Shown here: piece after piece, positions 1-64,000 of the stretch | How positions within the stretch are numbered: the stretch's first letter is position 1 | How the letters are laid out: every line of letters begins with the position of its first letter | Translations under genes and position numbers: made by a program | Notes under the pieces: generated by a model | Databases searched by the model: none | The model's input: only the letters and a program-made list of their open reading frames with translations | What the model was told of the DNA's origin: nothing | DNA from: an uncultured virus (IMG/VR IMGVR_UViG_3300044707_000881) | Lineage: Duplodnaviria; Heunggongvirae; Uroviricota; Caudoviricetes | Virus record (IMG/VR): IMGVR_UViG_3300044707_000881 | Reading direction: 5' to 3' (one strand) | DNA length: 64,000 nucleotides

Positions 1-121
1 TTAATTGGACTACACCTACTTTTTTATAATAACATAAAATCAATATTTTGTTCGTTTCGTCGCTGTAGCCTTCTTTGTTTTCGCTACGCTCAAATACAAT
101 TTGGGCTACGCAACTCAACTC

Positions 122-168
122 ACGCGCCATTCATCCCACGCTCCTAAGAGTGAGACGTGGGGCTTCTG
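122..168. mobile_element. Possible IS200/IS605-family end hairpin (element would extend beyond window start)
   Basis: ATTCATCCCACGC...GACGTGGGGCTTCT resembles the sub-terminal palindromes of IS200/IS605 elements; no transposase in window. Confidence 0.35.
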
Positions 169-295
169 TCGGTTAAACTAACGAAAAAAGGGGTTTCGGT
201 TTTACTTAATTAGTTCTTTCTATATCATGATAAGTTATTCGGTTTTTGGATAACTAGGCTCGCACAATCATTAACTCGTTATTTGTAGAGGCGAG

Positions 296-541
296 TTAAT
301 GATTGTCAAACGTTACGCCGAAGTCAACACCTAGCACTTCCTCCAGCTTCTTTAGGGTTGAGTAGGCGATAGCCTCGACCATTCCTGTTTCAAACCTGTG
401 TAATGAAGTGCGATTAATTCCAGCGTCTCTAGCGACTTGCGCTAAGGGTTTTTCTCCCCTCGCCTCTTTCAATCGCCGCGATAAATCGGGGATTTCTACT
501 TCTTGAGTACGGCGGACTTTCATTTTGCTAATCATGGTCAA
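296..541 (-). CDS. XRE/Cro-CI family HTH repressor
   Basis: RLKEARGEKPLAQVARDAGINRTSLHRFETG HTH motif; divergent from a strong promoter. Confidence 0.85.
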   Translation of the reverse strand: MTMISKMKVRRTQEVEIPDLSRRLKEARGEKPLAQVARDAGINRTSLHRFETGMVEAIAYSTLKKLEEVLGVDFGVTFDNH

Positions 542-599
542 CTTTTCCTTTATGTTACGTGATGCTTATCAGATTTCATAATAATCTTTATTTTTCCTC

Positions 600-628
600 T
601 TGACAAGTGTTACGCAACAGGCTACTAT
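600..628 (+). promoter_or_regulatory. Sigma70-type early promoter
   Basis: TTGACA-17 bp-TACTAT; imperfect palindrome TGTTACGCAACA in the spacer may be an operator. Confidence 0.75.
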
Positions 629-712
629 AGAAATATAAAGAAGGCAGCCGCTACACCGTCCAAAGTCAAGCAACTGCCTCCTGTCAAACCCCGTAAAAAG
701 GTCTAACTAATT

Positions 713-1546
713 ATGACACATCCAAAGTACACCGCCAAATATTTACTCAAAAAAGGCATTAGCTACTGTAAGCAAATCGCCAAAAAGTTAGGAATTGCTC
801 CAGAAGGTGACAAAAGACAATTATTTACATGGGTAGAGGCAATCATTGAGCATCAATCTACCCAGGTTCAGAAGATTGAGATTGTAGAAGCAACAATTAA
901 TTTCAACTCTGAAAGCTGGGACAGCGAGGCTTATGAGGTAATCGTTAACAGTGAAGTCGTTCACCAATGTAGTAGCTACCAATTAGCAGAACGCTACTGC
1001 AAATGGCAGGGCTACATACTCGTAGACAGTCAAGCCTTAGCCCAAAACGAGTTAGAGGTTGAGTTAGAAGTGCAAGCAGCAGAGGCTTCTGAAATCAGCT
1101 TTATTTCCTCTGATGACTTCTTTAATTTTGAAGCCATTGTACACAACGACGTACACAACGTCATTGCTACAATTGAGCGGGATTCTGATAATGGTGAATG
1201 GATTGCCAGAATGGGTGAAGGCAGTTTCTCATTTGATTCCTATGTAGATGCTGAACAGTATATTAAAGATGAGTATGTAGGCATGATTGAAGACGAGCGC
1301 GGCAGTGGTCGCATAACTCCCCCTATCGGAGACATGGGTATGACTATCGAAGATTCAAACTTTATCCATGATTTTGGGCAAAGCTACACACTCAGAGTTC
1401 ATGGGGCGCTCGCTGGGGATATCTTCCTGGATGATGATCTGGGCTGGACTATGAATGGTGAGGATTTTAGCCAAGACTGGCAGCCCGTAGCTAAAGAGTT
1501 GATCAGATTGACTCGTCGTGAATATGAACATTTGTTAGCAGCTTAG
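713..1546 (+). CDS. Acidic hypothetical early protein
   Basis: 277-aa ORF directly after promoter; no recognised family. Confidence 0.7.
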   Translation: MTHPKYTAKYLLKKGISYCKQIAKKLGIAPEGDKRQLFTWVEAIIEHQSTQVQKIEIVEATINFNSESWDSEAYEVIVNSEVVHQCSSYQLAERYCKWQGYILVDSQALAQNELEVELEVQAAEASEISFISSDDFFNFEAIVHNDVHNVIATIERDSDNGEWIARMGEGSFSFDSYVDAEQYIKDEYVGMIEDERGSGRITPPIGDMGMTIEDSNFIHDFGQSYTLRVHGALAGDIFLDDDLGWTMNGEDFSQDWQPVAKELIRLTRREYEHLLAA

Positions 1547-1633
1547 ATAATTTTCTTGGGGCGTAATTGCCCCTATTCAAAAACATTTTAGAGGAAGATA
1601 AAGATTGTTTAGAAGAATTATTCAGAGGTTAAA

Positions 1634-2287
1634 ATGATTGAACTAATTAAGGCGTTGATCAAAGCGCGGGCGGAGTTTCCGCCCATCGAAAAAGACAAAA
1701 CTAATCCTCATTTTAAAATGAGCTATGCGTCGCTAGATTCAGTCTTGGACGCAGTTACCCCACACCTTTGTAAGAACGGATTAGCAATAGTTCAAATCAT
1801 GGAAAAGGGGGGCATTTTAAAAACCCAATTATTCCATGAATCGGGTGAAGTTCTGACTTCGGAATATGAACTTCCTGATATTCAAGACTCTCAGAAAAAG
1901 GGCGCGGCTCTCACTTATGCCCGTCGTTATTCGGTGTGTGCTTTATTGAGTATTACAGCCGACGAAGACGACGACGCAAATAGCACAAAAACTAACGGCA
2001 ATGGCAAACAATCAGCACTGGCTATTGGCGACACCATTAAACAAGTCAGGGAATTTTTAAAAGTTGATAAAAGCTGGGTTCTAGCTTGGTTGTCCAGTCA
2101 TCAAGTTCCATCAATTAATGATTTAAAAAATGCCGATCAACTCATTAAAGATATGTGCATTGATTGGGCGATTTCCCAAGGGGCTGAAAATTCATCAGCC
2201 CTTGAAAGTTACACGGATAATGTTAAAAAAACAGATTTAACATCGGTTCAAAAATGGCAACAAGTGTTGTTTAGAGGTGGTCAATAA
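1634..2287 (+). CDS. ERF-family ssDNA annealing recombinase
   Basis: KDKTNPHFKMSYASL...GAALTYARRYS...DEDDDAN are ERF motifs; RBS GAGG upstream. Confidence 0.9.
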   Translation: MIELIKALIKARAEFPPIEKDKTNPHFKMSYASLDSVLDAVTPHLCKNGLAIVQIMEKGGILKTQLFHESGEVLTSEYELPDIQDSQKKGAALTYARRYSVCALLSITADEDDDANSTKTNGNGKQSALAIGDTIKQVREFLKVDKSWVLAWLSSHQVPSINDLKNADQLIKDMCIDWAISQGAENSSALESYTDNVKKTDLTSVQKWQQVLFRGGQ

Positions 2288-2616
2288 TGCCTGATTTTAA
2301 TATGCGGTGTAGATTGTCTGATCCAGGACAATACAGGTTGTCAAAGACTAAAATTAGTAGACTTGAGTTTGGCTGGTGGTATGTACGTTATTGCTTTGTT
2401 TTTCATCCATACGCAGCTTTTGACGTATTTTGCGAAGAATACAAAAAACAGAACAATATTGACGATGATGTTGAGGTTTTAGATATTTTTGATCATTACA
2501 AAGACTTCAAAGAACCATCAGGAATTTTGCCGACGCTAATTAATGAAGTGAGCAAATGTGTTTTCAGAATAAAACTCTTATTTAGTAAAGTAAAAGCTAA
2601 GGGTCTGCCATTTTAA
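2287..2616 (+). CDS. Hypothetical protein
   Basis: Translationally coupled (TAATG) to the ERF gene. Confidence 0.6.
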   Translation: MPDFNMRCRLSDPGQYRLSKTKISRLEFGWWYVRYCFVFHPYAAFDVFCEEYKKQNNIDDDVEVLDIFDHYKDFKEPSGILPTLINEVSKCVFRIKLLFSKVKAKGLPF

Positions 2617-4112
2617 CCCGCCAAACCCCTGACCTGTTTCTTCCCTGATTTCCGTTCCCGTGTCTCTTTCTTAAACGGATAAATAGCATGAATTAGATAA
2701 CCCGCTGCATCACTCAAGTGAGAAAGTAGCGGGTTATCTGTTTTATTGATGCCCTCATCACTCCACGTTACTTGCTCCAAATCCTTGATAAAGTTTTGGC
2801 AGTTGGCAAAATGGATGTAACAACGGTTTTGGCGGAAAAGTTGATTAACTGAGTGAACCCGATTAACTACAAACGGGTTAGCGTCGGCAAACTTGCGAAC
2901 CAAATAACCTTTACCTCGCAGTGCTGCTAGTGGCTCTAATCCCTGAAACACAATATCCCACGATGACAACCGACTAGCCGCAGTTCGAGCGCGTCCGGTG
3001 GCATCTCCAAATATTTGTATTTCCGGTGGTATGCCGTGCTTCTCTACCCAGTCCACAATGCTTTCCGTGAGTTCCCAAATGTCGGAATCCATCAGAAACC
3101 ATTCTTTGCAAAAGTGAATCTCATTTCCCCGTTTTTGGGCTGCTAGACAAACTATAGGCGTGTGGTTAAAGTCAAAGGTTAGGAGTAGTGGTAAATTTGG
3201 GTCATATTCCAAAAGTTCCGCGTCCTCATCCTGAAAGGCGTGTTTGGTGCGGTCGAAGTATTTGTAAATTAAACCCTGTACCGTGTTGATGAACTGTCCC
3301 ATGACCTCCTGCTGGTACAGTTCATCGCTATAGTTTGCCTCTAGGGATGCTACATAATCCTCGCCTAAATGCTTTTTATTCTCCAGTGACGACATCGAGA
3401 CAATTTGGTAAATCCGTTTTAACTCCTCGCTGCGTGTCGGATCTCCAAATTTGTCCCACAGATAGTTATATCCGGCTGGTGACGTGGTTAATATTCCTTG
3501 ACCCTTGAGCGTACCTGGACCACGCCCCAATCTTCCATCAATTGTTAGGAAAGCCTTCTCCGGCGTGTATGCAAACTCATCACCCCAAAACCACCGGATT
3601 TGTAGACCACGCCCCGCTTGAGTTGAACCAGCAAAAGCCGACGCACTCAGGACGTAAACGAACGCCCGATCTGGTCCAATATAGCAGCGTTGGCAGTTGG
3701 CGATCGCTAAAGCCTGATCTTCTGCCGATTCACGCCAAGGTTCAAGGGGAATATTGAACATCCGGCAAACTTCGACTAATGCCAGAAGGGATGCCCTCGA
3801 TAGCTGCCCGTAGCTATTTGCCGATATCATACCTCTAGCATCCGGCGCAAGCAAAGCGCGAGAACAAGCCCAAACTGCACCGGAGAAAGATTTTCCTGAT
3901 CCTATTCCCCCAATAGCCGCTCCCCATCTCTGCGTTAGGGGTTCTACGTCCTGCCACCCCATCATATCAAGAAACCGCGCTTGTCCTCCGGGGTTCGGCT
4001 CAAATTCCTCAAACAGCGTGATCTTACTCTCACCTTGTGACTCTACCGCCAAGGCTTGCTGTGTTGATGATTCAAGATTGAGTAACGTTCCCCACCCGCT
4101 CATGAAACACAT
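2613..4112 (-). CDS. terL: Terminase large subunit
   Basis: Walker A GGIGSGKS, Walker B FWGDE, motif III TTSP, RNase H-like nuclease FDFN and HLSDAAGY. Confidence 0.92.
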   Translation of the reverse strand: MCFMSGWGTLLNLESSTQQALAVESQGESKITLFEEFEPNPGGQARFLDMMGWQDVEPLTQRWGAAIGGIGSGKSFSGAVWACSRALLAPDARGMISANSYGQLSRASLLALVEVCRMFNIPLEPWRESAEDQALAIANCQRCYIGPDRAFVYVLSASAFAGSTQAGRGLQIRWFWGDEFAYTPEKAFLTIDGRLGRGPGTLKGQGILTTSPAGYNYLWDKFGDPTRSEELKRIYQIVSMSSLENKKHLGEDYVASLEANYSDELYQQEVMGQFINTVQGLIYKYFDRTKHAFQDEDAELLEYDPNLPLLLTFDFNHTPIVCLAAQKRGNEIHFCKEWFLMDSDIWELTESIVDWVEKHGIPPEIQIFGDATGRARTAASRLSSWDIVFQGLEPLAALRGKGYLVRKFADANPFVVNRVHSVNQLFRQNRCYIHFANCQNFIKDLEQVTWSDEGINKTDNPLLSHLSDAAGYLIHAIYPFKKETRERKSGKKQVRGLAG

Positions 4113-4507
4113 CCTTCCGGGATAGGCGGGATTTTACTTCCAAAATCTTCATTGCCTTCTATGCTCAAAACCTTAAAAGAAGGCAGCTTATAAACGGCGT
4201 GTGACAGATCTAGATTATTTGGATTTTCCGTGGAATAGACATGTCCCTGAAATCCAGTTGAAACCTCAATCTCTCTGTCCCAAGCACTTAGAGCCATCCT
4301 TTCTACGCCTTTTTTGGCACTTGCTTTTTCCGCAAGGGCTTTTAGCTTGTCTTTTTCGTCACTCGCTGCTTGGTAGCTTTGAACTTTCACAACAGGATTA
4401 ACGCGAAGAAAAGGATCATTATGCTCCGTCTCAACTTCAACGCTTGCCCAAGTTATTCCTTTTTCGCCTATGTCACCAAATGGACACCATTCGAGTTTAA
4501 TTTTCAT
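4100..4507 (-). CDS. Hypothetical protein
   Basis: 135-aa ORF overlapping both neighbours in the same orientation. Confidence 0.6.
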   Translation of the reverse strand: MKIKLEWCPFGDIGEKGITWASVEVETEHNDPFLRVNPVVKVQSYQAASDEKDKLKALAEKASAKKGVERMALSAWDREIEVSTGFQGHVYSTENPNNLDLSHAVYKLPSFKVLSIEGNEDFGSKIPPIPEGCVS

Positions 4508-5540
4508 GTAAAATTGCTCCTAAAACAAAATTAAAATGTTCTGGATCTTGCTTGTAAAAATGAGACATCAGTCCGGGATCGCGGAAACGCTCAACCCCCG
4601 TTGAAATAACCTCGGTAGGAGTGCCAGCATTTCCATATATTTTCCCTACGTAAGGGTCTATAAAATTACCTGGGAATGCCATTTCAGTATCTCTGTAATT
4701 TTCTCCAGTAATGTCTTTTAATTTCATAGGCTTGTCGGATGTAGCCCGATCTTCAATGAATTTTCTTGACGCGACGGCTAACTGGCGATTCTCAAATTCC
4801 ATATAATGCGCGTATTCGTGAAAGACCTGGAGGCGATCAATTTTCTCTTCTAATTGTAATTCTCCGTTTGGATTTGCACTGGCTCTGTCTGCTTCACTTG
4901 TTACTTTGTTTATCTTTTTCGCGCCCTTACCACCTGTTACCGCATAAACATTCACTAAAGCATCAAGAGTTATTTTCTTGTTTTCGCCTGTGAGTCCGCG
5001 AGTATCTACCGAATCAGCCCATAATTCTGCATCTTCTCTATCAATTTTATGATGGGCTGCTATTCTCCGCATCGTTTCTCTTGTGGCTGATTCAAATTCT
5101 TTTTGGGCCAGTAAGGTTTTCTCGTCCAATTCTTTTAAACGTTTTTCATCTCGTTTGTAGAAATCTCCGTTTTTTTTAAACTTGTTCTTTCCCATTATTT
5201 CTAAGAAGGCACTCTTTTTTTCGGACAGAGCATCGTCTAGCGACTTTAGTGCTTTCCCCATAGTTTGATCGGAAAACTCCTTCCCTATGCCAATCAAAGC
5301 TCTGTGATCCGCGGAGTCAGCTTTATATGATGTAGGCGTAGTTTTACCAGGTTTGTCGGTGTCTTTCTTGGTAGTTTTACCAGGTTTGTCGGTGTCTTTC
5401 TCGGTAATTTTACCAGGTTGAGCGGAATCCCCGGTTTTTTTTGATTTCAAGCAATCTTTAAGCTTGGAAATGCAGGAATTCCCGCAAGGTGTACCATTCT
5501 TGCAAATTTTTTCCTTAAAATCGTTTAGTCTTTTGCCCAT
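4497..5540 (-). CDS. Zincin-like metallopeptidase-domain protein with N-terminal Cys motif
   Basis: FHEYAH (HExxH) plus downstream EVISTGVE; N-terminal CKNGTPCGNSCISKLKDC; repeated KDTDKPGKTT linker. Confidence 0.6.
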   Translation of the reverse strand: MGKRLNDFKEKICKNGTPCGNSCISKLKDCLKSKKTGDSAQPGKITEKDTDKPGKTTKKDTDKPGKTTPTSYKADSADHRALIGIGKEFSDQTMGKALKSLDDALSEKKSAFLEIMGKNKFKKNGDFYKRDEKRLKELDEKTLLAQKEFESATRETMRRIAAHHKIDREDAELWADSVDTRGLTGENKKITLDALVNVYAVTGGKGAKKINKVTSEADRASANPNGELQLEEKIDRLQVFHEYAHYMEFENRQLAVASRKFIEDRATSDKPMKLKDITGENYRDTEMAFPGNFIDPYVGKIYGNAGTPTEVISTGVERFRDPGLMSHFYKQDPEHFNFVLGAILHEN

Positions 5541-5603
5541 ACCGATACCCAGGATTCTGTTTCAGTAAGCTTTCCCTAATTTGAAAAAATTTTCTAAAAC
5601 CTA

Positions 5604-5632
5604 TTGACAATATTTTGTTAGACTGTTACTAT
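5604..5632 (+). promoter_or_regulatory. Early promoter (variant of the repeated cassette promoter)
   Basis: TTGACA-17-TACTAT with extended -10 TG. Confidence 0.8.
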
Positions 5633-5675
5633 CATGGAGTGAGAGAAAAACAACTAGCAACTAGCAGGACAAAAA

Positions 5676-5909
5676 ATGACTTACTACATCAACATGAAAG
5701 ATTCTGGCAAAGTAGCTAAAATCATGACAGAAACAGGCAACACCTGGACAGCTAGGATCAATGGCACTTTAGAGGAAATTCTTGATTATTACATGGGGAA
5801 AAAATTTAATGTTGGGCTGAGACCATCTGACAGAATAGAAACAGTGAAATATGTGGAGGTATTTGATGCTAATGGGATATTGTTGGGCAAGGGATTAAGA
5901 AACACATAA
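5676..5909 (+). CDS. Small early hypothetical protein
   Basis: Own promoter, RBS AGGA and terminator; contains no CpG. Confidence 0.75.
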   Translation: MTYYINMKDSGKVAKIMTETGNTWTARINGTLEEILDYYMGKKFNVGLRPSDRIETVKYVEVFDANGILLGKGLRNT

Positions 5910-5913
5910 ACCA

Positions 5914-5943
5914 AAAGCACACCTCATGAGGTGTGCTTTCTTT
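5914..5943 (+). terminator. Rho-independent terminator
   Basis: AAAGCACACCTC-AT-GAGGTGTGCTTT hairpin followed by T-rich run. Confidence 0.75.
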
Positions 5944-5994
5944 ATCCCTACGAAATTTGTGAGAGTTCAACAGGAATATTAGGAGTATAGCACG

Positions 5995-6201
5995 ATGGAC
6001 GACAATTTAAAAAAAGCTCAACAGAATTACGAGAAATCCGAAAAAGGCAAGGCGCGACGCAAGCGTTACCGCCAGAAGCCTGAAGTCAGGGAACGTGAAC
6101 GGGAATTAGACCGCGAACGCAAGGAGTATAAACGGGAATATATGCGGGAATTTATGCGACAGAAACGGGCAAAGTTGAAGGAAGAAAAACAAGGTGAATG
6201 A
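5995..6201 (+). CDS. Small highly charged helical protein
   Basis: RBS AGGAG; K/R/E-rich 68 aa; CpG-rich, unlike its neighbours. Confidence 0.65.
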   Translation: MDDNLKKAQQNYEKSEKGKARRKRYRQKPEVRERERELDRERKEYKREYMREFMRQKRAKLKEEKQGE

Positions 6202-6337
6202 TGCGGTGAACCCTCTATTTTGAGGGTTTTTAATGATAAAAAAATTTCCAAAAAAACTTTCCAAAACCCCTTGACAAATATTTGTTATCCTGTTACTATA
6301 TAAGAGTGAGAGAAAAAAACAACAGGAAACAAAAACA

Positions 6338-6595
6338 ATGTTTGTTACATTTGAAACCATAGAATCTAAACAAATCACAATTGACATCACTGGAGTAAGT
6401 GGCTGGGATAATGAGCAATTAACAAGATATGCCTGTGAACAATTGAATACAGACTACACAGATTATCAAGGAAGAAGTAGAAAACTGAAAAAAGGGGCAG
6501 TAGTAACTCCAATAAACTGGAGACCTCTAAAAGTCTCTTACAGACAAGAACTTACCATAAAAAGACCACCTAGGAAGTATTCAGTAGTTTTCTAA
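6338..6595 (+). CDS. Small early hypothetical protein
   Basis: Starts at the ATG ending the promoter repeat; terminator hairpin at ~6613-6649. Confidence 0.75.
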   Translation: MFVTFETIESKQITIDITGVSGWDNEQLTRYACEQLNTDYTDYQGRSRKLKKGAVVTPINWRPLKVSYRQELTIKRPPRKYSVVF

Positions 6596-6753
6596 ACATA
6601 AAACCTAAGCATAATACCCTGGATTAGTGATAGTCCAGGGTATTTTTTTAGTCAAAAAAAATTTCCAAAAAAACTTTCCAAAACCCCTTGACAAATATTT
6701 GTTATCCTGTTACTATATAAGAGTGAGAGAAAAAACAACAGGAAACAAAAACA

Positions 6754-7050
6754 ATGATTAATGTCTACTATGCCTGCCTCCTAGATGAAGAAAACTGCCC
6801 AGAAATCACTACAGCATCAAGAAAAAGGGCTTTAGAATTAGCTCAACAAAAAACCAGCAACCCTGTATCAGTAGCAGTATTTGAAAAGGGGGAATATCTG
6901 GTATTTTATGAGAAAATTTCAGTTGATGAGACATTGCCTGAGAACAGGGGATATACTATAAAAGCCATTATCAATGACTTAACTCCTCAGTGTAGTGATG
7001 CAGAATATTCCTCTCATAGAAAAGTTAAAGTTACCTCCCAAGAGTGCTAA
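6754..7050 (+). CDS. Small early hypothetical protein
   Basis: Starts at the ATG ending the promoter repeat; hairpin at ~7077-7103. Confidence 0.75.
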   Translation: MINVYYACLLDEENCPEITTASRKRALELAQQKTSNPVSVAVFEKGEYLVFYEKISVDETLPENRGYTIKAIINDLTPQCSDAEYSSHRKVKVTSQEC

Positions 7051-7219
7051 GACTGAAATATTTGTCCTATTCTTAGTAACCCAGTGCATAAAACACTGGG
7101 TTATTTCATGTTACCTAAGTCAAAAAAAATTTCCAAAAAAACTTTCCAAAACCCCTTGACAAATATTTGTTATCCTGTTACTATATAAGAGTGAGAGAAA
7201 AAACAACAGGAAACAAAAA

Positions 7220-8218
7220 ATGAGAGTAGCAGAAATTAACACCACAGAACTAAATTTAGACCCCAAAAGATTTCAATACAAACTAGTCCACAATTCAACA
7301 GGTGCTACTGGTTCATTATCAAATATTGATTCTTGGAATGTTTACTTGTCTGGGATTGTTCTAGTATGGGGAGATCCCACAGATGGGAAAATTTATGTAG
7401 TCAATGGACATAACAGAGTTAACCTAGCTAAAAAATTGGGAACTGTTGAGAAAATTTTATGTAGGTTCATAGATGCCCAAAATCACACAGAAGCTAGGTT
7501 AACAGGTGCATTAGCTAACATTGCAGAAGGCATGGGAACTGCTGTTGATGCAGCTAAATTTTTCAGAGATTCTAGTTACAGCATTAATCAAGTAAAAAAC
7601 TTTGGTATCAATCCAAAATTAAAAATTGTGCAAGATGGGTTAAGTCTCTCAAATTTGGTTAGTTTCTTGTTTGACAAAGTTGCCATTGGTGATATTCCCA
7701 TTGATAAGGGTGTGATTTTAGGAAGTGTGGGGACTAGAGAACAGCTGGAAGTATGGGAACTAATCAAAGGTAAGCAGGTGAGCAGCAAAGCACTAGATGA
7801 GATTATTTCAAACATTCTTAACCCTGCAAGTGGGCAAACATCACTTTTTAACCTGTTCAATCAAGATAGTCAAGATGATGAATTAACCAAGCTGGAATTA
7901 GTTGCACAGGTGAGAGTCAAGCTACAAAGATCCAAAAAGTTGCTACATCTAGTTTCAAATCAAGGCAATGCTTCATTCTTGGAGTCAATTGGTAACAATC
8001 TCAATCAAGCTGGCAACTTATCAGCTAGTGAGTTAACCCATTATGTCCTGCAAATATTTGACCAACTAAAAAACCAACATTCTCCAGTGAGTGAGATTTT
8101 GAATAGTGGTGTTGATGCTAAAAAGTCTGGCAAGTCAATGACAACCATTGTTGATGACTGTGTTAGTCAGTTGATCACAGTCATCCCCAAAATGATTAAT
8201 CAAAAAGTTGCTGCATAA
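7220..8218 (+). CDS. ParB/Srx N-terminal-domain protein (early)
   Basis: DPKRFQYK...KIYVVNGHNRV ParB-like signature. Confidence 0.7.
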   Translation: MRVAEINTTELNLDPKRFQYKLVHNSTGATGSLSNIDSWNVYLSGIVLVWGDPTDGKIYVVNGHNRVNLAKKLGTVEKILCRFIDAQNHTEARLTGALANIAEGMGTAVDAAKFFRDSSYSINQVKNFGINPKLKIVQDGLSLSNLVSFLFDKVAIGDIPIDKGVILGSVGTREQLEVWELIKGKQVSSKALDEIISNILNPASGQTSLFNLFNQDSQDDELTKLELVAQVRVKLQRSKKLLHLVSNQGNASFLESIGNNLNQAGNLSASELTHYVLQIFDQLKNQHSPVSEILNSGVDAKKSGKSMTTIVDDCVSQLITVIPKMINQKVAA

Positions 8219-8234
8219 CCAAGAATTTTAACCC

Positions 8235-8267
8235 AGTTGATCACTTGTCACAGTGATCAACTTTTTT
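8235..8267 (+). terminator. Rho-independent terminator
   Basis: AGTTGATCACT-TGTCAC-AGTGATCAACT followed by T-run. Confidence 0.75.
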
Positions 8268-8283
8268 GCATTTTGAGGTAAAA

Positions 8284-8820
8284 ATGAAATACAGACAATT
8301 ATCAATTTTTGACTTGCATCCACAATCAGATCCACAGGTGAGAGCCAAGGCAACTAAAAAAACTCACACCACACCACAAGAACCTAAAAAATCAGTGATT
8401 GACAAAATCAAAGCAATTTCCATCCATGCCCCCCATGCCTATGCCATCTGCATGGGTAAAAAACCTTATGAATACAGAAACTCACCCACCAAAAAAAGAG
8501 GTTGGGTATTGATTCACAGCAGTTCTAGCAAGGCAAGTGACTCATTTTTTGAGGACTATGGGATTGACAAAAAAATAGCTGCTAGAGGGGCAATAATTGG
8601 GGCAAGTTTCATAACTGACTGTATAGGTGGTGAAAGTGCCATAACTCAACATGGGGGGTATGCCTACAGGATGACAAGATCAATGCTGTTTCCTGCCCCT
8701 ATTTTGGGTGTCAAGGGGTGTCAGGCAATCTTTTGGGGACATTGTAAAGATCCCCAAAAAATCAAGGCATTTAACCAAGCATTAGAACAGATGGGAATTG
8801 ACCTGAAAGTGAGAGGATAG
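8284..8820 (+). CDS. ASCH domain protein
   Basis: AISIHAPHAYAICMGKKPYEYR...RGWVLIHSS...GAIIG; ATG at 8284 preferred (RBS GAGG). Confidence 0.85.
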   Translation: MKYRQLSIFDLHPQSDPQVRAKATKKTHTTPQEPKKSVIDKIKAISIHAPHAYAICMGKKPYEYRNSPTKKRGWVLIHSSSSKASDSFFEDYGIDKKIAARGAIIGASFITDCIGGESAITQHGGYAYRMTRSMLFPAPILGVKGCQAIFWGHCKDPQKIKAFNQALEQMGIDLKVRG

Positions 8821-8874
8821 GCAATCTGGGGGAGAAATCCCCCTTGTTTTTGGCAACATACAACAGGCTATAAT

Positions 8875-9408
8875 ATGGGTTATTTGGATGCAACCATGAA
8901 ACCCATAGCCTACTCAATGCGCCCCGAAGAAGCCTTAAAACTGGCAATTGGGGAAATCAGAATTATTTTAACAACTCAGGCAGAATCAAAGCGGAAAATC
9001 CTGTTTCACGCTTGCAGCTACGACACAACGGAACAGGAAAACGCCGGATTTAAAGCGATCGCACAGTTAGGGTTTTCGCCTGAAGAAGTGCCAACTAATT
9101 CAATTATTGGCTGGGCGAAAATTGCAGACGTGAAAACCTACGACGCGGCAAAATTTGCAATTGACGGGAAACTTCACGGACACGGATTTGATTTAAACCA
9201 GTTTCTTGCTGCTGAAGGTTGGCAAGGTCAACAAGTTTACGGATTAGTTTTAGAGGAACAACATTATTTAAACCTGCCAATTATGGGCGTGGGTTCAGAA
9301 TATGTACACGGCGACTTCTGGGAAGCACAAAGCCCGTTTCAAGTGGTGGCATTTGAACGGGCTTTAGATGCTGGGAGTGTTGATATTGCGGCTGCTGTGG
9401 GGTATTAA
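8875..9408 (+). CDS. Divergent ASCH-like protein
   Basis: AYSMRPEEA...ILFHA...NSIIGWAKIADV; lacks the GxKxxExR motif. Confidence 0.6.
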   Translation: MGYLDATMKPIAYSMRPEEALKLAIGEIRIILTTQAESKRKILFHACSYDTTEQENAGFKAIAQLGFSPEEVPTNSIIGWAKIADVKTYDAAKFAIDGKLHGHGFDLNQFLAAEGWQGQQVYGLVLEEQHYLNLPIMGVGSEYVHGDFWEAQSPFQVVAFERALDAGSVDIAAAVGY

Positions 9409-10016
9409 AGTCCTAATCTTTGTGCTGCGGCACGCGCTGCGGCTCTTTCTCCTGGAGTTGCACCACGTTGGGCTAAATTACGAATTGCATTGGCACGGCG
9501 GGAAGATACGCCACCGCCCCCGGATGCAGTTCTAGCACCCCCAGATCTTGCTGCCCCAGTTCTAGCCGCGCCAGAACCACGATAAGGATCGTTGCTGGTT
9601 CTTTTGAGTCCAGAAGTTCCGCCACGGGCTAATGCACCGCCGCGAGTTGCTAGACCTCCGCCTCCACCGCCGGGGAAGTCGGAGTTAAAATCTCTCCCAG
9701 CTTGCGCTCTTTGTGCGGCTCTTTGCCTTTGGGGGTTGTTTTGAATAGCGATAGAAGCAAGTGTAGCATCACCCCCCCGCGTCAGCCTACCCCTTCTCCC
9801 CCCTCTGGTTCTATTCTGGTTTGCAGCAGCGCGGGTATTTCGCGCCCGCCCGATGCCTATTCTATTCGCATTACCTAATGCTCCTGCTCCGTCAGGGGAA
9901 GTAATCAAAGTTCCATTACTTACCCCTCGCGTTTGATTGCCGCGTCTGCGTCTGCCACCGCCTCTATTCTGAGTGCCGCCAGCAGCAGTTCGTCTACCTC
10001 GTCCACCTCTAGCCAT
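9405..10016 (-). CDS. Arg/Gly/Ala-rich basic low-complexity (protamine-like) protein
   Basis: MARGGRGRR... start at 10016; very few acidic residues. Confidence 0.65.
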   Translation of the reverse strand: MARGGRGRRTAAGGTQNRGGGRRRRGNQTRGVSNGTLITSPDGAGALGNANRIGIGRARNTRAAANQNRTRGGRRGRLTRGGDATLASIAIQNNPQRQRAAQRAQAGRDFNSDFPGGGGGGLATRGGALARGGTSGLKRTSNDPYRGSGAARTGAARSGGARTASGGGGVSSRRANAIRNLAQRGATPGERAAARAAAQRLGL

Positions 10017-10063
10017 AATAGTCAATCCTAATTTTGTAAATATGTTTATTTTTAGTTTTCCCA

Positions 10064-10393
10064 ATGACGGTATTAGTAAAAACCCGCGCGATTCACTACG
10101 AGTTACTGACTGATGAGAGCGAGATTATTGGCGGCGTGTTTGCTGTTAATCACCGCCAATATATCGAGATAGTTGATTTATTTGTAAACAGAGAATTTCA
10201 AAATCAGGGACACGGGCGATCGCTCATGCAGATAATTTTCGACAATCACCCAAACAAAATACTCTGTTTACAATGCGGGGCTTTTAGCAATGGGTTAAGT
10301 CAGGGCAATTTAGCGGAATGGTATAAGCGGCTGGGATTTGTGGAGGGTACGCCATTTCATCAAGGGGATGGATGGATGCACAAACCTATTTAG
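10064..10393 (+). CDS. GNAT N-acetyltransferase
   Basis: LFVNREFQNQGHGRSLM (motif A) and WYKRLGF. Confidence 0.88.
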   Translation: MTVLVKTRAIHYELLTDESEIIGGVFAVNHRQYIEIVDLFVNREFQNQGHGRSLMQIIFDNHPNKILCLQCGAFSNGLSQGNLAEWYKRLGFVEGTPFHQGDGWMHKPI

Positions 10394-11276
10394 CCGTCAT
10401 CCTTGCTGTGATTTCCGGGAACAGATCACACAATTCTTTTAACTGAACCGGAGCATAACGCGCCATCCATTTATAGTAGGTACTACATAGAGTTTCCGGT
10501 GTGCAGTACCACAGAGTCCGAGGAAATGGCTTACCTTTTTTCTGCGGTATTTGGTGCATTGAGTAGATAGGACTAACAGGCGATTCATTCTCAACAAGTA
10601 ACGCCCAAACATCCATATCCAGCCAATCACCCAACGGTAAGGCGCGAACCCACGGCAGTAAATCTTTTTTATCCTGATCATGAAATTGCAGCATTCCAGC
10701 ACGGGCAATTTCAAACTGTCTATCCATACCCTCAGCACCACGCGCACCCCACATATACATTACGTTGGGGGTTCCGTCACCATACAAATGATGAAATTGG
10801 TAGATACTTTCATAACTAATTGACGTGCCAACATCGCCCCAATCCCAAAAGTTTAACCGTTGTCCACCTTCACCCTTCAGACCGTAGGAATTACCCCAAT
10901 CAATATACTTTTTAACTATTAGTGGAAACGGGTCATCAGTTAGATATTCTTCATAATAAAACCCGTTACCAAATGAGTTTATATAATCCTCCCACTCTGG
11001 CAAAACGTCATAATGTTGTGGGAGTTCCGCCCCACAGTCAATAATTAAATTACAATAATCAACCTCTGCCAATTCTAAAATTATCGCAGTTGCCATTGAA
11101 TCTTTACCATACCCAAACCATAGACCCGGTATGACATCCTGATTAACTTTAGGGTTGTCATACCAAGACTGCACACGCTCAATGGTTTTGTTTTTGAGTG
11201 CCTGAAATTCATCAGTTTTCGCCCGTTTCGCTGCTTCCAGATATTTCTTCTGTGGCAGTGCTTTCGATATTTCCAT
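10386..11276 (-). CDS. PAPS-reductase/PP-loop family protein
   Basis: FGYGKDS PP-loop, WGARGAEGMDR, PLGDWLDMDVW. Confidence 0.8.
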   Translation of the reverse strand: MEISKALPQKKYLEAAKRAKTDEFQALKNKTIERVQSWYDNPKVNQDVIPGLWFGYGKDSMATAIILELAEVDYCNLIIDCGAELPQHYDVLPEWEDYINSFGNGFYYEEYLTDDPFPLIVKKYIDWGNSYGLKGEGGQRLNFWDWGDVGTSISYESIYQFHHLYGDGTPNVMYMWGARGAEGMDRQFEIARAGMLQFHDQDKKDLLPWVRALPLGDWLDMDVWALLVENESPVSPIYSMHQIPQKKGKPFPRTLWYCTPETLCSTYYKWMARYAPVQLKELCDLFPEITARMTAK

Positions 11277-11922
11277 CTCCCCAAATATCCCCTTCTAAAA
11301 TATTTTCAGGCACATCATAATTTCCCCAATTCAACACATCTTCTTCCGTGTGCTGGTTTTCTTCTTGGGTTTCTTTGCTGTCATCTTCTTCTTGGTTGTC
11401 GTCGCTTTCTTCTTGTGCATCATGGATCAATTTCTCCAATTCTTCTAAGGGTAAATCGGCATCTAGTTTTAATTGTTGAATACAAGCTAACGCCAATTCT
11501 CGCGCCATTCTGTCTTGTGAGTTTTTAAGAACAGCAACAATAAACGCCTTGCAAATATCCAACTGACGGCGGACATCACCCATTTTTGATAGGCGAACCG
11601 CGCCATCTGCTAAAGCTAAAGTTCCCTGAAATGCTGCTAACATTCCGGTTAGATCAAGCCCCAAAAGCCGCAGTTTTAACTCTTCGACAAACTCAAAAGT
11701 TAGCTCCCCTTGTTCAACTAAAATTTCACACGCTTGGAGTAAAGTTTTACCCTCTTTGGAGAATTTACCAGCGCCTTCAATTTGGCTAAGAATCCGACCA
11801 TGAGCAACATAGAAACTTTCACGGACAATAGTTTCAAAGTCATGATCCTCCGCATCCGTGAAAGCGTCGCGCCATTTCCCAGACAACCTTTTCCCGTAGA
11901 GTCCGTCATTCTTCTTTGGCAT
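11212..11922 (-). CDS. Hypothetical protein (terminase small subunit candidate)
   Basis: Helical protein with acidic tail in a late operon; function is inference only. Confidence 0.45.
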   Translation of the reverse strand: MPKKNDGLYGKRLSGKWRDAFTDAEDHDFETIVRESFYVAHGRILSQIEGAGKFSKEGKTLLQACEILVEQGELTFEFVEELKLRLLGLDLTGMLAAFQGTLALADGAVRLSKMGDVRRQLDICKAFIVAVLKNSQDRMARELALACIQQLKLDADLPLEELEKLIHDAQEESDDNQEEDDSKETQEENQHTEEDVLNWGNYDVPENILEGDIWGDGNIESTATEEISGSSETGEN

Positions 11923-12208
11923 TACGAATTAACCAAACTACTTGGGTGATCACCTTGTTTACTTCTTGCATTGCTTTAGAACGGCGGCCATGCCTGATAT
12001 TGTTCTTTCCACATTTAGATTTATCGCGTGGTCCGGTGGACTTCTCCCAAGGTTTATTTGCCAAGCATCGCCGCCGACAATCTTCAATGTATTCAGGTGA
12101 TAGATTTCGCTTGTACTTTTTTGGCGGGTATTTTTTAGCCTTGAACAGTTCCATAAACTTGTCAGAATCCAATGTTTTCGGCTGTGATTGGTTCGGCTGC
12201 GCTGTCAT
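11906..12208 (-). CDS. Small basic protein with STGPR...N..HG motif
   Basis: KSTGPRDKSKCGKNNIRHGRRS resembles HGGxSTG-like motifs. Confidence 0.5.
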   Translation of the reverse strand: MTAQPNQSQPKTLDSDKFMELFKAKKYPPKKYKRNLSPEYIEDCRRRCLANKPWEKSTGPRDKSKCGKNNIRHGRRSKAMQEVNKVITQVVWLIRNAKEE

Positions 12209-13139
12209 TTACTGCCACTCCTAATTCAGTAATCATCATGTCTACTATCTTTAGAATTACCTGACTCCGGTATTGTTGAACCATACCATCAGTTGAGATG
12301 CCAACTTGGGGCGCGAGTTGGTCAAGTTTGGATCTAAATGGTGCTAAGTCGGATTTATCGAGAAAGATATAAAACTGTGTTTGTTCGCCCTTTCCGGTGT
12401 AGTTGATACTTTGGACGCTGGCAACATCCGCCACGTTTTCAGTCTCAACTGTGACTTTTTCCGCAGGTGGTGGAGGCGTGTAATCACTTCTACTGGGTGT
12501 TACGTCAATCGTGGTGTTATTGGAATTTTGATCAGAATATTTATCATCATCAAAATCGTAGTTGCCCGTTTCTTCCTGTTCCTCTAACTCTTCGGGTTCT
12601 TCCGTCTTCCGTACCAGAAACGCTTGCATAAACGAGTTAGCAGTGCCAGAATCCCAACCCGCACTTTTTAGCTGCTTCTTAGGCATTTGTGCAAGGATAG
12701 CGGCTATTTTGCCGGGGTCATCACGTCCATCATGGGATGTGTTGTTAAGTCGAAGCAAAGCCGATTTTTGGCTAAGTTCATCGAGTGTTACGGGGACAAT
12801 TGGAATAGTTGCCCAATATTCAGCGCAAAACCGCTCTTGGTGCTTGTGAGAAACTTTGTCCCTCCCTGTACCTTTGATCCACCGCTCCCACTCTTTCAAG
12901 AAAAAGTCTTCATCCTGTTGACTTAGCCAGTCCGCACCCTGAACCCGTCCATGTCCAGAGATGAGATAGCCAAAACTACCGTCTAAATTCCGTTGAATTG
13001 TAGGGTAAATTAACCACCCGAAGTCTAGGAGTGAGTCACGAATCCAAGGCAAATCATTCTCTTCTGAATGTTCGCGGGGATTCTCAGGGTGAAACTTTGC
13101 CAACACGCCGGATGTTGGAAGGCGTAAAACTTCACTCAT
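12162..13139 (-). CDS. ParB-like protein (modification-associated type)
   Basis: HPENPREH...SLLDFGW...LISGHGRVQGA. Confidence 0.8.
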   Translation of the reverse strand: MSEVLRLPTSGVLAKFHPENPREHSEENDLPWIRDSLLDFGWLIYPTIQRNLDGSFGYLISGHGRVQGADWLSQQDEDFFLKEWERWIKGTGRDKVSHKHQERFCAEYWATIPIVPVTLDELSQKSALLRLNNTSHDGRDDPGKIAAILAQMPKKQLKSAGWDSGTANSFMQAFLVRKTEEPEELEEQEETGNYDFDDDKYSDQNSNNTTIDVTPSRSDYTPPPPAEKVTVETENVADVASVQSINYTGKGEQTQFYIFLDKSDLAPFRSKLDQLAPQVGISTDGMVQQYRSQVILKIVDMMITELGVAVNDSAAEPITAENIGF

Positions 13140-14254
13140 TTTTTAACAACCTCTACCGCTTTTTGTGAGTGAATCATTGCTTCATGCAGCGATTTTAACG
13201 CCGCTTCAACATGAGTAGAATCACCACAGGTTTTCATCACCCAGTCAGCAAGCCCGGTAAACTTGCTGGTAACTTGCCATTGTTGTTGTACTATCGTCAT
13301 TCGTTTTCTCGATAGATTTATTGAATCATTGATAACATAATTCTTAGCCCACAGGGAAGCGGTGCTGTGGTCAATTCCTAAATAGGTTTCGCACCAGTAG
13401 GAACTTTTGCCGTTAGCGATCGCATCAATTGCCCTAATCTTCAATTCCTTAGAATAGCCACGCCTCCCAATTGGCGCGGGGTTGTCCCTGAATTGAGTCT
13501 GGCAGGACTTGCACAAATAGCCCTGTTTACCGTCACGTTTACCATTTTTAATAGTTTGATAATCTTTGCAATTTGGACATTGAACCCGCCCAAGTGCCAT
13601 CAACTTTAGTTTTCGTAAAGCGTCAGACTCAATGCGGCGTAACTCCCTCAATTTAATATTGTGAATTTGGCACAGCATTTTGACGGGAATATGGTCAATG
13701 TATAAATCTCGGATAATTGTGGCGTGAAGTTCTGGCAGTTTGTCAAGTAGGGGGAGAATTGAATCTAATTCCTCTTGTTGTTCTGCCGTCAGTTGTTTAG
13801 GCAACTCAGGATTATTCTGATTGCAAGCCATCGCCGCCTCTTTGGCGACTTGCAAGGATATCTCAAGTTCTAAAGCAGCCTGTTCATAAGTTACGCCGTG
13901 CTTTTGGGCGTATCGCTTTAGTTTTTGGTGAGTTTCTTGTAACTGACGCGGGACTTTTACTATCCGCGCTTTATCCCTGACAAATTGCGCCATTGCACCA
14001 TAGATAAAGGGAACAGCGTAACTGGACAGCTTGATTTTCTTGGCAGGGTCAAACCTCTCCACCGCTTTGATCAACCCCTCCGCACCAATTTGTATCAGAT
14101 CTTCTCTTGGGACTGTGCAGCAAGCGGTCATTTTCCCTGCGACATGACCGACCAGTCCCATATTCATCTCAACTATTTTATTTCTCAGTCGGATGTCCCT
14201 GGTTTGGTGAAAATTAATTAAAAGTTGCTGGTTGTCTAAGTATGCCGCGTCCAT
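13136..14254 (-). CDS. SigF/SigJ-like sigma factor fused to IS1 InsA-like Zn-ribbon/HTH
   Basis: EDLIQIG..GLIKAVERFDP..LSSYAVPFI region 2; C-terminal CPNC..IKNGKRDGKQGYLCKSC plus HTH. Confidence 0.85.
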   Translation of the reverse strand: MDAAYLDNQQLLINFHQTRDIRLRNKIVEMNMGLVGHVAGKMTACCTVPREDLIQIGAEGLIKAVERFDPAKKIKLSSYAVPFIYGAMAQFVRDKARIVKVPRQLQETHQKLKRYAQKHGVTYEQAALELEISLQVAKEAAMACNQNNPELPKQLTAEQQEELDSILPLLDKLPELHATIIRDLYIDHIPVKMLCQIHNIKLRELRRIESDALRKLKLMALGRVQCPNCKDYQTIKNGKRDGKQGYLCKSCQTQFRDNPAPIGRRGYSKELKIRAIDAIANGKSSYWCETYLGIDHSTASLWAKNYVINDSINLSRKRMTIVQQQWQVTSKFTGLADWVMKTCGDSTHVEAALKSLHEAMIHSQKAVEVVKK

Positions 14255-14640
14255 TTATTCCAAATTTAGTAATTACCTTTAAATTACCCAGTCCTGGCGT
14301 GTTTGTCACTGATCCAGAAACAGGAAACCCAGTGCAAACCACAACCGATGTAGTTGTCGAAGCATGGATGGAGGGTAACGCCGCAGTCAAGCCCGAACCA
14401 GGGCAAAATCCAAATGTGGTTAATTTACGCGGCTATGCTGTAAAACCTCGACTACTGCCAACTGAGTTGATCCGCAAACAGTCGGAAGCGTCAGCAGTTT
14501 ATACCGATCCTCTCACTGGTAATGAGCAGACGGGAAAGTTTACTTTACAACCGCAATTCGACGGTAAACGTCCCAGAGTCACCAAGGCTTTAGCCCGTGC
14601 TTTGGGGGCGGAATTACAAGGTACTTTTGAGTTTGGGTAA
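14242..14640 (+). CDS. Putative head-tail connector/closure protein
   Basis: Position before gp10-like gene; paralog fragment at 21579. Confidence 0.5.
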   Translation: MPRPFIPNLVITFKLPSPGVFVTDPETGNPVQTTTDVVVEAWMEGNAAVKPEPGQNPNVVNLRGYAVKPRLLPTELIRKQSEASAVYTDPLTGNEQTGKFTLQPQFDGKRPRVTKALARALGAELQGTFEFG

Positions 14641-14641
14641 T

Positions 14642-14926
14642 ATGCCGATTTGGAGAAGTTGGACACCACCGCAATTAACCGTAACCATTGCCGATTACCA
14701 ATGGTCAGCACCTTACGCCTATGATGTTCATGAACGACAAGGAAACCGATGGACTGATCGGGCGTTAGTTGGTAGTGATTTAACTGCGGTTTTTAAAAAT
14801 AACTACCAAACTACTCTAGACATGGCATTTATCCAAACCGCATATTATTTGAATCAACGATTTTTAGATGAAGTGCCTCAAAGAACCGGAACATTAAAAG
14901 CGTCACAATCCATGAAGTTATCATGA
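14642..14926 (+). CDS. HK97 gp10-like neck protein
   Basis: VPQRTGTLKAS motif; ATG at 14642. Confidence 0.5.
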   Translation: MPIWRSWTPPQLTVTIADYQWSAPYAYDVHERQGNRWTDRALVGSDLTAVFKNNYQTTLDMAFIQTAYYLNQRFLDEVPQRTGTLKASQSMKLS

Positions 14927-15336
14927 TCAAAAACATCCACGCCGCGCCGGAACTTAGAGCCGTAATTGTTGACTTACTAGCACAGGAACTCGGCACTTTT
15001 GGCAACGGTCAACCTGCTGTTTGGGTAGAACCTCCGTCAGCACCAAAAGGCGCGGTCAGTGGTGGGTTAGAGGTGAGTATTGTTAGGTTTAAAAATGTTT
15101 CTAGCAGTTCTTTGATGCTGAATAATCAACAAGAACAACGGTATGAGTGGGTGGTTTCTGTTAAGACAACAGGCGATAGAACGGCGTTGGAGTATTCTAA
15201 ATTCAATAGCGCTATAGACAAAATGCGGCGATATTTCCCCCGTCGTAGAGAGTCAATATCGCCGTTTAGTGAAACTGATAATTTAATTGCAACTTTTAGA
15301 TTGAGCGAGTTAGAAGTTTTGAATAATTATTTATAG
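14923..15336 (+). CDS. Putative tail terminator/neck protein
   Basis: ATGA overlap, size and position. Confidence 0.45.
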   Translation: MIKNIHAAPELRAVIVDLLAQELGTFGNGQPAVWVEPPSAPKGAVSGGLEVSIVRFKNVSSSSLMLNNQQEQRYEWVVSVKTTGDRTALEYSKFNSAIDKMRRYFPRRRESISPFSETDNLIATFRLSELEVLNNYL

Positions 15337-15542
15337 GTGAGGTAAATGGGCGGGGCATATTTCGGGTTATTCGTTGCCATGTGACAAGGTTAAAAAATGT
15401 CCGGGCGAACGGGATTGGTGGTAATTATTGAAGTTTAAATCATGTTATTATTTATGAATACCCAAAAACGCGACTATTCAAAGTGGCCACGTTTTTATTA
15501 TCGGGTATTCGACCGCTCATTTAGTTTAGGGAACAAGCGATC

Positions 15543-16397
15543 ATGGTTAATAGTTTAGCTCAAAAAGACTTCATCGTTTACGACAAAGAAGCTCAAAAAT
15601 TTAAGGTAGATCACAGCAGAGAGGGGTTTGTTTATATAATCCGTGCAGTAGGAACGAATAGGATAAAGATTGGTTTTAGCAAAGATCCCGAAAAGCGTTT
15701 AGCATCACTAACGTCGCCTCAAATGCCGTTTGATCTAGAACTCGTTTACAAAGAATGGTTTATAGATGCTTACGCGCTAGAACAGTGTATGCACAAAACA
15801 TTTCATAGGTACAGGGTAAAAGGTGAATGGTTTGAAATCCCCATAGATATAGAAGATTGTGTTGACGATCATGATGGAATAGAGTACAAATTTTGTTCTG
15901 TGTATCAAGATGAGTACGAAAATGAGTTTTGGGGTAACAAAATTTATCACCCATACCCGATTGAAAGTGTGTTAATCAGAATAGGATTAAACGAATTTTT
16001 CGACGATGTAGTTAGACCAGTCGTAACAGAATTTGTAAAATGTTTCGCCACTGCCTGTAATATTGACGACAAACGAGCATGGAACGGATTTGATGCGAAT
16101 TTATCCAGCTTATTACAGGATAAACTGGAATATATTTCTGTCTGTTCAACAGAACCTGACTTTTTAAGCAAAGCAACTAAATGGATGTTTGACGAGTTGA
16201 ACACCGTAGTGTTTTATTCAATTGAGGCTAAATATACGGATCAAGACATGGGCTATGGAAAAGAATCATGGAAGGGGATGGGCGGACTAACCTATCAGAT
16301 GGGCGTTATAGCTGGAGTAATCGAAACCTGCCGCAATGCTATCCAAATCCTCAGAGAACTAGGGGGTGAAATAAAACCTCAACCCACTGTCAACTAA
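15543..16397 (+). CDS. T5orf172/GIY-YIG-like protein
   Basis: GFVYII..KIGFSKDPEKRL..LE..H..F...RVKGEWF. Confidence 0.85.
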   Translation: MVNSLAQKDFIVYDKEAQKFKVDHSREGFVYIIRAVGTNRIKIGFSKDPEKRLASLTSPQMPFDLELVYKEWFIDAYALEQCMHKTFHRYRVKGEWFEIPIDIEDCVDDHDGIEYKFCSVYQDEYENEFWGNKIYHPYPIESVLIRIGLNEFFDDVVRPVVTEFVKCFATACNIDDKRAWNGFDANLSSLLQDKLEYISVCSTEPDFLSKATKWMFDELNTVVFYSIEAKYTDQDMGYGKESWKGMGGLTYQMGVIAGVIETCRNAIQILRELGGEIKPQPTVN

Positions 16398-16828
16398 AAC
16401 CCAATAACTCATAATAAAACCACCTCCTGATTTTGTCTGAGAAGTGGTTTTATTTCACCAATTATCACTATTTGGCTAATCCCAAAACCCTTACCCTGCC
16501 TACGTTCCCAGCTTTCCCTACAGAATCTTATTCATGGTTGCCAAAAGTGAAGAATTTAATTAATTTTTTCTTCTGATTGATCTGTTTCCCCTAAAATCCT
16601 CTTTTTGATTAAACGCATTTAAGTTATATGGCATGAAGAAAAAGATTCTGTATGGAAAATCCAGAACCTAGTCACAGCAAGGGTTATTGAAATATTGATA
16701 ATCTTATCGAAATAGCCTATAATACCCATAACGGACAAAACGCCCCAGTGGCTCTGAACCCACCAAGACGTTTTTTATCAGTCCGCTCAATCTGCTCATT
16801 TTTCACCCGCACAGATCAAGAAATATAT

Positions 16829-17707
16829 ATGAATCTTAACGTAAAACTCCCAGAATTGCAAGGTACAACCGTACTCACCCGCCAACAAATTTTAGACACC
16901 CGTGAAATGGCGTTTGGTGCGGCGGACAAGATGAGCGATCGCCAACTTCTAACCCACATGGGGATATTAAACTCATTGATATGGCGGGCTGCTACTGACT
17001 ATCAGGCTATACGCAAGGATAACGACGGCGTGGAAAGGATTATTCCTGAGAACTGGAATAATTTATTAGCCTGTTCGGTTCAGGGTGAGGTACAAATAAC
17101 AATCCCTATTGACTGGACTGACAAGTATTTAAAAACCTATTGGACGGGCGCGTTCCATGACCAGAAAACCGTGAGAACCTACCGGAAACAGCAGTTATCA
17201 TGGGGACTATTTTATTTTGATATTGAGAACCGTCCCAAGGGCGCTATGTGGGGAGCATTCACAGGCACTCCCAACCAAGGAATAGCTACACCGCCCGTAT
17301 TAGAACGGGTTGACGTTGCCAGAATATTAATTTTTTATCAGATGTTTGATCAAATTAGGCGCTCCAAAATTAACGAAAAACTTAAAAATTCTGAGGATGT
17401 AACCGCGTTTAACTGTATGCCGGATCATGGCGGTATGGTGATGGTTGAACTCTACAACGCCTTATTTTTTGGTGTCTCAGAGTTTTTTGGGGGTTCTTAT
17501 GGGAGTTCCGATATAGTCATTGGGAGCATAGAGCCATTGCCAGCGACTAAAGTTATTGTGTGGCAGTGGCAGAAACGAAAAGGACTGTTTAGGGCATTGT
17601 GGGAACGGATGGTGATTAAGGCTGGATTTGTTGCTAAACAGGCGTTAAAGATTGTCACTCAGATGGTAGTCGAGCCGCTGGGAGAATTAGTAGAAGTTCC
17701 GTTTTAA
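16829..17707 (+). CDS. Hypothetical protein, paralog of 46194-47015 (replication-initiator candidate)
   Basis: Shared motifs W.GA, WG..DF, PP.LE..D, P.H.G..M..L...LF.G; promoter TTGATA-17-TATAAT at 16695-16723. Confidence 0.6.
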   Translation: MNLNVKLPELQGTTVLTRQQILDTREMAFGAADKMSDRQLLTHMGILNSLIWRAATDYQAIRKDNDGVERIIPENWNNLLACSVQGEVQITIPIDWTDKYLKTYWTGAFHDQKTVRTYRKQQLSWGLFYFDIENRPKGAMWGAFTGTPNQGIATPPVLERVDVARILIFYQMFDQIRRSKINEKLKNSEDVTAFNCMPDHGGMVMVELYNALFFGVSEFFGGSYGSSDIVIGSIEPLPATKVIVWQWQKRKGLFRALWERMVIKAGFVAKQALKIVTQMVVEPLGELVEVPF

Positions 17708-17755
17708 ATGTCCAATTTTCTCCGATAATAATGTTAGTTAATTCTTGAAAATAAG

Positions 17756-18274
17756 ATGAACAATAATAATTATGGAATGTCTCAAACACGAGACAAATGT
17801 TATGGCGTAGCCGCTTGTCTTACCTATTGGGCTTTCAAGTGCCGTGACAGAAAACGTAGTCCAGCGATGGGTACTAAAACCTGGACTTACTTGGAATCAA
17901 GTATTAGAAACTCTGCTGAAATATCAACTAATTTAGAAGATTATTTGCAGCGACTTTGTGATAAACTTTGTTCACAATTACGCCCAATCGAGTTAACAAA
18001 AATAATTCAGCCAACACAACGGATACTAAGAGTAAATGAAGATGCGACGGAAATCAAGGAACTTCCCGTTGACCAAAATCTTGTATTTATGGGATGGTTG
18101 GATTTAATTGCTGACATTCAACCACACGGATTTACCGAGTGGGATGTACTTGAACTACTGAGAACCAAAGCAGGGATTATTCAAGTAATTTGTAGATTAC
18201 GGTTTGAGGAAGACCGCAGTTTAGGGTTAGATGAACCAGAAGAGTTTATAGAAGTTGAGGTGACAAATGTTTGA
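17756..18274 (+). CDS. Type IV-B small subunit (Cas11-like)
   Basis: Helical 172 aa, first gene of the csf operon, overlaps csf2. Confidence 0.55.
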   Translation: MNNNNYGMSQTRDKCYGVAACLTYWAFKCRDRKRSPAMGTKTWTYLESSIRNSAEISTNLEDYLQRLCDKLCSQLRPIELTKIIQPTQRILRVNEDATEIKELPVDQNLVFMGWLDLIADIQPHGFTEWDVLELLRTKAGIIQVICRLRFEEDRSLGLDEPEEFIEVEVTNV

Positions 18275-19397
18275 TAATTACGATGTTTTTGACCGTGAAA
18301 GATTGACATTGCATTGTGTAATTACGACACAAACGCCACTTTCACATATTGGGGAAGTGTCGGGAAATGTGAGCAATTTAAAAACATTAAAATTACTGGA
18401 TTTTGAAGGTAATCCCAGAAGTGTTTTCACCTATTCTGGAAATGCCTTGAGAAATGGTTTGTTACGGCGTGTAGGTGTAGCTGCGGCGTTAACTGAATTA
18501 GGATTACAGGTAAATCCTGATACACACCATACAATGTTTGCAGGTGGCAGGATTGATGCCGGTACAGCTTCAGATATGGAACTTGATAAAAAGATCCGGG
18601 TTCTAATGCCTTGGTTGTCGGTCTTAGGAACTGCTAAACCTGCTAAAGTGTTTGGTTCTAAAGATGCCCAAATGGTGCAAGGTAGGATTAATGTAGGTTC
18701 TGCTTACTTGGCTTGTTATGAGTCAGCAGAGTACATCTACAATCAGATACCAGCAATATTACCACCGGAAATACAACCCGCTATTCAGAAGCTAATTGAG
18801 GCTAAAAATAAATTATCTTCAGACCCATTCACTCCCACAAAAACTGAAGATTTGGATAATTGGAATCAAGCAAAAAATGACTACTTGCCTTTGATTAGAA
18901 AAGTAATGAAAACATGGTCTGAATATTTAACGGTTGATCAAACTACCCGCAGAGATGCAACTTTAGATCCTAATTTGATTAAATTTCTGCCAACAGAAGT
19001 ACAGGCGCAACTCAAGGGAGATGGTGCAGCTAAAGAGAAAAAATCGGATCAAATGATTGCTTCCGATAGATTAATTATGCCAGGAGCAAAACTATACTCA
19101 AGATGGGATTTGAACTGTACGCAAGTTGAGCAGGGATGGATTTTTGATACTTTATTGAAGTTTGCACAATTCCCGTATTTAGGTGGTAAAGGCAATCGCG
19201 GAAATGGTCGAGTCAGCATGAATTTCTGGTTTAGTTCTGAGTCAGAACGTGGTTTATTGTGGAGTTCTGAAAGTGGTGTAGAGAGCGATAGATTTAACCT
19301 GGCACACGCTAAATATAGAGAATATATCAATCAATATCAACAGTTTTTGAGTGAGGCGAAAACATCAACTGAGTTAAGGAGTTTGTTGGGTGGATAA
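18267..19397 (+). CDS. csf2: Type IV Cas7 RAMP (Csf2)
   Basis: TPLSH...YSGNALRNGLLRR...MFAGG and Gly-rich loop YLGGKGNRGNGRV. Confidence 0.85.
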   Translation: MFDNYDVFDRERLTLHCVITTQTPLSHIGEVSGNVSNLKTLKLLDFEGNPRSVFTYSGNALRNGLLRRVGVAAALTELGLQVNPDTHHTMFAGGRIDAGTASDMELDKKIRVLMPWLSVLGTAKPAKVFGSKDAQMVQGRINVGSAYLACYESAEYIYNQIPAILPPEIQPAIQKLIEAKNKLSSDPFTPTKTEDLDNWNQAKNDYLPLIRKVMKTWSEYLTVDQTTRRDATLDPNLIKFLPTEVQAQLKGDGAAKEKKSDQMIASDRLIMPGAKLYSRWDLNCTQVEQGWIFDTLLKFAQFPYLGGKGNRGNGRVSMNFWFSSESERGLLWSSESGVESDRFNLAHAKYREYINQYQQFLSEAKTSTELRSLLGG

Positions 19398-20079
19398 CTT
19401 AAAAATTACAGCACATTTGGCGACATCTTTGGGTGCTTATGACAACTGGAGTCCATCGCTAGAAGGGATTTTAGTTTATAGGCTTTTAGAACAAAATAAT
19501 CTACTTTCACCTAATCCCACGCCAGATCAAGTAGCAGAAACCAAAGAGTTTATTGAGCAGAATTTACCACTAAAACAAGGTGTCATTAAGTCAGAGAAAT
19601 ATTGGTGCGTGAGTTCACCTTGCTATGTTTTGCAGGGTGAAGCTACAGACAAATATAGAAAACGATGGGATAATCACGAAAACAATTTAGACTGGGGTAA
19701 GCGTAAGCCCAAATTTTTAACAGGTGAAGGGGCGGAAAAATCCTATGATTTACCGCTTTACACAAGGTTAATTAATTCTATTTCTTGGTTTGCTGTAGGC
19801 GATAAAACGGCAATCAAAAATCTTTTGTCGTCTGTTACTCACATTCAGAAAAAGCGTAGTTACGGCAATGGTGAAGTCAGGGAATGGGAAATAGGGGTGA
19901 TTTACGATAATTACCATCTGTGGCGTGATAGTAAATTAATGCGTCCTATCCCTGTTAGATTACTTGATCAAAAAATAGATAATCCTCAGATGGTTTGGGG
20001 GTGGAGAAGTCCCGCTTGGTTAGCGGCAAACAAGGAGTTGTGCTATATGCCAAAGGATAACGTGATTTATGCTAAGTAA
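19390..20079 (+). CDS. csf3: Type IV Cas5 RAMP (Csf3)
   Basis: LKITAHL N-terminus; WFAVGD...THIQKKRSYGNGEVREWEI; MRPIP. Confidence 0.8.
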   Translation: MDNLKITAHLATSLGAYDNWSPSLEGILVYRLLEQNNLLSPNPTPDQVAETKEFIEQNLPLKQGVIKSEKYWCVSSPCYVLQGEATDKYRKRWDNHENNLDWGKRKPKFLTGEGAEKSYDLPLYTRLINSISWFAVGDKTAIKNLLSSVTHIQKKRSYGNGEVREWEIGVIYDNYHLWRDSKLMRPIPVRLLDQKIDNPQMVWGWRSPAWLAANKELCYMPKDNVIYAK

Positions 20080-20815
20080 CGGATCTGGCGTTCAATATCC
20101 CTGGTTAAAAAAGAAAATAACCAGGGCAAAAGACTTAATTAAAACATGGTTAGAGCAATGCGATTATCAGGTTTACGCTAGTGTGTCAGGTGGTAAAGAT
20201 AGCCTAGTGATGTCACATTTGATTAGGCAAGTTTACTCAGATTGTCCATTGGTCTGGGTAAATCAGGGAATGTTTGCTGAATGGGATGATTGCATTGAAT
20301 TATTAGAGTTTTTGAAAACTCAGGGGTGGAATATTATTGAACTTTGTCCAGTGCGTGATTTATGGCATTTGTATCTGGATTATGGCGTTCCCCTTGAAGG
20401 GACGATGGACACAAAAGCCGATAAATTGATAAATCAAAAACTGATTTATGACCCGCTTAATGAATACCAAGAATTGAATAATGTTAAGGGTTATGCGTGG
20501 GGAATACGTAAGCAAGAAAGCAAAAACCGCGCATTTTATCTCAACAAATATGGTGAAGTGCATACGCTCAAAAACGGGTTGATTTGTTGCTCACCCGTGG
20601 CATTTTGGACTACTCAAAATATCTGGGAATATATTGATATGCACTCGTTAAAATACCCTGCTATTTATGATGTTGATAGAATGACAGTTAGGAATGGATG
20701 CCCAATCGGTACAACAGGTGCTAACTGGGGAAGATTAGCAGAGTTAAGAAAGCATTACCCAGATATTTATAATCAATTTGCTACTAAATTTCCACAGGTA
20801 TCAACCTATGTCTAA
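20069..20815 (+). CDS. CysH-like PAPS reductase (type IV-B associated)
   Basis: SVSGGKDS, WGIRKQESKNR, PVAFWTTQNIWEYI. Confidence 0.88.
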   Translation: MLSNGSGVQYPWLKKKITRAKDLIKTWLEQCDYQVYASVSGGKDSLVMSHLIRQVYSDCPLVWVNQGMFAEWDDCIELLEFLKTQGWNIIELCPVRDLWHLYLDYGVPLEGTMDTKADKLINQKLIYDPLNEYQELNNVKGYAWGIRKQESKNRAFYLNKYGEVHTLKNGLICCSPVAFWTTQNIWEYIDMHSLKYPAIYDVDRMTVRNGCPIGTTGANWGRLAELRKHYPDIYNQFATKFPQVSTYV

Positions 20816-21560
20816 TTGCTACCTTTGCGCTAAACCCGGATCTAATGCTTTGGAATTATCCAATACATTCACGATGCACTCGTCAGCTAAATGTCCAGAG
20901 TCTAAAGTGCTATGCGATCGCTGTCACTCTACAATTTCCGGTAATCAAAAGCAGCTTTGGTACTGGAATGAAGGTAAAAATAAATGGTCAAAGCTGTGGG
21001 GACGTTCTTTGTCCAGGGTTTATCAGGGTGATAAGCTAATTGCGCCTGTCGTTGAAGGTGAATATACAGAAGGCAAGGATACTTTTTCAATAGTTAAAAA
21101 CTTGCTGACTAGGGTGGGAATTAGGCAATACTTGTTAAATCCACCTGAACCGCCTTTTACTATAGCCATAGCAGAATCGGGGCAAAAACATATTATCCCT
21201 TGGGCGTTAGAAGGTCAAAACAGAGATTTATTCCCTGTGCAATTTGAACTCGACACTATTTATATTGACAATAGATTTAGAGAATATTTGGAAATTTACG
21301 AACAATTGATGGGATTAGGTTTTAGTAAGTCTGAAATTGATTCTGGAGATTATCGAAGCGATCGCCTAATGAAAGTTTTTGATCAATATGGGGAACTTGA
21401 GGAACGGATAGCGCGTATTAGGGGAACGAGATTAATGCAATTAATTAGCTATGTTGCCCAAGTGCAAGACGCGCCGCCAATTACGGAAGTAGTGCAAATT
21501 CCCGTAATGCCTGTTTCACCAAAAACACTTGAGAAGCCACTGCAATTATCTTTGTTTTAG
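20808..21560 (+). CDS. csf1: Type IV large subunit (Csf1, Cas8-like Zn-finger protein)
   Basis: CYLC...TFT...C...CDRC; LLNPPEPPF...SGQKH; C-terminus QLSLF. Confidence 0.8.
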   Translation: MSNCYLCAKPGSNALELSNTFTMHSSAKCPESKVLCDRCHSTISGNQKQLWYWNEGKNKWSKLWGRSLSRVYQGDKLIAPVVEGEYTEGKDTFSIVKNLLTRVGIRQYLLNPPEPPFTIAIAESGQKHIIPWALEGQNRDLFPVQFELDTIYIDNRFREYLEIYEQLMGLGFSKSEIDSGDYRSDRLMKVFDQYGELEERIARIRGTRLMQLISYVAQVQDAPPITEVVQIPVMPVSPKTLEKPLQLSLF

Positions 21561-21578
21561 GCAAAAATAAAATCAAAA

Positions 21579-22063
21579 ATGTCCAAACTATTCATCCCCA
21601 ATTTCATCATTTACGCCACGCTCCCAACCATAGAAGCGACTTGTGGAGACTATGAAGTTGACCCGGAAACCGGAAACCCGATTGCAGTCAATACCACCCT
21701 GGAGATTAAGGCATGGATGCAAGGCTATGATCAGCTACGGCAGGGGCGAACCACGGCTAAACCGGAACATCCAAGCGTAGATTTTAACACCGTTTATTTG
21801 TCAGGTTATGCCGTCACACCTAAAGCCATACCCGCCCGGACATTGTTGGCGCGTGAAAAATATGGTGGTCTGGCTTGTTTAATGCCTTCAAGGGTAAAGA
21901 CGACGCGCCGATGGATTTTGTGGACTTATTGCCGTTTGCAGATGATATTAAAACTGGCAACAAACGGATAAGTTTCGCCACAGAAAAGGTCATTAAAAAG
22001 TTGGTCAAAGACGAATCTTTGCCAACTCAAATATTATCTATTTTGGGGATGTTGTTAGAATGA
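21579..22063 (+). pseudogene. Fused relic of connector gene N-terminus and tail-chaperone C-terminus
   Basis: 21579-~21835 resembles 14242 (FIPN, DPETGNP, AWM, GYAV); 21875-22063 resembles 55649 (DLLPF vs DFLPF). Confidence 0.6.
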
Positions 22064-22080
22064 TTTGTGTTATAATAGTC

Positions 22081-22157
22081 GCATATATTGAACTTTTATA
22101 ACACTGCTATCTTCGTCTTGGTTGTCAGGTTTCCCCGTCCCCTTGGATGGGGTTTTG
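22081..22157 (+). ncRNA. Candidate small RNA, copy 1
   Basis: Extended -10 TGTTATAAT (TATAAT at 22071); 5' 30 nt shared with copy 2; terminator hairpin plus TTTT. Confidence 0.55.
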
Positions 22158-22418
22158 TTGTTTACAGATGAAACGATCTTTTAGTGACGGAAATTCCTCT
22201 AGAAATTGTTCTAAATTTAACAACTGAAACTCATTTCTGAAATATGAATCTGGCACAGAATTAATGGCATTAGGGAAGGTTATTTTCCCATTTATGTCAA
22301 CAGAAGGATCGTTACAAGTTTGTTGTAGCTCAACTGTTCCGTCATCTGCTATTGCGCGAACAGAATAGTGAGTGCCATTGGTTTTAAGCCGAACGCCATA
22401 AGGATAATCTTGGTTCAT
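22125..22418 (-). CDS. Hypothetical protein
   Basis: 97-aa ORF. Confidence 0.5.
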   Translation of the reverse strand: MNQDYPYGVRLKTNGTHYSVRAIADDGTVELQQTCNDPSVDINGKITFPNAINSVPDSYFRNEFQLLNLEQFLEEFPSLKDRFICKQQNPIQGDGET

Positions 22419-22586
22419 CTTGGTTTTTGTTCTTTACTTCGTGAAATACCACACGCAAAATATTAACACTACCAACTAAATTACCTACTCACCAATTAAT
22501 CTTTGTCTAGCAGTTCCGAATACCAAATCAATCACCTCATCCAGTGAGTCGGGCGCGATGTATTCGTTGGTACTGTGACGTTAGGT

Positions 22587-22937
22587 TCATTGGTTTTGGT
22601 GTGCGACAAATAGCATAAGTCTGTTCTTTTCTGGGTTGATATTACAAGCTGCTAAATTCCTATTCCCCCAAATCAGAAGTAATCCTAATGGGAATTTGTC
22701 AGCAATATCGTGTGTGATAATTTCTGCGCTGTAAGCCGCTTTTGTAAATTCTATTACTTGTTGGTGAGATATAGAATCAGTTGATAATATGTCTCCTGCT
22801 TGGGTATCGTGGTGAATTTGGATGGTGTGATCGCCTATCAGGTACAGCCAAGCAAATACAGGTAATTTAGAATCAAGTTGCAAGTGGAATAACCACTCAT
22901 CAAGTCTTTTTTGGTTTTTGGTTCTTTGATCATTCAT
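22587..22937 (-). CDS. Hypothetical protein
   Basis: 116-aa ORF. Confidence 0.55.
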   Translation of the reverse strand: MNDQRTKNQKRLDEWLFHLQLDSKLPVFAWLYLIGDHTIQIHHDTQAGDILSTDSISHQQVIEFTKAAYSAEIITHDIADKFPLGLLLIWGNRNLAACNINPEKNRLMLFVAHQNQ

Positions 22938-23018
22938 GATTAATTTAGATAATTCTAGTAATACGTGATGGTAGTTTAAGACGTTGCTTGTTGTACTTAG
23001 GGTTTAATTGATAGATAC

Positions 23019-23210
23019 TTAATGATTCTTGATCACTACTTTGATGTTGCTATTTTTAAGCACGGATGAAACATAACAAAGCGCGGTATATAATGTTTTC
23101 CCAGAACCTTGATAAGCACCTGTTAATTCTGAGAAATTATCTATTCTACTTAAATATCCAGGCAACGCCCGTTTCTGCCAATCACGCAAGTATGTCTTGT
23201 TGGTAATCAT
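23019..23210 (-). pseudogene. Truncated SF2 helicase (Q motif and Walker A only)
   Basis: LRDWQKRAL...GAYQGSGKT, then stop at 63 aa. Confidence 0.6.
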
Positions 23211-23285
23211 TTTGTTATTGATTGTATGGATAAGGTTGAAAGTGCGATCGCCCCAAAAGAGACGACCGCGTGACGTACTATAGTC

Positions 23286-23368
23286 GCATATATTGAACTT
23301 TTATAACGCTGCTATTCCCCTCACTTGGTATTAGATGTCTCTCGCCCCATCCCCTTGGATGGGGTTTT
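23286..23368 (+). ncRNA. Candidate small RNA, copy 2
   Basis: TACTAT at 23276 with the same spacing as copy 1; same 5' block and terminator. Confidence 0.55.
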
Positions 23369-23457
23369 ATTTTGCACTAAAAATGTATTTAATATTTTCA
23401 GTGGCTTTACTCAATTCTCTTAATCGCTTATTCGCCTCTTTCGATGTCGTCATAACG

Positions 23458-24009
23458 CTAGTCCCACCGGAACAATCCGTTTAGTTTTATTAACGATTCA
23501 CTCCATGTATGTCCTAAATACATTCCTCTTCTTTTTTCGTGAACTATCAAATAATAACCGTCTATATTGCCTTTGCGAGTTGTCCATTGCAACCCTAACC
23601 ATTTATTCCAATTGAATCCATTCTCGTAGCTTCTACGCCGTATTTCCGTTGTTTCTGTCCCGTCAATTAAAATTACTATTGCGAGGCTGCCTAACATGAC
23701 TCTCACGCAGACAATACGCCACGAATCTTTGTAGTGTTCAAAATCTCCGCCTAAAATTGCTCTGCCATCAACAATCTCCGAATCAGTCATCGGAAGCCCT
23801 TGAGGTAAGTTACCCATAATTCCCACCATACCTATTGACGGGAACGGTCTAAGGAGACCATTCTTGTTATTAATTCGTAAATTATCAAGAATCCATTTAT
23901 TGACTATTCCTTCCCCTTCGGGAATCTCGCATTCATCAAAACTATTTTGTTTGTTCAATACTTCCCATCCCTTGCGCTTTTTTCCTTTCTTTGAATTGCT
24001 TGATTTCAT
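23458..24009 (-). CDS. Hypothetical protein
   Basis: 183-aa ORF. Confidence 0.55.
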   Translation of the reverse strand: MKSSNSKKGKKRKGWEVLNKQNSFDECEIPEGEGIVNKWILDNLRINNKNGLLRPFPSIGMVGIMGNLPQGLPMTDSEIVDGRAILGGDFEHYKDSWRIVCVRVMLGSLAIVILIDGTETTEIRRRSYENGFNWNKWLGLQWTTRKGNIDGYYLIVHEKRRGMYLGHTWSESLIKLNGLFRWD

Positions 24010-24158
24010 AATTATCCACCCAGTAAATTCTACAAGTTTCGCAAAAATCAGTATCTAGTCCAGGTATTTTATCGTGTGTGCATGGAGTTTTTATTGTTTT
24101 GCCTTCTTCAGTTTTCCATGAAATACTGCTAGTGATCATAGTAATTAATTATCAACAA

Positions 24159-24764
24159 CTACCTCACCACTGGGTATATTGAAATTGACTTAACCATTGC
24201 AATACCTTCGGATTCTTCCTGCTTTTTGCGCTCTTTAATCATCCTCTCGTCGTGTTCCAATTTACGAGAATATTGATAGGTGACACGCCTGCTAACCCAT
24301 GCGCTACAATCATTGGTTTTGATTTTCCCGTCGTTACCTTCAATCAGTGTTACTAGATTGGGCTTCAGTTCTTCTAGTTCCTGCTCTAGTGCCTTCTGAA
24401 TCAGCTTTATCTCTTTATACCGTGCGAGATATTGGCTTTTATCGTACCCTAAATCAATAATAGGTAATTCAGGGTCAACGTCGTTATTATTTAGCGGTGG
24501 GTTGAATTTTTGGATGTATTCATGTTCCCATTCTTCTAAATCATCCATATCATTCCATAGCAAATAGCAGATGTATTGCACATTGTTAGCGCGAAATTCA
24601 CTCTCTTGAAGACAGGGGATAAATTCTTCTTTTAGACTAAATGAAGTGCCGATATACCAGACACGATAAGCCGCGTCACAGGCAAAATATATGCCGGGTG
24701 AATCGGGTAGGTTTTGGGCGTTGTTCAGTGTTACTTTGGCGAGTTTTTTGATTGTTAGGTTCAT
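24159..24764 (-). CDS. GIY-YIG nuclease-family protein
   Basis: LPDSPGIY...VWYIG...E..YIQKFNPPLN. Confidence 0.8.
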   Translation of the reverse strand: MNLTIKKLAKVTLNNAQNLPDSPGIYFACDAAYRVWYIGTSFSLKEEFIPCLQESEFRANNVQYICYLLWNDMDDLEEWEHEYIQKFNPPLNNNDVDPELPIIDLGYDKSQYLARYKEIKLIQKALEQELEELKPNLVTLIEGNDGKIKTNDCSAWVSRRVTYQYSRKLEHDERMIKERKKQEESEGIAMVKSISIYPVVR

Positions 24765-24777
24765 TAGGTTTATTGCA

Positions 24778-25005
24778 CTAATCTAGATTATTTCTAACGT
24801 CGGTAAAATGTGGGTTAATTTTTAGATCATCTAGTTTCACCCATTGCCTTCTTAGACCTGATCTGCCTTGCGGGTGAATCTCGATAAATCTTGAATTTTT
24901 CCTCTTGTTTTTACTCCAGTCAATTTGAGTTATGATCGCTGGGTATTCATTCTGCCATGCAAGGACGTGGCGTGGTTTCAGTTCTCTTAATTCTTGCTCA
25001 GACAT
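24778..25005 (-). CDS. Hypothetical protein
   Basis: 75-aa ORF with RBS-like AGGA. Confidence 0.5.
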   Translation of the reverse strand: MSEQELRELKPRHVLAWQNEYPAIITQIDWSKNKRKNSRFIEIHPQGRSGLRRQWVKLDDLKINPHFTDVRNNLD

Positions 25006-25093
25006 AATAAATCTTTCCTATTCAATATTTGTTCAATATTTGCGATGTTTACGAAAGCGCGGTCGTCTCTTTTGGGGCGATCGCCTAAATTAA

Positions 25094-25780
25094 TTATTCA
25101 AATGAAGCTAACGCCATTTCTACTAATTGATCCGGCGTGGCTTGCGCGTGTAGTTTTGCTTTACGTTCCGCCATGCGTTCAAATAGTTCTATTGATTCCT
25201 GTTCCAGTTGGTTCATGTTATCTCGATTGCACTGGAAATGACGCTTATTAAACAGCCGTTCATTTACCTTGACCGTCCAATCTCGATAATTGTTAGGCGT
25301 GGGAGTTACGCCAAATAAAGCGGTGGAACGGTCGCGTAAAATGTCAGTCCAAAGCTTACGGGCTAATATTCGTTTCATCCGTAATGCCAAAAGCTTATTA
25401 CGTTCTGACTCTTCAACTTGTTTGCCGAACGCTTTATCAAATCGTCTTTCCAGTCCCTCTTCAAGAATGGCATCAACAAAAGCCCTGGCAACCAAGTTAC
25501 CTTGTTTGTCTAATTGCCGTATAAGCTTAGACAGATCGGAAAGTACGATTATGTTGACGGCTTTTGGGTGTAAGTCGCTTTTAACTTTTTGGTGGGATTG
25601 GAAAGCTATGCTACACAAGGATTCTAACTGTTTTATGCTTCTTCCTGATGGGATTAATTTTATGTCGGCTAGTTGGGGAATAGAGGCAACATAACTGCCG
25701 TCGGGCATCATCAAGCCATCAATCTTGGCAAATCCTAAATCAACTGTCGCAACAACAGCTTTTGAGGTATCATTAGACAT
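25094..25780 (-). CDS. Putative phage DNA-binding/antirepressor-like protein
   Basis: VDLGFAKIDGLMMPDGSY N-terminus resembles P63C-type phage regulators. Confidence 0.5.
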   Translation of the reverse strand: MSNDTSKAVVATVDLGFAKIDGLMMPDGSYVASIPQLADIKLIPSGRSIKQLESLCSIAFQSHQKVKSDLHPKAVNIIVLSDLSKLIRQLDKQGNLVARAFVDAILEEGLERRFDKAFGKQVEESERNKLLALRMKRILARKLWTDILRDRSTALFGVTPTPNNYRDWTVKVNERLFNKRHFQCNRDNMNQLEQESIELFERMAERKAKLHAQATPDQLVEMALASFE

Positions 25781-26002
25781 AGTTCACTAAGTGGTTAAGT
25801 AAAGTGGACTAACCATTGAAACCACCGGAATACCGCAAATATTCCTGCGTGGTATGGTTTAAATAATTATATCATGTTTTCAATAGTCTTATTAATTTTT
25901 CAATAACTTAGGATACAATATTATCCAGTCGCGTGATGGTGTTGGTAGCACCGATTCACCACTGGCTGTAGGTCTTGTACACCCACATTGATATTATTCC
26001 CA

Positions 26003-27871
26003 ATGAAAACTATTAAAATCAAGGTCAAACTTCTTGCTGAACAGGCGCAATCATGCGATCGCTACCTAGAAGAATTGACATGGCTATGGAATCAGGTATT
26101 GGCTAATCAATTGCATAACCATTGCATCACCTGGTACAACTGGGCTGGTAAGTTGAGCGCAGATTTAGCTAAGGCGACGGAAAAGTTAGAGAAGCTAAAA
26201 CCGGAACAACAGCAGCTTGTTAGGAACTACTACCGCAGCAAAGACAAGCCAAAACTCAACAAAAAAGAACAGGAATTAGTTGCCAAATTTGATATATTTT
26301 CCCGGTGGTTGCCGTTTGACTTAGAAAATATTATTCCCGTACCTTTGCGAGTTGGCAACAGTGGCTACGAGGGCTTATCGTGCCAGATTGCTACAGGCGG
26401 AAGTTACTGGAAACGGGACGATAATTTTAATATTCCCATTAAAACCAAAAAGGGGATTATTCACGTCAAAGGGTCTAAATTAGTTAAGGGTGATTACCCC
26501 TGGAAACGGATAGAGATAATCCCCCACAAATACAAAACTTTCCCCAGTGGTAAGTTTGAGGGGAGGGAATTAATAGATTTAATGAAGTTTGATAATTTGA
26601 ACGGGTTAAACGGGTTAAGAGCGATGCAAAACCTACCAGACTTAACCGTTTCATCTCACTACGTCGGAGGCTTGTTAGGGTTTTTCAAACAGTCATGGTT
26701 AGCATTTTTAGACCCCAAAAGGATAAACAGCAGGAAGCCAAAATTCAAAAAAGATGCTGATAAGATTAGCACTTTATTTAATAAGCAATGTCCACCAAAT
26801 AAGATAGACATAAAGAATAATTCAGTTGAAATTACTGGATTTGGCAATTTAATCGTTACTGATAGAAGTTGGGGGGAAAGACTGAACCTAGATAGCAGTC
26901 TTCCTCGGGCGTATATGCTAACCAAAAAAGCATCTGGCTACTATATCAATATTGTCCTTGCTCACCCATTGCAAGAAGAAAAAGCGGTTTTAACAAAGAA
27001 ATTACCCAAGGTTAAAAAGGAGCTTGGAGAAGACAGCCAAGAGTACGAAAATATTAAGTCTAAAATCAAGTTTATTGAACAGCAAATCAAGGATTCGTTA
27101 ATCGTAGTGGGAAAGAATTTAAGCGTAGGGATTGACCCTGGAGTACAGGCTATTGTGGCGACAGATCACGGGGCGTTATTCCTCCCAAATCTAAGCAGGG
27201 AAAGAGTGTCAATCCATATAGAGGAACTACAATCAAGGCTTGATAACCTTGAATTAATTAATGATAAAAAGTGGAAAGATTCAGGAAGCAAAGGTGCTAG
27301 ACCTAAGACAAAAAACGAGATTAAGATACAAGATAAAATTACCAGATTACATGAACGTGGGGCTAATTCTTCTAATGCCTTTAATCATAAAATGTCAACT
27401 AGATTAAGCAGGACTTACGAGCATATAGCATGGGAGGATACCCAGTTAACCAATCTCCTAAAACAAACAGAAGCTAAAGCATTGCCTGAAGGGGTGGGAT
27501 ATGCTCACAACGGCGCGTCTGCTAAACGGGGTTTAAATTGGATTATGAGACAAAGATGCTTGGGTGATTTAAAAGCTAAAACTAAGCAAAAAGTTGAGAA
27601 CAGAGGCGGTAGTTTTCATGAACCACCTGCTAACTACAGTTCTCAACTATGCCATTGTTGTCATCAGAAAGGTGAGCGATTATCACAGTATGAGTTTGTC
27701 TGCAAAAACTCTGAATGTGAGTTATTTGAACAGGTGCAACAAGCTGACACCAATGCGGCTAGGAATCACAAACATAATAGTAGTTTTGAACTAGGAGAAG
27801 TCAAATATCACAACACTAGATTGGTTTACCAAAAACCCAAGAGATTTAAAAAGAAACGCTTGACAAAGTAG
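26003..27871 (+). CDS. TnpB-derived compact type V (Cas12-like) RNA-guided nuclease
   Basis: MKTIKIK..L TnpB-like N-terminus; RuvC-I VGIDPG, RuvC-II IAWED, Zn finger CHCC..C...C, RuvC-III ADTNAARN; adjacent array. Confidence 0.88.
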   Translation: MKTIKIKVKLLAEQAQSCDRYLEELTWLWNQVLANQLHNHCITWYNWAGKLSADLAKATEKLEKLKPEQQQLVRNYYRSKDKPKLNKKEQELVAKFDIFSRWLPFDLENIIPVPLRVGNSGYEGLSCQIATGGSYWKRDDNFNIPIKTKKGIIHVKGSKLVKGDYPWKRIEIIPHKYKTFPSGKFEGRELIDLMKFDNLNGLNGLRAMQNLPDLTVSSHYVGGLLGFFKQSWLAFLDPKRINSRKPKFKKDADKISTLFNKQCPPNKIDIKNNSVEITGFGNLIVTDRSWGERLNLDSSLPRAYMLTKKASGYYINIVLAHPLQEEKAVLTKKLPKVKKELGEDSQEYENIKSKIKFIEQQIKDSLIVVGKNLSVGIDPGVQAIVATDHGALFLPNLSRERVSIHIEELQSRLDNLELINDKKWKDSGSKGARPKTKNEIKIQDKITRLHERGANSSNAFNHKMSTRLSRTYEHIAWEDTQLTNLLKQTEAKALPEGVGYAHNGASAKRGLNWIMRQRCLGDLKAKTKQKVENRGGSFHEPPANYSSQLCHCCHQKGERLSQYEFVCKNSECELFEQVQQADTNAARNHKHNSSFELGEVKYHNTRLVYQKPKRFKKKRLTK

Positions 27872-27888
27872 ATGGTTTTAGTTATTAT
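27860..27888 (+). promoter_or_regulatory. Promoter for tracrRNA-like RNA
   Basis: TTGACA-17-TATTAT overlapping the effector stop codon. Confidence 0.7.
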
Positions 27889-27894
27889 CAATTT

Positions 27895-28040
27895 ACCGCA
27901 GTTTGGACGGGATGACTGGTTCTGTCAGTCTATGACTTGATGATTTTACGATCAAAAAGTAAGGGAGATGGTGACTACTCCCATAGACCAGCCGGAACTA
28001 TGGCTGGCAATCCTCAGAAGGGATTAATCATTTTGCAATC
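27895..28040 (+). ncRNA. tracrRNA-like RNA
   Basis: Three hairpins followed by an anti-repeat at 28008-28038 complementary to the CRISPR repeat. Confidence 0.75.
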
Positions 28041-28165
28041 ATCGAAGCGGCGTGGCTAAAACAAACCCGCGCGCAAATCCAGAACCTAGACAAGCGAAGG
28101 GATTAGAGCTATCTTTGCAGAATATCAAAAGGGATTTAAGCGGCTGCAATGGACTTTTTGGATTC

Positions 28166-29082
28166 CTTGCAGGATGACTAATCCCTTCTGAGGGATTGAA
28201 ACAATGATACTGGTAACACGTTCTCTTGGTTGTTTACCTTGCAGGATGACTAATCCCTTCTGAGGGATTGAAACCAGCCTGGAGAGGGAATTTCAGCAAG
28301 AATTAGAACTTGCAGGATGACTAATCCCTTCTGAGGGATTGAAACTCCTTGCCAGAAATTAAGGAACAGTGCGAGATGATGACTAGCTTGCAGGATGACT
28401 AATCCCTTCTGAGGGATTGAAACTATCAGAATATTGATTAATAGATGTAGTGTAATGTGCTTGCAGGATGACTAATCCCTTCTGAGGGATTGAAACGACA
28501 GTATCCTTCATTGTGCTATTGGAAATAATGAGCTTGCAGGATGACTAATCCCTTCTGAGGGATTGAAACTAACCATTTGTTCTAGCAGTTGGTTTTCTGC
28601 TATGTTCTTGCAGGATGACTAATCCCTTCTGAGGGATTGAAACAACTTCCAAGAGGGCGCGGAGGTCAAGTCCAAACTTGCACTTGCAGGATGACTAATC
28701 CCTTCTGAGGGATTGAAACCACCAAAGGCAAGAATTAGCACAAGAATTTGTACCTTGCAGGATGACTAATCCCTTCTGAGGGATTGAAACTGTTTCCCGT
28801 CTCCCAGTTTGGCGAGTGCATCGGAATTGCTTGCAGGATGACTAATCCCTTCTGAGGGATTGAAACAGATCCTTTTGTGGGATTGATAGCAGCCCGTTGT
28901 ACTTGCAGGATGACTAATCCCTTCTGAGGGATTGAAACTTGACTTAATTCTATTCCCCCAAAAGATGACATTACTTGCAGGATGACTAATCCCTTCTGAG
29001 GGATTGAAACGCGCTAATTCTTTCACTGCAAATACTCCTATTGATCTTGCAGGATGACTAATCCCTTCTGAGGGATTGAAAC
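28166..29082 (+). CRISPR. CRISPR array: 13 identical 37-bp repeats, 12 spacers of 34-41 bp
   Basis: Repeat CTTGCAGGATGACTAATCCCTTCTGAGGGATTGAAAC at 28166, 28238, 28309, 28387, 28460, 28533, 28607, 28683, 28754, 28830, 28902, 28974, 29046. Confidence 0.99.
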
Positions 29083-29286
29083 TTGGATTGGTACGGACAT
29101 GACGACTACATAGTGCCAATCAACCCAGAATTTAAAGCAAGCGAATTGAATTATCAAGTTGCCGTAAAGCGTGGTGAAGTAAAACCATTTCCAATTGAGT
29201 AAAGTTATTTGGAATTTTACCTCAATTCCATCAATAGTTTGTCCGTTATATTTGCCTTTGGGAAGTTTATTTTTGAGTTGGTTCAC
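29038..29286 (-). CDS. Hypothetical protein whose 3' end runs through the last CRISPR repeat
   Basis: C-terminal VSIPQKGLVILQ is the repeat read on the minus strand. Confidence 0.4.
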   Translation of the reverse strand: MNQLKNKLPKGKYNGQTIDGIEVKFQITLLNWKWFYFTTLYGNLIIQFACFKFWVDWHYVVVMSVPIQVSIPQKGLVILQDQ

Positions 29287-29442
29287 GGTTTTTAATAATT
29301 GTATTAATCTATAACATTATACATACTTAAGATCAAAAAAAAGCCCCTGATTTCTCAGAGGCTAATTTCTAAAATGGCAGAAAATCGTATAAATTTCTTT
29401 TACCAGATAGACTTTCTCTACCACTTAAATTCCTCCAAAAGA

Positions 29443-29661
29443 TTAATCTTCATCAGCTTCATAGTCAGGGCGATCGCCAGTGAGTAGCTGAAATATTTCT
29501 TCAGCCGCGCAAAGAATTGATTTTTCTGTTGGATGCTGGGAATTAAAAAAATAGCCCGGATTTTGCCGTTTTGCATACCCTAGATACCCGTAGATGATCC
29601 AACAAAGGTCTTCAATAAACTCTTTTTGATTGCAGTCAAATGATGTGTCGATCTTCATCAT
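29443..29661 (-). CDS. Hypothetical protein
   Basis: 72-aa ORF. Confidence 0.55.
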   Translation of the reverse strand: MMKIDTSFDCNQKEFIEDLCWIIYGYLGYAKRQNPGYFFNSQHPTEKSILCAAEEIFQLLTGDRPDYEADED

Positions 29662-29769
29662 GCTATTTGCTCTTTTGAATTAAATAAAACTTCTCCAACA
29701 AATCCTTTCTGTCTTTGATCGTTTGCGCGATCGCTCAAATATTTTAACTAAAGCGATCGTGCTAACTAA

Positions 29770-30792
29770 TTAAATTGATAAAACAATATCAATTATTTCT
29801 TGCGGATTTAACCGACTTGGTGTGTTCCAACCGCTTCCACCAACTGTTTTACGCCCTCCCCAACCGTCTGCATTAGGGTTAATTTTGCGTTCGGCTTCTG
29901 TCAAGGCTTCAAAAGTGCCTTGTGTGTAGTCTAGGGTTGAGAGTTTGGGGTGTAGCGGAATACAACCGATTGTGTAACTAAATCCTTTAAATTCGTTGTC
30001 TACGAATACTTCTCGCTGCGCTAGAGTAATCGGTGTTGCACAGTCGTGACCGTGATTTTCCCGAATAAAATCGTAGGCTTTTAACGCGCATCTTGGATCT
30101 ATATATTTACCTTGCAGTCCCTTATAATCAATTAACAAGGTGTCACGGTAAAACGTCACGCGATTTTCATTTAGTAAAAGTTGGGTATTTTCCTCAACCT
30201 TTTCCCAGTATTCCTTAGCTTCCCCACATTCTCCAGGGAATTTACGTTCACCCTTGCAAGCAGCTATTAGGGATTCTGTACCGCGTTGGAAAGCTAGAGA
30301 AGCATATTCTTCTTTTTGCTCAATTGTCCACTGTTTACGGTCTTTCGGAAGACCTAATTCAATAATTAAACTATCTGAATCGGATTTCATTGCTGCTACG
30401 CATTGAGCGGCAAAGTTGGATAGGTGCGACAATTCGGACGGAACGCCAAGATGATCACAGTCGTAAGCGATCGACCGGAGTTTGTTCAATGTTTCTTGGC
30501 TTAAATTATTAATCTGAAGATAAGCAGCAGCTACGCAAGCATCTGCATCAACCTGAGTAGTCACAATCAACCCTTGTAAATCAGAATTGATCATCAACTC
30601 ATTACTTTTAGGCATTTCATCAATCTGAATGTCTGCACCATCTTGGCGATGATGATCAAAATGGTAGTAATCCTCCCCTTTCATTGAGTTTATTAACCAT
30701 CCCGGAACAGTCCCATCAACCATGAAAACTTGGCATCCAGATGATGCTTTTTCTAAAACTTCTAAACGAGTTGTCACCAAATATTTGACCAT
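29770..30792 (-). CDS. DHH-like phosphoesterase family protein
   Basis: HFDHH, VDADA, C-terminal WGGR..VGGS. Confidence 0.6.
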   Translation of the reverse strand: MVKYLVTTRLEVLEKASSGCQVFMVDGTVPGWLINSMKGEDYYHFDHHRQDGADIQIDEMPKSNELMINSDLQGLIVTTQVDADACVAAAYLQINNLSQETLNKLRSIAYDCDHLGVPSELSHLSNFAAQCVAAMKSDSDSLIIELGLPKDRKQWTIEQKEEYASLAFQRGTESLIAACKGERKFPGECGEAKEYWEKVEENTQLLLNENRVTFYRDTLLIDYKGLQGKYIDPRCALKAYDFIRENHGHDCATPITLAQREVFVDNEFKGFSYTIGCIPLHPKLSTLDYTQGTFEALTEAERKINPNADGWGGRKTVGGSGWNTPSRLNPQEIIDIVLSI

Positions 30793-30939
30793 TTTGAATC
30801 CTTTTAGGTAAATTAATTAGCAGTTTAACGACTTACTCAGGTCAATTGATGTTTATTTCCTGCAAGCTCATAGGCATTTTCAACTAATTCTGCCACAGCT
30901 TCATAGGGCGTACATACTGTTTATACGCTGATTCCATAA

Positions 30940-32880
30940 TTATTCTCCCTGTTCAATAAATAAACAACTAATTCTCTCGTCCTGCGACACCATTGATGCT
31001 GTCGTTCTCGCTTGTGCTTGATCACCTTCATTGCTTGGAAGAAAACCCATGACAAGCAATTTATATTCATTACCAATACCATACAGGTGCAATTGTCCAA
31101 CCGCTTGGTAAATTGTATCTCTGGTCAGATATTTTTTGACTTCAACAATAGTACCGCCATCAAAATCAGTGGCAATATCAATGAAACCGCCATTACTTTT
31201 AACTTCTGTTTGCGCCTGATAACCGTGTTCAATTAGTCGGGATGCGATCGCTTTTTGTAAATCTTCCTCCCGCCATTTTTCAGGAAGTTGAAGATTAGCA
31301 GTAATTGTTCCCCAGGTAATATTTTCATCTGTTAATTCCAAGTTGTTTTTCAACAGCATTAAAGCATCGGCAGTTAAAGATATTCCAGTGACTTGTTGCC
31401 ACGCTTGAACTAACTCAGAATCGGTGGGGTTTCTGCCTAATTTGTCTATCCATGAGCCTATAACATGATAAGGATTTATGTCTTCTTTCGGTTGTGGTGT
31501 GTCTTGTGGTTTTTCAGTTTGCTCCAAATCATCAATATTAAATTGAGGAATCAAAGCAATATAAGGATTACCTTTAGTGGGAATTACTAGCGCATAGCGT
31601 ACACTTTGCTTATCAAGTAGTTCACAAACTTCTTTCAATAAGTCAAGAATATCACCTTTAACATTAAGAAAGTCGGATGGGTTACTTAATATGTAACTTG
31701 ATACTTTACCCAGTGCAATAAAGCAAATATTCTTGTAACTGGGACGACTAAAACCTGTGCATCCACTTAACGGATTTTGCCCCATGAACACGCCGTGAAT
31801 CTTCATTGCGGCTGTGAAATTAATGATGTAATTCCACATTCCCTGCAAGTTAAGTGCGGTTTCTTTGGTTACTTGTTTTTTGCCTGTTCCTGGTAGTCCC
31901 TTCCCTCCACCGTAGACGACATTTACTTCATCCTGAATCAAGAATATTTCTGATAGACCCGTACCTTTCTGATTGTGTTCAAATTGCTGTTGCCTCTCAT
32001 CAATTATCTTGGTAGCGAAAGTTATCCATTCTGGCAATGATTCCAGTCCCTCAAACTTTTTAGAGAACTTGCACAACCAACGGGTGACAAAATTCTTGGG
32101 GTCACTCCCAATCACATAAGCAGCACCTTGTGATTGAGCCGCAATCTTATTAATGATTACCCCTGCCAGAGTTGATTTACCAGACTGAGTTTCACCCCAT
32201 AATCCAAAGTGGTGGTTAGCCCTATTCCCCATATCCTGAACTGCGGAACTATCACACAATTCATCAATCCAATTATCATCAATTCTGATGTATTCGGGGT
32301 ATTCTGTAGCTAATTCTTCCAATACAGCCATCACACCAGGATTGATAATTGCCTGAACCGCATCCTCATTAAATTCCGCTACTTCAGGACTAGGGATACC
32401 GCGAGAACTGGGGAGTTGCTTTGGTTCGATTACAGCTTGTTGAACTTGTGGGATTTCTACTAATCCATGTAACCTGTATTCTTCCATCCATCGTTGACGT
32501 TCGTGCGGTGGCAATGAATTGATTCGGGCTGCTAAATCCCTCTTGGCTTCAATTTTCCGCATAGAGAGTTCATAATTAAGAGTCTCTCTAAGCCCATCTT
32601 TAACTATTTGATAATTAGCTTCATCAATACTTTGGTAAGTTTTTTCCTTACGTTGTCTGCGAAAACATTCTGCTGTGAAACAAGTCGCAAAAGACAGCCC
32701 CGCTATGTTTTCAATTAGCTTTACTTCCTTGATTTGATTTGGCCACAAAATAGGTAAAACTGTACCAACTGCGGCTGCAATTCCGAGCGCTCCCAACAAT
32801 ATGCGCTCGGACGTTATTAGTGGCTCAAAGCTGTTTTTCTGTTGTGCAAACGGGTTGGCTGATTGCATCATGTCATCCAC
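30940..32880 (-). CDS. Membrane-anchored FtsK/TraB-like P-loop ATPase with C-terminal PD-(D/E)XK domain
   Basis: N-terminal hydrophobic helices, GETQSGKS, LIQDE; FIDI...IVEVK...AVGQL. Confidence 0.7.
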   Translation of the reverse strand: MDDMMQSANPFAQQKNSFEPLITSERILLGALGIAAAVGTVLPILWPNQIKEVKLIENIAGLSFATCFTAECFRRQRKEKTYQSIDEANYQIVKDGLRETLNYELSMRKIEAKRDLAARINSLPPHERQRWMEEYRLHGLVEIPQVQQAVIEPKQLPSSRGIPSPEVAEFNEDAVQAIINPGVMAVLEELATEYPEYIRIDDNWIDELCDSSAVQDMGNRANHHFGLWGETQSGKSTLAGVIINKIAAQSQGAAYVIGSDPKNFVTRWLCKFSKKFEGLESLPEWITFATKIIDERQQQFEHNQKGTGLSEIFLIQDEVNVVYGGGKGLPGTGKKQVTKETALNLQGMWNYIINFTAAMKIHGVFMGQNPLSGCTGFSRPSYKNICFIALGKVSSYILSNPSDFLNVKGDILDLLKEVCELLDKQSVRYALVIPTKGNPYIALIPQFNIDDLEQTEKPQDTPQPKEDINPYHVIGSWIDKLGRNPTDSELVQAWQQVTGISLTADALMLLKNNLELTDENITWGTITANLQLPEKWREEDLQKAIASRLIEHGYQAQTEVKSNGGFIDIATDFDGGTIVEVKKYLTRDTIYQAVGQLHLYGIGNEYKLLVMGFLPSNEGDQAQARTTASMVSQDERISCLFIEQGE

Positions 32881-33175
32881 CTATTGTGATTCCAATAATT
32901 AGCGCGACTGTAGCCGCAGTTCCAAAAACATAGGTTGGGGCAAATCCTACAATTGATTGATTTTTATTCAGATGCCCGGCGGACTTGTACCACAGCCCAC
33001 ACCAATTATAAAAACCAAGCCCGACAAATATCAAAATTGAGAACAAGTATAAGGCGATCGCCCCATTCTTGGATTCAGGGAATCCCCGAATAATTTGCCC
33101 CAACAAAAGGAAGAACGATGCGCCAGTTAAGAAGTATCCAAAATAGAGTAAATTTTTCATTTTCGCATTTCCCAT
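32873..33175 (-). CDS. Small membrane protein
   Basis: Three hydrophobic segments. Confidence 0.65.
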   Translation of the reverse strand: MGNAKMKNLLYFGYFLTGASFFLLLGQIIRGFPESKNGAIALYLFSILIFVGLGFYNWCGLWYKSAGHLNKNQSIVGFAPTYVFGTAATVALIIGITIGG

Positions 33176-33253
33176 TGAAGATACAAGATCATGCCTAAAA
33201 ATAATGCAACTAATAGAATGATAATTATACCCTTTGCATCTGGAACTATCATT

Positions 33254-33736
33254 TTAATCTCCCTGTTTGCTTGCTATATAGAAAACATTTGCACAACCAA
33301 AAGCTACCTCTGATCCCAACACAAATACACCGCACAACACTTTAAGAAACAATAACTTGGGATTGCCAAGTTGAATAAGATTGACTTGATAATCAAACCA
33401 AAAAGTGTAAGCAGAAATCAGCAAAAAAGCACCTATTCCCAAGAAAGATACTATATCTACAACCTGCTTAACCTCTTTGTCTGACTTCGGTTTTTCAAGA
33501 ATTTTTATCAATACTCTAGGGTCAAATAACACCGTAATAGTTGCGCTTTCAACTCCTAAAATCAGAGCTATTGATACACAAGTTGCAAAAGTTTTTTGCC
33601 ACTGATCAATGCCTTTCATTAAATTCCAAAAATACGGAAATAAGGTGAATCCGTTGTAGAAAAATATAGCCCAACCTACTTTATTAAAAATTGAGCTAAG
33701 ACTACCATCTGCTTCAGCATTTCTTTTAAAGAACAT
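33254..33736 (-). CDS. Membrane protein
   Basis: About four hydrophobic segments. Confidence 0.7.
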   Translation of the reverse strand: MFFKRNAEADGSLSSIFNKVGWAIFFYNGFTLFPYFWNLMKGIDQWQKTFATCVSIALILGVESATITVLFDPRVLIKILEKPKSDKEVKQVVDIVSFLGIGAFLLISAYTFWFDYQVNLIQLGNPKLLFLKVLCGVFVLGSEVAFGCANVFYIASKQGD

Positions 33737-34167
33737 TAGTTAAATATCTCCACACTTACTTGATAAGCTTCTGTAAAACCGTCTACATAAGCCTGGGTTG
33801 TGGCTGCGCCTAACATATATTGAGCAACTGTTTGATTATGCCCAGATTCAATTTCTCGCAACTTCTGATCTGCTTTCATTGTCACAGCAGCCCATTTAGT
33901 GTTTTTAGCGTGTAAATCTACCGCCTTGCCAAGTAGTTTTTCTTGTGTAGAAATAATGTCATCGGCTAGTTGCAATTCTGCGTCAACCTGTCCCATTTCA
34001 CGCTCCAAATTAACTACTTGCTGTGCTGATATTTCAGTGGGTAATTTCATCTTGGCTTTCACTCTAGCCATTGAATTACCCATGTTGCCGATAGCAGTTG
34101 GATTTTGCCCACTACCTGCTAATTTACCGGACTTGTCCGCAACTAATCCCCCGAAAAAATTCTCCAT
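33736..34167 (-). CDS. Coiled-coil hypothetical protein
   Basis: Coupled in operon. Confidence 0.65.
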   Translation of the reverse strand: MENFFGGLVADKSGKLAGSGQNPTAIGNMGNSMARVKAKMKLPTEISAQQVVNLEREMGQVDAELQLADDIISTQEKLLGKAVDLHAKNTKWAAVTMKADQKLREIESGHNQTVAQYMLGAATTQAYVDGFTEAYQVSVEIFN

Positions 34168-34531
34168 TATTCGCTACGCTCCCCTGCGTTTGTTGGTTTT
34201 TATTGAATGAAAGAAAAAGACATAAAAGACTGACTAAAATTGATGAAGCTAAAACGCAGAGAGTCATCATATCAACGTTTTTAGCTTGCTTTAGTATTTC
34301 CAATTCCTGTTTTCTGCTTGCGGCTCGATTATAGTCAGTAGTTGTTATTATCTGTCTGATTACGTTGTCATCAGCAACGCCCTCAAAATTAAATTCTCCA
34401 CTTGGCTTGACACTAACTTTTATCGGCTTTGGTTGCTCACCAATCGGTTTGGCGGTAAACTGTATCGGGTTGGGCTGGGTAATTGTCTCCTCCTCCCATA
34501 TGTCGGGGAGGTCTGGAAATAGCATAAACAA
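34124..34531 (-). CDS. Single-TM hypothetical protein
   Basis: C-terminal hydrophobic segment. Confidence 0.6.
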   Translation of the reverse strand: MFMLFPDLPDIWEEETITQPNPIQFTAKPIGEQPKPIKVSVKPSGEFNFEGVADDNVIRQIITTTDYNRAASRKQELEILKQAKNVDMMTLCVLASSILVSLLCLFLSFNKNQQTQGSVANNGEFFRGISCGQVR

Positions 34532-34590
34532 AAGCTCCTGTAAATAGAAAAGAAAGAATTAACACAGTGGGAATCATCCAGTTCGACGGT

Positions 34591-35133
34591 CTAATTATTG
34601 ACGATATCTGCAAAAGCCTCATCGAAGATTGATCCAATTTGTCCACGAAAAGACGCGGATTCATCGGCGTACTCCTGAAGTCCTGCGGAAACCTTGGAAA
34701 CAATGTTTGGACTGATTTGTTTGTAGCGATTTACAATTCTTGCTGCGGCTGCATTCTCAACTTCAGTTGATTTTCTATCTGATATTTCGTACATTGCATC
34801 AGATTCGTTTGCAACTGTAGCCCTGAGATTTTGAACAGCAACTTTCAGGTTTTCAATACCTTGATTGCTGGTGGTTGTCGCTGGGGTATTTTTCTTGTTT
34901 TTCTTCGCTTTAGGTTCTTCGTTTGTTGCCAGTTGTCCGTTATTCTCAACAGTAGTCAAACCAAAACCAGCATTTTCTTTATCAATTTCACCCGCTACAA
35001 ATTGAGCATTTGCATCATCTAAAGCAGCGGGGTCAATGTCGTATTGAGTGCAGATAGCTTGGGTTTTCTCCCAAACTTGCTCTATTGACATTTCCGACTT
35101 CATGAGACTTTTAACTAAATCTGCAACTGTCAT
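34591..35133 (-). CDS. Hypothetical protein
   Basis: 180-aa ORF with RBS GGGG. Confidence 0.65.
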   Translation of the reverse strand: MTVADLVKSLMKSEMSIEQVWEKTQAICTQYDIDPAALDDANAQFVAGEIDKENAGFGLTTVENNGQLATNEEPKAKKNKKNTPATTTSNQGIENLKVAVQNLRATVANESDAMYEISDRKSTEVENAAAARIVNRYKQISPNIVSKVSAGLQEYADESASFRGQIGSIFDEAFADIVNN

Positions 35134-35392
35134 TTTTCAATCCCCAATAATAATTTTTTGATTTCTTTCCTAACTGTGGCAGTAAAAGCGAGTAGTCCGG
35201 GTTTCGTCGTCCACTCGCTGTAGCTTCCGTCTGGTTCGTGTCGTCTGATAGTGAGAATAATTTCAGTTTCACTGTTTTGCATTAACTACCTCGGACTCAA
35301 CTTTTGTGGTGTGAATGTTATTCGCTGCCACTAATGAAAGTGGCGGAATTGCAAACAATAATAAGACAACGATTGCGGCTTCTAACTTAGAT

Positions 35393-35668
35393 TTAAACAT
35401 TGCTATCTCCTTGGTTATATTTCTCTAGTTCCAGTTGAATCATTTTCGCTTTGCCTCTAAAATTTCTGTATTTTACGACAAGCGATCGCACCAACTTTAA
35501 TCGCTCAATTTGCTCATCAGTCTCAATTGGCATCCCAGTCAATTTGCCTGTTTCTGAATCCATAAAACCGGAAAAAACATTCAAATGCTGGGATGCCAAC
35601 TTTAAATATCGCTGGAGTTGCCTTTCCCCTACACCTATCTTTTCCGCAACATCCTTCCTATTAGCCAT
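35393..35668 (-). CDS. HTH DNA-binding protein
   Basis: MANRKDVAEKIGVGERQLQRY; start at 35668 with RBS AGGA. Confidence 0.65.
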   Translation of the reverse strand: MANRKDVAEKIGVGERQLQRYLKLASQHLNVFSGFMDSETGKLTGMPIETDEQIERLKLVRSLVVKYRNFRGKAKMIQLELEKYNQGDSNV

Positions 35669-35674
35669 TTTCCT

Positions 35675-35737
35675 GATCTTGACTTTGATCTCGACTTTGA
35701 TCTTGACTTTGATCTTGACTTTGATCTTGGCTTTGAT
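35675..35737. repeat. 12-bp tandem repeat (GATCTTGACTTT) about 5 copies
   Basis: Read directly; encodes QSQD repeats in ORF 35661-35936 (-). Confidence 0.9.
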
Positions 35738-36329
35738 TCCACGCTCTCCAAACCTGTCTTTGCCCCCTTTCTGTTCTTTCTCCGCACAAATCATTGTTGA
35801 TTGTTACGGCTGCTTGTTTAGCTAAGGATCGTGAAACTCCTTTGCTTTCCAGCATTTCTTGAAAAAGCCTTGTTCTTGTCTTTTCCACTGATGTCTGCCT
35901 CATGTCTGGTATGTACCCAATATAAAGCCACCTCAAAAGGGTGGCTATAGGTTTACCTACATTTGTCGGTTCTTCTATTCAAATTGCCTTATTTAAAATA
36001 GCGATCACCCAGTCAGGACAATCTCTCTCAAACCATTTTTCTATAGTTTTTCTGGCAGGTGGTTGAACACCAGCGTCATTATAAAATTTCTCTAATTCAT
36101 AATAAATAGTTTGGATACATCTCGAAACGTACCCATGCTCTCCAGGATAGATACGTGCATCTTTCATAAGTTTGTCGGCGATCGCTTGGATTCTTGTAGT
36201 GGTTTGTGCCATGATTAGTTTACTCCTAGCAGGTAATGGCTGTTTGGGGTGAAAGTCCCCCTTTCCGGTTGTGTCGGATTGGGGGATTATTTTTTCAGTG
36301 TACATCATTCCCGCTAAATCTGTGCTAAC

Positions 36330-36731
36330 TTGATGGGACAATCTACAAATAATTTTATGGTGGAACGCAAAAAACCGCAGACAAAGCAAGAGCTAGAAGC
36401 CGATTCAGTCAATCACCCAGAACGGGGTAAAGTTGACGGAAAACCAGTTGTAAGCGATGCACCCCGCGAACTTAGAGGGTGCGTACCAGCCGAACTCAAA
36501 AGAAAATTCCTCAGAGTTATTGCCTGTTATGGGCTTGATAATTCTGCTGGGGTGCAACAAGCGCTCACACTCTATTGGAACGAAAACAGAGAAGCGGTAG
36601 AATCTCACGAACGGCAAAAGTCTGAAGAGTTGGGAATTTCTGTTGCAGAAGTTCAGAAAAAAAGTTATGGACATTCCAAAGCTCGGAGTAGGCAGAAAAA
36701 ATTAAATTTAATGGGTGGTGACAATGAGTAA
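36330..36731 (+). CDS. Hypothetical (possible RHH-like) protein
   Basis: LRGCVPAELKRKF resembles an RHH beta-alpha unit. Confidence 0.5.
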   Translation: MMGQSTNNFMVERKKPQTKQELEADSVNHPERGKVDGKPVVSDAPRELRGCVPAELKRKFLRVIACYGLDNSAGVQQALTLYWNENREAVESHERQKSEELGISVAEVQKKSYGHSKARSRQKKLNLMGGDNE

Positions 36732-37239
36732 AATTCTATTTTTGGACTTAGATGGTACTGTCCGCAAAAGTAAATCTGGCGCGACTTTCATTAATGATCC
36801 CTATGACCAAGAATTGATTGATGGGGTGGAAGATGCGATCGCTCGCTACCACGACTACAAAATAATTGGGGTTACTAATCAAGGTGGCGTAATTGCTGGA
36901 CATAAATCGCTGGAGAACTGTTTTGAGGAGCAACGTCAAACCATGAAATTGTTACCTCAAATGAGTTTGCTGTTATTTTGCACGGATAACGGTGATACCA
37001 TGTTTCGACTCTCACAAAGAGCATTAGAAATGCACGGTATGCCGATTATGACTAATCGTTCTAATCATTTTGGCAACTTCAGAAAACCCAATCCAGGAAT
37101 GATTGTTTTTGGTATGAAATATTCCAGGGAAAAGCTGGAGGAAGTTTTGATGGTGGGAGATAGATCCGAAGATCAAGAATGTGCTGCTAATGCGAATATT
37201 CCATTTATGTGGGCGGAGGACTGGAGAAATGGTAAATAA
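36724..37239 (+). CDS. HAD-IIIA phosphatase (PNK 3'-phosphatase/GmhB-like)
   Basis: FLDLDGT, VTNQGG, RKPNPGM, MVGDRSED. Confidence 0.9.
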   Translation: MSKILFLDLDGTVRKSKSGATFINDPYDQELIDGVEDAIARYHDYKIIGVTNQGGVIAGHKSLENCFEEQRQTMKLLPQMSLLLFCTDNGDTMFRLSQRALEMHGMPIMTNRSNHFGNFRKPNPGMIVFGMKYSREKLEEVLMVGDRSEDQECAANANIPFMWAEDWRNGK

Positions 37240-37744
37240 CCAACCCGAAGGATATCCCCAGCGATGGGTGTGGGCTGCTTGCGCTCACATCTACGGCGAC
37301 CCGATAAGCGATCGCACTTGGAGAAAGTACAAGGATATATGCCAAGTCCCTGATTTTCGCAAGCTTAAAAAAGGAGAAGAACCGGTTATCAGCAAAACTC
37401 ATTGTCAATGGCTGATGATGTTGGCTTATATTCGGTTTGAGCAGAAACGGGAGAACGGAACTAAAAGACCAATGGGATGCAAAACTGGTGTGACCATTCA
37501 ACAAATTATCAAACGGTTAAACTCAAGTCCTGTTTTAAAAACTGAACTTGATAAGGCATTAGGTGATGCTGTAATTATTGATGGCATTAAAGGTTCGGAA
37601 GTACCAACATGGTTAGGTCGTCAAATCGGCAAGTCTCCAACAATTAAAACTCTCAGGCGTTGGGCAAAAAAGCACAATCTGAAGTTCTCAACTCATCTGC
37701 CTGTTCCGGTAGAAACGTTAGATACATTTTTGCGAATAGCGTGA
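37181..37744 (+). CDS. Hypothetical DNA-binding protein
   Basis: Two HTH-like segments (ISDRTWRKY, PTIKTLRRW); true start probably later. Confidence 0.5.
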   Translation: MLLMRIFHLCGRRTGEMVNNQPEGYPQRWVWAACAHIYGDPISDRTWRKYKDICQVPDFRKLKKGEEPVISKTHCQWLMMLAYIRFEQKRENGTKRPMGCKTGVTIQQIIKRLNSSPVLKTELDKALGDAVIIDGIKGSEVPTWLGRQIGKSPTIKTLRRWAKKHNLKFSTHLPVPVETLDTFLRIA

Positions 37745-37840
37745 CTTTCGTGAATTGCGCCAATAAATAAAAACCCACTAAAATTAATGCAATTTAGTGG
37801 GTTCATTTATGCCTAGTATTGATTCTACGGTTGGGAAAGT

Positions 37841-38350
37841 ATGCCGTTATTTAGGGTGAGAATAGATAGCGATCGCTCAGAACCCCCCAATCAACAAGTA
37901 TTTAAAGCAGGGACACGCGATCGGCACGATTCAATTGATTTACTAAACAGGGGTAATATGGACTCATTTAGGCTCTTAATCCAACTCAAGAAGCAAGAAA
38001 AAGAACTCGCGGAGAAAATCAAGTCGGTTCAAAAAATGGCTATTGAAGATGCCATGTCTTTCGGTAAGACCGGACAAATTGACACAATTGATGGCGCAAA
38101 AGTTGTTTTTAAATTGGTGGCAGTCAAACCCAAGCCGACAAACGAAATTCAAATAATGATGGAGCATTTGGAATTTGTCAGGGAAAATCTGCAAAAGTCT
38201 AACTCTTCCCGTATCGCTGAATTGAAGGCAGAATTAGAAGCGCTCACCACGAATCCAGAAATTCAGGAAATAGAGTTGGAAATAGATGCGGCTATGGGAG
38301 CGATCGCGTCTGAGAAAGTTGGTCAAATTGCGATTACGTTACCAAAATAG
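37841..38350 (+). CDS. Coiled-coil hypothetical protein
   Basis: ORF followed by a terminator at ~38355. Confidence 0.55.
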   Translation: MPLFRVRIDSDRSEPPNQQVFKAGTRDRHDSIDLLNRGNMDSFRLLIQLKKQEKELAEKIKSVQKMAIEDAMSFGKTGQIDTIDGAKVVFKLVAVKPKPTNEIQIMMEHLEFVRENLQKSNSSRIAELKAELEALTTNPEIQEIELEIDAAMGAIASEKVGQIAITLPK

Positions 38351-38386
38351 ACAATAAAAAACCCGCCATTTCTGACGGGTTATTTA

Positions 38387-38707
38387 TTAAATTCTTTCCC
38401 AGCCTTCTTTGATAGGGATTATGTATGTATACCTGTCCCTATCCCTGAAGTAAATCCTAAAAGCCTTATTTGACTTATCTACATATTTATCCCAGTCTCT
38501 TGGGTGTGAGACATAGGCAAATTCTATAGAAGGGGTATATTCTGAGTACCATTCATCGTTGAGAAATTCATTAATAAATTCCCCTGGTCGCATTAGGGAA
38601 TCGTTAAATTGAGGTAAGCAAGAACCCCTTGCTTCGAGACTGAGATCAACATCAACTACTGCGATAACCTCGGTAGTGATGCTGTTGAATAAATCTTGTA
38701 ATTTCAT
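38387..38707 (-). CDS. Hypothetical protein
   Basis: 106-aa ORF. Confidence 0.55.
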   Translation of the reverse strand: MKLQDLFNSITTEVIAVVDVDLSLEARGSCLPQFNDSLMRPGEFINEFLNDEWYSEYTPSIEFAYVSHPRDWDKYVDKSNKAFRIYFRDRDRYTYIIPIKEGWERI

Positions 38708-39139
38708 TCTTCCGGCATCTTTTTATTAATCTCTACTTTGTATCCTAGACAAAGTAGAGTTTGGTTTATTTTGACCCATGTTTCAGGGTCTTTTTTTAGC
38801 CATACTTTAATACTATAATGTCAACCACCAAATTAAAATATTTTTAAAATAAAAAATCCACCGTTGCCGATGGACTAAAAATTATACTAATTCTCTAACT
38901 GTTTTTTCTAATTTACTTTTACCTTTCCATCGAACTGGATGATGCAGATTTTCACATCTGGCTTCATTCCATATGAAATCTATTACCTGCTCTACGGAGA
39001 TTTCAGGAAAATTGATTTTTATCTCCTCTACAGCTTTTTTGACAACGTCAATATATTCCATAACTTTCTGTTAGCTTGCTTACCACTACATGAGATGCAC
39101 TTTAGCGATCGCGGAACTAAGGAGTTCCGACATTCATAC

Positions 39140-39352
39140 TTAGGCGATCGCCGCCTGGATAATTTTATGCGCCTGATTGCCAGACATACCGTCTGGCAAC
39201 TGAATTCCAACCATGTTGACCGCAGGTGCGGTCATGTCATCGGAAAGTCCGAAATTCCAGTCATAGTCCGGTGCTTGTGTCAGTGTTGCGCCGGGAATGG
39301 CTGCCAACACTTTTTCAGCATTTTCTCTTTTAACTCTGATTACCTTCATCAA
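39140..39352 (-). CDS. Small cargo protein of RHH cassette 1
   Basis: Shares its 5'UTR with the gene starting at 41401. Confidence 0.6.
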   Translation of the reverse strand: MMKVIRVKRENAEKVLAAIPGATLTQAPDYDWNFGLSDDMTAPAVNMVGIQLPDGMSGNQAHKIIQAAIA

Positions 39353-39423
39353 CTTAACCAGGGGATTGTGAGTGGTGGCTTGGTTGTTTTCCCCCTGCCT
39401 CCTTATTTATAAATGTACACCAT

Positions 39424-39639
39424 CTATTCTAGCTTGTCAAGTGATTTTGAAAAATTTTCTTGAAACCACTCCAAAGACTTACTAGATAAGACTTCCACGA
39501 AATTAACTAAGTCTGGATTGATAGTTTGCTTATAATTGCGACTATATCCTGATGCTATTAATTTTCTACACAGTTGTTCCTTGACATCCTCAGTGCATCT
39601 AACTTTTATCTCTGTTGTCCGGTTTAATGATGGTCGCAT
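39424..39639 (-). CDS. RHH-like small regulator (paralog 1)
   Basis: MRPSLNRTTEIKVRCT...; paralog of 41467-41682. Confidence 0.7.
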   Translation of the reverse strand: MRPSLNRTTEIKVRCTEDVKEQLCRKLIASGYSRNYKQTINPDLVNFVEVLSSKSLEWFQENFSKSLDKLE

Positions 39640-40339
39640 GATTCCATCTGTTAGTTGTACACCATTAACTATAACAGAGATTTTTGTCAAGGGGTAGTCA
39701 TGCGAATGAGGAAATATCCAAGAATCCCCATAGAATCAGGACTTGGAGTATCAATCACTGCAACTATCTATTGATTCTCTATGGCTATAGTTAAATGCTT
39801 ATGCTAAAATTAAAACACCTCCCCAAATGCACTCCGGGAAGGTGTTTCGTTTACTTGTAAAAACTTGAATTATGAATATCCTAGCATCCCCTGTGGATAG
39901 CGTGGGGTAATAATGACTGGTGCTTGAATTACACCCCACAGGATACCTTTAGACATCTACTTTCCATTTTTTACACCAGTCTTGGAACTCCTGAGACTGC
40001 ATACTATCTTGCAGTCTGTAAGGCAGGAGATATTTTAACTTCTCCTCAGTGGCGCGGACTTTTTCACCACACTTTTTGGCTAGTGATTGGGCATCTCTCA
40101 ATCCTTCTTTTGTGAAGGGGAAATAGCGATTATACTCATCACCGTCTTCTTTTGAGAACTCAAATACCAGATAGCATTTAACTAATGTCTCTTGCAGAGA
40201 TCGGAATTTATTTCTATGCCACTCTTGCGGTCTTTCTAATGCCTTGTTTTTCATCGTTTTCTTGTGGGGTATGTGACAGCTTCCCACGACTACCAGGTGG
40301 TAGTTTCGGACGGTAGCCAGCCGTCCATCATCAGGTGGG

Positions 40340-41401
40340 CTAGACTGTTGCCAGCCATTTCTCGAAAGGCTTAATAATACCTTTTTTGGCTTGTTGTGCT
40401 TTTTTGTAAATCTCGTAATTGCGCTCTTGTTGTATCTGCGCTTTTTTGGCTTCTTCTTTAGCCAGCCTTTCAGAACTTTTATCATCAGCATAGACTTTAA
40501 AAGCTTTTGCTCTTTCAAGAGCTTCTTGTGTAGATATAACAATCGCGTCTACCTTCTTATCTTCGTCAAATTTATAGATATATTTATCTACACCATCTGA
40601 TAGTTGCTCGTAGGATACTGCACCCTTCCGACATTCAAAAACTGCATTGGCTACTGGCCACATACAGATATTGATGTAGCTTTCATATTCCCGTAGCTCA
40701 GGATACAAGCTATAGAAATATTCTTTTAGGTCAGGATATGCCGCTTTTTTAGAAGCTAGTGGGTGTTTAGGTACTGCTTTAGTAGCTTTCAATTCCCAGT
40801 GTTCTACCCAATTTTGGAACACTTTTTGATCGCGGTTGATCAATTGTTGAGAAGCTTTCCAGTTGTCAGCGATCTCAACACCTAGAAGTTTTAATGCTTC
40901 CCGTTCGCTATATACAGGGTGTCTCCAAAAAGAAATTACTTCTGTTGTTGTACCTGTTTGAGCTACAAATACTTCTTGGAAGACTTGCTTCCATTCACCA
41001 GCAGCAATAGAAAATTCGATTGCTTTCTGAGTTTCTAGCCGAGTTGCATACTCAGTTTTTTGCGCTGCCGTTAGCGCTGGCAGTTCAATATTAAAGGGAA
41101 ATTCCTTTCCATCTTTGTCCAGAAGGATGACACCTTCTGAATCATAAGAGGATTCAACCTCAAAATATTTTCCTTCGGTTAGAAGGCTTCCGTTCTTATA
41201 AACACCGGGTTCTCTATCAGAATCAATTTCTACTAATTCATATCCTTTGTAAGTAGTTTCCATTTGTTTTACCTCTGTGGATTCAAGTTTCCAATCAATT
41301 TTTAATAATTCATCCATCCATTTCTGGATGTTTTGCTTGCCACCCACACGGGTGATTAAGTTGATTAATGTTTGTTGTCTAGCCTGTAAATTTTTCATCA
41401 A
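40340..41401 (-). CDS. Cargo hypothetical protein of RHH cassette 2
   Basis: 353-aa ORF. Confidence 0.65.
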   Translation of the reverse strand: MMKNLQARQQTLINLITRVGGKQNIQKWMDELLKIDWKLESTEVKQMETTYKGYELVEIDSDREPGVYKNGSLLTEGKYFEVESSYDSEGVILLDKDGKEFPFNIELPALTAAQKTEYATRLETQKAIEFSIAAGEWKQVFQEVFVAQTGTTTEVISFWRHPVYSEREALKLLGVEIADNWKASQQLINRDQKVFQNWVEHWELKATKAVPKHPLASKKAAYPDLKEYFYSLYPELREYESYINICMWPVANAVFECRKGAVSYEQLSDGVDKYIYKFDEDKKVDAIVISTQEALERAKAFKVYADDKSSERLAKEEAKKAQIQQERNYEIYKKAQQAKKGIIKPFEKWLATV

Positions 41402-41466
41402 CTTAACCAGGGGCTTGTGAGTGGTGCTTGTCTTCCCCCTCTCTCCATATTTTAGTTGTACCCCAA

Positions 41467-41682
41467 CTATTTTTGATTGTCAAGATTTTTTTCAAAGTTT
41501 TTTTCAAACCAACCCAAAGGCTTATCCGCTAAGGCTTCTAGGAAGTCTACAAAGTTTGGGTTTATGTTACCGTCCTTAGTACGTTTGTACCCGACAGATA
41601 TTAGTTTTCTCGCTAGCTGTTCCTTGACTTTTTTGGTACATCTGGCTTTTATCTCTGTTGTGCGGTTAAGTGATGGACGCAT
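41467..41682 (-). CDS. RHH-like small regulator (paralog 2)
   Basis: MRPSLNRTTEIKARCT... Confidence 0.7.
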   Translation of the reverse strand: MRPSLNRTTEIKARCTKKVKEQLARKLISVGYKRTKDGNINPNFVDFLEALADKPLGWFEKNFEKNLDNQK

Positions 41683-41758
41683 GGCTTTATCCTTTATAGT
41701 TGTACACCATTAACTATAGCAGACGATTTTGTCAATGGTTGTCATGCGATTGAGGAAA

Positions 41759-42436
41759 TTAACTATAAGTATTCAACCCAGGCGCACCCCCAAACGGCAA
41801 GTCCGCGTAAGAACCAAACCGAGTTTCACACGCTGTCAAGGTTTTGGCGCACACATCCAACGCCGGATTATCTGTGGCCACATTATTTAAGGTGAACCCG
41901 CCCCCCAAATACCCACACTCGGCGGAACGATACCGCCATGAGCATGACCGCAGTAACGGACGGGCTGGCAATGTCACGCCCTCAACGTCAAACGACGATC
42001 CGAGTCGGAATTGTACAGCGAGATAAGTTTCTGACACTAACTGCTCAATCACGAATATTTGCTGTGGCAGTTCTTTGATTGCCGCGCCTTCATTCTCACC
42101 ACCATCTAAAAATTGCCGTTGAGTAAGGCGGCGCTTTACCGTCGTTCCTTCTAGTCGGTAATTGGGCGAGGTTTTGCATTGTAGCAGCCACTCGCTGACC
42201 ACGCGCCCGATATTGGAAACTGTTAGTTGTGGCGTGGGAATTGGTCCTTGTCCGATAAGATCAAAACCTTCAGATTCACAGCCAATGGCGGCGTATTCCT
42301 GCCCCTCGAAGGACACGCCGGGATAATTGCAGATGTACAGGGTTTCTGTTGGTGCGGTCAAGTTGTAATTAGATATCTCGAATAACTCAATGGGTGAGTC
42401 GGGATTGAGGGATAGGAGATTGCTGATTATTGGCAT
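41759..42436 (-). CDS. Lambda gpL-like minor tail protein
   Basis: IELFE, P.LTVSN, C-terminal Cys cluster CSWRYRSAECGY...C.K....C..RFG...PFGG.PG. Confidence 0.9.
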   Translation of the reverse strand: MPIISNLLSLNPDSPIELFEISNYNLTAPTETLYICNYPGVSFEGQEYAAIGCESEGFDLIGQGPIPTPQLTVSNIGRVVSEWLLQCKTSPNYRLEGTTVKRRLTQRQFLDGGENEGAAIKELPQQIFVIEQLVSETYLAVQFRLGSSFDVEGVTLPARPLLRSCSWRYRSAECGYLGGGFTLNNVATDNPALDVCAKTLTACETRFGSYADLPFGGAPGLNTYS

Positions 42437-42484
42437 TTTATTTTTAGAATTGCCAATAAAAAAGCCCCTATTACGGGGCGTAAG

Positions 42485-42736
42485 TTAAATTAGTTCCAGT
42501 AAAATTGTGAGCGCCTCTTGGATGCTGGCGATCGCATCCTTGATTAACGCGCGCTTCTGTTTTGCGGGTTTGTCGGATTTTGAAAGCAGTAGCTCACGGC
42601 TGGCTATCTGCTTCATTAGCTTGGAGATATTGGGTTTTTCTCCCCACGTACAACCGAACTCTAGGGCTATATTTTCAAGTTCGGCTTTATCTTCTTCGCT
42701 GACAGAGAGCGTTATGCTCTCTGATTTTCTACTCAA
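42485..42736 (-). CDS. RHH-like small regulator
   Basis: SITLSVSEEDKAELE..A...G...NISKL; TTG start overlapping upstream stop. Confidence 0.6.
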   Translation of the reverse strand: MSRKSESITLSVSEEDKAELENIALEFGCTWGEKPNISKLMKQIASRELLLSKSDKPAKQKRALIKDAIASIQEALTILLELI

Positions 42737-43004
42737 TGTCCATCCCAGATATTTGGGGGAATGGGTTATGCTTATCTTCCCATTCCAATGCAATCACTCT
42801 TGCATTTCTTAATTCAGGATGATCATTGATATTTTCAAAGCTCTTCTCTACATCCTGTCTCTGAGGATATATAAATTGAACATGACCATCAATTAGTTCC
42901 TCAAAAACAGATTCTTCCATGCCCTCAGAATTGGGATGGATTATTTCACATCTTGCTTCATTAACTTTTGTGAAATAATGCCCATCAATTTTTGTAATCT
43001 TCAT
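42729..43004 (-). CDS. Small early-type hypothetical protein (CpG-free)
   Basis: RBS AGGA; TTGACA upstream on the minus strand. Confidence 0.65.
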   Translation of the reverse strand: MKITKIDGHYFTKVNEARCEIIHPNSEGMEESVFEELIDGHVQFIYPQRQDVEKSFENINDHPELRNARVIALEWEDKHNPFPQISGMDIE

Positions 43005-43139
43005 GATACAATTCCTTTTGAAGCTAAACTTTTACTGTGTGGCTTGGGCTTGCTCCCCTTGCCTCACATTTATATATTTACATAATATTTTATCCTTGTC
43101 AATAGCAAAGTGTCCTTACACTTAAAATATTTTCATTCC

Positions 43140-43484
43140 CTACAAAAATCTCCTAACCTGCTCAAACTTTCCACTAAAAGCAGCCGCCGTCACACCCTGC
43201 TGTTGAATAGTCCACTCTTTGCAAATGTACAGTTTTCCGTCGTCGGTCACACCGCCATCAAGTGACAACCTGAATGGAGAACCACGCCGCGTCCTGAGAA
43301 ATTCATCTACTTCTGCAAAATTAATAATATTTATGCTGATATCCCACGCACTGCTAATGGTATTAATACCCTTGGTGGTACGGCGTTCAACTCCAGTTTC
43401 ACCATATTTAGTTTTGGCAATATCGGCGGTTTCTGTTTCTGAATTTGACCATGTTGGCGTAAGGGGAATTATTGGGTAAGTCAT
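43140..43484 (-). CDS. Lambda gpM-like minor tail protein
   Basis: KYGE..GIN..W..FL..R.G.PF...C.EW...F.Q pattern. Confidence 0.75.
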   Translation of the reverse strand: MTYPIIPLTPTWSNSETETADIAKTKYGETGVERRTTKGINTISSAWDISINIINFAEVDEFLRTRRGSPFRLSLDGGVTDDGKLYICKEWTIQQQGVTAAAFSGKFEQVRRFL

Positions 43485-43497
43485 AGAGGTAAAATAA

Positions 43498-44136
43498 GTG
43501 AGTAAATATTTCATAGACTCAGAATTCATAGAAAACGGCGTGACCATAGATTTGATTTCTATTGGTATCGTAGCCGACGACGGACGCGAATACTACGCCA
43601 TCAACAGTGAATGTGATTTTTCAAAGGCCAGTGACTGGGTGCTAGAAAATGTTTTGCACCCAATCGGATTAGATAAAGACGGGTTAACCTTAAACCCATC
43701 TGAACCTTGGGTAAAACCAGCTTATAGAGACTCCTATCTGTGCGCCCATCCAAAACAAGAAATTGCGCGTCAAGTTTTACGATTTACAAAACCAAGTATT
43801 TTACCCGTCCCGTCAGCAGATAAAGGCTACAAAGAATTAAGGGACGCTGTAACAGAAGAATCTATAGAGTTTTGGGGTGAATGGTGTAGTTACGACTGGG
43901 TAGTTTTGTGTCAACTGTTTGGGGTGATGGCGGAATTACCGTTTAGCTTTCCAATGAGGTGTAGAGACGTTATCCAGTGGAAAGAGGATCATCTTAAATA
44001 CGCGGGTGAATTACCTCCATCACTAGAAACCGACGGCAATCACAACGCATTACTAGGAGCAAAAACCGTCAAAATGCGGTATGAATTTTTAAAAGATTTA
44101 GACGAAAAATCGATTATCCGTTGCATAGACGTATGA
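43498..44136 (+). CDS. DEDD 3'-5' exonuclease (Rv2179c/RNase AS-like)
   Basis: YFIDSEF...LISIGIV..DGREYYA; YDWV; HNAL. Confidence 0.8.
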   Translation: MSKYFIDSEFIENGVTIDLISIGIVADDGREYYAINSECDFSKASDWVLENVLHPIGLDKDGLTLNPSEPWVKPAYRDSYLCAHPKQEIARQVLRFTKPSILPVPSADKGYKELRDAVTEESIEFWGEWCSYDWVVLCQLFGVMAELPFSFPMRCRDVIQWKEDHLKYAGELPPSLETDGNHNALLGAKTVKMRYEFLKDLDEKSIIRCIDV

Positions 44137-44705
44137 TTACAGTTTATTTACAAGGTGAACTTGCAGACTATTTTACCTCACAAATTACCGTTGATGTCTC
44201 TAGTGTTGCCGAAGCTGTGGCGGCACTACGTGCTAACTTCAAAGATTTTGCGAATTATCTATTTGAAGCTGCTAACCGTGGCGTATCCTATCAAATTCAG
44301 GTAGGGTATCAGGAGATTGAAGAACAGCATCTAAAATGCCCAATTTCCAAAAAGGTGCAATCTATCAGAATCATGCCTGTAATCGCTGGTGCTGGTGCAG
44401 CTGGTAAAATTATTGCAGGCGTGGCACTGATTGCGGCGGGGTTTTTAACTGGGCCAGCAGGCTTCCTGGGGCTATCTTCAGCAACTCTATTTCTGACAGG
44501 GGGTGCTTTGCTACTGGGTGGTATTTCTTCCCTGTTCGGACGGCAAGAATCACCTGACGCTAGAGAGGACAAAAAATCACTGGTGTTTGGTGGTACGTCA
44601 ACGACCGTTAAAGAAGGGGGGCGTGTGCCAATAATTTACGGGGTGGCATTGGTGGGGATGTATATTATCTCTGCCAAGATTACGACTTCCTACCAGCCGA
44701 GTTAG
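44133..44705 (+). CDS. Lambda gpI-like tail assembly protein
   Basis: Ubiquitin-like N-terminus, PVIAGAG, Gly-rich hydrophobic segment, G..VPIIYG. Confidence 0.88.
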   Translation: MITVYLQGELADYFTSQITVDVSSVAEAVAALRANFKDFANYLFEAANRGVSYQIQVGYQEIEEQHLKCPISKKVQSIRIMPVIAGAGAAGKIIAGVALIAAGFLTGPAGFLGLSSATLFLTGGALLLGGISSLFGRQESPDAREDKKSLVFGGTSTTVKEGGRVPIIYGVALVGMYIISAKITTSYQPS

Positions 44706-44775
44706 GCAATAAAAAAACCCGCCATTCCTGACGGGTTTCGGCAAACGATCATCATCTACACAAATTCATACGACC

Positions 44776-44882
44776 GAGTCTCTTTGTTCATTACGCAAAG
44801 CTGTCCTAAACTACCTTGATGAAATCCCTGCTCAGAACGTTGATTAGAGTCTCTTTGTTCATTACGCAAAGCTGTCCTAAAC
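44776..44882. repeat. 36-bp direct repeat flanking a 35-bp unique insert (mini-array-like)
   Basis: GAGTCTCTTTGTTCATTACGCAAAGCTGTCCTAAAC at 44776-44811 and 44847-44882. Confidence 0.9.
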
Positions 44883-45126
44883 AGCCTAGCGATCTTGCCC
44901 ATTCACGACGCTCAACACCAGCTTGTCCAGGATTTTCATAGCACCCCTGATCAAGATGCCCAACAACTTCATCCCCTTTTAGAATCCACCATTGGCGGTG
45001 GTAGGGAATGGAGCCGGTTGCAGTTCCCCACAACTCAAAGCCGTTTTTTAAGGATAGATCAAGGTTGTACTTTGCGGCGTTGGCGCGAACCTCTGCTGCT
45101 TTAGAGTATTGATTTAATTTTGTCAT
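44806..45126 (-). CDS. Hypothetical protein with C-terminus altered by the insertion
   Basis: RBS GGAGG; 3' end lies within the duplication. Confidence 0.6.
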   Translation of the reverse strand: MTKLNQYSKAAEVRANAAKYNLDLSLKNGFELWGTATGSIPYHRQWWILKGDEVVGHLDQGCYENPGQAGVERREWARSLGCLGQLCVMNKETLINVLSRDFIKVV

Positions 45127-45196
45127 GTTTCTCTTCCTCCAAATTAATAGTTATGCTGCAAAAAGTTCTAGCTGCTGATGATTTTGTGAACTATGA

Positions 45197-45502
45197 TTAA
45201 TTACTTCGATGACATAAGATTTTGCCATCACCAATCACTGATTCTTCAACAACAGTCCAACCATTTCTATCAAAAGTCTCTGTTAAAATCTGAATATTAA
45301 CAGGCTTGCGCCGGACATCACCTAAATCTTCGTCATCATATTCAGGCTGGTCAACGCCGTATCTTGCATCTGGCAGCCTTGGGAAACTGCCATCTTCTGA
45401 TTGCTTAACGATGTCATAAGACTCATGTAAGTCACCACTTGCGCGATAAATATCAATTAAACAAATACCCATTTCAATTTTGTCAGATTTAATTAATTCC
45501 AT
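45197..45502 (-). CDS. Cargo hypothetical protein of RHH cassette 3
   Basis: 101-aa ORF downstream of an embedded promoter. Confidence 0.6.
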   Translation of the reverse strand: MELIKSDKIEMGICLIDIYRASGDLHESYDIVKQSEDGSFPRLPDARYGVDQPEYDDEDLGDVRRKPVNIQILTETFDRNGWTVVEESVIGDGKILCHRSN

Positions 45503-45564
45503 TTTATTTGCCTTTTGCCTTTTGCTTTTTTGATTGCCTCTCTACATTTATAACTGTATAGCAC

Positions 45565-45780
45565 TTATTCTGGAATGTCAACCCCTTTTTCAAAAATTTT
45601 TTCAAAAAACTCCAAAGGCATACTAGATAAGGCTTTGATACATTGTGTGAACCCAGCCTCCACTTCTCCCTTCCTGCGATAGACAAATCCGGCCGCTATC
45701 AACTTACGGCTTAATCTCTCCTTCTCACCAGGGGAAAGCCTAATCAAAATAGTAGCTCCATTAATTTTCGGGCGTGCCAT
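45565..45780 (-). CDS. RHH-like small regulator (paralog 3)
   Basis: MARPKING..I.IRL...KERLSRKLI..G...ALS..PLEFFEK.F. Confidence 0.65.
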   Translation of the reverse strand: MARPKINGATILIRLSPGEKERLSRKLIAAGFVYRRKGEVEAGFTQCIKALSSMPLEFFEKIFEKGVDIPE

Positions 45781-46193
45781 ACAGCCTTTTTTAAAACAAT
45801 ACCTTAATTGTATAGCACAATCAGAAAAAATCTATCAATCAAGAGTCTCACGCGAATGAGGAAACCATCAACGGAAGTCTATTATTTTACTGTTTACCAT
45901 CTACCTGAATCTATCTGAGGACTATATGCTTTTCATTTATATCAAACGAGAGCAGTTATTTTATTTTCTCTTTTAATTTAATTCCTCTTTTGATCTCAAA
46001 TTCTTCTCGTTTGCAATAGAAGTAAAAGCATATAGTCGTAAAGTACCGAAAACCGAGTGTAGGGGCGGTTTTACGGTGGAGATATTAGAGTATTAATAAA
46101 ATTATTGATTTACCCATAGCCTTGGGTTAAAACAAAATTAGCCGCTCAAGTTTGATAGCAGGAGCGACTAATTTATTTAATCACATTGAAATT

Positions 46194-47015
46194 ATGTTAA
46201 CCCAATACCGCATCACAAAGCAAGACTTTCTGAAAAAAGAATCAGAAATCTTTGACAGAATCCAAGATTTGAACACCCCGCAGCTTTTAGCGGTTATGGG
46301 AGTTACCAACGCATACTGTTGGGCAGCCCTCGAAAGATTAGAACTACTGGAGAATAATAAGCTTGTTCCCGAAAAAGCAGGGGAGATAATAGCCGCATCC
46401 CAGACAGGTGCAGCATCTATTGAGATGACAAATATTTACCTGTCGGCATATCTCAAGAAACACTGGAGTGGTGCTTGTAGTTCCGAACATAGCTGTAGAA
46501 ACGTGAGACAACTGCTATCAACTGGACTTTGGAAAACTCGCACTAATCAAGACACAGGGGAAATTGAGGAAGTCTGGGGATTGGGGTTTTTGGACTTCAC
46601 TCCTAAATTGTCCGGCACAACTGTTATTCCTCCCACATTGGAAAATATGGACTTGGTGGGAATGGCGCAATTATATAGATGTGCTTATCAGCTTTGGAAA
46701 GAGAAGATGATACGGAAATTTCCAGATACAGACCCCTTTGACCTGTTGCCAGAACATAAAGGGGCGTTGATGTTGACGCTGTTTGACTCCCTATTTTATG
46801 GAATGATTCAGTTTAATTCTGTGGGTTTTGAGCGATCGCTAATTGAAGTAAATGTTGAGTCGGTGGTTAAATCCGTGAAGCGTGCTGTGATGTGGTTTTT
46901 CAGTGAATCATACAAGATTTGTCGCAGGGGTTGGAGAAGGTTGATCAAGAGGGAATTTGAGCAACAAGAACGGGAATATCAACAGAATTTGACTGAAATG
47001 GGGGTGGCATTTTGA
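46194..47015 (+). CDS. Hypothetical protein, paralog of 16829-17707
   Basis: Shared motifs and a similar upstream inverted-repeat region. Confidence 0.6.
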   Translation: MLTQYRITKQDFLKKESEIFDRIQDLNTPQLLAVMGVTNAYCWAALERLELLENNKLVPEKAGEIIAASQTGAASIEMTNIYLSAYLKKHWSGACSSEHSCRNVRQLLSTGLWKTRTNQDTGEIEEVWGLGFLDFTPKLSGTTVIPPTLENMDLVGMAQLYRCAYQLWKEKMIRKFPDTDPFDLLPEHKGALMLTLFDSLFYGMIQFNSVGFERSLIEVNVESVVKSVKRAVMWFFSESYKICRRGWRRLIKREFEQQEREYQQNLTEMGVAF

Positions 47016-47264
47016 TAGGCGAACCTAAATACAAAGAGGGTCAAAAAATACTATTTCAGCATCCAGATAACTTTGATTGTGAATGGAACAAAGGACGGAT
47101 TAGCTCTGTGATTTGCATTCAAGGGTTTTTCTGGGGTTACGTAATTTCATATTCTCCATTGAGAAAAAGATTGTTCAATCAATTTGCCTCATGTAGGCTG
47201 TCTAACGAAAATTGGATTAAGCCCGACAACAGGCAAAAATAAAGTCGTAACTTAAATACGACTT

Positions 47265-49529
47265 ATGCCGAAAAAACAATTTAAAGGATTTGGTGGTAGT
47301 GGGGGCCGTAAAAAATCCCCACCCAAGCCGACAGAAACAGCTATATCAGGGCGTTCCGTGTCTAACGCTGCAATGCTGGGGATTGTGTCAGAAGGGGAAA
47401 TTGAGGGACTGGTTAACGGGCTGCAATCCGTCTATTTCGATGAAACTCCAGTGCAAAATGCCGATGGTTCGCTCAACTTCCAGGATTTTGGCTGGGACTG
47501 GCGACCCGGAACACAGGCACAGGGAAGAATGCCGGGTTTTGGGGATGAGGTCACTAGCGAAACCAGTGTTGCTACTGAGGTTAAGAACAACCTTCCCATC
47601 ACTCGCACCATCGCTAATGGAAATTTAGATATTATTAGAATCCGCCTGGGCGTGGTGCTTCAGGAATACCCCCCAGACGGCGGGGTTTTGGGCTTAAATG
47701 TAACTTTTAGGATTTACCTAAAACAAGGTGCGGGGGCGTTCTATCTAGCTTATGAGGGCAACTTAGGCGGACGCTTTGCAACCCTTACAGAATTTGAATA
47801 TGCTTTTGCGGTCAATAATGTCGGTGGCACAGTAACAGATTTTAGCGTCAGAGTTGAGCGAGTAACGCCCCAAGATACCGACTCTACAAGGTATCAGCGA
47901 GTTTTAACATGGCGCTCATTTACTGAAGTCACGGAAACTAAACTCAAATACCCTAATAGCGCGATGTTTGGGTTCAGATTTGATGCTGCACAATTCCAAG
48001 ACACGCCGCAAATATCCCTAAGGTTGGCAGGGCGGAAAATTCAGATACCATCAAATGCCACCCCAACAGGTACAAGGGGACTGACGTATAGCGGAACTTG
48101 GAACGGAACATTTTACACCCCATCAGTGGCAGTGGCAGATCCGGCGTGGATACTCTATGACCTGATCACTAACACCCGCTATGGACTTGGCAGGTATATT
48201 AATCAATCCCAAATTGATAAATGGGCATTGTATGAGATTAGCCAATATTGCAATGAGTACGTCCCCAATGGATATGGAGGTACGGAACATCGTTTTCAAT
48301 GCCACTTATTACTAGAGGGCAAAGAGGAAGCGTATAAGGTTATTCAACAGTTTCTATCAGTGTTTCGTGGTTTCAGCTATTGGATGAATGGAGCGATCGC
48401 CTTTGTTGCTGACAAGCCCGGATCTCCAGTAGCACAATTTACTCAAGCCGATGTAGAAGATGGGATGTTTTCATATACCCGCACAGGACTAAAAACTAGA
48501 AATACTATAGCTTTGGTAACTTGGGTGAACCCTGACGACTTTTACCGTCGGTCAGTGGAAACCATTGATGATCCCAGTGGAATAGCTAAATATGGCGTTC
48601 GGGAAATAGAAATGTCTGCTTTTGCTTGTGTGTCAAGAGGTCAAGCGCGACGGGCTGGCTATGCTGCCTTGCTCACTGACAGACTAGAACAGGAAACCGT
48701 ATCTTTCCGATGTAGAGCCTATGGTGCTTATACCAAGCCGGGTGACATTATCAGGGTGATGGACTCAAAAAGGGCTGATATCCGATACGGAGGATTGATT
48801 GCAGCAGCGACTACCACAGAAATTACCTTAGATCATGAAGTAGAGATTTTATCAGGGGAGACTTACACCCTCACGGTAATGCTTGCTGATGGGACAGTAC
48901 AGGAAAAATCCGTTACCAATTCGCCTGGACTAACTACAACGTTAACCCTTGCATCCGCTTTATCATCAGTGCCACCACCGGAAAGTAACTGGATACTGGC
49001 ATCAACCACCGTACGGCCGCAGTTATTCCGGGTTTTAAATCGCGTACCGAGTTCCGGTAGCACGGAAATGATGCACGAAATTACGGCTATTGAATACAAC
49101 CCTGCCAAATATTCTCAGATTGAAAATGGCTGGAGTCTTGAGCCATTGCCACCCCGCCGCAATCCTCCCGTTGTTGTGTCAGTTCCCAGGAATATCACCC
49201 TCAGTTACCGCGCGATTGACCTATTTGATCTCAATGCAGTCTGGGATTTTCCGCTTTTGGGAAGTGAGCGAGATCCCTATATCACAGGCTACACCATTGA
49301 ATTGCGGCTTGGCGATGACGATTTGTGGGGGAATAGCAGATTTGAAACAACTGCCTCAACGCAGTTTGCGAACATATCCGCAGGGAAATATTACGTCAGA
49401 GTCGCCGCAGTTGATCTCAATGGCAGGTCATCGCGTTGGGTAGTTTCTGACCCGATACTTCTAACGAAATACAACTGGGTAGGTATTTTCACTTCTCGAT
49501 ATGCTTCTGTATTTGCAATGGAATTTTAA
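47265..49529 (+). CDS. Lambda gpJ-like tail tip/host specificity protein
   Basis: SEGEIEG, YPNSA, DPAW.LYDL....RYG, W.LY.I..YC.E.VP.G.GG.E.RF; C-terminal Fn3-like domain. Confidence 0.92.
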   Translation: MPKKQFKGFGGSGGRKKSPPKPTETAISGRSVSNAAMLGIVSEGEIEGLVNGLQSVYFDETPVQNADGSLNFQDFGWDWRPGTQAQGRMPGFGDEVTSETSVATEVKNNLPITRTIANGNLDIIRIRLGVVLQEYPPDGGVLGLNVTFRIYLKQGAGAFYLAYEGNLGGRFATLTEFEYAFAVNNVGGTVTDFSVRVERVTPQDTDSTRYQRVLTWRSFTEVTETKLKYPNSAMFGFRFDAAQFQDTPQISLRLAGRKIQIPSNATPTGTRGLTYSGTWNGTFYTPSVAVADPAWILYDLITNTRYGLGRYINQSQIDKWALYEISQYCNEYVPNGYGGTEHRFQCHLLLEGKEEAYKVIQQFLSVFRGFSYWMNGAIAFVADKPGSPVAQFTQADVEDGMFSYTRTGLKTRNTIALVTWVNPDDFYRRSVETIDDPSGIAKYGVREIEMSAFACVSRGQARRAGYAALLTDRLEQETVSFRCRAYGAYTKPGDIIRVMDSKRADIRYGGLIAAATTTEITLDHEVEILSGETYTLTVMLADGTVQEKSVTNSPGLTTTLTLASALSSVPPPESNWILASTTVRPQLFRVLNRVPSSGSTEMMHEITAIEYNPAKYSQIENGWSLEPLPPRRNPPVVVSVPRNITLSYRAIDLFDLNAVWDFPLLGSERDPYITGYTIELRLGDDDLWGNSRFETTASTQFANISAGKYYVRVAAVDLNGRSSRWVVSDPILLTKYNWVGIFTSRYASVFAMEF

Positions 49530-49532
49530 ATT

Positions 49533-49967
49533 ATGCCCACACCACGCATTTACGTTGGGGGAGACGGAAGCCCCTATCAGCGATCGCTCACAAACTCGTC
49601 CGCAGGGACAACGGACAACCCCGATGTTGCTCATTTTGCGCTGAATTACTCAGAAGAAAGTCCGATTACTGGGGCAACAATGCCGGCTGGGGGGATAGGA
49701 GCAATCGGTTGGTTGTCAGCGATTTGGAGACAGTTATCGGGAAATCAACGAACTCCAGGCTTTCTTAGCACAACTACCACAGGCACGGTAACAGCAGGGG
49801 CTAAATCTGTGATTATTAAAAACGTTGGTGGTGCAGTGGGAACGGTTTTGACAGTCAACCTGCCAGTAGGGGAAACTCTTAACTTTGCAACTGCCGGAAA
49901 CGACACTCTTGGGGCGATCGCTTACAACGCCACCGGAACAACTTTTCTGATCTCAGAGGTTCGATGA
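49533..49967 (+). CDS. Putative tail-associated structural protein
   Basis: G/T-rich beta composition; in tail operon. Confidence 0.55.
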   Translation: MPTPRIYVGGDGSPYQRSLTNSSAGTTDNPDVAHFALNYSEESPITGATMPAGGIGAIGWLSAIWRQLSGNQRTPGFLSTTTTGTVTAGAKSVIIKNVGGAVGTVLTVNLPVGETLNFATAGNDTLGAIAYNATGTTFLISEVR

Positions 49968-51343
49968 TGACGAACTATGATTACATTAATTTTAGTTGTA
50001 CATTGTCCGGTGTTTACGGCTCACCGGGGCTTTATGCAACTTTGGCTGATTGCGAAAACGCCGTAAATGATGGCAGTGTAAAGCCTGTTTTAATCCTGAA
50101 TCCGTTGTGGAGTGCGTCTAAAAAAGCGTCACTTCCACTATTGATAAATAAATTGGGTGACGGGTATCAACAAATTGTTTTTCAGGGCGTTGATCTCATC
50201 AATGAAGAATGGTCTATAACTTCGCCTGTTTTGATAGGGACAGAAGTAGATGAATTACTAAATCAATTACGAAGTCTCTGTACAATTTCGTTTTTCTGGA
50301 GTCCCAATAACGGTGTAATTGATTATCGGGAGTTTGTCTGTGATGAATGGCAAAAAATACGGGTTGGGGTAAATCAATATCAGCTTACAACAACATTTAG
50401 GAAAATTGGGGGCAAGAAAGATCGGTTTTTGAATTTGTTAATCCCTTCCTATATCATTGTTTGTCCTCCTACTGCTGGGTTTAAATTAGGCGGAACTATT
50501 GAAAGTGATGCTACACAATTCAAGTGGGAGCAAATAGCAGGAAATAAAACGGTATTATTTGATAATAATACGATCAAAGAGCCTACTATATTTATTCAAT
50601 CAACCTGTTATACCACTGGGTGTGATGACGGTACTGGATTACCTATTATTCTTAGGGTTAGTTTAGCAAGTAATCCTGGTATTTATTGGGATATTATTGT
50701 TTACAATACTCTCACCTCCACATACTTTGGCAACTCTGTAAGTCAAGGGGTATTGAGCGATAGAGTATGTCAGAAGGTTACTTTCTTTCCTGCACCGTTG
50801 TACCCCCAAAAAGCTTACTGCGGAGAAGAAGGCACTCTTATATCTGTTCACTGGAATCCCCCTAGCTGTGAAAGTCAATTTGTAATTGGTTATAGCTTAG
50901 TTGCCAATACAACTGGTAGTTATATTGAAGTTGACTATGTAGATGTTAGTGAAGAAAGAACTTTCTTTTTAGAGTTCAATAAACATTATAAAATAGTAAC
51001 TGTATTTAGTTTCTATGGAAAAATAGTCAGAACTCCATCAGATATCATTTACTTGTCAACAAGTGAAACACAGCATTTCTTATTTGGTGATGATACTTAT
51101 AATGGATTATCTACAAATAAACTTACTGACGGTTATTCTAAGGTAAACCTTAAAGTAACTACTTACGAATACAACGATATCTATAATGGTCTTTCTATTT
51201 CTAAGCTAACTCAAGGTTACTCAAAGACAGACTTAAAAGTAACGTCTTACGAATATCAAGACAATTACACAAGTCAAATATCTATTAGTAAATTAACCAG
51301 TAGTTATGTTAAAATAAACTTAGGCGGCATTGTTATTGGCTAA
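49964..51343 (+). CDS. Tail protein with internal gpM-like domain
   Basis: KLGDGYQQ...F.W.P...FVCDEW. Confidence 0.6.
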   Translation: MMTNYDYINFSCTLSGVYGSPGLYATLADCENAVNDGSVKPVLILNPLWSASKKASLPLLINKLGDGYQQIVFQGVDLINEEWSITSPVLIGTEVDELLNQLRSLCTISFFWSPNNGVIDYREFVCDEWQKIRVGVNQYQLTTTFRKIGGKKDRFLNLLIPSYIIVCPPTAGFKLGGTIESDATQFKWEQIAGNKTVLFDNNTIKEPTIFIQSTCYTTGCDDGTGLPIILRVSLASNPGIYWDIIVYNTLTSTYFGNSVSQGVLSDRVCQKVTFFPAPLYPQKAYCGEEGTLISVHWNPPSCESQFVIGYSLVANTTGSYIEVDYVDVSEERTFFLEFNKHYKIVTVFSFYGKIVRTPSDIIYLSTSETQHFLFGDDTYNGLSTNKLTDGYSKVNLKVTTYEYNDIYNGLSISKLTQGYSKTDLKVTSYEYQDNYTSQISISKLTSSYVKINLGGIVIG

Positions 51344-51347
51344 AGAT

Positions 51348-53861
51348 ATGAAAATTACAGGTAGCGTAGAAATAAGACGGATTGATAGTGTTACTGGGAA
51401 GATTGTAGAAATAATTAAACAAAAGAATTTAATACCTGCCAACTCGTTGTTAGGGGTGTTGTCTCAAACAGCGACTAACAACTATTTTGGTGCTAGACGC
51501 ATTTCTATTTCTACTTCTACTACTGCTCCGAGTATTTTAAACTCTACATTAACTAATATTATTGCAACTGGTTATACCCCCGGCGGAGTTACCTCTCCTA
51601 CCTGGAATCCCAATATTGAGCCTCCTTTTTTGCAAATACAAAATAGAATAGACTTTACAGGGACAGCTAGAACATTTAATAGTGTTGGATTAACGGATTT
51701 GGGTACTAGCAATAATCAGGCTAATTTATCTACTACAACTTATGCTTATCTAAAACTTGATACAGTTTGTACGCAAGGGGCAACGGAGTTTTTAGATATC
51801 TTTTACAGAATCCAATTTACTAATGCTGGGGGACAAGGGTTTTTAGGTGATAGTGCTAGATATGACTTTGGAAAGAAGCTTTCATTTGCTCATAACGTAA
51901 TTAATGACCCTGGCTCAGACCCTTTTCGTCTTCATTTTCTTTACTCGTCTTTCACAAAAAAGATTGAAGCTTTAGCTTATAAGTCATTGCTTGTTTCTAA
52001 TTCAAATTTTCTTGATGGTTTAGGAGGGACAACTGTTAACACTCATTATAAATACAAGTATTCTTTGTCTTACAATAGAGATACTAAAGTTGGCAGTATT
52101 TACAATACTCTTCTGCAAGGAATAACCGAAAGAAATACTATTGATACTGCCTATAGCTCTACTTCTTTTTCTTATCCCCAAGAACCATTCCAAACAGGGT
52201 TTTGGCATAGTTCCGCAGCCCCCACACCTTTCTTTGATGCCAGCTTTGCGGGTAGTTCTAATGGTGTTCCCACACTTGCAGGAACTTGGACTGGTAAACT
52301 ACCTGAATTATTTAAACTAACTATTACCAATACGGGTGCGGTTGGTGTAGCGACCTATAAGTTATCTGTTCGTAAACACCTTGGTTTTAATGGTAGCAAC
52401 TACACCGATTTAACAGTAGGAACTCCATTTAGAAACCCTAATGCTCCAGCGCATCCCAGACATCATGGGTGGAGGAAAGAAAATAATGATTTACTCCGTT
52501 GGTCTAACACGCAGATAGTTCAATATGATGATACTGGGGTAACTTCACTTGATATATTTGACGGAACTTTCACCACTTGGGATAGTTTGTCAACTCCGGT
52601 ATTAGGTGCAACTCAAATAAGACAAGTAGCGGTAAACCCTGCAAATAATTTAATTTATGTTGCCTGTAGAAATAACGGTCTTTATATTATTAATACCAGT
52701 TTAAATACTGTCACGTTACAATTAAATAATCCTTGTTACGGGGTTGATGTAGGAAGAAATGGTAGAACTTTTGCTTTGGTTAGTGGCGGTCTTTATAGCT
52801 CTAATAATTGGGCAGTTCCTGAGACTTTTACATTTACTGGAATTAGTGACGGAAATTGGTCAAGAGTCTATTTCTTAAAAGCAGACCCTGAAAATGTTAA
52901 CGACCAAATAGCTATTGTTGCTGAGAATGCAGCTAATACAAATAGAAGAATAGTATGGTGGCAACCTTCCACACCAACGGCTGTGTTGGGCTATGAGGGA
53001 GGTGAGATAAAAAGATGGACTGCTAGTTTAGATGTTAGTGATACTGGAAGTTTTTGGGCAGCACAAACATCAAGATTTACTTACGGAACTACCACAAGAT
53101 CTGGATTGAGTTGGGTCATTCCTTGGGAAAACCTTACTCATTCTATCTTTGGTTTTGATGCTTACTACAAAGTAAGTTTCTATCTTGGGAATTTAATCAC
53201 AAATGATAGATTAGTAAGTTCGGCAAATGCTTCAGTAGTTACATACACGGCATTAGGAACTACCCCAACACTCCTACATCTAGATAGTGGAATAACTCTC
53301 TACGCATCAATGAGACAACTATTTACAGATAACGCTTATTGCTGGACTGACTACGGTTGGAATGGAAGTGCTTGGGTTGCTGGTAATGCTAATTCTAAAA
53401 CTACTCATGCGGGGGCGGAAGCATTGCTAAATGGAATTACAGTTGCCTTTACCAATGGGGCTAACCCACCGCATTTCACTTCTACTAATTATTTTACTCA
53501 GGGAATATGTTACGGCTTATGGAAGGATAATGCCACTTCCCTGGACTACTCATCTGCTTGGTACTCAATCCCAGTAATCTTTGACCAATCTGTAAGTCTG
53601 ACTATTCCTGCTACCGCGCCTTACACATTAACTTTGACTGATGCAACTACTCACCCTTCATTTATCAGGATAGAAACTGACACCCCACAATTGCATAAGC
53701 TTACAATTAATGGGACACCTGTTACACAAATCTATACTAATGGCGCAGCCCCAGCCCCAGGAGAAATTAGTATGCAATCTTCCGGGAATGGGGTGCTGAC
53801 ATTTAATGCTGCCGATGCTGGAAAAACACTTGGAGGGACTTATACGTGGCTAAAATTCTAA
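51348..53861 (+). CDS. Putative tail fibre/receptor-binding protein
   Basis: T/G/S/N-rich ~840 aa with beta-propeller-like segment. Confidence 0.6.
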   Translation: MKITGSVEIRRIDSVTGKIVEIIKQKNLIPANSLLGVLSQTATNNYFGARRISISTSTTAPSILNSTLTNIIATGYTPGGVTSPTWNPNIEPPFLQIQNRIDFTGTARTFNSVGLTDLGTSNNQANLSTTTYAYLKLDTVCTQGATEFLDIFYRIQFTNAGGQGFLGDSARYDFGKKLSFAHNVINDPGSDPFRLHFLYSSFTKKIEALAYKSLLVSNSNFLDGLGGTTVNTHYKYKYSLSYNRDTKVGSIYNTLLQGITERNTIDTAYSSTSFSYPQEPFQTGFWHSSAAPTPFFDASFAGSSNGVPTLAGTWTGKLPELFKLTITNTGAVGVATYKLSVRKHLGFNGSNYTDLTVGTPFRNPNAPAHPRHHGWRKENNDLLRWSNTQIVQYDDTGVTSLDIFDGTFTTWDSLSTPVLGATQIRQVAVNPANNLIYVACRNNGLYIINTSLNTVTLQLNNPCYGVDVGRNGRTFALVSGGLYSSNNWAVPETFTFTGISDGNWSRVYFLKADPENVNDQIAIVAENAANTNRRIVWWQPSTPTAVLGYEGGEIKRWTASLDVSDTGSFWAAQTSRFTYGTTTRSGLSWVIPWENLTHSIFGFDAYYKVSFYLGNLITNDRLVSSANASVVTYTALGTTPTLLHLDSGITLYASMRQLFTDNAYCWTDYGWNGSAWVAGNANSKTTHAGAEALLNGITVAFTNGANPPHFTSTNYFTQGICYGLWKDNATSLDYSSAWYSIPVIFDQSVSLTIPATAPYTLTLTDATTHPSFIRIETDTPQLHKLTINGTPVTQIYTNGAAPAPGEISMQSSGNGVLTFNAADAGKTLGGTYTWLKF

Positions 53862-53896
53862 AGGGGAAAACTGAAAGCAACTTATAAAAACGTCCT

Positions 53897-54610
53897 ATGC
53901 CTTTAGTTATTGCCCGTCCCTCAGTTGTCGAAACTACACTGGGGATTACCTTTCAAATTGGTGAACTTCCTACGCAAACAGTAGGCGATGTTGTTATTAG
54001 TTCTAGGACACCGACTTCCTACACAATCACCACCTCTACAACTGCATCATCTGGCGCGGAATCTATTGCTGTAGCTGCCTTGCCAGTAGCGTTGGATGCT
54101 GGGACTATCCTAACTTTCGGAAGTACCACAGTGACAGTCAGTAATCGCGCTGCTGCTGCTGCAACATCAATCCAAACCTTGCCGCTATCAGCCTCAGTTG
54201 CCAGCGCGGCAACTGCAACAACCAAAGCCCTTGTATTCGTCGCAGGGTGTACAGAGGCTACAGTCTCACCCCAGATCAAGAACTCCGACACCACTAATTA
54301 TTTAAGTGGACTGGGGATGGAGAAGGTCACGGTAGGCAACGCCAAAACAATGAACCTAAACTTTAACTTGGTTTACGGTGATTTGGGCGGTGGCATCCTT
54401 CGTAAGATTGCCTACGACAACGCTTTTGCTGGACGTGAGTTTTACTTTAGACTGGCGTTTCCAAGCGGCGAAGTTTATGAGGGTGTTGCTTTACTTGAAT
54501 CAGCATCACCTCAAAACCCAGTTCAGGAAAAACGGGCTTTTAGTTGTACCGCACAGATCCAAGGTGCTAACTATTTCTACACAGCCCCGACAGTCGTGAC
54601 TATTTCCTGA
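53897..54610 (+). CDS. Major tail tube protein
   Basis: Position before chaperone and tape measure; YFRLAFPSG..YEG.A. Confidence 0.7.
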   Translation: MPLVIARPSVVETTLGITFQIGELPTQTVGDVVISSRTPTSYTITTSTTASSGAESIAVAALPVALDAGTILTFGSTTVTVSNRAAAAATSIQTLPLSASVASAATATTKALVFVAGCTEATVSPQIKNSDTTNYLSGLGMEKVTVGNAKTMNLNFNLVYGDLGGGILRKIAYDNAFAGREFYFRLAFPSGEVYEGVALLESASPQNPVQEKRAFSCTAQIQGANYFYTAPTVVTIS

Positions 54611-54613
54611 TAG

Positions 54614-54877
54614 ATGTTATTGCATAAATGCCTCCACTCAAACGGGCATACAGTAACCTTGTTAAACTGTAAGCTGCACTCAGATCATTTGATTTGTGGT
54701 GCGGCTTATTTCACATCTGGGCTGCCTGAAATCATGCCTTTGTACAGTTTATCTGGCGAAAAAGTCAGTTTAATTGTCGTGCCAGATGCTGCTAGAAAAA
54801 GCCCAACATTTACCCGATTACTCTCACCACAAGACGATATAAGGATAGAATATGCAAAACCCTTGGGGAATCCCTGA
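54614..54877 (+). CDS. Hypothetical protein
   Basis: In tail operon. Confidence 0.5.
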   Translation: MLLHKCLHSNGHTVTLLNCKLHSDHLICGAAYFTSGLPEIMPLYSLSGEKVSLIVVPDAARKSPTFTRLLSPQDDIRIEYAKPLGNP

Positions 54878-55640
54878 AATAGTTGCTGTCGCTGGTTTTC
54901 CGCTGCCTAAAATGGGTGGACTAAACCCTGAAGAAAAAGATTATATGGCTGATAAAATCCGTAATGTGCAGTTCCAGGAAATTGCACCATTAGCAGAAAT
55001 TGCGGATATCGTTGTCGAAAAAGAGAAGATTAGTCAAACTGAAGCCGTGGCTTTAATCCGCAAAACTCTAGAAGGAAATACGGGTAAAACTGAAGAAGAA
55101 ATAGACAGATTACTTGCTTTTGCGATTGATTACCGCAATGAATTGGGGCGGATCAAAAAACCTGAAATGATGGTTGAGCGACAATCCCAAGAAGTTGCAA
55201 TTATGATTTTAAAATCACGACTTGCACCTGATTGGATATTAGCTAATATTGACAACTTAAAAGCATCTTTCCGGTGTTCACTCGATAAAGAAAAATGCTC
55301 TCAATTGATGGCAATTCCCGAAGAAAGATGGATGACCGATTTAATAAGGGATGAAGTTATTAGAGCAATTGTCCGCAAACTTCCTGAAAATCTTTACTCA
55401 CAAATTGCCTCATTTGCATTAGGTGAAGAGAGAGAATGGGCGGAATTGCCAGTATTTACCATTGAACAAGAACCAGAGGAAGTAACGCTGGGGGAGCAAT
55501 CAAAAGGCTTCGGGAATACCACGAACTCACGGAGAAAGAAAGGGAGTTCTACCGAGAAAGTTACTTTACCATCCAATACTTCGGAGTCACAGACCCCAGT
55601 TTCCACCGTCGAAGCTTCCACCGTACCCCTTGCTGGGTAA
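54852..55640 (+). CDS. Tail assembly chaperone (gpG-like)
   Basis: Between tube and tape measure; GGGGGAG slippery site at 55490. Confidence 0.7.
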   Translation: MQNPWGIPEIVAVAGFPLPKMGGLNPEEKDYMADKIRNVQFQEIAPLAEIADIVVEKEKISQTEAVALIRKTLEGNTGKTEEEIDRLLAFAIDYRNELGRIKKPEMMVERQSQEVAIMILKSRLAPDWILANIDNLKASFRCSLDKEKCSQLMAIPEERWMTDLIRDEVIRAIVRKLPENLYSQIASFALGEEREWAELPVFTIEQEPEEVTLGEQSKGFGNTTNSRRKKGSSTEKVTLPSNTSESQTPVSTVEASTVPLAG

Positions 55641-55918
55641 TCAGGGAAATGGTAGAGAGTTTGTACCGTCAATATAAATTGCATACCAATTTAGAATCGA
55701 GTGCGATCGCTAAGATAGGCGCGTCATTCTCTGAAAAGGCTACTTTACAAGACTTTTTACCATTCCCGGATACAGACCAGGGGCAAAAGCAGAAAATACC
55801 AATGTCACGGGAGACAGCACAAATCTATATTGAGTTGCGAGATATTGGCGTTCTTCCTCTCCGTGTACTTGGGGCATTTGCAGATATTGAGGGAGAGATT
55901 GAAAAGTTAGTTAAATAG
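55490..55918 (+). CDS. -1 frame extension of tail chaperone (gpT-like)
   Basis: -1 frame is open from 55466 to 55918 and includes ORF 55649. Confidence 0.65.
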   Translation, partial: GGAIKRLREYHELTEKEREFYRESYFTIQYFGVTDPSFHRRSFHRTPCWVIREMVESLYRQYKLHTNLESSAIAKIGASFSEKATLQDFLPFPDTDQGQKQKIPMSRETAQIYIELRDIGVLPLRVLGAFADIEGEIEKLVK

Positions 55919-55959
55919 CGTGTTGGGGAAAATTACCACTAACGCCATCCCCAACCGCT

Positions 55960-58900
55960 ATGACATCCCTCGGTACTCTCGAACTACAGTTGACGGCCAA
56001 CCAAGCCGCACTATACCAACAATTAAATCAAACCAAGGCTTACGCCACACAAGTCGCCAAGGATATCGAGAAACTGATAAATCAAGCCTTTGGTAGTGTC
56101 GGGGGGCAGAATAATTTAGCAGGGTTAAACCAAGCAACTGCTCAAGCTGCGAGCGCTGGACAAGCCGCTGGTAGAACTTTCACAGATAGATTCAAGAACG
56201 CAGTTGAGCCGATTAAGGGCATTTTAAGCAGCGTCTTTAACGGTGTTTTTGTTGGGGCGGGAATCGGGGCGTTTAACTCAATTACTGGTGTAGTTGGTTC
56301 AGCGTTGGGTGCGGTTCAACAATTCGCGGGTGAGATATTTAATGTTACTAAGGATTTTCAGGGGTTTGAAGCTTCGCTAAAAACCTTTCTTAGAGGCAAT
56401 CAACAGGAAATTGATAAATTTGTCAGCAGTTTAGAAAAGTTTGCAGCTACCACGCCGTATGAGCTAAAGGATTTACAGCAAGCAGCAATCCAAAACTTAG
56501 CAACCGGTGCAAAACCAGATCAGATTATCAAAGACCTCAAAACCATTGGTGATGTCGCCGCAGGTGCTAACGCCAGACTTGGCGACTTGATGGAAGTTTA
56601 CGCCAAATCACGGACTGAGGGGAAATTACAGAATGAAGACATTGACCAATTTACAGGGCGCGGGGTGCAGCTTCGGGCTGAACTTGCCAAAATGCTAGGG
56701 GCAAAGGAATCTGAAATTAGACAACTGGCCACAGACGGAAAACTAGAATTTCGTCACCTTGAGGAAGCTTTACGCCGCATGAGTGCTGAGGGCGGGGCGT
56801 ATTTTGGGGCAATGGAGAATAAAGCCAAAACCTTAGAAGGCCGTCTATCCAACGTCCAAGATACTTTTTATCAGTTCCAGAAATCTATCGGCGTGGCATT
56901 TGAGCCGATCATGAATTTCATTGTCCAGACATTTGGTGATATTGTGTCTGGCTTGACATCTTCTAACGGAATCATGAAGGATGTCCGCAAAGAATCTGAG
57001 AAATTAGTCGAAACTTTTAAAGCTAATCCGCAGTTGGTTCAATCCCTAAATGAAGCTATTCAAGAGTTAGTAGCAGGTGGGTTTAAATTATTATTAGACG
57101 GGATAACAAGTTTCACTAAATATTTAGAAACTAACCCGAATATTATCAGGGATATGTCTACTGCCTTTAATGATTTTTGGTCAGTAGTTAAGGGCGTTTT
57201 TGACGGATTAAAATTTATTTTTGATGGTATTAATTTTGTTGTTGGTGGCATCCAAGCAGGTGCTAGAGGTGCGGCGGATATTTGGGTTGCCAGTGAATCA
57301 ACTTTAAGTAATCTCTGGGAAATAACAAAAGGCATAGCCAAAGCCGTAGGGGATTATTTAGTTTTTGAATGGAATGTAGTAACTGGCGTAATTAAAACCA
57401 TAATTAAGTTAATTCAAGACTTATTTAATGGAGTTGTAAATCTCGCAACTAACGGGATTAATCTATTCACCAAAGGACTACAAAACGCAGTATCAATTAC
57501 ACAGAATATTGGTAAAAATATTAGCGGTTGGGCTTCAAGTATTGGTAGTGCTATTCAAAAAGCTGGGGAGTTTGCAAATCAGGGAATACCGGGAATTGGC
57601 AGTGCATTCGAGAAGGTAACTAAAAAGGCTGAGGAATTTTGGAAATGGGCGACGGGACAAAATCAGCAGGCAGTATCAACGCCACAGGCACAACCCCAAC
57701 CAGGTAATAACAGTAGCGGAATTGTAGGTAATATTGTTCAAGGTGTAGAGGGCTTTTTTAGCGGTGGCAATGCCATTAATCAGCGTAAATACAGAATTGT
57801 CGAAAGAGTTGGCAGCAGGATGGAGAATGTTGGAAAATATGAAGATTTAGCACCTCATCACCCTTCAGTAGTTGCCCGTGGGGGACACAAAGACAGACCC
57901 TATGGAATGGTCGAGGGCAGGAAAGAAGAACTAAACCCGTTAAACAGAAGCTTGATCAAAAAGGATTTCGTTCTGATTGATTCCCAGGGTAAGCAGTACG
58001 GAGTTCCTGTTCCCAGTCCGGTCGCTGGCTACGCTGGCAAAGTCGGACAGGGTTGGGGCGCGGTTAATCTGTATGCTGACAAGGGCATGACTAAACTGAT
58101 AGCCCAGGTCGGACATATGATTGACTTACAGGTTAAGAATGGGCAATTAATCCAATACGGTCAAACCTTGGGGATGCAAGCGGGGATGGGGAAAAAGGGA
58201 TCTCGTACTTACGGAACTCACGTTGATATGTCCGCAGATCCCGAAACCTACAGAAAATATATAAGGGATTTACAGGCTGGGGTTTTCAAAAGCGAGGGAC
58301 AGAACCCTTTCCAACAAGGTGTCAATGCTGTAAAACAATTATTTACCCCAGTCCAAAATGCACTACCCACAGGCGCGGGTTTGTCATCTCGCACTGCCAA
58401 TATTGTGCGTGGCAAGAATGAGGGGATTTTCGGTAAAGCAGGTATAACAGATAGTTTAGTGGAATTAGTTAAGCGGTCTGAAGATTTTGAAGCTACACCA
58501 TATTTTGATCGCACTCAATACTCGGTTGGTTTCGGAACTAAGGCTAAATCAACAGGGGAGAGGTTGACGGTTGAAGAGGCGAACCAACGGCTATTGGAGG
58601 AGCTACTTTACAAACGCTCTCGCGTCTCCAAAATGGTCAAAGTGCCTATCAATAATAATCAACTAGATGCTTTGACCTCATTTGCTTTTAACGTCGGTGA
58701 AGGGGCATTAGGAGAAAGTACCCTACTCAAAAAACTAAACTCTGGGGATTATGCAGGGGCGGCTAAAGAGTTTCTGAGATGGAATAAAGGTGAGTATCGC
58801 GGAGTTAAGCAGGTTTTACCAGGGCTAACTAAGCGGCGTAATTCTGAGATGCAATTATTTCTGAGTCAGGGACAATCAGCGTCCTCCCCGTCTATTAGTC

Positions 58901-61107
58901 AACAATCAGAAGCCAGGAATCAGCAAGTTACTGGCGCGGCTCAAGGTGGCAATGCTGAAGATCAACGGAATTTATTAGCAGCACGACGTAAACTTTCAGA
59001 AACCAAATACCGGGAAATTAAAGAAGAGATTGACGCAGCTACCAAACAATCTGACAACGCTCAAAAACAGCAGCGAGAATTAGATGCTAAAAAACGCGAA
59101 CAAGCTGACAAGCAAAAACGACTAGAATTTGCAGCCTATGAGGCTTTAGCACCGGATGAAGAAGCTAAAAAGATTGTGCAAAAAAGAGCTAAATTGTACG
59201 AAATCAACAATAGATATGATGAGGATTTGATCAAGAAAACTCAGGAATTGGAAGATTTAAAAGATGCTAGGGACAAGAAATTAAAGATTCTGGCGGAGGC
59301 TAAAAAACGTGGTGAAACTGTCACGCCGGATGATGCTGGCGTGGATTACACCAAAGCAATTAATCAATTAGAGCAAGTCATACAAGAGCAAAAATATTCA
59401 CGGGATTTAGAATTAGAAACTAATAAATTAAACCTATTCAATGCGGATAAAGAAGTCGAGAAAAATAAGGATCGTCAGCGAGAAATTGAAAAGTTATCTC
59501 GCGCTCAAGAAGCGTACATCAATCAGTTAAAATTGCAGCAATCGTTAGTAACAGATGAAGCGACAAAACAGGGTATTCAATTAACAATTGATAAGGCACA
59601 AATTGAATACGAAGCGAAAACCGCACTAATGCCGTTGCAAAATAAGCTTGATGATTTTCAAGATCAGAAAGTTTATTTACTGGGTGAAGGTGGTTTAAAA
59701 AATGATTCCGAGGAAGTTAAACGGCTTCAAAAAGATATTAATGATTTAGTTGCTCAAATTAATTCAATCGCCGATAAGGGCGGCGTAGATTTGAAATTAT
59801 TCGAGAATCAGCGTAAACAAATTGAGTTACAGAATCAACGGTTAAGGGAGTCAGAAAAACAGGAAATTGAATACAGCAAACAAGTTCTTGAGCTTAATAA
59901 AGAAATTTCTACCTCACGGACTCAACAACAGAAAGCAGAGTTACAATTCCAGTTAGATAAAATAAATGCAATTCAACAAGAAAAACAAGCATTAACCACT
60001 CTTAAACAGCAATATGATGATTTAACCCAAGGACGCGAGAAGTTAATCAATGAGGGCAAAGTTGACGCTGCTAGTGCCGTAATTAAAGATTTAGACACTA
60101 AGATTGCTGACTTAAACGAAAAGATAAAAACGCTTGGCGAACAGTCAAAATTAAGTTTTGAAACTCTCACCAAAGAAGGACAAAAAACCATTGAACAAGG
60201 TAGATTTGCGGATCTAGAATCTGCACTTTCTAGAGAGTCGGGGTTTGTAAATAGTCAAGCATCAATCTTGTCTGGGCAAGCTGGTTTAATTCGCGGGCGT
60301 GGTGGCAATGAATATCAAGCATCTGCATTAGAAGCTGAAGCCGCGACAATGCAAGAACAGATTAGATATAAACAGGAATTACTGCAAATCGAGCAACAAA
60401 TAGCCGCAGTAAGAGGGAAGGCTAACGAGTACACAGAACAGGAAATAGCCACATTACAAGCCAATGCCGAAACGATTAATAAAATTAATTTAGAGGGTAT
60501 TTCTCAACAGGTACGGACACTTGGTAAAGACTTATTAGACGTTGGTAAAAACGCCCTCGGTTCGTTCTTTGGTGACATCATTTCTGGTTCTAAATCTGCG
60601 GGGGATGCCTTCAAAGATTTGGTTGGCAACATTGCTCAACAATTAACTCAATTAGCGGTTAATTCTCTCATTTCCAATATCTTCGGTGGAGGTGGTGGTA
60701 TTCTCGGATTCTATCAAGGTGGTATAGTTCCAAATTACGCCAATGGGGGAAGTGTTGGGGCGGTAACTGATGCCTTGCACCGCGAAAGATCAATGTCGGG
60801 AGGCAAGAACCCGGTACTAGCAGCCCTAACACCGGGCGAAATGGTGCTAACAATTCAACAAGCTAAACGATTCCAAGAACTGCGATTAGACAAAGTATTG
60901 AATTTTGCGAATGGTGGGGTTGTTGGAGGTGGTCAAAATTTAAGCAATGAAATCGGGTCTAAAAATATGACCATAAATATCCCCGTCACTGTAGAAGGCG
61001 GCGGGGATAGCTCGGTTAATGTTCCACAATTGCAAAATTCTCTAAGGTCGGTTGTGTTGGCGGAAATCCAAAAACAACAGCGTCCGGGCGGGGCGTTGAA
61101 TAAATAG
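55960..61107 (+). CDS. Tape measure protein with M23-like and GH24 lysozyme domains
   Basis: FAATTPYEL, KTLEGRLSNVQD; VPSPVAG..GHM..H; LDALTSFAFNVG..LLKKLN.GD..GL.KRR..E..LF. Confidence 0.92.
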   Translation: MTSLGTLELQLTANQAALYQQLNQTKAYATQVAKDIEKLINQAFGSVGGQNNLAGLNQATAQAASAGQAAGRTFTDRFKNAVEPIKGILSSVFNGVFVGAGIGAFNSITGVVGSALGAVQQFAGEIFNVTKDFQGFEASLKTFLRGNQQEIDKFVSSLEKFAATTPYELKDLQQAAIQNLATGAKPDQIIKDLKTIGDVAAGANARLGDLMEVYAKSRTEGKLQNEDIDQFTGRGVQLRAELAKMLGAKESEIRQLATDGKLEFRHLEEALRRMSAEGGAYFGAMENKAKTLEGRLSNVQDTFYQFQKSIGVAFEPIMNFIVQTFGDIVSGLTSSNGIMKDVRKESEKLVETFKANPQLVQSLNEAIQELVAGGFKLLLDGITSFTKYLETNPNIIRDMSTAFNDFWSVVKGVFDGLKFIFDGINFVVGGIQAGARGAADIWVASESTLSNLWEITKGIAKAVGDYLVFEWNVVTGVIKTIIKLIQDLFNGVVNLATNGINLFTKGLQNAVSITQNIGKNISGWASSIGSAIQKAGEFANQGIPGIGSAFEKVTKKAEEFWKWATGQNQQAVSTPQAQPQPGNNSSGIVGNIVQGVEGFFSGGNAINQRKYRIVERVGSRMENVGKYEDLAPHHPSVVARGGHKDRPYGMVEGRKEELNPLNRSLIKKDFVLIDSQGKQYGVPVPSPVAGYAGKVGQGWGAVNLYADKGMTKLIAQVGHMIDLQVKNGQLIQYGQTLGMQAGMGKKGSRTYGTHVDMSADPETYRKYIRDLQAGVFKSEGQNPFQQGVNAVKQLFTPVQNALPTGAGLSSRTANIVRGKNEGIFGKAGITDSLVELVKRSEDFEATPYFDRTQYSVGFGTKAKSTGERLTVEEANQRLLEELLYKRSRVSKMVKVPINNNQLDALTSFAFNVGEGALGESTLLKKLNSGDYAGAAKEFLRWNKGEYRGVKQVLPGLTKRRNSEMQLFLSQGQSASSPSISQQSEARNQQVTGAAQGGNAEDQRNLLAARRKLSETKYREIKEEIDAATKQSDNAQKQQRELDAKKREQADKQKRLEFAAYEALAPDEEAKKIVQKRAKLYEINNRYDEDLIKKTQELEDLKDARDKKLKILAEAKKRGETVTPDDAGVDYTKAINQLEQVIQEQKYSRDLELETNKLNLFNADKEVEKNKDRQREIEKLSRAQEAYINQLKLQQSLVTDEATKQGIQLTIDKAQIEYEAKTALMPLQNKLDDFQDQKVYLLGEGGLKNDSEEVKRLQKDINDLVAQINSIADKGGVDLKLFENQRKQIELQNQRLRESEKQEIEYSKQVLELNKEISTSRTQQQKAELQFQLDKINAIQQEKQALTTLKQQYDDLTQGREKLINEGKVDAASAVIKDLDTKIADLNEKIKTLGEQSKLSFETLTKEGQKTIEQGRFADLESALSRESGFVNSQASILSGQAGLIRGRGGNEYQASALEAEAATMQEQIRYKQELLQIEQQIAAVRGKANEYTEQEIATLQANAETINKINLEGISQQVRTLGKDLLDVGKNALGSFFGDIISGSKSAGDAFKDLVGNIAQQLTQLAVNSLISNIFGGGGGILGFYQGGIVPNYANGGSVGAVTDALHRERSMSGGKNPVLAALTPGEMVLTIQQAKRFQELRLDKVLNFANGGVVGGGQNLSNEIGSKNMTINIPVTVEGGGDSSVNVPQLQNSLRSVVLAEIQKQQRPGGALNK

Positions 61108-61275
61108 CTACACCATACCCCACGCGTTGCCAATTTTCTGCAAGTATTCAGTGTCTTTCTTCAACATCTGCTCATAGTGCGCCACAAGTTGCTGCTTCAC
61201 CTGTTCCGGTGACATCTGCTGTACTTGCATCTTAAAAGCGGCAATCTGAAACTGCTGCTCAGTAGTTAATTGCAT
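61108..61275 (-). CDS. nblA: Phycobilisome degradation protein NblA (not in the ORF track)
   Basis: Own translation: MQLTTEQQFQIAAFKMQVQQMSPEQVKQQLVAHYEQMLKKDTEYLQKIGNAWGMV. Confidence 0.9.
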   Translation of the reverse strand: MQLTTEQQFQIAAFKMQVQQMSPEQVKQQLVAHYEQMLKKDTEYLQKIGNAWGMV

Positions 61276-61400
61276 ATAGTTACCGTAATTTCGATAACTT
61301 TATCGTATAATCAATAGGTAATGTCAGCACGGCGAGGGAAGCCATCTACTACTTCCCAGTCCGTTACAGCCGACAGTCCATGAACCGTGAGAAATGAACT

Positions 61401-62210
61401 ATGAACAGTTTAACAAAGATTGACGACAATGCAAGCCCATTTGACACTATCCGCCGGGTTGATGACAGTGGCGAATTTTGGTCAGCGCGTGAATTAATGA
61501 CATTAATGGGTTATCCAAGATGGGCAAAATTTGAAAGCCCAATCATTCAAGCTATCGAAAACCTAGAACTTACTGGGGATAAGACTCCTGACCACTTTTT
61601 ACCCTTGATGGTAAAAAGTCAGGGACGCAACGGCAGTGATTACAGACTTTCACGGTATGCCTGTTACATGATTGCATTGTGCTGTGACGGCAGAAAAATT
61701 GAGGTAGCATCCGCCAAAAAATACTTTGCAATCAAAGCCCGTGAAGCTGAAATTATTATCCCTCAGCAAAACGATAGAATCCGTGAACTAGAGTTACAGG
61801 TACAACTAGCACAAGCTGAAGCGCAAAAAGCATTGGCGGAAAAATCCGTCCTTGACACGCGCCATTTAATTGTCGCAACCTGTCCTGAACCCATGCAGCA
61901 AAAAATACTGGGGTTTGAGGTTGTCAAAGAAATTGAATACAGAGATCGCATAATCCAAGACAACCAAATTGTTAACGACGGGTCAACCGTCAACAAAACC
62001 GCACTATGCAAGCGTTACGGATTCATGACTAAAAGTGGTAAACCTGATTACGTCAAATTAAACAAGCATTTAGAATCGCTCAAAATCCCTGATTACGCCT
62101 GGGAGAATGTACCAAGCGTCCGCGACAATCAGGAGTTACGGCGTGATTATTTGGGTGAATTGGACAAGATGATTATGGATGATTCCCGTCAGCTTTGGTT
62201 TGGGGAGTAG
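61401..62210 (+). CDS. DinD/BRO-like antirepressor-type protein
   Basis: SPFD.IR...EFWSARELM.LMGY..W..F...DYRLSRYACY.IA. Confidence 0.8.
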   Translation: MNSLTKIDDNASPFDTIRRVDDSGEFWSARELMTLMGYPRWAKFESPIIQAIENLELTGDKTPDHFLPLMVKSQGRNGSDYRLSRYACYMIALCCDGRKIEVASAKKYFAIKAREAEIIIPQQNDRIRELELQVQLAQAEAQKALAEKSVLDTRHLIVATCPEPMQQKILGFEVVKEIEYRDRIIQDNQIVNDGSTVNKTALCKRYGFMTKSGKPDYVKLNKHLESLKIPDYAWENVPSVRDNQELRRDYLGELDKMIMDDSRQLWFGE

Positions 62211-62212
62211 TT

Positions 62213-62911
62213 ATGACAGTAAGTGATTTGGTTTCATTTGTTGCTGGATGCAGAGACACCCGATTACTTCGGTGGCATGGGGTAAATACAAAAGTTACCT
62301 GTTGTTGCGGTAAATTGTGTTCTGATGACTCTACCGCACTGGCAGCGCGTAATCTATCTATACACTGGCGCGGGTGCATTAAAGCAATGGAAGTCTTAAA
62401 ATCCCACTACCCTACTTGGTTTAATCACTACAAGTATTTTTTTGAAAATACCAATCAAAATTCACGCAAAATGAGAGCTTTTTTCGCGGAGGAAAAAATG
62501 GAAATAACGCCTATAACATTTAATTGCCCTAGTGAATATATATCTGGACTGTTTAATGTTTCAAAAACAGCAGGCAAAACAATTCCAGAATATTTAGTTG
62601 AATGCGCTGCTGCTATAGCGCGGGCGGACAATGATTTTATCCCCATAGCTAAAGAGCATATTGAGACGACAGGAAAACGGGCAACAAATAGCAACGCAAT
62701 ATCATTTGATCACGTGGCAGAACTGGCAAGGATTCAAGTTGATATCGTGAAGCTAATGGTAGCTATTGAGGAATCAGGGGATTCAATCAGCGCGTCTGAA
62801 CGCCTTACCAGCATTATTGACGATCTGTTACGGGTGAAAATGATGATTATATTTTCGGAAACTATGGAAGGTTCTGGTTTCAGGATTTGTAACGACACAC
62901 AAACCGAGTAG
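62213..62911 (+). CDS. Hypothetical protein
   Basis: ORF after dinD-like gene; Cys/His-rich N-terminus. Confidence 0.5.
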   Translation: MTVSDLVSFVAGCRDTRLLRWHGVNTKVTCCCGKLCSDDSTALAARNLSIHWRGCIKAMEVLKSHYPTWFNHYKYFFENTNQNSRKMRAFFAEEKMEITPITFNCPSEYISGLFNVSKTAGKTIPEYLVECAAAIARADNDFIPIAKEHIETTGKRATNSNAISFDHVAELARIQVDIVKLMVAIEESGDSISASERLTSIIDDLLRVKMMIIFSETMEGSGFRICNDTQTE

Positions 62912-63671
62912 CCGTCAACCAATACCCACCATACATAAACAACTCACTCATCCGCCCTTCGCCTAAATTGTGGAGGGCTTTGCCATTTTTAGGGTCAAGC
63001 AAAATTGCGGAGTGATGGGTTTGAGTTCCAGAAATACACATCAATATAATGTCATTAGCTTGCAGCGGCTCATCTTTATCCAGTTTCCTAAAACCCGCCT
63101 TCTCAAAATTACCCGCGAACATATCCCAATCGGGTGACGTGGTTTCCTCAATCCCATTACGCGGAAAGTCGGGTAAATCAATTCCTAGCATTCCTTTGTA
63201 ATAAGACCGCACCAGCGTATAACAATCACTGCGGTTGTAATCAAATTTCCACCCCAAGTAATAAGCCAATTCCTTCGGCATCCAGGGGTTAGAGATTAAC
63301 GGATAGGGGTAAATATCGTTAGGGTTGTAATAGTCCCATTCCCCAAAATCTGTATGATACAAGACGTATGGCAATTTTAACGCCTTGCTATTGGCTATAT
63401 CTTCACGGCTTAAAATGGCAGGTTGTGAGTCAAGGCAATGACTGTGATAAATTGCTACAGCGGAATCAGCGACTAGATCAAACTCGCTTTGTTCAATGAT
63501 GAAATTATGCTGTGGTTCATTTGCACAATTATTCATTTGCACAATTTCGTCATTGTTCAGAATCACGCCACAGATTTCTACGTCCGGCGTGGCGATCGCT
63601 TGCTCAATAATTTGGCGTTTAATTTGGGTAGTCAGCATTTTTGATGAGATAATTTTTAATATTGTTGACAA
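62880..63671 (-). CDS. Lambda gpK-like tail protein (JAB + NlpC/P60)
   Basis: EICG...YHSH......LS..D; DCYTLVR..Y; HHSA; true start probably MLTTQ. Confidence 0.9.
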   Translation of the reverse strand: MSTILKIISSKMLTTQIKRQIIEQAIATPDVEICGVILNNDEIVQMNNCANEPQHNFIIEQSEFDLVADSAVAIYHSHCLDSQPAILSREDIANSKALKLPYVLYHTDFGEWDYYNPNDIYPYPLISNPWMPKELAYYLGWKFDYNRSDCYTLVRSYYKGMLGIDLPDFPRNGIEETTSPDWDMFAGNFEKAGFRKLDKDEPLQANDIILMCISGTQTHHSAILLDPKNGKALHNLGEGRMSELFMYGGYWLTATRFVCRYKS

Positions 63672-63720
63672 ATAAAAAACTCCTAATTTCTTAGGAGCAA
63701 AAGATTAGAATCCATCTAAC

Positions 63721-63791
63721 CGCAGGGGGAGGAATCGAACCATCCATAGAACGTAAACGCGCCGATGTCTTACCACTTAAACGACCCCGCG
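63721..63791 (-). pseudogene. tRNA-like element with aberrant anticodon arm
   Basis: Acceptor stem CGCGGGG/CCCTGCG, D loop AAGTGGTA, GTTCGATTC; no canonical anticodon stem. Confidence 0.6.
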
Positions 63792-63939
63792 AAACACCAT
63801 CCCTGATAACTTGCAAGGCATGAAGCCTATATGAAGTTAAACGAGTTCCGGTGTAAAAACATAATAGCACAATTTTAGTTCAAAAACATTGAACTACTCC
63901 GAAAACCCCTGTTAGCGATGGATTACAAGATTTTCTCTA

Positions 63940-63985
63940 CCGCCTTCTAAGCGGACGGTCGCTGGTTCGAGTCCAGCCGTACCCA
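63940..63985 (+). other. 3' half of tRNA-Arg(TCT), putative att core
   Basis: CCGC-CTTCTAA-GCGG, GCTGG-TTCGAGT-CCAGC, CGTACCCA; 5' half (acceptor and D arm) absent. Confidence 0.75.
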
Positions 63986-64000
63986 TCCCCTGAAAGTCTT

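Follow-up and report, generated by a model that had tools for sequence, protein, structure and literature searches.

Messenger RNAs without the triplet ACA are immune to the MazF endoribonuclease, so that transcripts lacking the recognition word stay translatable during the destruction of other RNA. In vertebrate RNA viruses under ZAP, a eukaryotic factor, CpG is reportedly suppressed partially and across the whole genome, and we know of no bacterial counterpart of ZAP. At the DNA level, T7 and the pre-early region of T5 have motif-free first-injected DNA. According to a report on Murciavirus and Type I restriction-modification, motifs in the first-injected region alone decide restriction sensitivity (PMC12455610), and T4-type phages carry PeSL (promoter-early stem-loop) cassettes in which, as the abstract of the study has it, sigma-70-like promoters that are strong, along with stem-loops, flank small non-essential genes (Arbiol et al. 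2010, PMC2839356).

Here we describe a locus at which the dinucleotide CG is absent from an array of promoter-gene-terminator units. It lies in a 64-kb stretch of DNA (the window, below) from a siphovirus-like cyanophage of planktonic Anabaena/Dolichospermum, filamentous lake cyanobacteria. G001 was classed as linear and 60% complete. A scan found no tRNA gene, 12 phage CRISPR spacers had no match in the sequences searched, and a search for gas-vesicle families returned no matches anywhere, controls included. No published description of such CG-free phage cassettes was found in the literature.

Extent and specificity of the CG-free block

The window holds 2270 CGs (observed/expected 0.83), and the initial annotation had claimed that none lies between positions 6204 and 8920. 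A scan of the window bore this out: the interval is the largest CG-free one, with 2716 bases without CG, and block 6206-8919 contains 0 CGs against 90.8 expected, the mean of 2000 mononucleotide shuffles in which the minimum was 64. The block is not one of many such gaps; the next largest span only 475 bases (42710-43185) and 408 bases (5543-5951), the latter corresponding to a second CG-free stretch annotated earlier at 5545-5950. The block, of 36.6% GC content, was also found to contain four complete genes with promoters and terminators as annotated, three copies of a repeated promoter lying within 6206-8919. The intervening gene, previously described as rich in CG, does carry 18 CGs (5995-6205, observed/expected 1.73), and the block flanks are near 0.96. 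Only six ORF calls without CG, all inside 5676-8820, were obtained among 88 greedily called in the window, one of which, a 54-codon frame at 6995-7159, was not counted as a gene.

The avoidance had been described as specific to CpG, and the counts agree: GATC is retained in the early segments (n = 10), and the GC dinucleotide occurs 82 times in the block against 90.8 expected. In a survey of words of 3-5 bases CG was the sole strikingly absent word of the early units, where the non-CG words GATC, CTAG, AGCT, CATG and TGCA are near expectation. GTAC was considered as a second banned word, with 0 occurrences in the early segments of the window, but rejected as weak with 8 against 16.1 expected across the relatives. 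All 36 arginine codons of six early genes are AGR (29 AGA and 7 AGG, no CGN), again as annotated. When the codons of the six early proteins were resampled from phage usage, the number of CGs averaged 96.7 over 2000 runs and never fell below 72, with 21.3 in CGN, 28.3 in NCG and 47.2 at codon junctions; 0 are seen in each phase. The purge targets the dinucleotide itself, not codons or proteins.

Organisation of the cassettes

Self-contained cassettes make up the block, and in each of them a small gene stands between a repeated promoter of sigma-70 type and a terminator. A 42-base pattern fits four promoter copies without a mismatch, where 100 shuffles lead one to expect 0; all four have TG ahead of the -10 element and a score of 10/12. 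Terminator-like sites number 13 over 5400-9500 against 3.5 in shuffles and are placed after the cassette genes. The first cassette, like the others of the array on the plus strand, starts with promoter copy 1 at 5604..5632 (TTGACA, 17-base spacer, TACTAT, TG upstream), after which come a conserved A-rich leader containing GAGTGAGAG, a 77-aa gene at 5676..5909 (0 CGs against 7.5 expected) and a terminator hairpin with T tail at 5913..5946, which is symmetric and is listed on the minus strand by the scan; CG first reappears at 5951. Between the cassettes, outside the CG-free units, stands the CG-rich gene mentioned above (5995..6201, plus strand), which encodes a 68-aa Arg/Lys/Glu-rich protein, has no early promoter and is conserved in the relative L003.

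On the same strand follow promoter copy 2 (6271..6299), an 85-aa gene (6338..6595, 0 CGs against 7.8 expected) and a terminator with a 14-pair stem and T tail (6613..6651), then promoter copy 3 (6688..6716) with a 98-aa gene (6754..7050, 0 against 10.4). The 77-, 85- and 98-aa proteins have no match in Pfam, PHROGs or NCBIfam. Promoter copy 4 (7156..7184) precedes the genes of a 332-aa protein of predicted ParB/Noc/KorB-like fold (7220..8218, 0 CGs against 33.5 expected) and a 178-aa protein of predicted ASCH fold (8284..8820, 0 against 23), both on the plus strand. A hairpin with T tail between these two conserved genes (8235..8268, plus strand) is probably read through, and a terminator at 8828..8853 on that strand ends the block, the next CG lying at 8920. 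A weak paralogue of the ASCH-fold gene (8875..9408, plus strand; phrog_3193, E 0.0011), with TATAAT read by eye upstream of it, is outside the CG-free zone and has 26 CGs against 26.5 expected.

A sixth CG-free unit lies on the minus strand among tail genes, 35 kb from the block (42710..43185), and consists of a variant form of the promoter (43102-43074) and a gene for 91 aa (43004-42730), both on the minus strand, the product of which has no match in Pfam or PHROGs. An RHH-like gene just downstream of this unit has CGs and may share its transcript.

Terminators stand behind cassette genes likewise in the relatives L003 and L014, and in L003 and other contigs different genes with different neighbours are found under the same promoter. 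The swapped-in genes include a 104-aa gene, a 32-aa gene and one with an N-terminal HPD motif, noted by eye, which suggests a J domain. The cassette genes are probably expressed early, judging by the type of promoter, the sigma factor that the phage itself encodes and the genes present; alternatively, units of this make-up may be morons that are active in lysogens.

The ban is bounded by transcription units. In L003, CG resumes 2-14 bases past the terminator tail at 3/3 unit ends, and in the window 5 and 67 bases past the terminator at two unit ends, with CG-rich genes sitting between units, behind terminators. Since these boundaries are those of transcripts, a CG-dependent activity, if one is responsible, most probably acts on RNA or on DNA while it is transcribed; CG is self-reverse-complementary and the untranscribed spacers are too AT-rich to be informative, so that sequence alone cannot tell RNA from DNA.

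Selection against CG within one clade

Twenty non-identical promoter-to-stop units from the window and its relatives, representing about 13 protein families, contain just 7 CGs over 9675 bases, where about 300 would be expected. Genes of the window and their counterparts in relatives show 129, 212 and 104 differences, which if randomly placed would give 18.7, 30.6 and 15.8 new CGs, and the paired sequences contain 0, 3 and 0; for relatives at 13-25% divergence, a gain of 12-31 CGs per gene is expected and 0-3 are seen. Conserved arginine positions are encoded by CGC/CGT in distant homologues and by AGA in the clade. None of the listed population variants from four contig-level sequencing runs (24 run-level entries, 22 distinct block positions) creates a CG when applied. 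Judged from these sequence comparisons, continuing selection purged CG from the units and keeps it out.

An explanation without function, whether it invokes a bias in mutation, through deamination or hypermutation of DNA under heavy transcription, or tuning for fast expression, is largely refuted, and we regard it as highly improbable. In block 6206-8919 TG (observed/expected 1.38) and CA (1.30) are raised, as decay of CG would give, but the change from CGC/CGT to AGA at arginine positions needs transversions, so deamination cannot make it, and zero of about 97 CGs is far past known decay equilibria. The sharp boundaries and the CG-rich genes between units also speak against mutational bias, and CG is at normal levels in host genes of high expression, 8/8 psbA/D-type and phycobiliprotein genes having observed/expected 0.82-1.20, on which ground expression tuning was rejected.

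Homologues of the 332-aa protein are encoded at 80 viral loci. A CG-free gap of at least 400 bases occurs only in the 7 at 80% identity or more, and the remaining 73, distant loci show no CG avoidance. The ASCH-fold gene is CG-free (0-1 CG) in all clade relatives down to 58% identity; clade copies at 58-62% identity have 0-1 CGs and homologues outside the clade, at 54-58% identity, have 13-19. A property of the gene families was therefore rejected, distant homologues of both genes having normal CG. So was a general trait of Nostocales phages, in which the largest CG-free gap is 194 (A-4L), 222 (Nostoc phage A1) and 279 (CL131), and the ASCH gene of CL131 has 13 CGs against 15.6 expected. None of the four comparison phages (A-4L, Nostoc phage A1, CL131 and T5) has such a CG-free region, and a T5-like pre-early signature was rejected as the first-step-transfer DNA of T5 is enriched in CG (observed/expected 1.06-1.49 against 0.57-0.92 in the next 20 kb). 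Other gaps on the Anabaena contig C29 were merely AT-rich. The blocks of the relatives have different neighbours and lie in different places. Across the loci compared, the CG ban is confined to one clade.

The conserved ParB/Noc/KorB-like and ASCH-fold proteins

The model of the 332-aa protein (mean pLDDT 80.7) is predicted to combine a ParB N-terminal domain with a helix-turn-helix fold. Foldseek matches to ParB, Noc and KorB had E-values of 2e-5 to 1e-4 (TM 0.58-0.62, target-normalised, for 7nfu, 8qa9 and 6t1f), and atlas look-alikes of the protein have ParB_N or HTH_ParB (score 0.95). At the profile level, 0/29 alignment members match PF02195 (ParB_N) and 1/29 HTH_ParB (E 0.007). Residues N62, G63, H64, N65 and R66 are invariant, a stretch that looks like the GxxR box of ParB. 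When the block was compared by blastn with the phage collection, the only matches were 57 bases long; they lie inside the 332-aa gene and fall within a weak protein-level homologue in Prochlorococcus phages.

A DNA-binding takeover factor of the phage itself, such as a ParB/KorB-like clamp, could load at CG sites and thereby silence host or other DNA, with the early units kept free of such sites. The fold of the 332-aa protein (E 2e-5), its conservation in all clade relatives and the delivery of its homologue as a domain of a giant internal virion protein in T7-like cyanophages fit this explanation, and a clade-specific trait suits a cause inside the phage. It is nevertheless improbable: the sites that ParB-family proteins read are long and specific, unlike a dinucleotide, CG avoidance is lacking at the 73 loci of distant homologues, and the later phage genes of normal CG would be silenced too.

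The 178-aa protein (mean pLDDT 81.7) is predicted to adopt a beta-barrel ASCH/PUA-like fold. Its best structural match was the TRIP4 ASCH domain (Foldseek E 4.5e-7, TM 0.70, target-normalised), with ZmASCH, TTHA0113 and EOLA1 also listed, and the alignment profile of the family matches TRIP4 ASCH at E 7e-4. Pfam gave no match for the protein at E up to 10, and the gathering score of PF04266 was not reached, a distant homologue (L031) scoring 18 bits against the cut-off of 21.2. In 40 sequences K60, E63 and R65 of an octapeptide GxKxxExR are invariant and G58 nearly so. One published ASCH protein is reportedly a single-strand RNase. Parts of a preprint describe this octapeptide for ASCH and include among ASCH proteins tRNA ac4C deacetylases, which act on RNA (bioRxiv 10.64898/2026.02.27.708502). 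The TRIP4 ASCH domain was solved with double-stranded DNA, so the ASCH lead does not favour RNA over DNA.

Restriction and modification of phage DNA as possible causes

The core of the initial annotation stands, in that CG is missing specifically and under selection, and is missing from genes with strong promoters and probably early expression; the causes that the annotation proposed fare differently. One was a CpG-directed defence at entry. If the first-exposed DNA had to survive host enzymes until anti-restriction proteins were made, dropping CG would delete all CG sites; in a variant, site-free cassettes would work after the genome is cut and suppress immunity for later phages. Palindromes of restriction type are heavily avoided in the rest of the phage, among them GGCC (14 against 122 expected), GAATTC (3 against 21) and TCCGGA (0 against 14.3), as are CTGCAG (0 against 9.8), GGWCC (4) and GRCGYC (0). 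None of ten avoided non-CG sites is present in the early segments of the window, no match to DNA methyltransferase families was found among 85 ORFs scanned, and self-contained cassettes would survive cuts between them.

Several observations make restriction avoidance, though a live contender, an unlikely cause of the ban. Only CG is banned in the early units, where the other four-base words named above are near expectation, and GGCC, the word most avoided genome-wide, shows weaker avoidance in the relatives' early units (8 against 19.5) than elsewhere (14 against 122). The missing motif is not the site of a single restriction system, every CG in all contexts being gone, and no known enzyme set spans all 16 NCGN contexts; in the rest of the window, the counts of four-base CG palindromes are 73-134. 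A defence at entry still deserves weight, but its positional version fits poorly, because CG-rich genes lie between the cassettes, the sixth unit is 35 kb away, the neighbours and places of the block differ in relatives, and the three other Nostocales-host phages, like T5, lack the feature.

The other cause proposed was modification of virion DNA at CpG, which would make it unreadable by host RNA polymerase, so that genes read from the injected DNA must drop CG. This would explain why the ban is restricted to units read from incoming DNA, wherever they are located, and why it follows transcription-unit boundaries. Pairs of ParB-like and PAPS-reductase-like genes have been proposed as DNA-modification systems, and the window carries genes of both kinds, one ParB-like and one weakly PAPS-reductase-like, beside the sigma factor; the stronger PAPS-reductase-like gene, however, belongs to a type IV-B cas cluster. 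The proposal is weakened by the rest of the genome, where seven CG-containing 6-base palindromes are seen about 4 times against about 62 expected (TCCGGA as given above, TTCGAA 0 against 7.2, GGCGCC 0 against 7.4, GRCGYC 0, CYCGRG 1). Avoidance of these palindromes implies that their CGs are exposed to restriction, and blanket protection of CG would make it needless. Pre-replication genes such as the sigma factor (48 CGs), ERF and others have normal CG, and scans of the window ORFs found no methyltransferase or base-modification families. We therefore consider modification of the virion DNA quite improbable.

Proposed explanation

Our leading reading, put forward tentatively, is that units thought to be transcribed first must escape a CG-dependent activity on their transcripts or on the transcribed DNA. 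Its narrower form, in which the agent acts on RNA itself, is possible but more doubtful, and the same doubt attaches to the suggestion of a CG-reading nuclease or sensor in the phage-cyanobacterium conflict, either a prokaryotic ZAP counterpart or a phage-borne CG-specific host-shutoff enzyme, which would leave only the CG-less first messages functional. Action at the RNA level, and any proposal on what the CG-reading agent would be and where it would come from, are inferences. To our knowledge and by a literature search, no ribonuclease or RNA sensor specific for CG has been described in bacteria, and we know of no bacterial or phage mechanism that reads CG alone.

Each cassette pairs a strong host-type, sigma-70-like extended -10 promoter and A-rich leader with a small gene and an intrinsic terminator. 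Under this escape model, the units would have to function within minutes of the start of infection, in the presence of the CG-dependent activity. In the favoured form, a nuclease that is active as infection begins would cleave CG-containing RNA; it may be a host abortive-infection or CRISPR-accessory ribonuclease, or a host-shutoff enzyme of the phage itself, a role for which the ASCH-fold protein, conserved and early, is a candidate. Expression of the later genes, whose CG is normal, would follow once early products neutralise or outlast the activity. The favoured model needs an extra step for the survival of later CG-containing phage mRNAs.

CG is gone from about 3.6 kb, through 25% divergence and in about 13 gene families, and such total removal, held through divergence, means that each CG costs in exactly these units. 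Should a CG-dependent nuclease or sensor be found, it would stand for a class of defence or takeover function that is new, with potential as a tool. If entry restriction is the cause, leading-region motif avoidance would extend from single sites to a whole dinucleotide, and analyses of motif avoidance would need to treat each transcription unit separately.

Comparison with known systems

The array most resembles PeSL cassettes in architecture: a repeated promoter and paired terminators surround small genes in a variable region, and genes are shuffled between relatives, which differ by swaps. A dinucleotide ban is absent from the PeSL abstract, phage type and host differ, and a sequence relation is not expected. 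With the leading regions of T7, T5 and Murciavirus, as parts of the Murciavirus report present the latter, the locus shares early anti-defence-type genes in a stretch cleared of an otherwise free sequence (PMC12455610); here, however, a whole dinucleotide is cleared along transcription units, not one site at a genome end, and the first-step-transfer DNA of T5 is CG-enriched where these units are CG-free. The likeness to vertebrate RNA viruses under ZAP is that a virus removes CG from transcribed RNA, with a CG-reading host factor as the proposed cause, but removal here is total and confined to strongly promoted, putative early cassettes. As in the MazF system, where the word is of three bases and the toxin is known, transcripts without the word would stay translatable.

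Absence of CG from a block of predicted early genes

A computed scan of the window (64,000 bases, GC content 41.2%, 2270 CG dinucleotides, observed/expected 0.83) placed its longest CG-free gap between 6204 and 8920, a distance of 2716 bases compared with 475 bases (42710-43185) and 408 bases (5543-5951) for the runners-up. Within 6206-8919 (GC content 36.6%) no CG was present versus 90.8 expected from base composition, and the fewest in 2000 shuffles of the block was 64; the GC dinucleotide was normal (82 versus 90.8), and TG and CA were raised to 1.38 and 1.30, respectively. The 211 bases that separate the two CG-free stretches held 18 CGs (observed/expected 1.73), and the flanks were near 0.96. 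Every particular that the initial annotation gave of this block was borne out, namely the lack of CG between 6204-5 and 8920-1 and in 5545-5950, the CG-rich intervening gene, the exclusive use of AGR codons for arginine and the specificity of the avoidance for CpG. The absence of CG is genuine and of high significance, and it is both conserved and under selection.

Codon resampling, in which the six early proteins were held fixed and codons were drawn from the usage of 27 other window genes (2000 draws), gave a mean of 96.7 CGs (21.3 in CGN codons, 28.3 in NCG codons and 47.2 across codon junctions) and a minimum of 72. The actual genes have none in any of the three classes, and encode arginine with 29 AGA and 7 AGG codons. 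When all 3-5-base words lacking CG were screened, those unexpectedly missing were GGCC, GTAC, two GTAC-containing 5-mers and CTACC, all weakly so. The ban targets the CG dinucleotide itself.

CG-free units and their boundaries

Four copies of a 42-base promoter pattern (TTGACA, a 17-base spacer, TG then TACTAT, with a conserved leader downstream) were found at 5604, 6271, 6688 and 7156, with zero matches expected by chance. Downstream of each copy comes a small gene, then a hairpin with a T tail; the products are of 77, 85, 98, 332 and 178 aa, the last two (7220..8218 and 8284..8820, plus strand) sharing one promoter. A sixth CG-free unit, whose promoter is a variant and whose gene specifies 91 aa, lies on the minus strand among tail genes (43185-42710). 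Its stop is overlapped by an ORF of normal CG content that appears by eye to be ribbon-helix-helix-like (42485-42737, minus strand); this ORF may be co-transcribed with the 91-aa gene, in which case the unit rule would have an exception. Directly after the 178-aa gene lies a weak paralogue of it with normal CG content (8875-9408).

CG returns in the window at 5951, 5 bases past the first terminator tail, and at 8920, 67 bases past the last terminator; in the related viral contig L003 it returns 2, 14 and 14 bases past three terminator tails. Genes without an early promoter that are wedged between units behind terminators are CG-rich, and a 52-aa ORF between units of L003 carries 8 CGs. Early blocks adjoin different genes in different relatives, and untranscribed spacers are too AT-rich to inform on the ban. 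Its extent thus matches that of the predicted transcription units. One conserved 64-68-aa Arg/Lys/Glu-rich gene of very high CG content occurs at 5995-6201 in the window, behind a terminator between CG-free cassettes and with a terminator of its own, and at 4901-5095 in L003; the window copy, which accounts for the CG-rich 211 bases, has CGN at 12 of 13 Arg codons (by eye).

Conservation and origin of the CG ban

The promoter pattern occurred in 23 stretches across 12 IMG/VR contigs, and in the 22 de-duplicated copies the first CG lay 152 to 2650 bases downstream. Twenty non-identical promoter-to-stop units, spanning about 13 protein families, contained 7 CGs in 9675 bases versus about 300 expected. 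One of these units, a CG-free cassette in L003 (5219-5707), encodes a 162-aa protein whose N-terminal HPD motif suggests, by eye, a J domain.

Of possible transitions in the block, 15.4% would make a CG. We compared homologous genes between phages and calculated the CGs expected if their differences were placed randomly. For the 332-aa gene, 129 differences between the window and L042 gave 18.7 expected (0 and 0 present) and 212 differences from L043 gave 30.6 (0 and 3 present); for the 178-aa gene, 104 differences from L029 gave 15.8 (0 and 0 present) and 82 from L003 gave 12.0 (0 and 1 present). Three conserved arginine positions read AGA in the clade, and four distant homologues have CGC or CGT there, a change out of reach of deamination. 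Mutation bias was rejected, and selection maintains the absence of CG.

Among 80 viral loci with a 332-aa homologue, the seven that share 80-100% identity show CG-free gaps of 528-2717 bases; for the remaining 73 (32-43% identity) the largest gap has a median of 118, and in the 34 of these tabulated the gene has an observed/expected ratio of 0.51-1.54. Even at 58-62% identity, clade genes for the 178-aa protein contain 0-1 CG against an expectation of about 16-23, and homologues on other Nostocales contigs (54-58% identity) contain 13-19. On a contig from the assembly of an Anabaena isolate, a copy of 74% identity is also CG-free, with a 671-base gap versus a largest gap of 399 in 280 kb sampled from the same genome (observed/expected 0.71). 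No comparable region was found in Anabaena phage A-4L, Nostoc phage A1, Aphanizomenon phage CL131 or coliphage T5. The ban is, on this distribution, a derived trait of one clade. Expression tuning was rejected, as psbA/D-type and phycobiliprotein genes of the host, which are highly expressed, had ratios of 0.82-1.20 (eight of eight). In T5 (1-30000), the first-step-transfer terminal repeat is CG-enriched (1.06-1.49 per 2 kb versus 0.57-0.92 in the next 20 kb).

The phage and its host

The window is phage DNA from end to end. Its genes specify a large terminase, an ERF recombinase and a sigma-70-family factor, together with a tape-measure protein that carries a lysozyme domain and lambda-type tail proteins (L, M and J-like); an NlpC/P60 peptidase is encoded as well. 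It yielded no sheath protein, hence the phage is siphovirus-like. The genome probably exceeds 70 kb, since the nearest related viral contig (43,994 bases) is rated 60% complete. The cyanobacterial HIP1 octamer GCGATCGC is present in 29 copies, two block proteins have close homologues with the source names Dolichospermum, Anabaena, Fischerella and other Nostocales, and metagenomes from lakes and fresh water (13 studies) contain the block; from these, a planktonic Anabaena or Dolichospermum is the likeliest host. Many 6-base palindromes are almost missing from the window: CTGCAG, GGTACC, CCATGG, ATGCAT, TTCGAA and GACGTC are each absent, as is TCCGGA (14 expected), and GAATTC occurs 3 times versus 21. 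GGCC occurs 14 times versus 122, and CGATCG 32 times versus 13.7.

A type IV-B-like CRISPR-Cas effector set occupies 17756-21560, comprising Cas11 (E 1.7e-6), Csf2/Cas7 (E 2e-36), Csf3/Cas5 (E 1.8e-41), a CysH/PAPS-reductase-like gene (Pfam 5.5e-16) and Csf1/Cas8 (E 8e-23). On the minus strand, a ParB-like protein, phrog_620 (12162-13139), and a weak PAPS-reductase-like protein (10386-11276) come after the sigma-70-family factor (13136-14254); the pairing of these two proteins resembles IbrA/IbrB. At 25988-29082, a 627-aa Cas12f/Cas12u2/TnpB-like protein (PADLOC 2.3e-56) adjoins a CRISPR array in which 13 identical repeats of 37 bases alternate with 12 spacers (34-41 bases); none of the spacers matched the sequences compared in this analysis. 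The available text on CL131, a different phage, describes a type V-U2 locus.

Two conserved, probably early proteins

The 332-aa protein had no Pfam match. A structural comparison of its model (mean pLDDT 80.7) found ParB, Noc and KorB (E 2e-5 to 1e-4; target-normalised TM 0.58-0.62). Its homologue in T7-like Prochlorococcus phages forms a domain of a giant protein whose gene comes after those of the tail tube, taken from this position to be an internal, ejected virion protein. Modelling gave the 178-aa protein an ASCH fold (mean pLDDT 81.7); its best structural match is the TRIP4 ASCH domain, bound to double-stranded DNA (E 4.5e-7), followed by ZmASCH, TTHA0113 and EOLA1. A single-strand RNase is reportedly among the ASCH family members. 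The protein carries the octapeptide GxKxxExR, of which K60, E63 and R65 are invariant and G58 nearly so in 40 sequences; the available text of a preprint (bioRxiv 10.64898/2026.02.27.708502) gives this as a family feature and includes tRNA ac4C deacetylases in the family. As a putative CG-reading agent, this conserved early protein is a lead, not a finding. In Nostocales contigs outside the clade (L030-L033), proteins with this fold are much longer (484 aa in L031), the ASCH-fold domain making up their N-terminus, and contain a Cys/His motif resembling, by eye, a SWIM zinc finger; their genes have normal CG content and adjoin AAA_24 and PNK3P-phosphatase genes.

Possible mechanisms and known parallels

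The explanation left standing is a putative CG-dependent activity that would reach only as far as the transcription units and, its reach being so defined, would act on transcripts or on DNA during transcription; as CG is its own complement, the two targets are inseparable from sequence alone. Since the trait is clade-specific, a host-strain-specific defence and a phage-internal cause would both be suited. The initial annotation had proposed that virion DNA is modified at CpG or that a CpG-directed defence is escaped at entry. The former is weakened: elsewhere in the phage CG-containing palindromes are avoided as strongly as CG-free ones, genes necessarily read before replication have normal CG content, no modification enzyme was found in the window, and one of the two PAPS-reductase-like genes sits in the type IV-B cas cluster. 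Restriction avoidance at entry has a precedent in motif-cleared leading regions, as the available text of PMC12455610 describes them, and suits a phage under heavy restriction pressure with no methyltransferase found in the window; however, it does not explain a ban on CG alone, the weaker avoidance of GGCC in relatives' early units compared with elsewhere, the CG-rich genes inside the array or a unit 35 kb away under the same rule.

No CG-free phage region was described in the titles and abstract openings of the literature searched, and CpG is nowhere mentioned in the available text of the CL131 paper. We rate the CG-free units as a novel form of sequence-avoidance camouflage; there is a substantial, though clearly less than even, chance that they mark a CG-reading mechanism new to science. 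Their logic resembles that of ZAP-driven CG suppression and of ACA-less mRNAs under MazF. It also resembles that of the motif-free leading regions of phages (PMC12455610), and the cassette architecture of the units matches the PeSL elements of T4-type phages as described in the available text of PMC2839356.

What the first reader, a model, noticed from the sequence alone, without database searches (positions are those of the whole stretch)
17756..21560. Complete type IV-B-like operon on a phage that also carries a CRISPR array and a second PAPS-reductase
Seen: overlapping cas11-like, csf2, csf3, cysH-like and csf1 genes, with no cas6 or dinG. Known: type IV-B loci usually lack arrays and their function and native RNA are unresolved. 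Here an array lies 6.6 kb away and candidate sRNAs 0.5 kb away. Inference: the complex may sequester host crRNAs or direct CysH-like nucleic-acid modification.
Basis: partly seen in the sequence, partly recalled or inferred. Interest (0 to 1): 0.75.

Follow-up and report, generated by a model that had tools for sequence, protein, structure and literature searches.

The report
Cyanophage type IV-B beside Cas12p array
A virus of bloom-forming cyanobacteria carries a real, complete type IV-B CRISPR-like gene set, but the nearby CRISPR array belongs to a separate, already described Cas12p nuclease; the useful leads are a DNA-clamp docking peptide and a swappable enzyme.

Summary
The five-gene type IV-B operon (cas11-csf2-csf3-cysH-like-csf1) is real, on a Nostocales-type tailed phage, with no cas6 or dinG found in the window. 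A complete phage genome with the window's gene set has no array or Cas12p found. The second PAPS-reductase travels with a ParB/sigma cassette. The sRNA-like units occur only in relatives at 96% or more. Leads on function: Csf1 ends in the clamp-binding consensus QLSLF; QxxL[FL] sits in the Csf1 tail or a Csf2 loop in 21 of 29 lineages; CysH is swapped for a 28%-identical form while Csf stays 95-98% identical. Against full independence, IV-B and Cas12p travel together in the closest phages. The scan noted this pairing and the Csf1 tail before on other DNA. New member of a known kind.

The parts
17756..18274 (+). cas11-like small subunit, 172 aa
   Evidence: PADLOC typeIV_Cas11 E 1.7e-6; conserved just upstream of csf2 in relatives
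18267..19397 (+). csf2 (Cas7 backbone), 376 aa
   Evidence: PADLOC 2e-36; profile hit to 7JHY Csf2 E 1.8e-4; fold matches 8rc3, 8rc2, 7jhy
19390..20079 (+). csf3 (Cas5), 229 aa
   Evidence: PADLOC 1.8e-41, TIGR03116 4.6e-10
20069..20815 (+). CysH-like PP-loop protein (clade A), 248 aa; SGGKDS loop, no C-terminal catalytic Cys of true CysH
   Evidence: Pfam PF01507; alignments; model pLDDT 85.7 with CysD, FAD synthase and APS reductase tied at Z 18.5-19.2
20811..21560 (+). csf1 (Zn-finger large subunit), 249 aa from ATG (260 aa from TTG 20778)
   Evidence: PADLOC 8.2e-23; invariant C3, C6, C35, C38
21543..21557 (+). C-terminal QLSLF of Csf1, matching the beta-clamp-binding consensus QL[S/D]LF
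   Evidence: sequence; consensus from PMC12309361; counts in relatives
22075..22157 (+). sRNA-like unit 1 (extended -10 box, conserved 36 nt, terminator hairpin); not shown to belong to IV-B
23280..23370 (+). sRNA-like unit 2, paralogue of unit 1
26003..27871 (+). Cas12p (type V-P, 'Cas12 hacker') nuclease, 622 aa, RuvC D/E/D motifs present; separate system
   Evidence: phmmer to 9JFS/9JG3, 1139.7 bits over residues 1-613; motifs
27895..28041 (+). tracrRNA region of Cas12p (ends approximate), anti-repeat about 28007-28041
   Evidence: inverted match to the repeat; duplex -44.5 kcal/mol with its own repeat against -28.8, -21.9, -19.5 with others
28166..29082 (+). CRISPR array, 13 x 37 nt repeats, 12 spacers; belongs to Cas12p
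   Evidence: spacer 8 protospacers have a 5' GTN flank in 4 of 4
10386..11276 (-). second PAPS-reductase-like gene, part of a separate sigma-ParB-like-unknown-PAPSr cassette beside a GNAT and the terminase
   Evidence: 22% identical to the IV-B CysH over 81 aa

Best explanation
Three independent cassettes sit in one variable region of a Nostocales phage: a stand-alone type IV-B module, a Cas12p system that owns the array, and a ParB/PAPS-reductase cassette (this part about 0.85 likely; shown by comparative sequence evidence). Most likely working of the IV-B module (about 0.35-0.4; inferred): Csf2 and Cas11 form a filament on RNA that does not come from this array and is capped by Csf3 and Csf1; the QLSLF tail of Csf1 docks the complex on the host beta sliding clamp at replicating DNA; the CysH-like protein is an ATP pyrophosphatase that adenylates a substrate, probably a base of newly made DNA, as a counter-defence mark; the enzyme is an exchangeable payload. 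Shown here: gene identity, owner of the array, the motifs, the swaps. Inferred: RNA cargo, clamp binding, substrate, benefit to the phage.
For: Array owner: Cas12p ends 295 nt before the first repeat; tracr pairs best with its own repeat in 3 of 4 loci; repeat type changes with Cas12p identity; a plasmid-like contig has Cas12p (69%), tracr and a 33/37 repeat, csf2 not found in that genome; spacer 8 protospacers GTT, GTT, GTT, GTC match the GTN PAM reported for Cas12p. Independence: G672 (complete, same five gene types, no cas6) and G671 (complete, with cas6) have no Cas12p and no repeat pair found at array spacing; 3 of 18 lineages with 9 kb or more downstream have Cas12p there. Clamp: QL[SD]LF in 8 of 29 lineages, QxxLF in 13 of 29, QxxL[FL] in 21 of 29, against 0.0-1.4% of random 34-aa windows and 4-9 of 409 other C-termini; the Csf2 loop lies in a low-confidence, variable-length stretch. 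Enzyme: PP-loop invariant, Cys of RNG[C/P]P not conserved, as PMC8175902 describes for CasCysH; L008 against L009/L012: CysH 28% identical, Csf genes 95-99%; clade B has a cupin or Coq4-like partner in 9 of 13 lineages, clade A alone in none.
Against: IV-B (74-91%) and Cas12p (76-79%) are among the best conserved genes shared with G005-G007 while tail genes are 27-34%, and they lie 0.9-7.9 kb apart in all of G002-G007: they travel together. 8 of 29 lineages have no QxxL[FL] at either site, three of them (L110, L114, L117) at 78-86% Csf2 identity to the window. The either-or pattern of tail and loop motif is not significant (Fisher p 0.11-1.0; 0.064 with a motif chosen after seeing the data) and lineages are related. 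Fold matches do not name a substrate. The solved IV-B complex resembles RNA-targeting Csm (PMC7937560). A 28% swap on an unchanged scaffold could mean that CysH does not touch the complex. GTN is also, from memory, the type I-D acquisition PAM, so it is not unique to Cas12p.
Confidence: 0.45

Rival explanations
1. Csf complexes soak up host crRNAs or other small RNAs and blunt host CRISPR immunity (the sponge idea).
For: Phage location; the solved IV-B complex binds mixed RNA (PMC7937560); 8 of 27 lineages with 3.5 kb or more downstream carry a Cmx6-type cas6 in the operon with no array nearby; 55 of 301 Nostocaceae-family genomes match the array query, mostly through related repeats.
Against: Co-expressed crRNAs were not enriched (about 0.12% of reads); it does not explain the CysH module, its swaps or the clamp motif; PMC7038947 calls it unlikely.
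Confidence: 0.17
2. The module modifies or silences RNA, not DNA: a Csm-like filament holds RNA and CysH adenylates or otherwise changes it.
For: Csm-like architecture; tRNA-modifying PP-loop enzymes among the lower fold matches (NcsA Z13.7, TilS Z12.4, TtuA Z11.7); three invariant Cys in clade A (C75, C93, C174); an earlier scan note reports an RNA methylase in other IV-B operons (e1-8002543, not tested here).
Against: A clamp motif points to DNA; clade B has none of these Cys and still replaces clade A.
Confidence: 0.18
3. IV-B shares the Cas12p array: host Cas6 cuts the host-like repeat and Csf loads these crRNAs to act on plasmids or rival phages.
For: Co-travel of the two modules; the repeat shares its 3' hairpin with host arrays, 21-25 of 37 nt; G005 has a second array 0.9 kb after csf1 without a Cas12p gene beside it; G668 has IV-B, cas6 and two orphan mini-arrays about 40 kb away.
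Against: The G005 second array carries its own Cas12p-type tracr; complete IV-B genomes have no array found; repeats follow Cas12p; no cas6 in the window.
Confidence: 0.13
4. The sRNA-like units at 22075 and 23280 are the native RNA of this complex.
For: 515 nt after csf1, same strand, promoter box and terminator, one G-U to G-C change that keeps the stem in L005; 75-85 nt long.
Against: Found only in relatives at 96% or more Csf2 identity, not in the other fetched loci or in 8 whole records searched; distance to csf1 is 0.5, 3.4 or 5.1 kb; the middles are homologous, not spacer-like; no Rfam match.
Confidence: 0.05

Closest known systems
Subtype IV-B CRISPR-Cas (Mycobacterium sp. JS623 Csf complex, PDB 7JHY; PMC7937560, PMC7038947, PMC8175902; passages read)
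   Same: csf1, csf2, csf3, cas11 and a cysH-like gene with a PP-loop and no catalytic Cys; no dinG, cas6, adaptation genes or array of its own; on a mobile element.
   Different: Cyanobacterial phage rather than actinobacterial plasmid; csf1 last in the operon and ending in QLSLF; distant in sequence (7JHY Csf2 only E 1.8e-4 by profile); relatives often carry Cmx6-type cas6 (8 of 27) where PMC7038947 reports 12 instances in all.
Virus-borne IV-B of 'Fuxiviridae' (PMC10848311, passages read)
   Same: IV-B with CysH-like gene on a virus, near a CRISPR element; the paper also notes type IV in prophages and lytic phages.
   Different: There a two-repeat mini-array lies in the locus; here the array has its own Cas12p and tracrRNA.
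Type V-P CRISPR-Cas12p (bioRxiv 10.1101/2025.01.20.633832, passages and section 7 read; PDB 9JFS, 9JG3)
   Same: Phage-borne 500-700 aa nuclease, tracrRNA, 37-nt repeat, GTN PAM; the window's gene aligns over 613 residues.
   Different: The main text has no mention of 'type IV', 'Csf' or 'Cas6'; its supplement (Fig. 2b, gene neighbourhoods) was not seen and may show the neighbour.
Beta-clamp clients with QL[S/D]LF (PMC12309361, passages read)
   Same: Exact C-terminal QLSLF on a flexible tail, as in B. subtilis PolC.
   Different: Binding is not tested for Csf1; the motif also turns up in a Csf2 loop of relatives.

Membership tests
Type IV-B CRISPR-Cas | csf2 (type IV Cas7) | tested here: met
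   TIGR03115 below cut-off
Type IV-B CRISPR-Cas | csf3 and csf1 | tested here: met
Type IV-B CRISPR-Cas | cas11 small subunit | tested here: met
   PADLOC E 1.7e-6, three models; weak but in the expected slot and conserved
Type IV-B CRISPR-Cas | cysH-like gene with PP-loop and no catalytic Cys | tested here: met
Type IV-B CRISPR-Cas | no dinG, no cas6, no own array | tested here: met
   within the 64 kb window; array assigned to Cas12p; rest of the genome not held
Type IV-B CRISPR-Cas | forms a Csf ribonucleoprotein | not testable with these tools
   needs purification
Type IV-A CRISPR-Cas | dinG, Cas6/Csf5, own array, no cas11 | tested here: not met
   no dinG or cas6 family found in the window; cas11 and cysH present
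Type V-P (Cas12p), for 26003-29082 | Cas12p nuclease with tracrRNA, 37-nt repeat and GTN PAM | tested here: met
True PAPS/APS reductase (CysH) | C-terminal catalytic Cys motif and family score | tested here: not met
   TIGR00434 42.9 of 165.1 bits; alignment to E. coli CysH ends at residue 207; Cys of RNG[C/P]P varies
Beta-clamp client | QL[S/D]LF in a flexible region | tested here: met
Beta-clamp client | binds DnaN | not tested

The most novel reading that the evidence does not exclude
Type IV-B is a clamp-tethered nucleic-acid modification platform: the Csf filament docks on the host replisome through a clamp motif that sits on the Csf1 tail in some lineages and on a Csf2 loop in others, and carries interchangeable CysH-like enzymes (with cupin or Coq4-like helpers) that mark replicating DNA; in this phage group it may also draw guides from the co-travelling Cas12p array.
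Probability: 0.3. Interest if true: 0.82.

Novelty: new member of a known kind. Interest (0 to 1): 0.4.

Why it matters
The function of type IV-B is an open question. It does supply natural variants for tests: near-identical Csf sets with two different CysH enzymes, lineages with and without Cas6, and a clamp motif at two alternative sites. If clamp binding holds, IV-B would be placed at replicating DNA and the substrate search would narrow.

Tried and rejected
No own genome was held, so absence claims cover the 64 kb window and named relatives only. No tRNA and no Rfam match at gathering score. No RNA holder was listed; this is no evidence on expression. Co-folding of CysH with Csf1 and Csf3 was not available, so whether CysH touches the complex is open. 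Search for mini-arrays or single repeats near IV-B in 88 loci: arrays only beside Cas12p/C2c8 or a Cas12p-type tracr; lone GGGA[C/T]TGAAAC hits (such as 650 nt before csf2 in L091/L109) lacked the hairpin and were dropped; the I-MYXAN-like motif used there was recalled and gave scattered hits only. sRNA unit 1 matches 11378-11400 at 20 of 23 nt, antisense to the gene before the second PAPS-reductase; 1 of 54 control windows did as well and the target is a low-complexity acidic stretch, so it was rejected as probable chance. Spacer searches: nothing in named phages, nothing for the L010 arrays in plasmids; 1 of 25 spacers matched the 9 candidate loci ungapped. Csf2 found in no named phage and in 2 of 401 and 2 of 301 cyanobacterial genomes, one of them the Dolichospermum bin in both. 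The single-linkage count (cas6 in 9 of 26) was replaced by greedy dereplication (8 of 27); 6 of 88 loci without a full csf2 were dropped first. The Csf2 tree has 15 of 31 inner branches unresolved and gives no order of cas6 gain or loss. Two host arrays were fetched to type them; no cas genes were found among 17 ORFs scanned beside them, so 'type I-D-like' for the host repeat is recalled. Paper searches; none of the 15 papers listed (of 226) holds 'clamp-binding motif', and one search listed no paper on cyanophage type IV. Supplements of PMC7038947 and of the Cas12p preprint were not seen and may list these loci.
Full report
1. Observation. The ORFs at 17756-18274, 18267-19397, 19390-20079, 20069-20815 and 20811-21560 are on one strand and overlap head to tail. 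PADLOC types them as type IV Cas11, Csf2, Csf3 and Csf1 (E 1.7e-6, 2e-36, 1.8e-41, 8.2e-23). The NCBIfam Csf models hit but stay under their cut-offs. The fourth gene passes Pfam PAPS_reduct. A Csf2 model (pLDDT 76.8) matches type IV Csf2 chains best: 8rc3 Z15.3 (rmsd 8.1, 250 aligned), 8rc2 Z15.1 (3.4, 202), 7jhy Z12.4 (4.2, 208), the last tied with a Csm3 chain. No Cas6 or DinG was found in the window (66 of 73 ORFs scanned; tblastn with three Cas6 of relatives). Terminase, tail and tape-measure genes show a lambda-like tailed phage; the nearest named tail J genes include two Cylindrospermopsis phages and the one genome hit is a Dolichospermum bin, so a Nostocales host is inferred.

2. The array has another owner. 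A 622-aa gene at 26003-27871 ends 295 nt before the first repeat. It aligns over 613 residues to Cas12p of PDB 9JFS/9JG3 (1139.7 bits) and keeps the three RuvC motifs. The preprint on Cas12p (10.1101/2025.01.20.633832; passages and section 7 read) reports a tracrRNA, a 37-nt repeat and a GTN PAM. The gap holds an anti-repeat that pairs with the window's repeat at -44.5 kcal/mol against -28.8, -21.9 and -19.5 for the repeats of three relatives; own-repeat pairing is best in 3 of 4 loci, the fourth preferring a sister repeat. Repeats change with Cas12p identity. A plasmid-like contig carries Cas12p (69%), the tracr and a repeat identical at 33 of 37 nt, and csf2 was not found in that genome. Spacer 8 matches Anabaena sp. 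90 plasmid pANA03 at 33 of 34 nt and three more loci, all four with a GTN flank; it was the only one of 25 spacers matched in the 9 loci tested. From memory GTN is also the type I-D acquisition PAM, so this supports but does not prove the assignment. An earlier scan note on this window (e1-7981910) gave me the name Cas12p, which I then checked.

3. IV-B without an array. The Csf2 family is common in freshwater metagenomes (301 proteins). I fetched 50 viral, 41 metagenome, 1 genome and 1 plasmid loci; of 88 analysed, 82 had a full csf2, giving 36 lineages at 95%. Arrays near IV-B were seen only beside Cas12p, a C2c8 gene or a Cas12p-type tracr. Of 18 lineages with 9 kb or more downstream, 3 have Cas12p there. 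Two records classed as complete, G672 (same gene types as the window, no cas6) and G671 (with cas6), have no Cas12p and no repeat pair at array spacing found. [quoted passage not shown] Against full independence: in all six closest records G002-G007 both modules are present, 0.9-7.9 kb apart, and they are among the best conserved genes between the window and G005-G007 (IV-B 74-91% apart from the swapped CysH, Cas12p 76-79%, tail genes 27-34%). The repeat shares its 3' hairpin with host arrays (21-25 of 37 nt), so a host Cas6 could in principle cut it. G668 has IV-B, cas6 and two orphan mini-arrays far away. I read this as a shared counter-defence island, with guide sharing left at about 0.13.

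4. The other two neighbours. The second PAPS-reductase-like protein is 22% identical to the IV-B CysH over 81 aa and in 8 of 8 loci lies with the same unknown gene and GNAT, in 7 of 8 also with sigma, ParB-like and terminase genes; IV-B genes are within the fetched flank only in the record identical to the window. The sRNA-like units have a -10 box, a conserved 36 nt and a terminator, and look real, but they occur only in relatives at 96% or more, at 0.5, 3.4 or 5.1 kb from csf1, and their middles are homologous rather than spacer-like.

5. How the module may work. The CysH-like protein has an invariant SGGKDS loop; the Cys in RNG[C/P]P varies; C75, C93 and C174 are invariant in its clade. Its model (pLDDT 85.7) matches CysD (Z19.2, rmsd 2.4, 165 aligned), FAD synthase (18.7) and APS reductase (18.5), tied; tRNA thiolases follow at 11.7-13.7. 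This fits the ATP pyrophosphatase reading of PMC8175902 (passages) and names no substrate. A second clade (SWGKDS, no conserved Cys) replaces it at 28% identity while Cas11, Csf2, Csf3 and Csf1 stay 95-99% identical (L008 against L009 and L012), and brings a cupin or Coq4-like gene in 9 of 13 lineages. L014 has three csf3, two csf1 and both CysH clades behind one full csf2. So the enzyme is exchangeable cargo. Cmx6-type cas6 lies inside the operon in 8 of 27 lineages with enough flank, including Gloeobacter plasmid pGMOR1, more often than the 12 instances in PMC7038947; the window's branch lacks it. Csf1 ends in QLSLF, the clamp-binding consensus (PMC12309361, passages); the lead came from note e1-3494983 and I tested it. 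Among 29 lineages with csf1: QL[SD]LF in 6 tails and 2 Csf2 loops; QxxLF in 8 tails and 5 loops, never both; QxxL[FL] in 21 of 29 (13 loop only, 6 tail only, 2 both, 8 neither). Background is 0.0-1.4% of random 34-aa windows and 4-9 of 409 other C-termini. The enrichment is strong, the either-or pattern is not significant, lineages are related, and three close relatives have neither. My committed model is a clamp-tethered Csf filament that places an adenylating enzyme at replicating DNA (about 0.35-0.4); RNA modification (0.18) and crRNA sponging (0.17) remain open. Clamp binding, CysH contact and substrate are all inferred.

6. Known or new. Every tested feature of IV-B is met; IV-A and true CysH are not. 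Virus-borne IV-B is in print (PMC10848311, passages; PMC7038947), as are cyanophage type V-U arrays (PMC6293099, passages) and Cas12p. The scan has already noted IV-B beside a Cas12 array and the Csf1 clamp tail on other DNA. What this study adds is the motif in the Csf2 loop, the CysH swap on a near-identical scaffold, and complete genomes without an array.

7. Verdict. New member of a known kind; interest 0.4. The selling point of the finding, a IV-B system with its own array, falls. The clamp and swap leads make an open question easier to test.

Noticed in passing
L007:16620-17400 (- strand) and L022:3943-3981: Complete phage G005 has a second tracr+array cassette without a Cas12p gene beside it, 0.9 kb after csf1; a spacer of its main Cas12p array matches that second tracr with 1 mismatch and a non-GTN flank.
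   Followed up: partly
L010:14188-20480: Two convergent type V systems, Cas12p and a C2c8-like gene, with two different arrays meeting tail to tail right after the IV-B operon.
   Followed up: partly
L014:1699-8665 (also L120): One full cas11-csf2 followed by three csf3, two csf1 and both CysH clades; paralogues 36-52% identical.
   Followed up: partly
L072:11463-16470: Gloeobacter morelensis plasmid pGMOR1 has this IV-B clade with annotated Cmx6 and cupin, no array found in 25 kb, and another PAPS-reductase gene between two methyltransferases 4 kb further.
   Followed up: partly
L175:6060-6240 and 14630-14890: Phage G668 (IV-B with cas6, no Cas12p found) has two mini-arrays with the same repeat type about 40 kb from the operon.
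   Followed up: no
L163:3200-5832: Cas12p, tracr and array on a 23.6 kb plasmid-like contig of a Nostocaceae-family genome; the preprint describes Cas12p as phage-borne.
   Followed up: partly
window 21579-21971: Gene 19 nt after csf1 is a hybrid: in L003 its two halves flank an intact block of tail-like genes, so the window lost about 4.6 kb here; it is a paralogue of 14242-14640.
   Followed up: partly
window 44776-44887: Two copies of a 41-nt sequence 71 nt apart, mini-array-like spacing, overlapping the end of a small ORF.
   Followed up: no
window 39345-39693, 41394-41738, 45546-45635; 5566-7219: Long repeated intergenic blocks before small inserted genes, probably promoter cassettes.
   Followed up: no
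window 23244-23270 and 25058-25084: Perfect 27-nt inverted repeat 1787 nt apart, flanking three minus-strand genes and sRNA unit 2.
   Followed up: no
window 9405-10064 (-): Very Arg/Gly-rich ORF between the GNAT and the ParB/PAPS-reductase cassette, conserved in its relatives.
   Followed up: no
L171 and L173-L174 (G671): csf1 lies about 8 kb from cas11-csf2-csf3-cysH-cas6 on the other strand, a split IV-B operon.
   Followed up: no

Follow-up and report, generated by a model that had tools for sequence, protein, structure and literature searches.

A type V-P CRISPR-Cas12p locus on a tailed phage, very probably of Nostocales cyanobacteria, that seems to aim at small Anabaena plasmids

We are highly confident that the DNA analysed here, a stretch of 64,000 nucleotides from an uncultured tailed phage that very probably infects filamentous cyanobacteria of the Nostocales (hereafter the window), carries a complete type V-P CRISPR-Cas12p unit. 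The Cas12p family was published and structurally solved in 2025, and as a CRISPR system the locus adds nothing new. New here is only its natural setting: the array seemingly aims at small Anabaena plasmids and borrows the repeat type of the host. A preliminary description of this DNA had reported a nuclease gene, a tracrRNA and a 13-repeat array on phage DNA without adaptation genes, and this observation is confirmed. Its interpretation held up as far as a phage-borne compact type V unit with tracrRNA and array, lacking adaptation genes, is concerned; the claim to novelty did not. The unit comprises the following features:

26003..27871, + strand: cas12p, 622 aa, type V-P (open reading frame with conserved start, phmmer, identity to P0045, residue check)
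27860..27888, + strand: predicted tracrRNA promoter, TTGACA-17 nt-TATTAT, an 11/12 consensus match that overlaps the end of cas12p
27895..28080, + strand: predicted tracrRNA, 5' end placed by the promoter and the start of conservation, 3' end uncertain
28007..28039, + strand: anti-repeat of the tracrRNA, pairing with repeat positions 1-34
28087..28115, + strand: possible array promoter, TAGACA-17 nt-TATCTT, a weak call predicted from a 9/12 match
28166..29082, + strand: CRISPR array of 13 repeats and 12 spacers (repeat search; strand of the anti-repeat)

Results

The locus lies on phage DNA without adaptation genes

Phage genes identified in the window with Pfam encode a large terminase, tail proteins (L, J and M-like), a tape-measure protein and a lysozyme. 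Related loci are found on IMG/VR viral contigs, of which two carry direct terminal repeats. HIP1 sites (GCGATCGC) occur 29 times in the window versus 0.4 expected, and the named sources of homologues are Anabaena, Sphaerospermopsis, Nostocaceae and Scytonema. The host is very probably a Nostocales cyanobacterium. As stated in the preliminary description, genes for Cas1, Cas2, Cas4, TnpA or Tn7 functions are missing: none was detected by Pfam in 66 open reading frames of at least 100 aa and 22 further ones of 60-99 aa, or by PADLOC in 48 open reading frames. PADLOC also revealed a second cas module, overlooked earlier, which lies 4.4 kb upstream of cas12p:

17756..21560: array-less type IV-B module with Cas7, Cas5, Cas8 and Cas11 genes (PADLOC)

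The effector is a member of the Cas12p family

The open reading frame at 25988-27871 (+) was judged real. Because the position of the ATG at 26003 is conserved across 20 homologues, this codon was taken as the start of cas12p, which gives a product of 622 aa. The residue check showed an intact RuvC triad, formed by D378 (VGIDPGV), E478 (IAWEDTQ) and D582 (QQADTNA), and the zinc-finger cysteines C550, C553, C567 and C572 (CxxC...CxxxxC). None of these columns varies among 20 aligned family members, which bears out the earlier reading of a ~622-aa protein with three RuvC acidic residues and a zinc finger. The sole match in RNA libraries was a 213-nt contig over 26019-26231, which is no proof of cas12p transcription.

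The window protein is identical to P0045 at 495 of 622 positions (80%) with zero gaps, and residues 1-613 of P0045 are in turn identical to residues 129-741 of chain A in PDB entry 9JFS (Cas12p). When the window protein alone was compared with 9jfs_A by phmmer, it reached 1139.7 bits. A profile of 20 homologues hit PDB 9jfs 'Cas12p' at E 5.8e-286. According to the accessible text of the preprint by Wang et al. (bioRxiv 10.1101/2025.01.20.633832), this Cas12 hacker family (type V-P; family set n = 12) is phage-borne, with proteins of 500-700 aa, a tracrRNA of 185 nt and a repeat of 37 nt; it uses a GTN PAM, cuts dsDNA and requires TrxA. The tracrRNA, the PAM, cleavage assays and a cryo-EM structure are all part of that description.

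Cas12 hacker-1 (PDB 9JFS, 9JG3) and the window protein are both 622 aa long, align gap-free at the 80% identity given above and have the RuvC triad, the zinc finger and all 14 thioredoxin-contact residues in common. Their loci share the same tracrRNA core, starting ACCGCAGUUUGG, a 37-nt repeat ending in AAAC, natural GTN PAMs, a phage carrier and the lack of adaptation genes. Differences affect one residue in five, among them a PAM contact (3/4 PAM-contact residues are kept, the exception being N261K), as well as the repeat middle and the anti-repeat, which diverge in a co-varying manner.

The preliminary description had proposed an undescribed, independent transition from TnpB to Cas12, that is, a new type V subtype. 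Consistent with such an origin, the whole protein is claimed by no curated Pfam or NCBIfam model: TNB is the only Pfam domain that passes, and the C2c8 match stays below threshold. However, the novelty claim falls because the protein sits inside a Cas12 subtype that has already been described, with full-length, ungapped identity to a solved and characterised Cas12p. The tracrRNA core, the pseudoknot motif, the repeat length and the PAM are likewise those of Cas12p. The 'expanded N-terminal region' of the preliminary description contains residues 44-172, which the accessible preprint text assigns to the published REC and thioredoxin-binding (TB) domains (bioRxiv 10.1101/2025.01.20.633832). A new subtype is extremely improbable and is refuted by the identity to Cas12p (495/622; 1139.7 bits; P0045 corresponding to the 9JFS chain).

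By its best-scoring models, C2c8 in NCBIfam (NF038192; 185.6 bits, E 1.8e-54) and Cas12u2 in PADLOC (E 2.1e-56), the protein could be a plain type V-U2 (C2c8) member, as in cyanophage vB_AphaS-CL131. CL131, whose locus is called type V-U2 in the accessible text of its description (PMC6293099), and other phage contigs bear relatives of 441-466 aa with arrays. The CL131 effector gp061 is also a small, cyanophage-borne type V protein beside an array, without adaptation genes and with a related RuvC half, for which C2c8 is the nearest curated model. Yet the 185.6 bits miss the C2c8 cut-off of 350 bits and stem from residues 376-561 only, the RuvC half. The solved Cas12p behaves like the window protein (194.2 bits), whereas CL131 gp061, L184 and L189 score 450.8, 486.5 and 455.6 bits, respectively. 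Identity to the CL131 protein is 28% over 64% of the protein, and the repeats of the short proteins belong to another family, ending ...TTGGCAAG or ...TTGCAAG on the gene strand, unlike those of Cas12p. In addition, the accessible part of the CL131 paper reports no tracrRNA (PMC6293099), and that of the Cas12 hacker preprint sets Cas12p apart as a separate subtype, V-P (bioRxiv 10.1101/2025.01.20.633832). Type V-U2 membership was rejected on the missed cut-off and is very unlikely.

Cas12k has an inactive RuvC site, in contrast to the intact triad of the window protein. The two systems otherwise share a GTN PAM, a tracrRNA encoded between gene and array, repeats of 37 nt whose ends resemble those of type I-D (TTGAAA- in the window), a cyanobacterial setting and the lack of adaptation genes, which might speak for a Cas12k-like guide module for RNA-directed transposition. 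As far as the accessible texts go, Cas12k and Cas12p also have the PI domain layout in common (bioRxiv 10.1101/2025.01.20.633832), and for Cas12k the use in trans of type I-D adaptation has been put forward (bioRxiv 10.1101/2021.02.06.429022). However, Cas12k works with Tn7-like genes (accessible text of bioRxiv 10.1101/2021.02.06.429022), while no TnsB, TnsC, TniQ or TnpA was detected among 88 open reading frames of the window, and neither Tn7-like genes nor transposon ends were seen around homologues in the loci examined. A mobile IS200/IS605 TnpB has the RuvC and TNB core in common with the window protein, which is nevertheless ~200 aa longer through the REC and TB additions, has no tnpA beside it and takes its guide from an array and a separate tracrRNA instead of an omega RNA. 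Assignment to TnpB (IS200/IS605, IS607) was rejected, as the guided_TnpB model gave 84.3 bits with a cut-off of 100, TnpA is missing, and array and tracrRNA are present. The characterised homologue, moreover, cuts DNA (accessible text of bioRxiv 10.1101/2025.01.20.633832). The probability of a Cas12k-like or mobile TnpB element is vanishingly small, in line with the preliminary description, which had considered the protein to be neither Cas12k nor an ordinary TnpB.

The thioredoxin interface is retained

All of the TrxA-interface residues (14/14) and the basic residues of TB.b (7/7) are kept in the window protein. Co-folding with the Nostoc thioredoxin THIO1_NOSS1 gave a score of 0.81 (0.78, 0.81 and 0.81), a value that may reflect likeness, as a like complex has been solved; the best of three controls reached 0.01. 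Of 157 solved complexes, 116 reach the tool's mark, as do 2 of 215 mismatched pairs. At least 97% of the contacts agree between the thioredoxin runs, with a partner pLDDT of at least 88, and in the co-fold model C127 is predicted to contact thioredoxin active-site residues 32-35. By analogy with the characterised family, host thioredoxin bound to the TB domain would hold Cas12p in its active form.

A conserved tracrRNA is predicted between gene and array

Of 13 promoter-like sites detected in 25700-29500, the promoter at 27860-27888 ranks highest. The transcript start predicted from its consensus match, ~6-7 nt past 27888, is where an invariant block begins: ACCGCAGTTTGG, from 27895, is unchanged in 8 loci with protein identities of 37-100%. 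The tracrRNA would be transcribed from this promoter of its own, starting at ~27895; its 3' end was placed at 28080 to match the published tracrRNA, which is 185 nt long. In the consensus fold, the core forms 30 pairs, 17 of them with compensatory changes. Positions G7-U10 of the published tracrRNA, which according to the accessible preprint text pair with the repeat-terminal AAAC in the Cas12p pseudoknot (bioRxiv 10.1101/2025.01.20.633832), correspond to 27901-27904 here. For the duplex of anti-repeat and repeat, RNAduplex calculated -44.5 kcal/mol versus -27.5 for the intergenic reverse complement, and in L005, L009 and L011 the anti-repeats change along with the differing repeats. The predicted tracrRNA is, by these comparisons, conserved and co-varying. 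It would pair with the pre-crRNA repeats through the long anti-repeat and a 4-bp pseudoknot (GUUU with the repeat-terminal AAAC). Promoter, invariant block and anti-repeat are all located within 27860-28165, where the tracrRNA had originally been placed. At the possible array promoter, a further block, CCAGAACC-AGACA, is conserved in 6/8 aligned loci.

The array accompanies Cas12p and changes between near-identical phages

The repeat (CTTGCAGGATGACTAATCCCTTCTGAGGGATTGAAAC, 37 nt, ending in AAAC) is present in 13 copies with zero variation, spaced 71-78 nt; between them lie 12 spacers of 34-41 nt. The first repeat follows the cas12p stop codon at a distance of 294 nt, which agrees with the perfect 13-repeat array previously seen within ~300 bp of the gene. 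It is read on the + strand because the anti-repeat lies on this strand and the published crRNA carries the repeat 3' end followed by the guide (accessible text of bioRxiv 10.1101/2025.01.20.633832); each guide comes after ...ATTGAAAC. The preliminary description had raised the question whether homologues lack arrays. Of 21 further records whose homologue is at least 37% identical, 16 carry an array within ~0.6 kb, down to 37% identity, and three have none, the contigs of the remaining two ending too soon to judge.

Spacers turn over between near-identical phages. The locus L177, with a 100% identical protein and a 20-repeat array, has 11 of the 12 window spacers in common, and L173 (protein 99% identical) has one. 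The differences between the window array and that of L177 are internal blocks, not one-end additions, and one lake contig joins 28237 to 29046, which represents an array deletion variant.

The array might not belong to Cas12p, or not to Cas12p only, but feed class 1 effectors of the host or the type IV-B module of the phage. This would be in keeping with the I-D-like repeats, which have a Cas6-type hairpin and the ATTGAAAC tag and fall in the same repeat family as arrays of the host, of which one adjoins a type I-D operon that includes Cas6. It would also suit the position of the type IV Cas7, Cas5, Cas8 and Cas11 genes 4.4 kb upstream and the occurrence of a Csf2 homologue in 6/6 related phage records (Cas12p at least 77% identical). 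However, the tracrRNA anti-repeat follows the repeat sequence locus by locus, arrays are situated 0.3-0.5 kb from cas12p in every context examined, and Csf2 is missing from G399/L182, a complete phage genome with direct terminal repeats that carries Cas12p and an array of 10 repeats. Furthermore, Pfam and PADLOC detected no Cas6 in the window. We therefore consider such a use of the array unlikely and favour its assignment to Cas12p.

Spacers match small plasmids of Anabaena next to GTN PAMs

Two of the window's 12 spacers match the named genome sequences searched:

28720..28753, + strand: spacer 8, 33/34 to a hypothetical-protein gene on plasmid pANA03 of Anabaena sp. 90, upstream 5'-GTT
28791..28829, + strand: spacer 9, 30/39 with a GTC PAM on the Nostocaceae contig G013:C1

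The BLAST comparison envisaged earlier thus identified a target for spacer 8, the pANA03 match having a blastn E of 4e-5 in 7.3 Gb of plasmids. The spacer also matches three Nostocaceae genomes (33/34 and 32/34 with GTT, 31/34 with GTC), which amounts to GTT in three elements and GTC in one. The spacer-9 site lies ~4 kb from a spacer-8 target, both on G013:C1. Among 128 unique spacers from 12 arrays (11 loci and the window), nine match pANA03 or a pair of related elements at no less than 75% of their full length. A GTN PAM precedes 8/9 of these matches (background GTN 0.054, P = 6.6e-10; the 75% threshold was picked after the matches were seen), the exception being L171_s1 with ATG. Non-array contigs from the phage's lakes match spacers 4, 10 and 11, each with a preceding GTT; for spacer 7, a match follows ATC. 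In pANACY.03 and two lake runs, the spacer-8 target occurs in variant forms accompanied by ATT, AAT or AAA, not GTN. The defence content that PADLOC detected on pANA03 is a UvrD/GajB-like helicase only.

These matches suggest that the probable targets of the array are small plasmids or mobile elements of the pANA03 kind, carried by Anabaena/Dolichospermum in the phage's own lakes, and they fit the earlier proposal of a use against competing elements. By analogy with its characterised relative, Cas12p would find the target with the repeat-derived handle and the guide and would cleave both DNA strands via its RuvC site when the target lies beside a 5'-GTN PAM.

Repeat, sister-phage leaders and PAM point to host type I-D systems

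The array finds matches in 117/389 Nostocaceae genomes, mostly via look-alike repeats. One such host array, in G373, adjoins a full type I-D operon with Cas1d (E 2e-133), Cas4, Cas6, Csc1, Csc2, Cas10d and Cas3', and around two further host arrays of this repeat type no cas genes lie within 15 kb. From these similarities we infer that the window repeat is of the host type I-D family. The leaders of five Cas12p arrays align to that of G373, the single host I-D leader in the comparison. An I-D-like leader of ~60 nt is present in 6/8 aligned loci and absent from the window and from Cas12 hacker-1 (L169); its absence from the window array argues against leader-directed acquisition in that array.

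The accessible text of PMC5896167 states that type I-D Cas4 selects GTN PAMs. The host I-D system would resemble the phage array in its leader and share with it both the repeat family and the GTN PAM, and together with the type I-D repeat family this GTN selection suggests that spacers may be acquired in trans, as proposed for Cas12k. Since the phage has no adaptation genes, we see about an even chance that spacers enter via the host I-D Cas1-Cas2-Cas4 proteins or by recombination with such arrays.

Discussion

Our analysis allows a broader scenario, which we put forward tentatively. The Cas12p array may live off the host I-D system, as judged from the repeat, the leaders of sister phages and the GTN PAM, with host Cas1-Cas2-Cas4 loading its spacers. 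The phage would then be in conflict with pANA03-like plasmids or mobile elements, and the target variants in metagenomes would be PAM-escape variants. In a bolder extension, the same crRNAs, cut by host Cas6, might also arm the array-less type IV-B module of the phage. A phage with a CRISPR system of its own is reportedly known from the work of Seed et al. in 2013, in which the type I-F CRISPR-Cas of Vibrio phage ICP1 is said to be aimed at the PLE island of the host. Both systems have spacers that match a host-borne mobile element. That of ICP1 is class 1 with its own adaptation genes, whereas the system in the window is a single-protein type V without them.

The family, its RNA, PAM, structure and thioredoxin dependence are already published, and the value of the locus lies in natural history, a side left open in the accessible text of the Cas12 hacker preprint: bacterial hosts 'remain to be determined' there, and that text names no natural targets (bioRxiv 10.1101/2025.01.20.633832). 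The window assigns Cas12p to phages that very probably infect bloom-forming Nostocales. It provides pANA03-family plasmids as the first candidate natural targets of Cas12p, with an experimentally defined PAM, and ties Cas12p arrays to the repeat, leader and PAM of host type I-D systems. If true, this would explain how a phage array without adaptation genes continues to change, and would offer a testable case of a phage CRISPR system directed against a plasmid of its own host.

The nuclease gene belongs to the Cas12p family

The locus occupies the plus strand and comprises the following elements.

25988-27871, +, flagged open reading frame (cas12p), 622 aa from the ATG at 26003, a start common to 20 homologues
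promoter ending at 27888, +, near-consensus (TTGACA, 17 nt, TATTAT), 11 of 12 matches
block beginning at 27895, +, ACCGCAGTTTGG, seven bases past the promoter end, predicted start of the tracrRNA
28166-29082, +, CRISPR array of 13 identical 37-nt repeats and 12 spacers of 34-41 nt

The 622-aa frame, the RuvC triad, the zinc finger and the 13 identical repeats were all verified as they had been observed in the preliminary description. The protein has the RuvC residues D378, E478 and D582 as well as the four zinc-finger cysteines, all of them invariant in the family alignment of 20 homologues. When the protein was compared with general domain collections, only the TNB domain passed in Pfam, while the best models were C2c8 (type V-U2; 185.6 bits, below the cut-off of 350) in NCBIfam and Cas12u2 in PADLOC. 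A profile built from 20 family members matched PDB 9jfs/9jg3, deposited as 'Cas12p', with an E value of 5.8e-286, and the window protein by itself reached 1139.7 bits against 9jfs. Residues 1-613 of P0045, the protein encoded on viral contig L169 (the Cas12 hacker-1 locus), are identical to the solved Cas12p chain, and the residue numbering in the Cas12p preprint (bioRxiv 10.1101/2025.01.20.633832) agrees with P0045. The window protein shares 495 of 622 residues with P0045 without a single gap. The preliminary description had proposed an independent, new transition from TnpB to Cas12; the bit score, the identity to P0045 and the identity of P0045 to the solved chain exclude a new subtype, and profile comparison led to a described family instead. 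The protein thus nests within a described Cas12 subtype, the very outcome that the description itself had named as speaking against its proposal.

The preprint describes Cas12p ('Cas12 hacker', type V-P) as a family of phage-encoded proteins 500-700 aa long, represented by 12 metagenomic proteins of which 11 are mutually more than 70% identical (bioRxiv 10.1101/2025.01.20.633832). A related system, 'putative type V-U2' without a tracrRNA, was reported in 2018 for cyanophage vB_AphaS-CL131 (PMC6293099). The 466-aa protein of this phage and two other short phage proteins passed the C2c8 model (450.8, 486.5 and 455.6 bits), whereas the window protein, the solved Cas12p (194.2 bits), the Cylindrospermopsis-phage protein (172.4 bits) and the protein of L182, a further Cas12p locus (132.2 bits), failed it. 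V-U2 membership of the window protein was therefore rejected, and Cas12p is the nearest neighbour of V-U2 and a non-member by that test. A Cas12k-like or TnpB role was also discarded, as in the preliminary description, because RuvC is intact and Tn7 and tnpA genes are absent from the window ORFs searched. Of the loci returned by homologue scans, 2 of 80 in metagenomes (mostly generic TnpBs) and 3 of 80 in genomes were relevant. We conclude that the window carries a genuine Cas12p locus of a kind already known, which, judged by its sequence, is apparently functional.

The array is linked to the gene and to a predicted tracrRNA

In the published Cas12p system the repeat measures 37 nt and the tracrRNA, as used in the sgRNA design, 185 nt; a pseudoknot forms between tracrRNA G7-U10 and the last four bases of the repeat, AAAC (bioRxiv 10.1101/2025.01.20.633832). 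Taking 27895 as +1, the GUUU of the predicted RNA falls at positions 7-10, an exact match to the solved RNA. Eight loci, with proteins 37%-100% identical to that of the window, all carry the block ACCGCAGTTTGG unchanged. Conserved stems are predicted for the tracrRNA core, where 17 of 30 pairs are compensated by two-sided changes. Repeat positions 1-34 are predicted to form a duplex with an anti-repeat at 28007-28039 (-44.5 kcal/mol; -27.5 kcal/mol when the opposite intergenic strand is used). Three loci whose repeats differ show matching changes in the anti-repeat (-34.0, -36.3 and -40.0 kcal/mol, controls -25.8 to -26.6 kcal/mol). Rfam at permissive thresholds gave a single chance-level match in 25500-29700, outside the locus. 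The one RNA library to cover any of the locus, run X20, yielded a single 213-nt contig near the 5' end of cas12p, which is the only part covered and is not evidence of expression.

We surveyed the linkage of gene and array in 21 further records that encode a homologue at 37% identity or more, some of which are possibly the same phage sampled twice. An array lies within about 0.6 kb of the homologue in 16 of them (L177, L173, L174, L178, L175, L169, L170, L171, L172, L180, L182, L089, L009, L011, L228 and L010, the last with its array upstream of the gene and inverted). Two contigs, L176 and L090, stop directly past the gene, and the available DNA of the remaining three, L001 (Cylindrospermopsis virus RM-2018a), L179 and L181, holds no array.

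These three records form a clade at 45% identity without a CRISPR array near the gene. Its genomes carry two tracrRNA-like scaffolds each (L001 2798 and 3371; L179 5003; L181 5443, 4779(-) and 90(-)), each downstream of a strong promoter-like site (e.g. TTGACA, 17 nt, TATAAT). The scaffolds start with ACCGCAGTTCGG, in which GTTC replaces the GTTT of Cas12p, and continue to TTGAAC/GGAAC-type ends. Possibly they are omega-RNA-like molecules in which scaffold and guide are fused.

The Cas12 hacker-1 phage has a second, larger array of up to 28 repeats directly past the Cas12p array (L169 7430-9428; L170 7430-8336; L089 6930-8854). On phage contigs L184-L188, short V-U2 (C2c8) proteins lie beside a repeat that is the reverse complement of the one in this second array, which points to two kinds of type V array placed tail to tail.

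A type IV-B-like module lacks an array of its own

By PADLOC and Pfam, an array-less type IV-B-like cas module is encoded at 17756-21560 (+).

17756-18274, +, Cas11-like, E 1.7e-6
18267-19397, +, Cas7/Csf2, E 2e-36
19390-20079, +, Cas5/Csf3, E 1.8e-41
20069-20815, +, PAPS-reductase/CysH-like, Pfam E 5.5e-16
20778-21560, +, Cas8/Csf1, E 8.2e-23

Co-use of the Cas12p array by these class 1 effectors is a less likely reading, consistent with the presence of type IV Cas11, Cas7, Cas5 and Cas8 genes and a CysH-like gene in the same DNA and of a Csf2 homologue in all six related Cas12p phage records. Against it, the complete phage genome G399/L182 has both Cas12p and an array but lacks Csf2, as do the Cylindrospermopsis phage, CL131 and the V-U2 phage G400, and the covariation of anti-repeat and repeat connects the array with Cas12p.

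The window contains two PAPS-reductase-like genes, the one within this module and a second at 10386-11276 (-) with a weak match (E 3.7e-4).

The predicted thioredoxin-binding surface is conserved

Cas12p cleaves dsDNA and has trans activity, and its activity is reported to depend almost completely on host thioredoxin, bound at the TB domain (bioRxiv 10.1101/2025.01.20.633832). Compared with the residues named in the preprint, all 14 thioredoxin-interface residues are kept in the window protein (W44, Y45, W47, L51, W102, F105, L107, I110, I111, V113, L115, C127, I129 and I172), as are all seven TB.b basic residues. Co-folding with thioredoxin 1 of Nostoc sp. PCC 7120 scored 0.81 (runs 0.78, 0.81 and 0.81; best of three controls 0.01), a score that shows likeness to the solved complex rather than binding. 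The tool's mark is one that 116 of 157 solved complexes reach, compared with 2 of 215 mismatched pairs. Contacts agreed at 97% or more between the runs, the partner pLDDT was at least 88, and the modeled interface spans the published pocket, with C127 facing the thioredoxin active site. This pass may stem from the similar complex already solved.

The locus resides in a phage with cyanobacterial signatures

The window is phage DNA: Pfam identified a large terminase, L-, J- and M-like tail proteins, an ERF recombinase, a sigma factor and a tape-measure protein that carries a lysozyme domain. With at most 28.5% identity to those of cultured isolates, the terminase is without a close cultured relative, and on this basis the phage is not assignable to a named genus. 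The cyanobacterial HIP1 octamer occurs 29 times, compared to 0.4 copies predicted from base composition, and homologues come from sources named Anabaena sp. WFMT, Sphaerospermopsis, a Nostocaceae MAG and Scytonema. In sequencing data, the cas12p locus turned up in 19 lake or freshwater DNA runs, which belong to at least 15 studies. A blastn comparison of the full locus with 50,697 phage records found no match.

The sigma factor, at 13136-14254 (-), is of the sigma-70 type and carries a zinc ribbon at its C terminus (Pfam Sigma70_r2, E 3.8e-12). The window also encodes a T5orf172/MUG113 (GIY-YIG-like) protein at 15543-16397 (+), the similarity of which to PD-Lambda-1 is weak.

Spacers match cyanobacterial plasmids, mostly next to GTN

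The PAM of Cas12p is GTN, with GTA > GTG > GTT > GTC (bioRxiv 10.1101/2025.01.20.633832). Of the PAM contacts, D197, Q262 and K332 are kept in the window protein and N261 is replaced by K. The spacer search proposed in the preliminary description yielded a match of spacer 8 (28720-28753) to the Anabaena sp. 90 plasmid pANA03 (33/34; E 4e-5 in 7.3 Gb of plasmids). On the strand identical to the guide, GTT directly precedes this match. Three Nostocaceae genomes also carry the site (33/34 and 32/34 after GTT, 31/34 after GTC), and more diverged copies have ATT (Anabaena plasmid pANACY.03, 30/34) or CTA upstream. Spacer 9 matches at 30/39 with GTC about 4 kb from the spacer 8 site on one Nostocaceae contig.

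We then collected 143 spacers, of which 128 are unique, from 12 Cas12p arrays other than that of L180, and searched for them in pANA03 and two related elements. For nine distinct spacers the match reached at least 75% over the full length, a threshold fixed after the list was seen; eight weaker rows (at most 22/35) were discarded as chance. GTN lies upstream in eight of the nine, the exception being L171_s1 with ATG; because GTN makes up 5.4% of the trinucleotides in the targets, this has P = 6.6e-10. In four sequencing runs, non-array contigs matched spacers 4, 10 and 11 with GTT upstream each time; the same runs gave spacer 8 matches with AAT or AAA and a spacer 7 match with ATC. Against plasmids, the array of L177, which encodes an identical protein, added pANA03 and pANACY.03 alone, and searches with the L173 and L009 arrays returned one weak match at most. 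Searching phages with the window array at E up to 10 returned nine records, all at chance level (E = 4).

The 20-kb pANA03 encodes ParG, a DUF3987/helicase-like protein, a UvrD/GajB-like helicase and a tyrosine recombinase (integrase); Pfam, PADLOC and PHROGs revealed no recognizable defence system on it, and a literature search found no mention of the plasmid. Six of its proteins had no tblastn match in the window, and the targeted gene is therefore without a homologue in the phage.

Spacer 2 of the 3-repeat array on L171 (5398-5433) matches the cas12p gene itself, at 36/36 in L180, 35/36 in its own contig (4128-4163) and 30/34 at window 27027-27060, with TTG rather than GTN upstream. This could be a self-match without cleavage or a spacer aimed at the cas12p of rival phages.

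The arrays turn over and resemble host type I-D arrays

The window and L177 (20 repeats) have 11 of 12 spacers in common, the twelfth differing by at least one letter, while the window and L173 (99% identical protein) share a single spacer. The arrays therefore turn over, despite the lack of cas1, cas2 and cas4 in every phage record examined. One contig from the four sequencing runs carries the array minus repeats 2-12.

The window array matches 117 of 389 Nostocaceae genomes, mostly at host arrays with 37-nt repeats of the same build (xTTGCAA...TAATCCCT-loop-AGGGATTGAAAC). One such host array adjoins a complete type I-D operon with Cas1d (E 2e-133), Cas4, Cas6, Csc1, Csc2, Cas10d and Cas3'; of the other like-repeat arrays checked, two were orphans within 15 kb, and the fourth was another Cas12p locus. 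GTN PAMs are reported to be chosen by the type I-D Cas4, and GTN also licenses I-D interference (PMC5896167). Hsieh and Peters suggested I-D adaptation as the source of spacers in Cas12k arrays and described near-identical spacers across V-K, III, I-D and V-U2 arrays (bioRxiv 10.1101/2021.02.06.429022).

In five Cas12p loci, about 60 nt 5' of the first repeat align to the host I-D array leader. This segment, between a conserved AAGCGGCTG block and the first repeat, is present in six of eight aligned loci (L175, L172, L171, L009, L011 and L182). The window (28141-28165), L173 and L169 do not have it, and its absence from the window and L169 makes leader-directed acquisition less likely for the window array. 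A spacer of the host array L206 (G081:C57:97825-100861), which has at least 42 repeats (GTTTCAGTCCCCTTACGGGGATTACTTAGTTAGAAAC), agrees with window spacer 6 (28570-28606) at 30/37 and starts at the same boundary, perhaps with the repeats in opposite orientation; this likeness may reflect a shared target or an exchange of repeat-spacer units. We regard the chances as about even that the spacers came through type I-D trans-adaptation, or by recombination with such arrays. What the locus would add to the known Cas12p is natural history alone, and we infer from it a host, plasmid targets and a link to type I-D.

Follow-up and report, generated by a model that had tools for sequence, protein, structure and literature searches.

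A probable tracrRNA gene with a long anti-repeat in a Cas12p locus of a cyanobacterial phage

Between a compact effector gene and a CRISPR array, the DNA of an uncultured tailed virus holds a short stretch ending in a near copy of the array repeat in inverse orientation. Does it encode a tracrRNA for the array, to which system would this RNA belong, and what might so long an anti-repeat do? Throughout, the window is the whole stretch analysed (64,000 nucleotides, IMG/VR record IMGVR_UViG_3300044707_000881). From sequence comparisons we conclude, with high confidence, that a type V-P (Cas12p) system in a tailed cyanobacterial phage has its tracrRNA gene at 27895 to about 28040. The original prediction was right in calling a tracrRNA, but the structure of such an RNA is already available from a close relative, and the novelty it implied is unsupported. 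The features of the locus are as follows.

26003..27871, + strand: cas12p effector gene, 622 aa, RuvC triad D378/E478/D582 intact
27860..27888, + strand: putative sigma70-type promoter match, 11/12 (-35 at 27860-27865, -10 at 27883-27888)
27895..28040, + strand: predicted tracrRNA, +1 placed by homology, 3' end approximate
27896..27910, + strand: stem 1, with loop GUUU (27901-27904) as anti-repeat 1
27914..27930, + strand: stem 2 (variable), from folding; 47.5% of cells paired, poor family alignment
27935..27960, + strand: stem 3; 95.9% of cells paired, 2/4 pairs changed on both sides
27963..27982, + strand: stem 4; 5/7 pairs changed on both sides
27988..28007, + strand: stem 5; 6/6 pairs changed on both sides
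28008..28038, + strand: second anti-repeat segment, 31 nt, forming a duplex with the repeat
28039..28165, + strand: array leader of a type I-D-like family, 127 nt, repeat-proximal ~55 nt missing
28166..29082, + strand: CRISPR array, 13 identical 37-nt repeats and 12 spacers of 34-41 nt
28720..28753, + strand: spacer 8, 33/34 match to Anabaena sp. 90 plasmid pANA03, 5' GTT PAM

The effector gene and its phage

The best curated profile matches of the effector are to V-U2/C2c8 (NF038192, 185.6 bits, below the cut-off of 350 bits; PADLOC Cas12u2, 190 bits). This assignment was dropped once comparison with solved structures gave Cas12p as the top match (PDB 9JFS/9JG3, 1139.7 bits). Cas12p ("Cas12 hacker", type V-P) has been described, in the parts available to us of a preprint, as co-purifying with tracrRNA and crRNA, depending on thioredoxin and cutting dsDNA beside a GTN PAM (Wang et al., 10.1101/2025.01.20.633832). 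Its family members measure 500-700 aa and most are more than 70% identical; with 622 aa and 80% identity to the 9JFS protein, the window effector falls within these bounds. We take the relative L025 as the carrier of the prototype protein since its product and PDB 9JFS chain A agree at every one of residues 1-613, and 495 of 622 residues (80%) are common to it and the window effector. The latter keeps 3/3 catalytic residues, 7/7 of the basic loop, 3/4 PAM contacts and 14/14 residues of the presumed thioredoxin-binding pocket. At residue 261 it has K, where the prototype has a PAM-contacting N (N261K). The supplements of the preprint align the RNAs of twelve family members, possibly with the present locus among them. 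In the literature searched, with subscription journals outside coverage, this preprint was the only primary paper to turn up on Cas12p RNAs.

Terminase, portal, tail and tape-measure genes (61 proteins scanned) mark the window as a tailed phage, and relatives of the locus also lie on viral contigs. The carrier is likely a phage of filamentous cyanobacteria, with Nostocales as hosts; this would be an addition, the available text of Wang et al. leaving hosts open. No adaptation genes were seen among the window proteins scanned. A type IV-B-like operon (cas11, csf2, csf3, cysH-like, csf1) occupies 17756-21560 (+), 4.4 kb before cas12p. Genes of such an operon also lie near cas12p in L025, L027, L030 and L031. 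Scaffold copies in L047-L051, L054 and L055 have a csf3 homologue nearby. A perfect 27-bp inverted repeat (23244-23270 and 25058-25084, 1787 nt apart) flanks two ORFs, and the segment between its arms is possibly invertible or mobile. The phage also carries a second PAPS-reductase-like gene (10386-11276, -) and an RNA polymerase sigma factor gene (13136-14254, -).

The scaffold and its putative promoter

Cryo-EM resolved 118 nt of the prototype tracrRNA, with six stems and a pseudoknot (PDB 9JFS, 9JG3). This RNA pairs with the crRNA repeat twice, through a GUUU:AAAC pseudoknot, in which tracrRNA 7G-10U meets repeat -1C to -4A, and through the 6-bp stem 6 (10.1101/2025.01.20.633832, as far as its available parts describe). 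Counted from the conserved RNA start, the L025 bases G7-U10, U42, U43, G64, C77, G78 and A79 fall exactly at the positions given in the preprint, and the 6-nt anti-repeat ends at 118, again exactly as given. The window RNA aligns with this L025 RNA, and the prototype numbering thus maps +1 onto 27895. Window and prototype RNAs are identical in 90 of 121 alignment columns and in five of the six bases of the stem 3-stem 4 tertiary contact (42U, 43U, 64G; 77C, 78G, 79A), 77C being replaced by U. Judged by sequence, all five internal stems as well as the repeat:anti-repeat stem 6 are present. Three hairpins had been noticed before and are indeed found (27914-27930, 27963-27982, 27988-28007); stem 1, stem 3 and the GUUU segment at 27901-27904 had been missed. 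This segment is complementary to the terminal AAAC of the repeat and would form the pseudoknot, and because the prototype numbering places G7-U10 there, the anti-repeat is best described as bipartite (27901-27904 and 28008 onward). In distant relatives, a GUUC loop accompanies repeats ending GAAC.

Folded alone, the window RNA reaches z = -2.97 (2/200 shuffles as good), and an Rfam search gave no family at gathering score and 18 weak matches. The original prediction had proposed a covariance model of homologous loci as a check, and the structure does covary. In an alignment of 26 hand-picked distinct scaffold copies, scored against a structure based on the window fold and the preprint, 79.7% of cells are paired against 68.9 +/- 0.9 in shuffles, and slid structure registers reach at most 51%. 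Double changes number 93 against 34 +/- 6, with 0/500 shuffles as high; neither this count nor the permutation counts below are probabilities, since the compared sequences are related. The signal comes from stems 3-5. Stems 1 and 2 rest on homology and folding, the former being nearly invariant and the latter poorly aligned; an independent consensus fold recovered stems 1, 3, 4 and 5. A model of the scaffold, R1, gave 61 matches in 43 sources, including copies outside its training set (e.g., L013-L018). Its only window match is 27895-28013, the window having been in the training set. When strict filters were applied and 24 candidates were scored in each genome, R1 matched 4 of 151 host genomes, every time at a cas12p-family locus.

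The promoter match described earlier, TTGACA-17-TATTAT overlapping the effector stop, is present at 27860-27888: the -35 box lies within the last codons of the gene, and the stop (27869-27871) inside the 17-nt spacer. Among the 13 promoter-like sites in 25700-29500, a number not above chance (shuffles 9.1 +/- 3.5), it scores highest. The same arrangement, defined as a -10 box plus a -35 matching at least 5/6, precedes 15 of 24 scaffold copies, some of which have no gene end nearby; the background is 0.24% of 18,270 window positions. Such conservation backs the claim of a promoter separate from the effector mRNA, from which the host RNA polymerase would start the tracrRNA at 27895.

Would this transcript stop before the array? 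No terminator was found between tracrRNA and array, nor any on the + strand before 28583. Together with the loss of the proximal ~55 nt of the leader and the direct fusion of scaffold and repeat in some relatives, this would suit a single RNA, driven by the 27860 promoter through anti-repeat, leader and array, that pairs in cis with its first repeat and is then cut. We consider this less likely than not, given that a weaker promoter match (9/12) lies in the leader at 28087-28115, that in many relatives the anti-repeat finishes in a T-run or has one just behind it, and that a single cis partner could serve no more than one repeat of an array with 12 spacers.

The anti-repeat and its duplex

As had been stated, the anti-repeat is a near full-length copy: 28 of 32 positions match the reverse-complemented repeat, with one deletion, one substitution and CC>TT at 28008-28038. 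Co-folding, another of the checks proposed, makes its duplex with the repeat the strongest outside the array, at -43.8 kcal/mol among 21,002 segments of 36 nt (next unrelated site -32.4; mean -12.0, sd 3.6). One argument of the original prediction does not hold, namely that G:U pairing fixes the strand. The duplexes differ by 1 kcal/mol (-43.6 on the + strand vs -42.6 on the - strand) because the one mismatched position pairs as G:U when read on the minus strand; homology and the PAMs of the protospacers settle the strand instead.

Across the family the anti-repeat tracks the repeat of its own locus. Of 18 cassettes collected, 16 were kept after removal of 2 near-duplicates. With the 36 nt that follow stem 5 (its end set by hand in 6 cassettes), their summed duplex energy is -395 against -246 +/- 21 kcal/mol (0/100,000 permutations), with 111 of 128 anchored pairs against 87 +/- 4. 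The own repeat ranks first in 8/16 cassettes and among the top four in 14/16. Homology to the solved Cas12p tracrRNA, covariation and this cognate matching together argue for the predicted pairing with pre-crRNA. As a separate observation, L031 holds two tracrRNA-plus-array cassettes with different repeats and one effector (2411-2529, -, and 7901-8020, +), and a spacer of one of its arrays matches the scaffold of the other cassette.

Does the whole length of the duplex matter? Its strength ranges from -11 to -43 kcal/mol in the 16 cassettes, the window being the strongest (-43), and the solved prototype works with 6-7 pairs in a weak duplex (-14 in L025). It is therefore possible, if doubtful, that only 28008-28013 counts and that the distal 25 nt, recently copied from the repeat and neutral, take no part in processing, as in the anti-repeat "reset" by recombination that has been proposed (PMC6546382, available part). 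Against such a neutral copy, the distal part alone prefers its own repeat (-244 vs -146 +/- 16, 0/50,000), the whole anti-repeat gives cognate pairing rank 1 of 120 among five loci with similar hairpin repeats, and two of the three substitutions keep G:U pairs. The distal preference is nevertheless compatible with neutrality because repeated re-copying would give the same pattern. If the long duplex is functional, its extra ~25 nt would open the hairpin of the repeat itself, and a host RNase, likely RNase III by analogy with type II, would trim the duplex and release crRNAs. The main text of 10.1101/2025.01.20.633832 has 0 occurrences of "RNase III", "matur", "type IV" or "cyanobact". The idea that long anti-repeats go back to hairpins hiding repeat positions -10 to -5 was not supported (rho 0.16, p 0.55, 16 cassettes); for overall repeat MFE the p values are 0.08 and 0.05.

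Array, targets and guide RNA evolution

Repeat and leader of the window resemble those beside a host cas7d-cas5d-cas6d-cas4d-cas1-cas2d operon, the leader type having been read from alignment to the full L004 leader and a host I-D leader. A recent copy of the repeat from a host array was considered and rejected, as 0/301 genomes hold a match within 3 mismatches; only family likeness remains. L004 has two arrays in tandem, the second with the repeat of the window and a full leader. The window array may no longer acquire spacers, since its leader lacks ~55 nt and the L002 array differs from it only by internal spacers. In L005 (7179-7291) what reads as the first spacer consists of the final 13 nt of the full L004 leader, and spacer 10 ends alike; repeat copies have evidently been inserted into, or recombined with, the leader. 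In L025 a second array (8930-10928; 28 repeats of another type without the AAAC end) adjoins the prototype Cas12p array.

The repeat carries a Cas6-type hairpin, and the cyanophage N-1 repeat is cut by host Cas6 (10.1101/2020.04.14.041012, available part). With the likeness to host I-D repeats and the operon at 17756-21560, one could imagine that host Cas6 processes the array for a host or type IV-B complex, the inverted repeat copy being a rearrangement relic and the hairpins chance. This is highly improbable: the scaffold has been conserved through compensatory changes, is found in the genomes searched only together with cas12p-family genes, and is homologous to the RNA seen in the Cas12p structure.

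Spacer 8 is the only one of the 12 window spacers with a convincing target. A comparison of 270 family spacers with the collected loci, some of which had been gathered because they matched these arrays, left 22 rows after array copies and alignments below 20 nt were dropped. GTN precedes 9 of the 11 rows at up to 5 mismatches (5/6 spacers, one of them from the window), a preference that I-D acquisition also selects, and the window effector itself has K at PAM-contact position 261; a partial match of window spacer 6, among the dropped rows, is without GTN. Isolated phages gave 9 chance-level matches. Self-targeting was also considered for 2/12 spacers, with 4-mismatch matches over the first 20 nt, one with GTC, and these were taken as chance. 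In another Cas12p array, L041 spacer 4 matches L038:7445-7477 (33/33, GTG PAM) and so targets the cas12p gene of a different phage, two further L041 spacers matching the same phage group as L038. L007 spacer 23 matches its own contig (L007:11359-11383, 4 mismatches, GTG PAM). Since type I-D Cas4 selects GTN spacers (PMC5896167, available part), a supply in trans by host type I-D Cas1-Cas2-Cas4 would fit. The tracrRNA/crRNA pair and host thioredoxin would then arm Cas12p for dsDNA cutting beside a GTN PAM, as shown for the 80% identical orthologue, and the system might clear rival plasmids and phages from the infected cell.

The derivation of the RNA from an omegaRNA, part of the original prediction, has as its basis the omegaRNA likeness published in the available parts of Wang et al. 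and the fused forms in relatives. A stand-alone TnpB omegaRNA homologue was not found, all R1 matches in the 151 genomes lying at cas12p loci. The natural fused single-guide forms are the following.

L054:4009-4135 and 11096-11232, + strand: fused form
L053:524-658, - strand: fused form
L043:578-718, - strand: fused form
L051:1478-1625, - strand: fused form

In the distant relatives L053, L043, L054 and L055 the scaffold is fused via a hairpin to the pseudoknot partner; in L051 it is fused to the whole repeat. The spacer after this fused repeat recurs in an array, an indication of re-fusion in L051. RNA splitting has been cited as the route to type V (TranC work, via 10.64898/2026.03.27.714800, available part), and re-fusion is reported for Cas12f-derived systems (PMC10691335, available part). 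Guides of the fused RNAs had no targets among the collected loci. In phage Cr-LKS4 the stretch examined contains three copies of the scaffold and no array.

Repeat type does not follow the protein tree, in which, with the L009 row left out because of its out-of-frame translation, the window and L004 together form the sister group of L031/L025/L027 (96/94). L008, at 69% protein identity, shares 33/37 repeat positions with the window, and L025, at 80%, shares 23/38 columns. The hairpin repeat and long anti-repeat of the window look ancestral because the outer rows L007, L008 and L040 share them, although exchange between phages could yield the same picture. In this context we put forward a tentative scenario, which taken as a whole we regard as conceivable rather than probable. 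Cas12p phages would keep the scaffold, repeatedly swap leader plus array for ones with a different repeat and each time refit the 3' end of the tracrRNA by copying the new repeat. The long duplex would be ancestral and selected, opening the I-D-like hairpin and routing the array to tracrRNA-dependent processing; it would shield the array from host Cas6 while host I-D Cas1-Cas2-Cas4 still adds GTN spacers. The published prototype would then be a derived short-duplex outlier, and sister lineages would have re-fused the scaffold into single guides. If so, the family would show the splitting, refitting and re-fusion of guide RNAs as a living series. The locus adds a natural variant of Cas12p that has a different repeat, an anti-repeat of much greater length and a change at one PAM-contact residue, and so compact a family is suited to a direct test of the reset idea of Faure et al. 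and of the Cas12p crRNA maturation route.

Among known systems, V-U2/C2c8 (e.g., of cyanophage CL131), grouped with Cas12f3 in the available part of 10.1101/2023.02.03.527072, likewise joins a compact RuvC effector and an array in cyanophages. However, the CL131 protein has 466 aa against 622 aa and 28% identity, and R1 has no match at its locus. The available part of PMC6293099 reports no tracrRNA there; we note a candidate starting inside the gene end (L056:6055-6230), whose loop CUUG matches the repeat end CAAG and whose anti-repeat reaches -25 kcal/mol at 6177. As to TnpB omegaRNAs, the preprint, in its available parts, matches stems 1-4 and 6 to omegaRNA stems. An omegaRNA, by contrast, joins scaffold, both duplex strands and guide in one RNA at a transposon end, whereas the window RNA is a split form that has no overlap with the coding sequence and works for an array, its anti-repeat being followed by a 127-nt leader and then the separate array. 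Type II and V-B tracrRNAs share the long imperfect hybrid, the preference for the native repeat and the proposed anti-repeat reset (Faure et al., PMC6546382, available part), but their scaffold is unrelated, and RNase III processing has been shown for type II, not Cas12p. With Cas12hacker-1/Cas12p the window shares, as far as the preprint's available parts tell, the location of the RNA after the gene, the stems, the pseudoknot and stem 6, as well as phage origin, a 37-nt repeat and the lack of adaptation genes (among the window proteins scanned). It differs from the prototype in its N261K change at a PAM-contacting residue, in a repeat of the I-D-like hairpin family (23/38 columns identical), and in an anti-repeat of ~30 pairs where the prototype has ~7 contiguous pairs.
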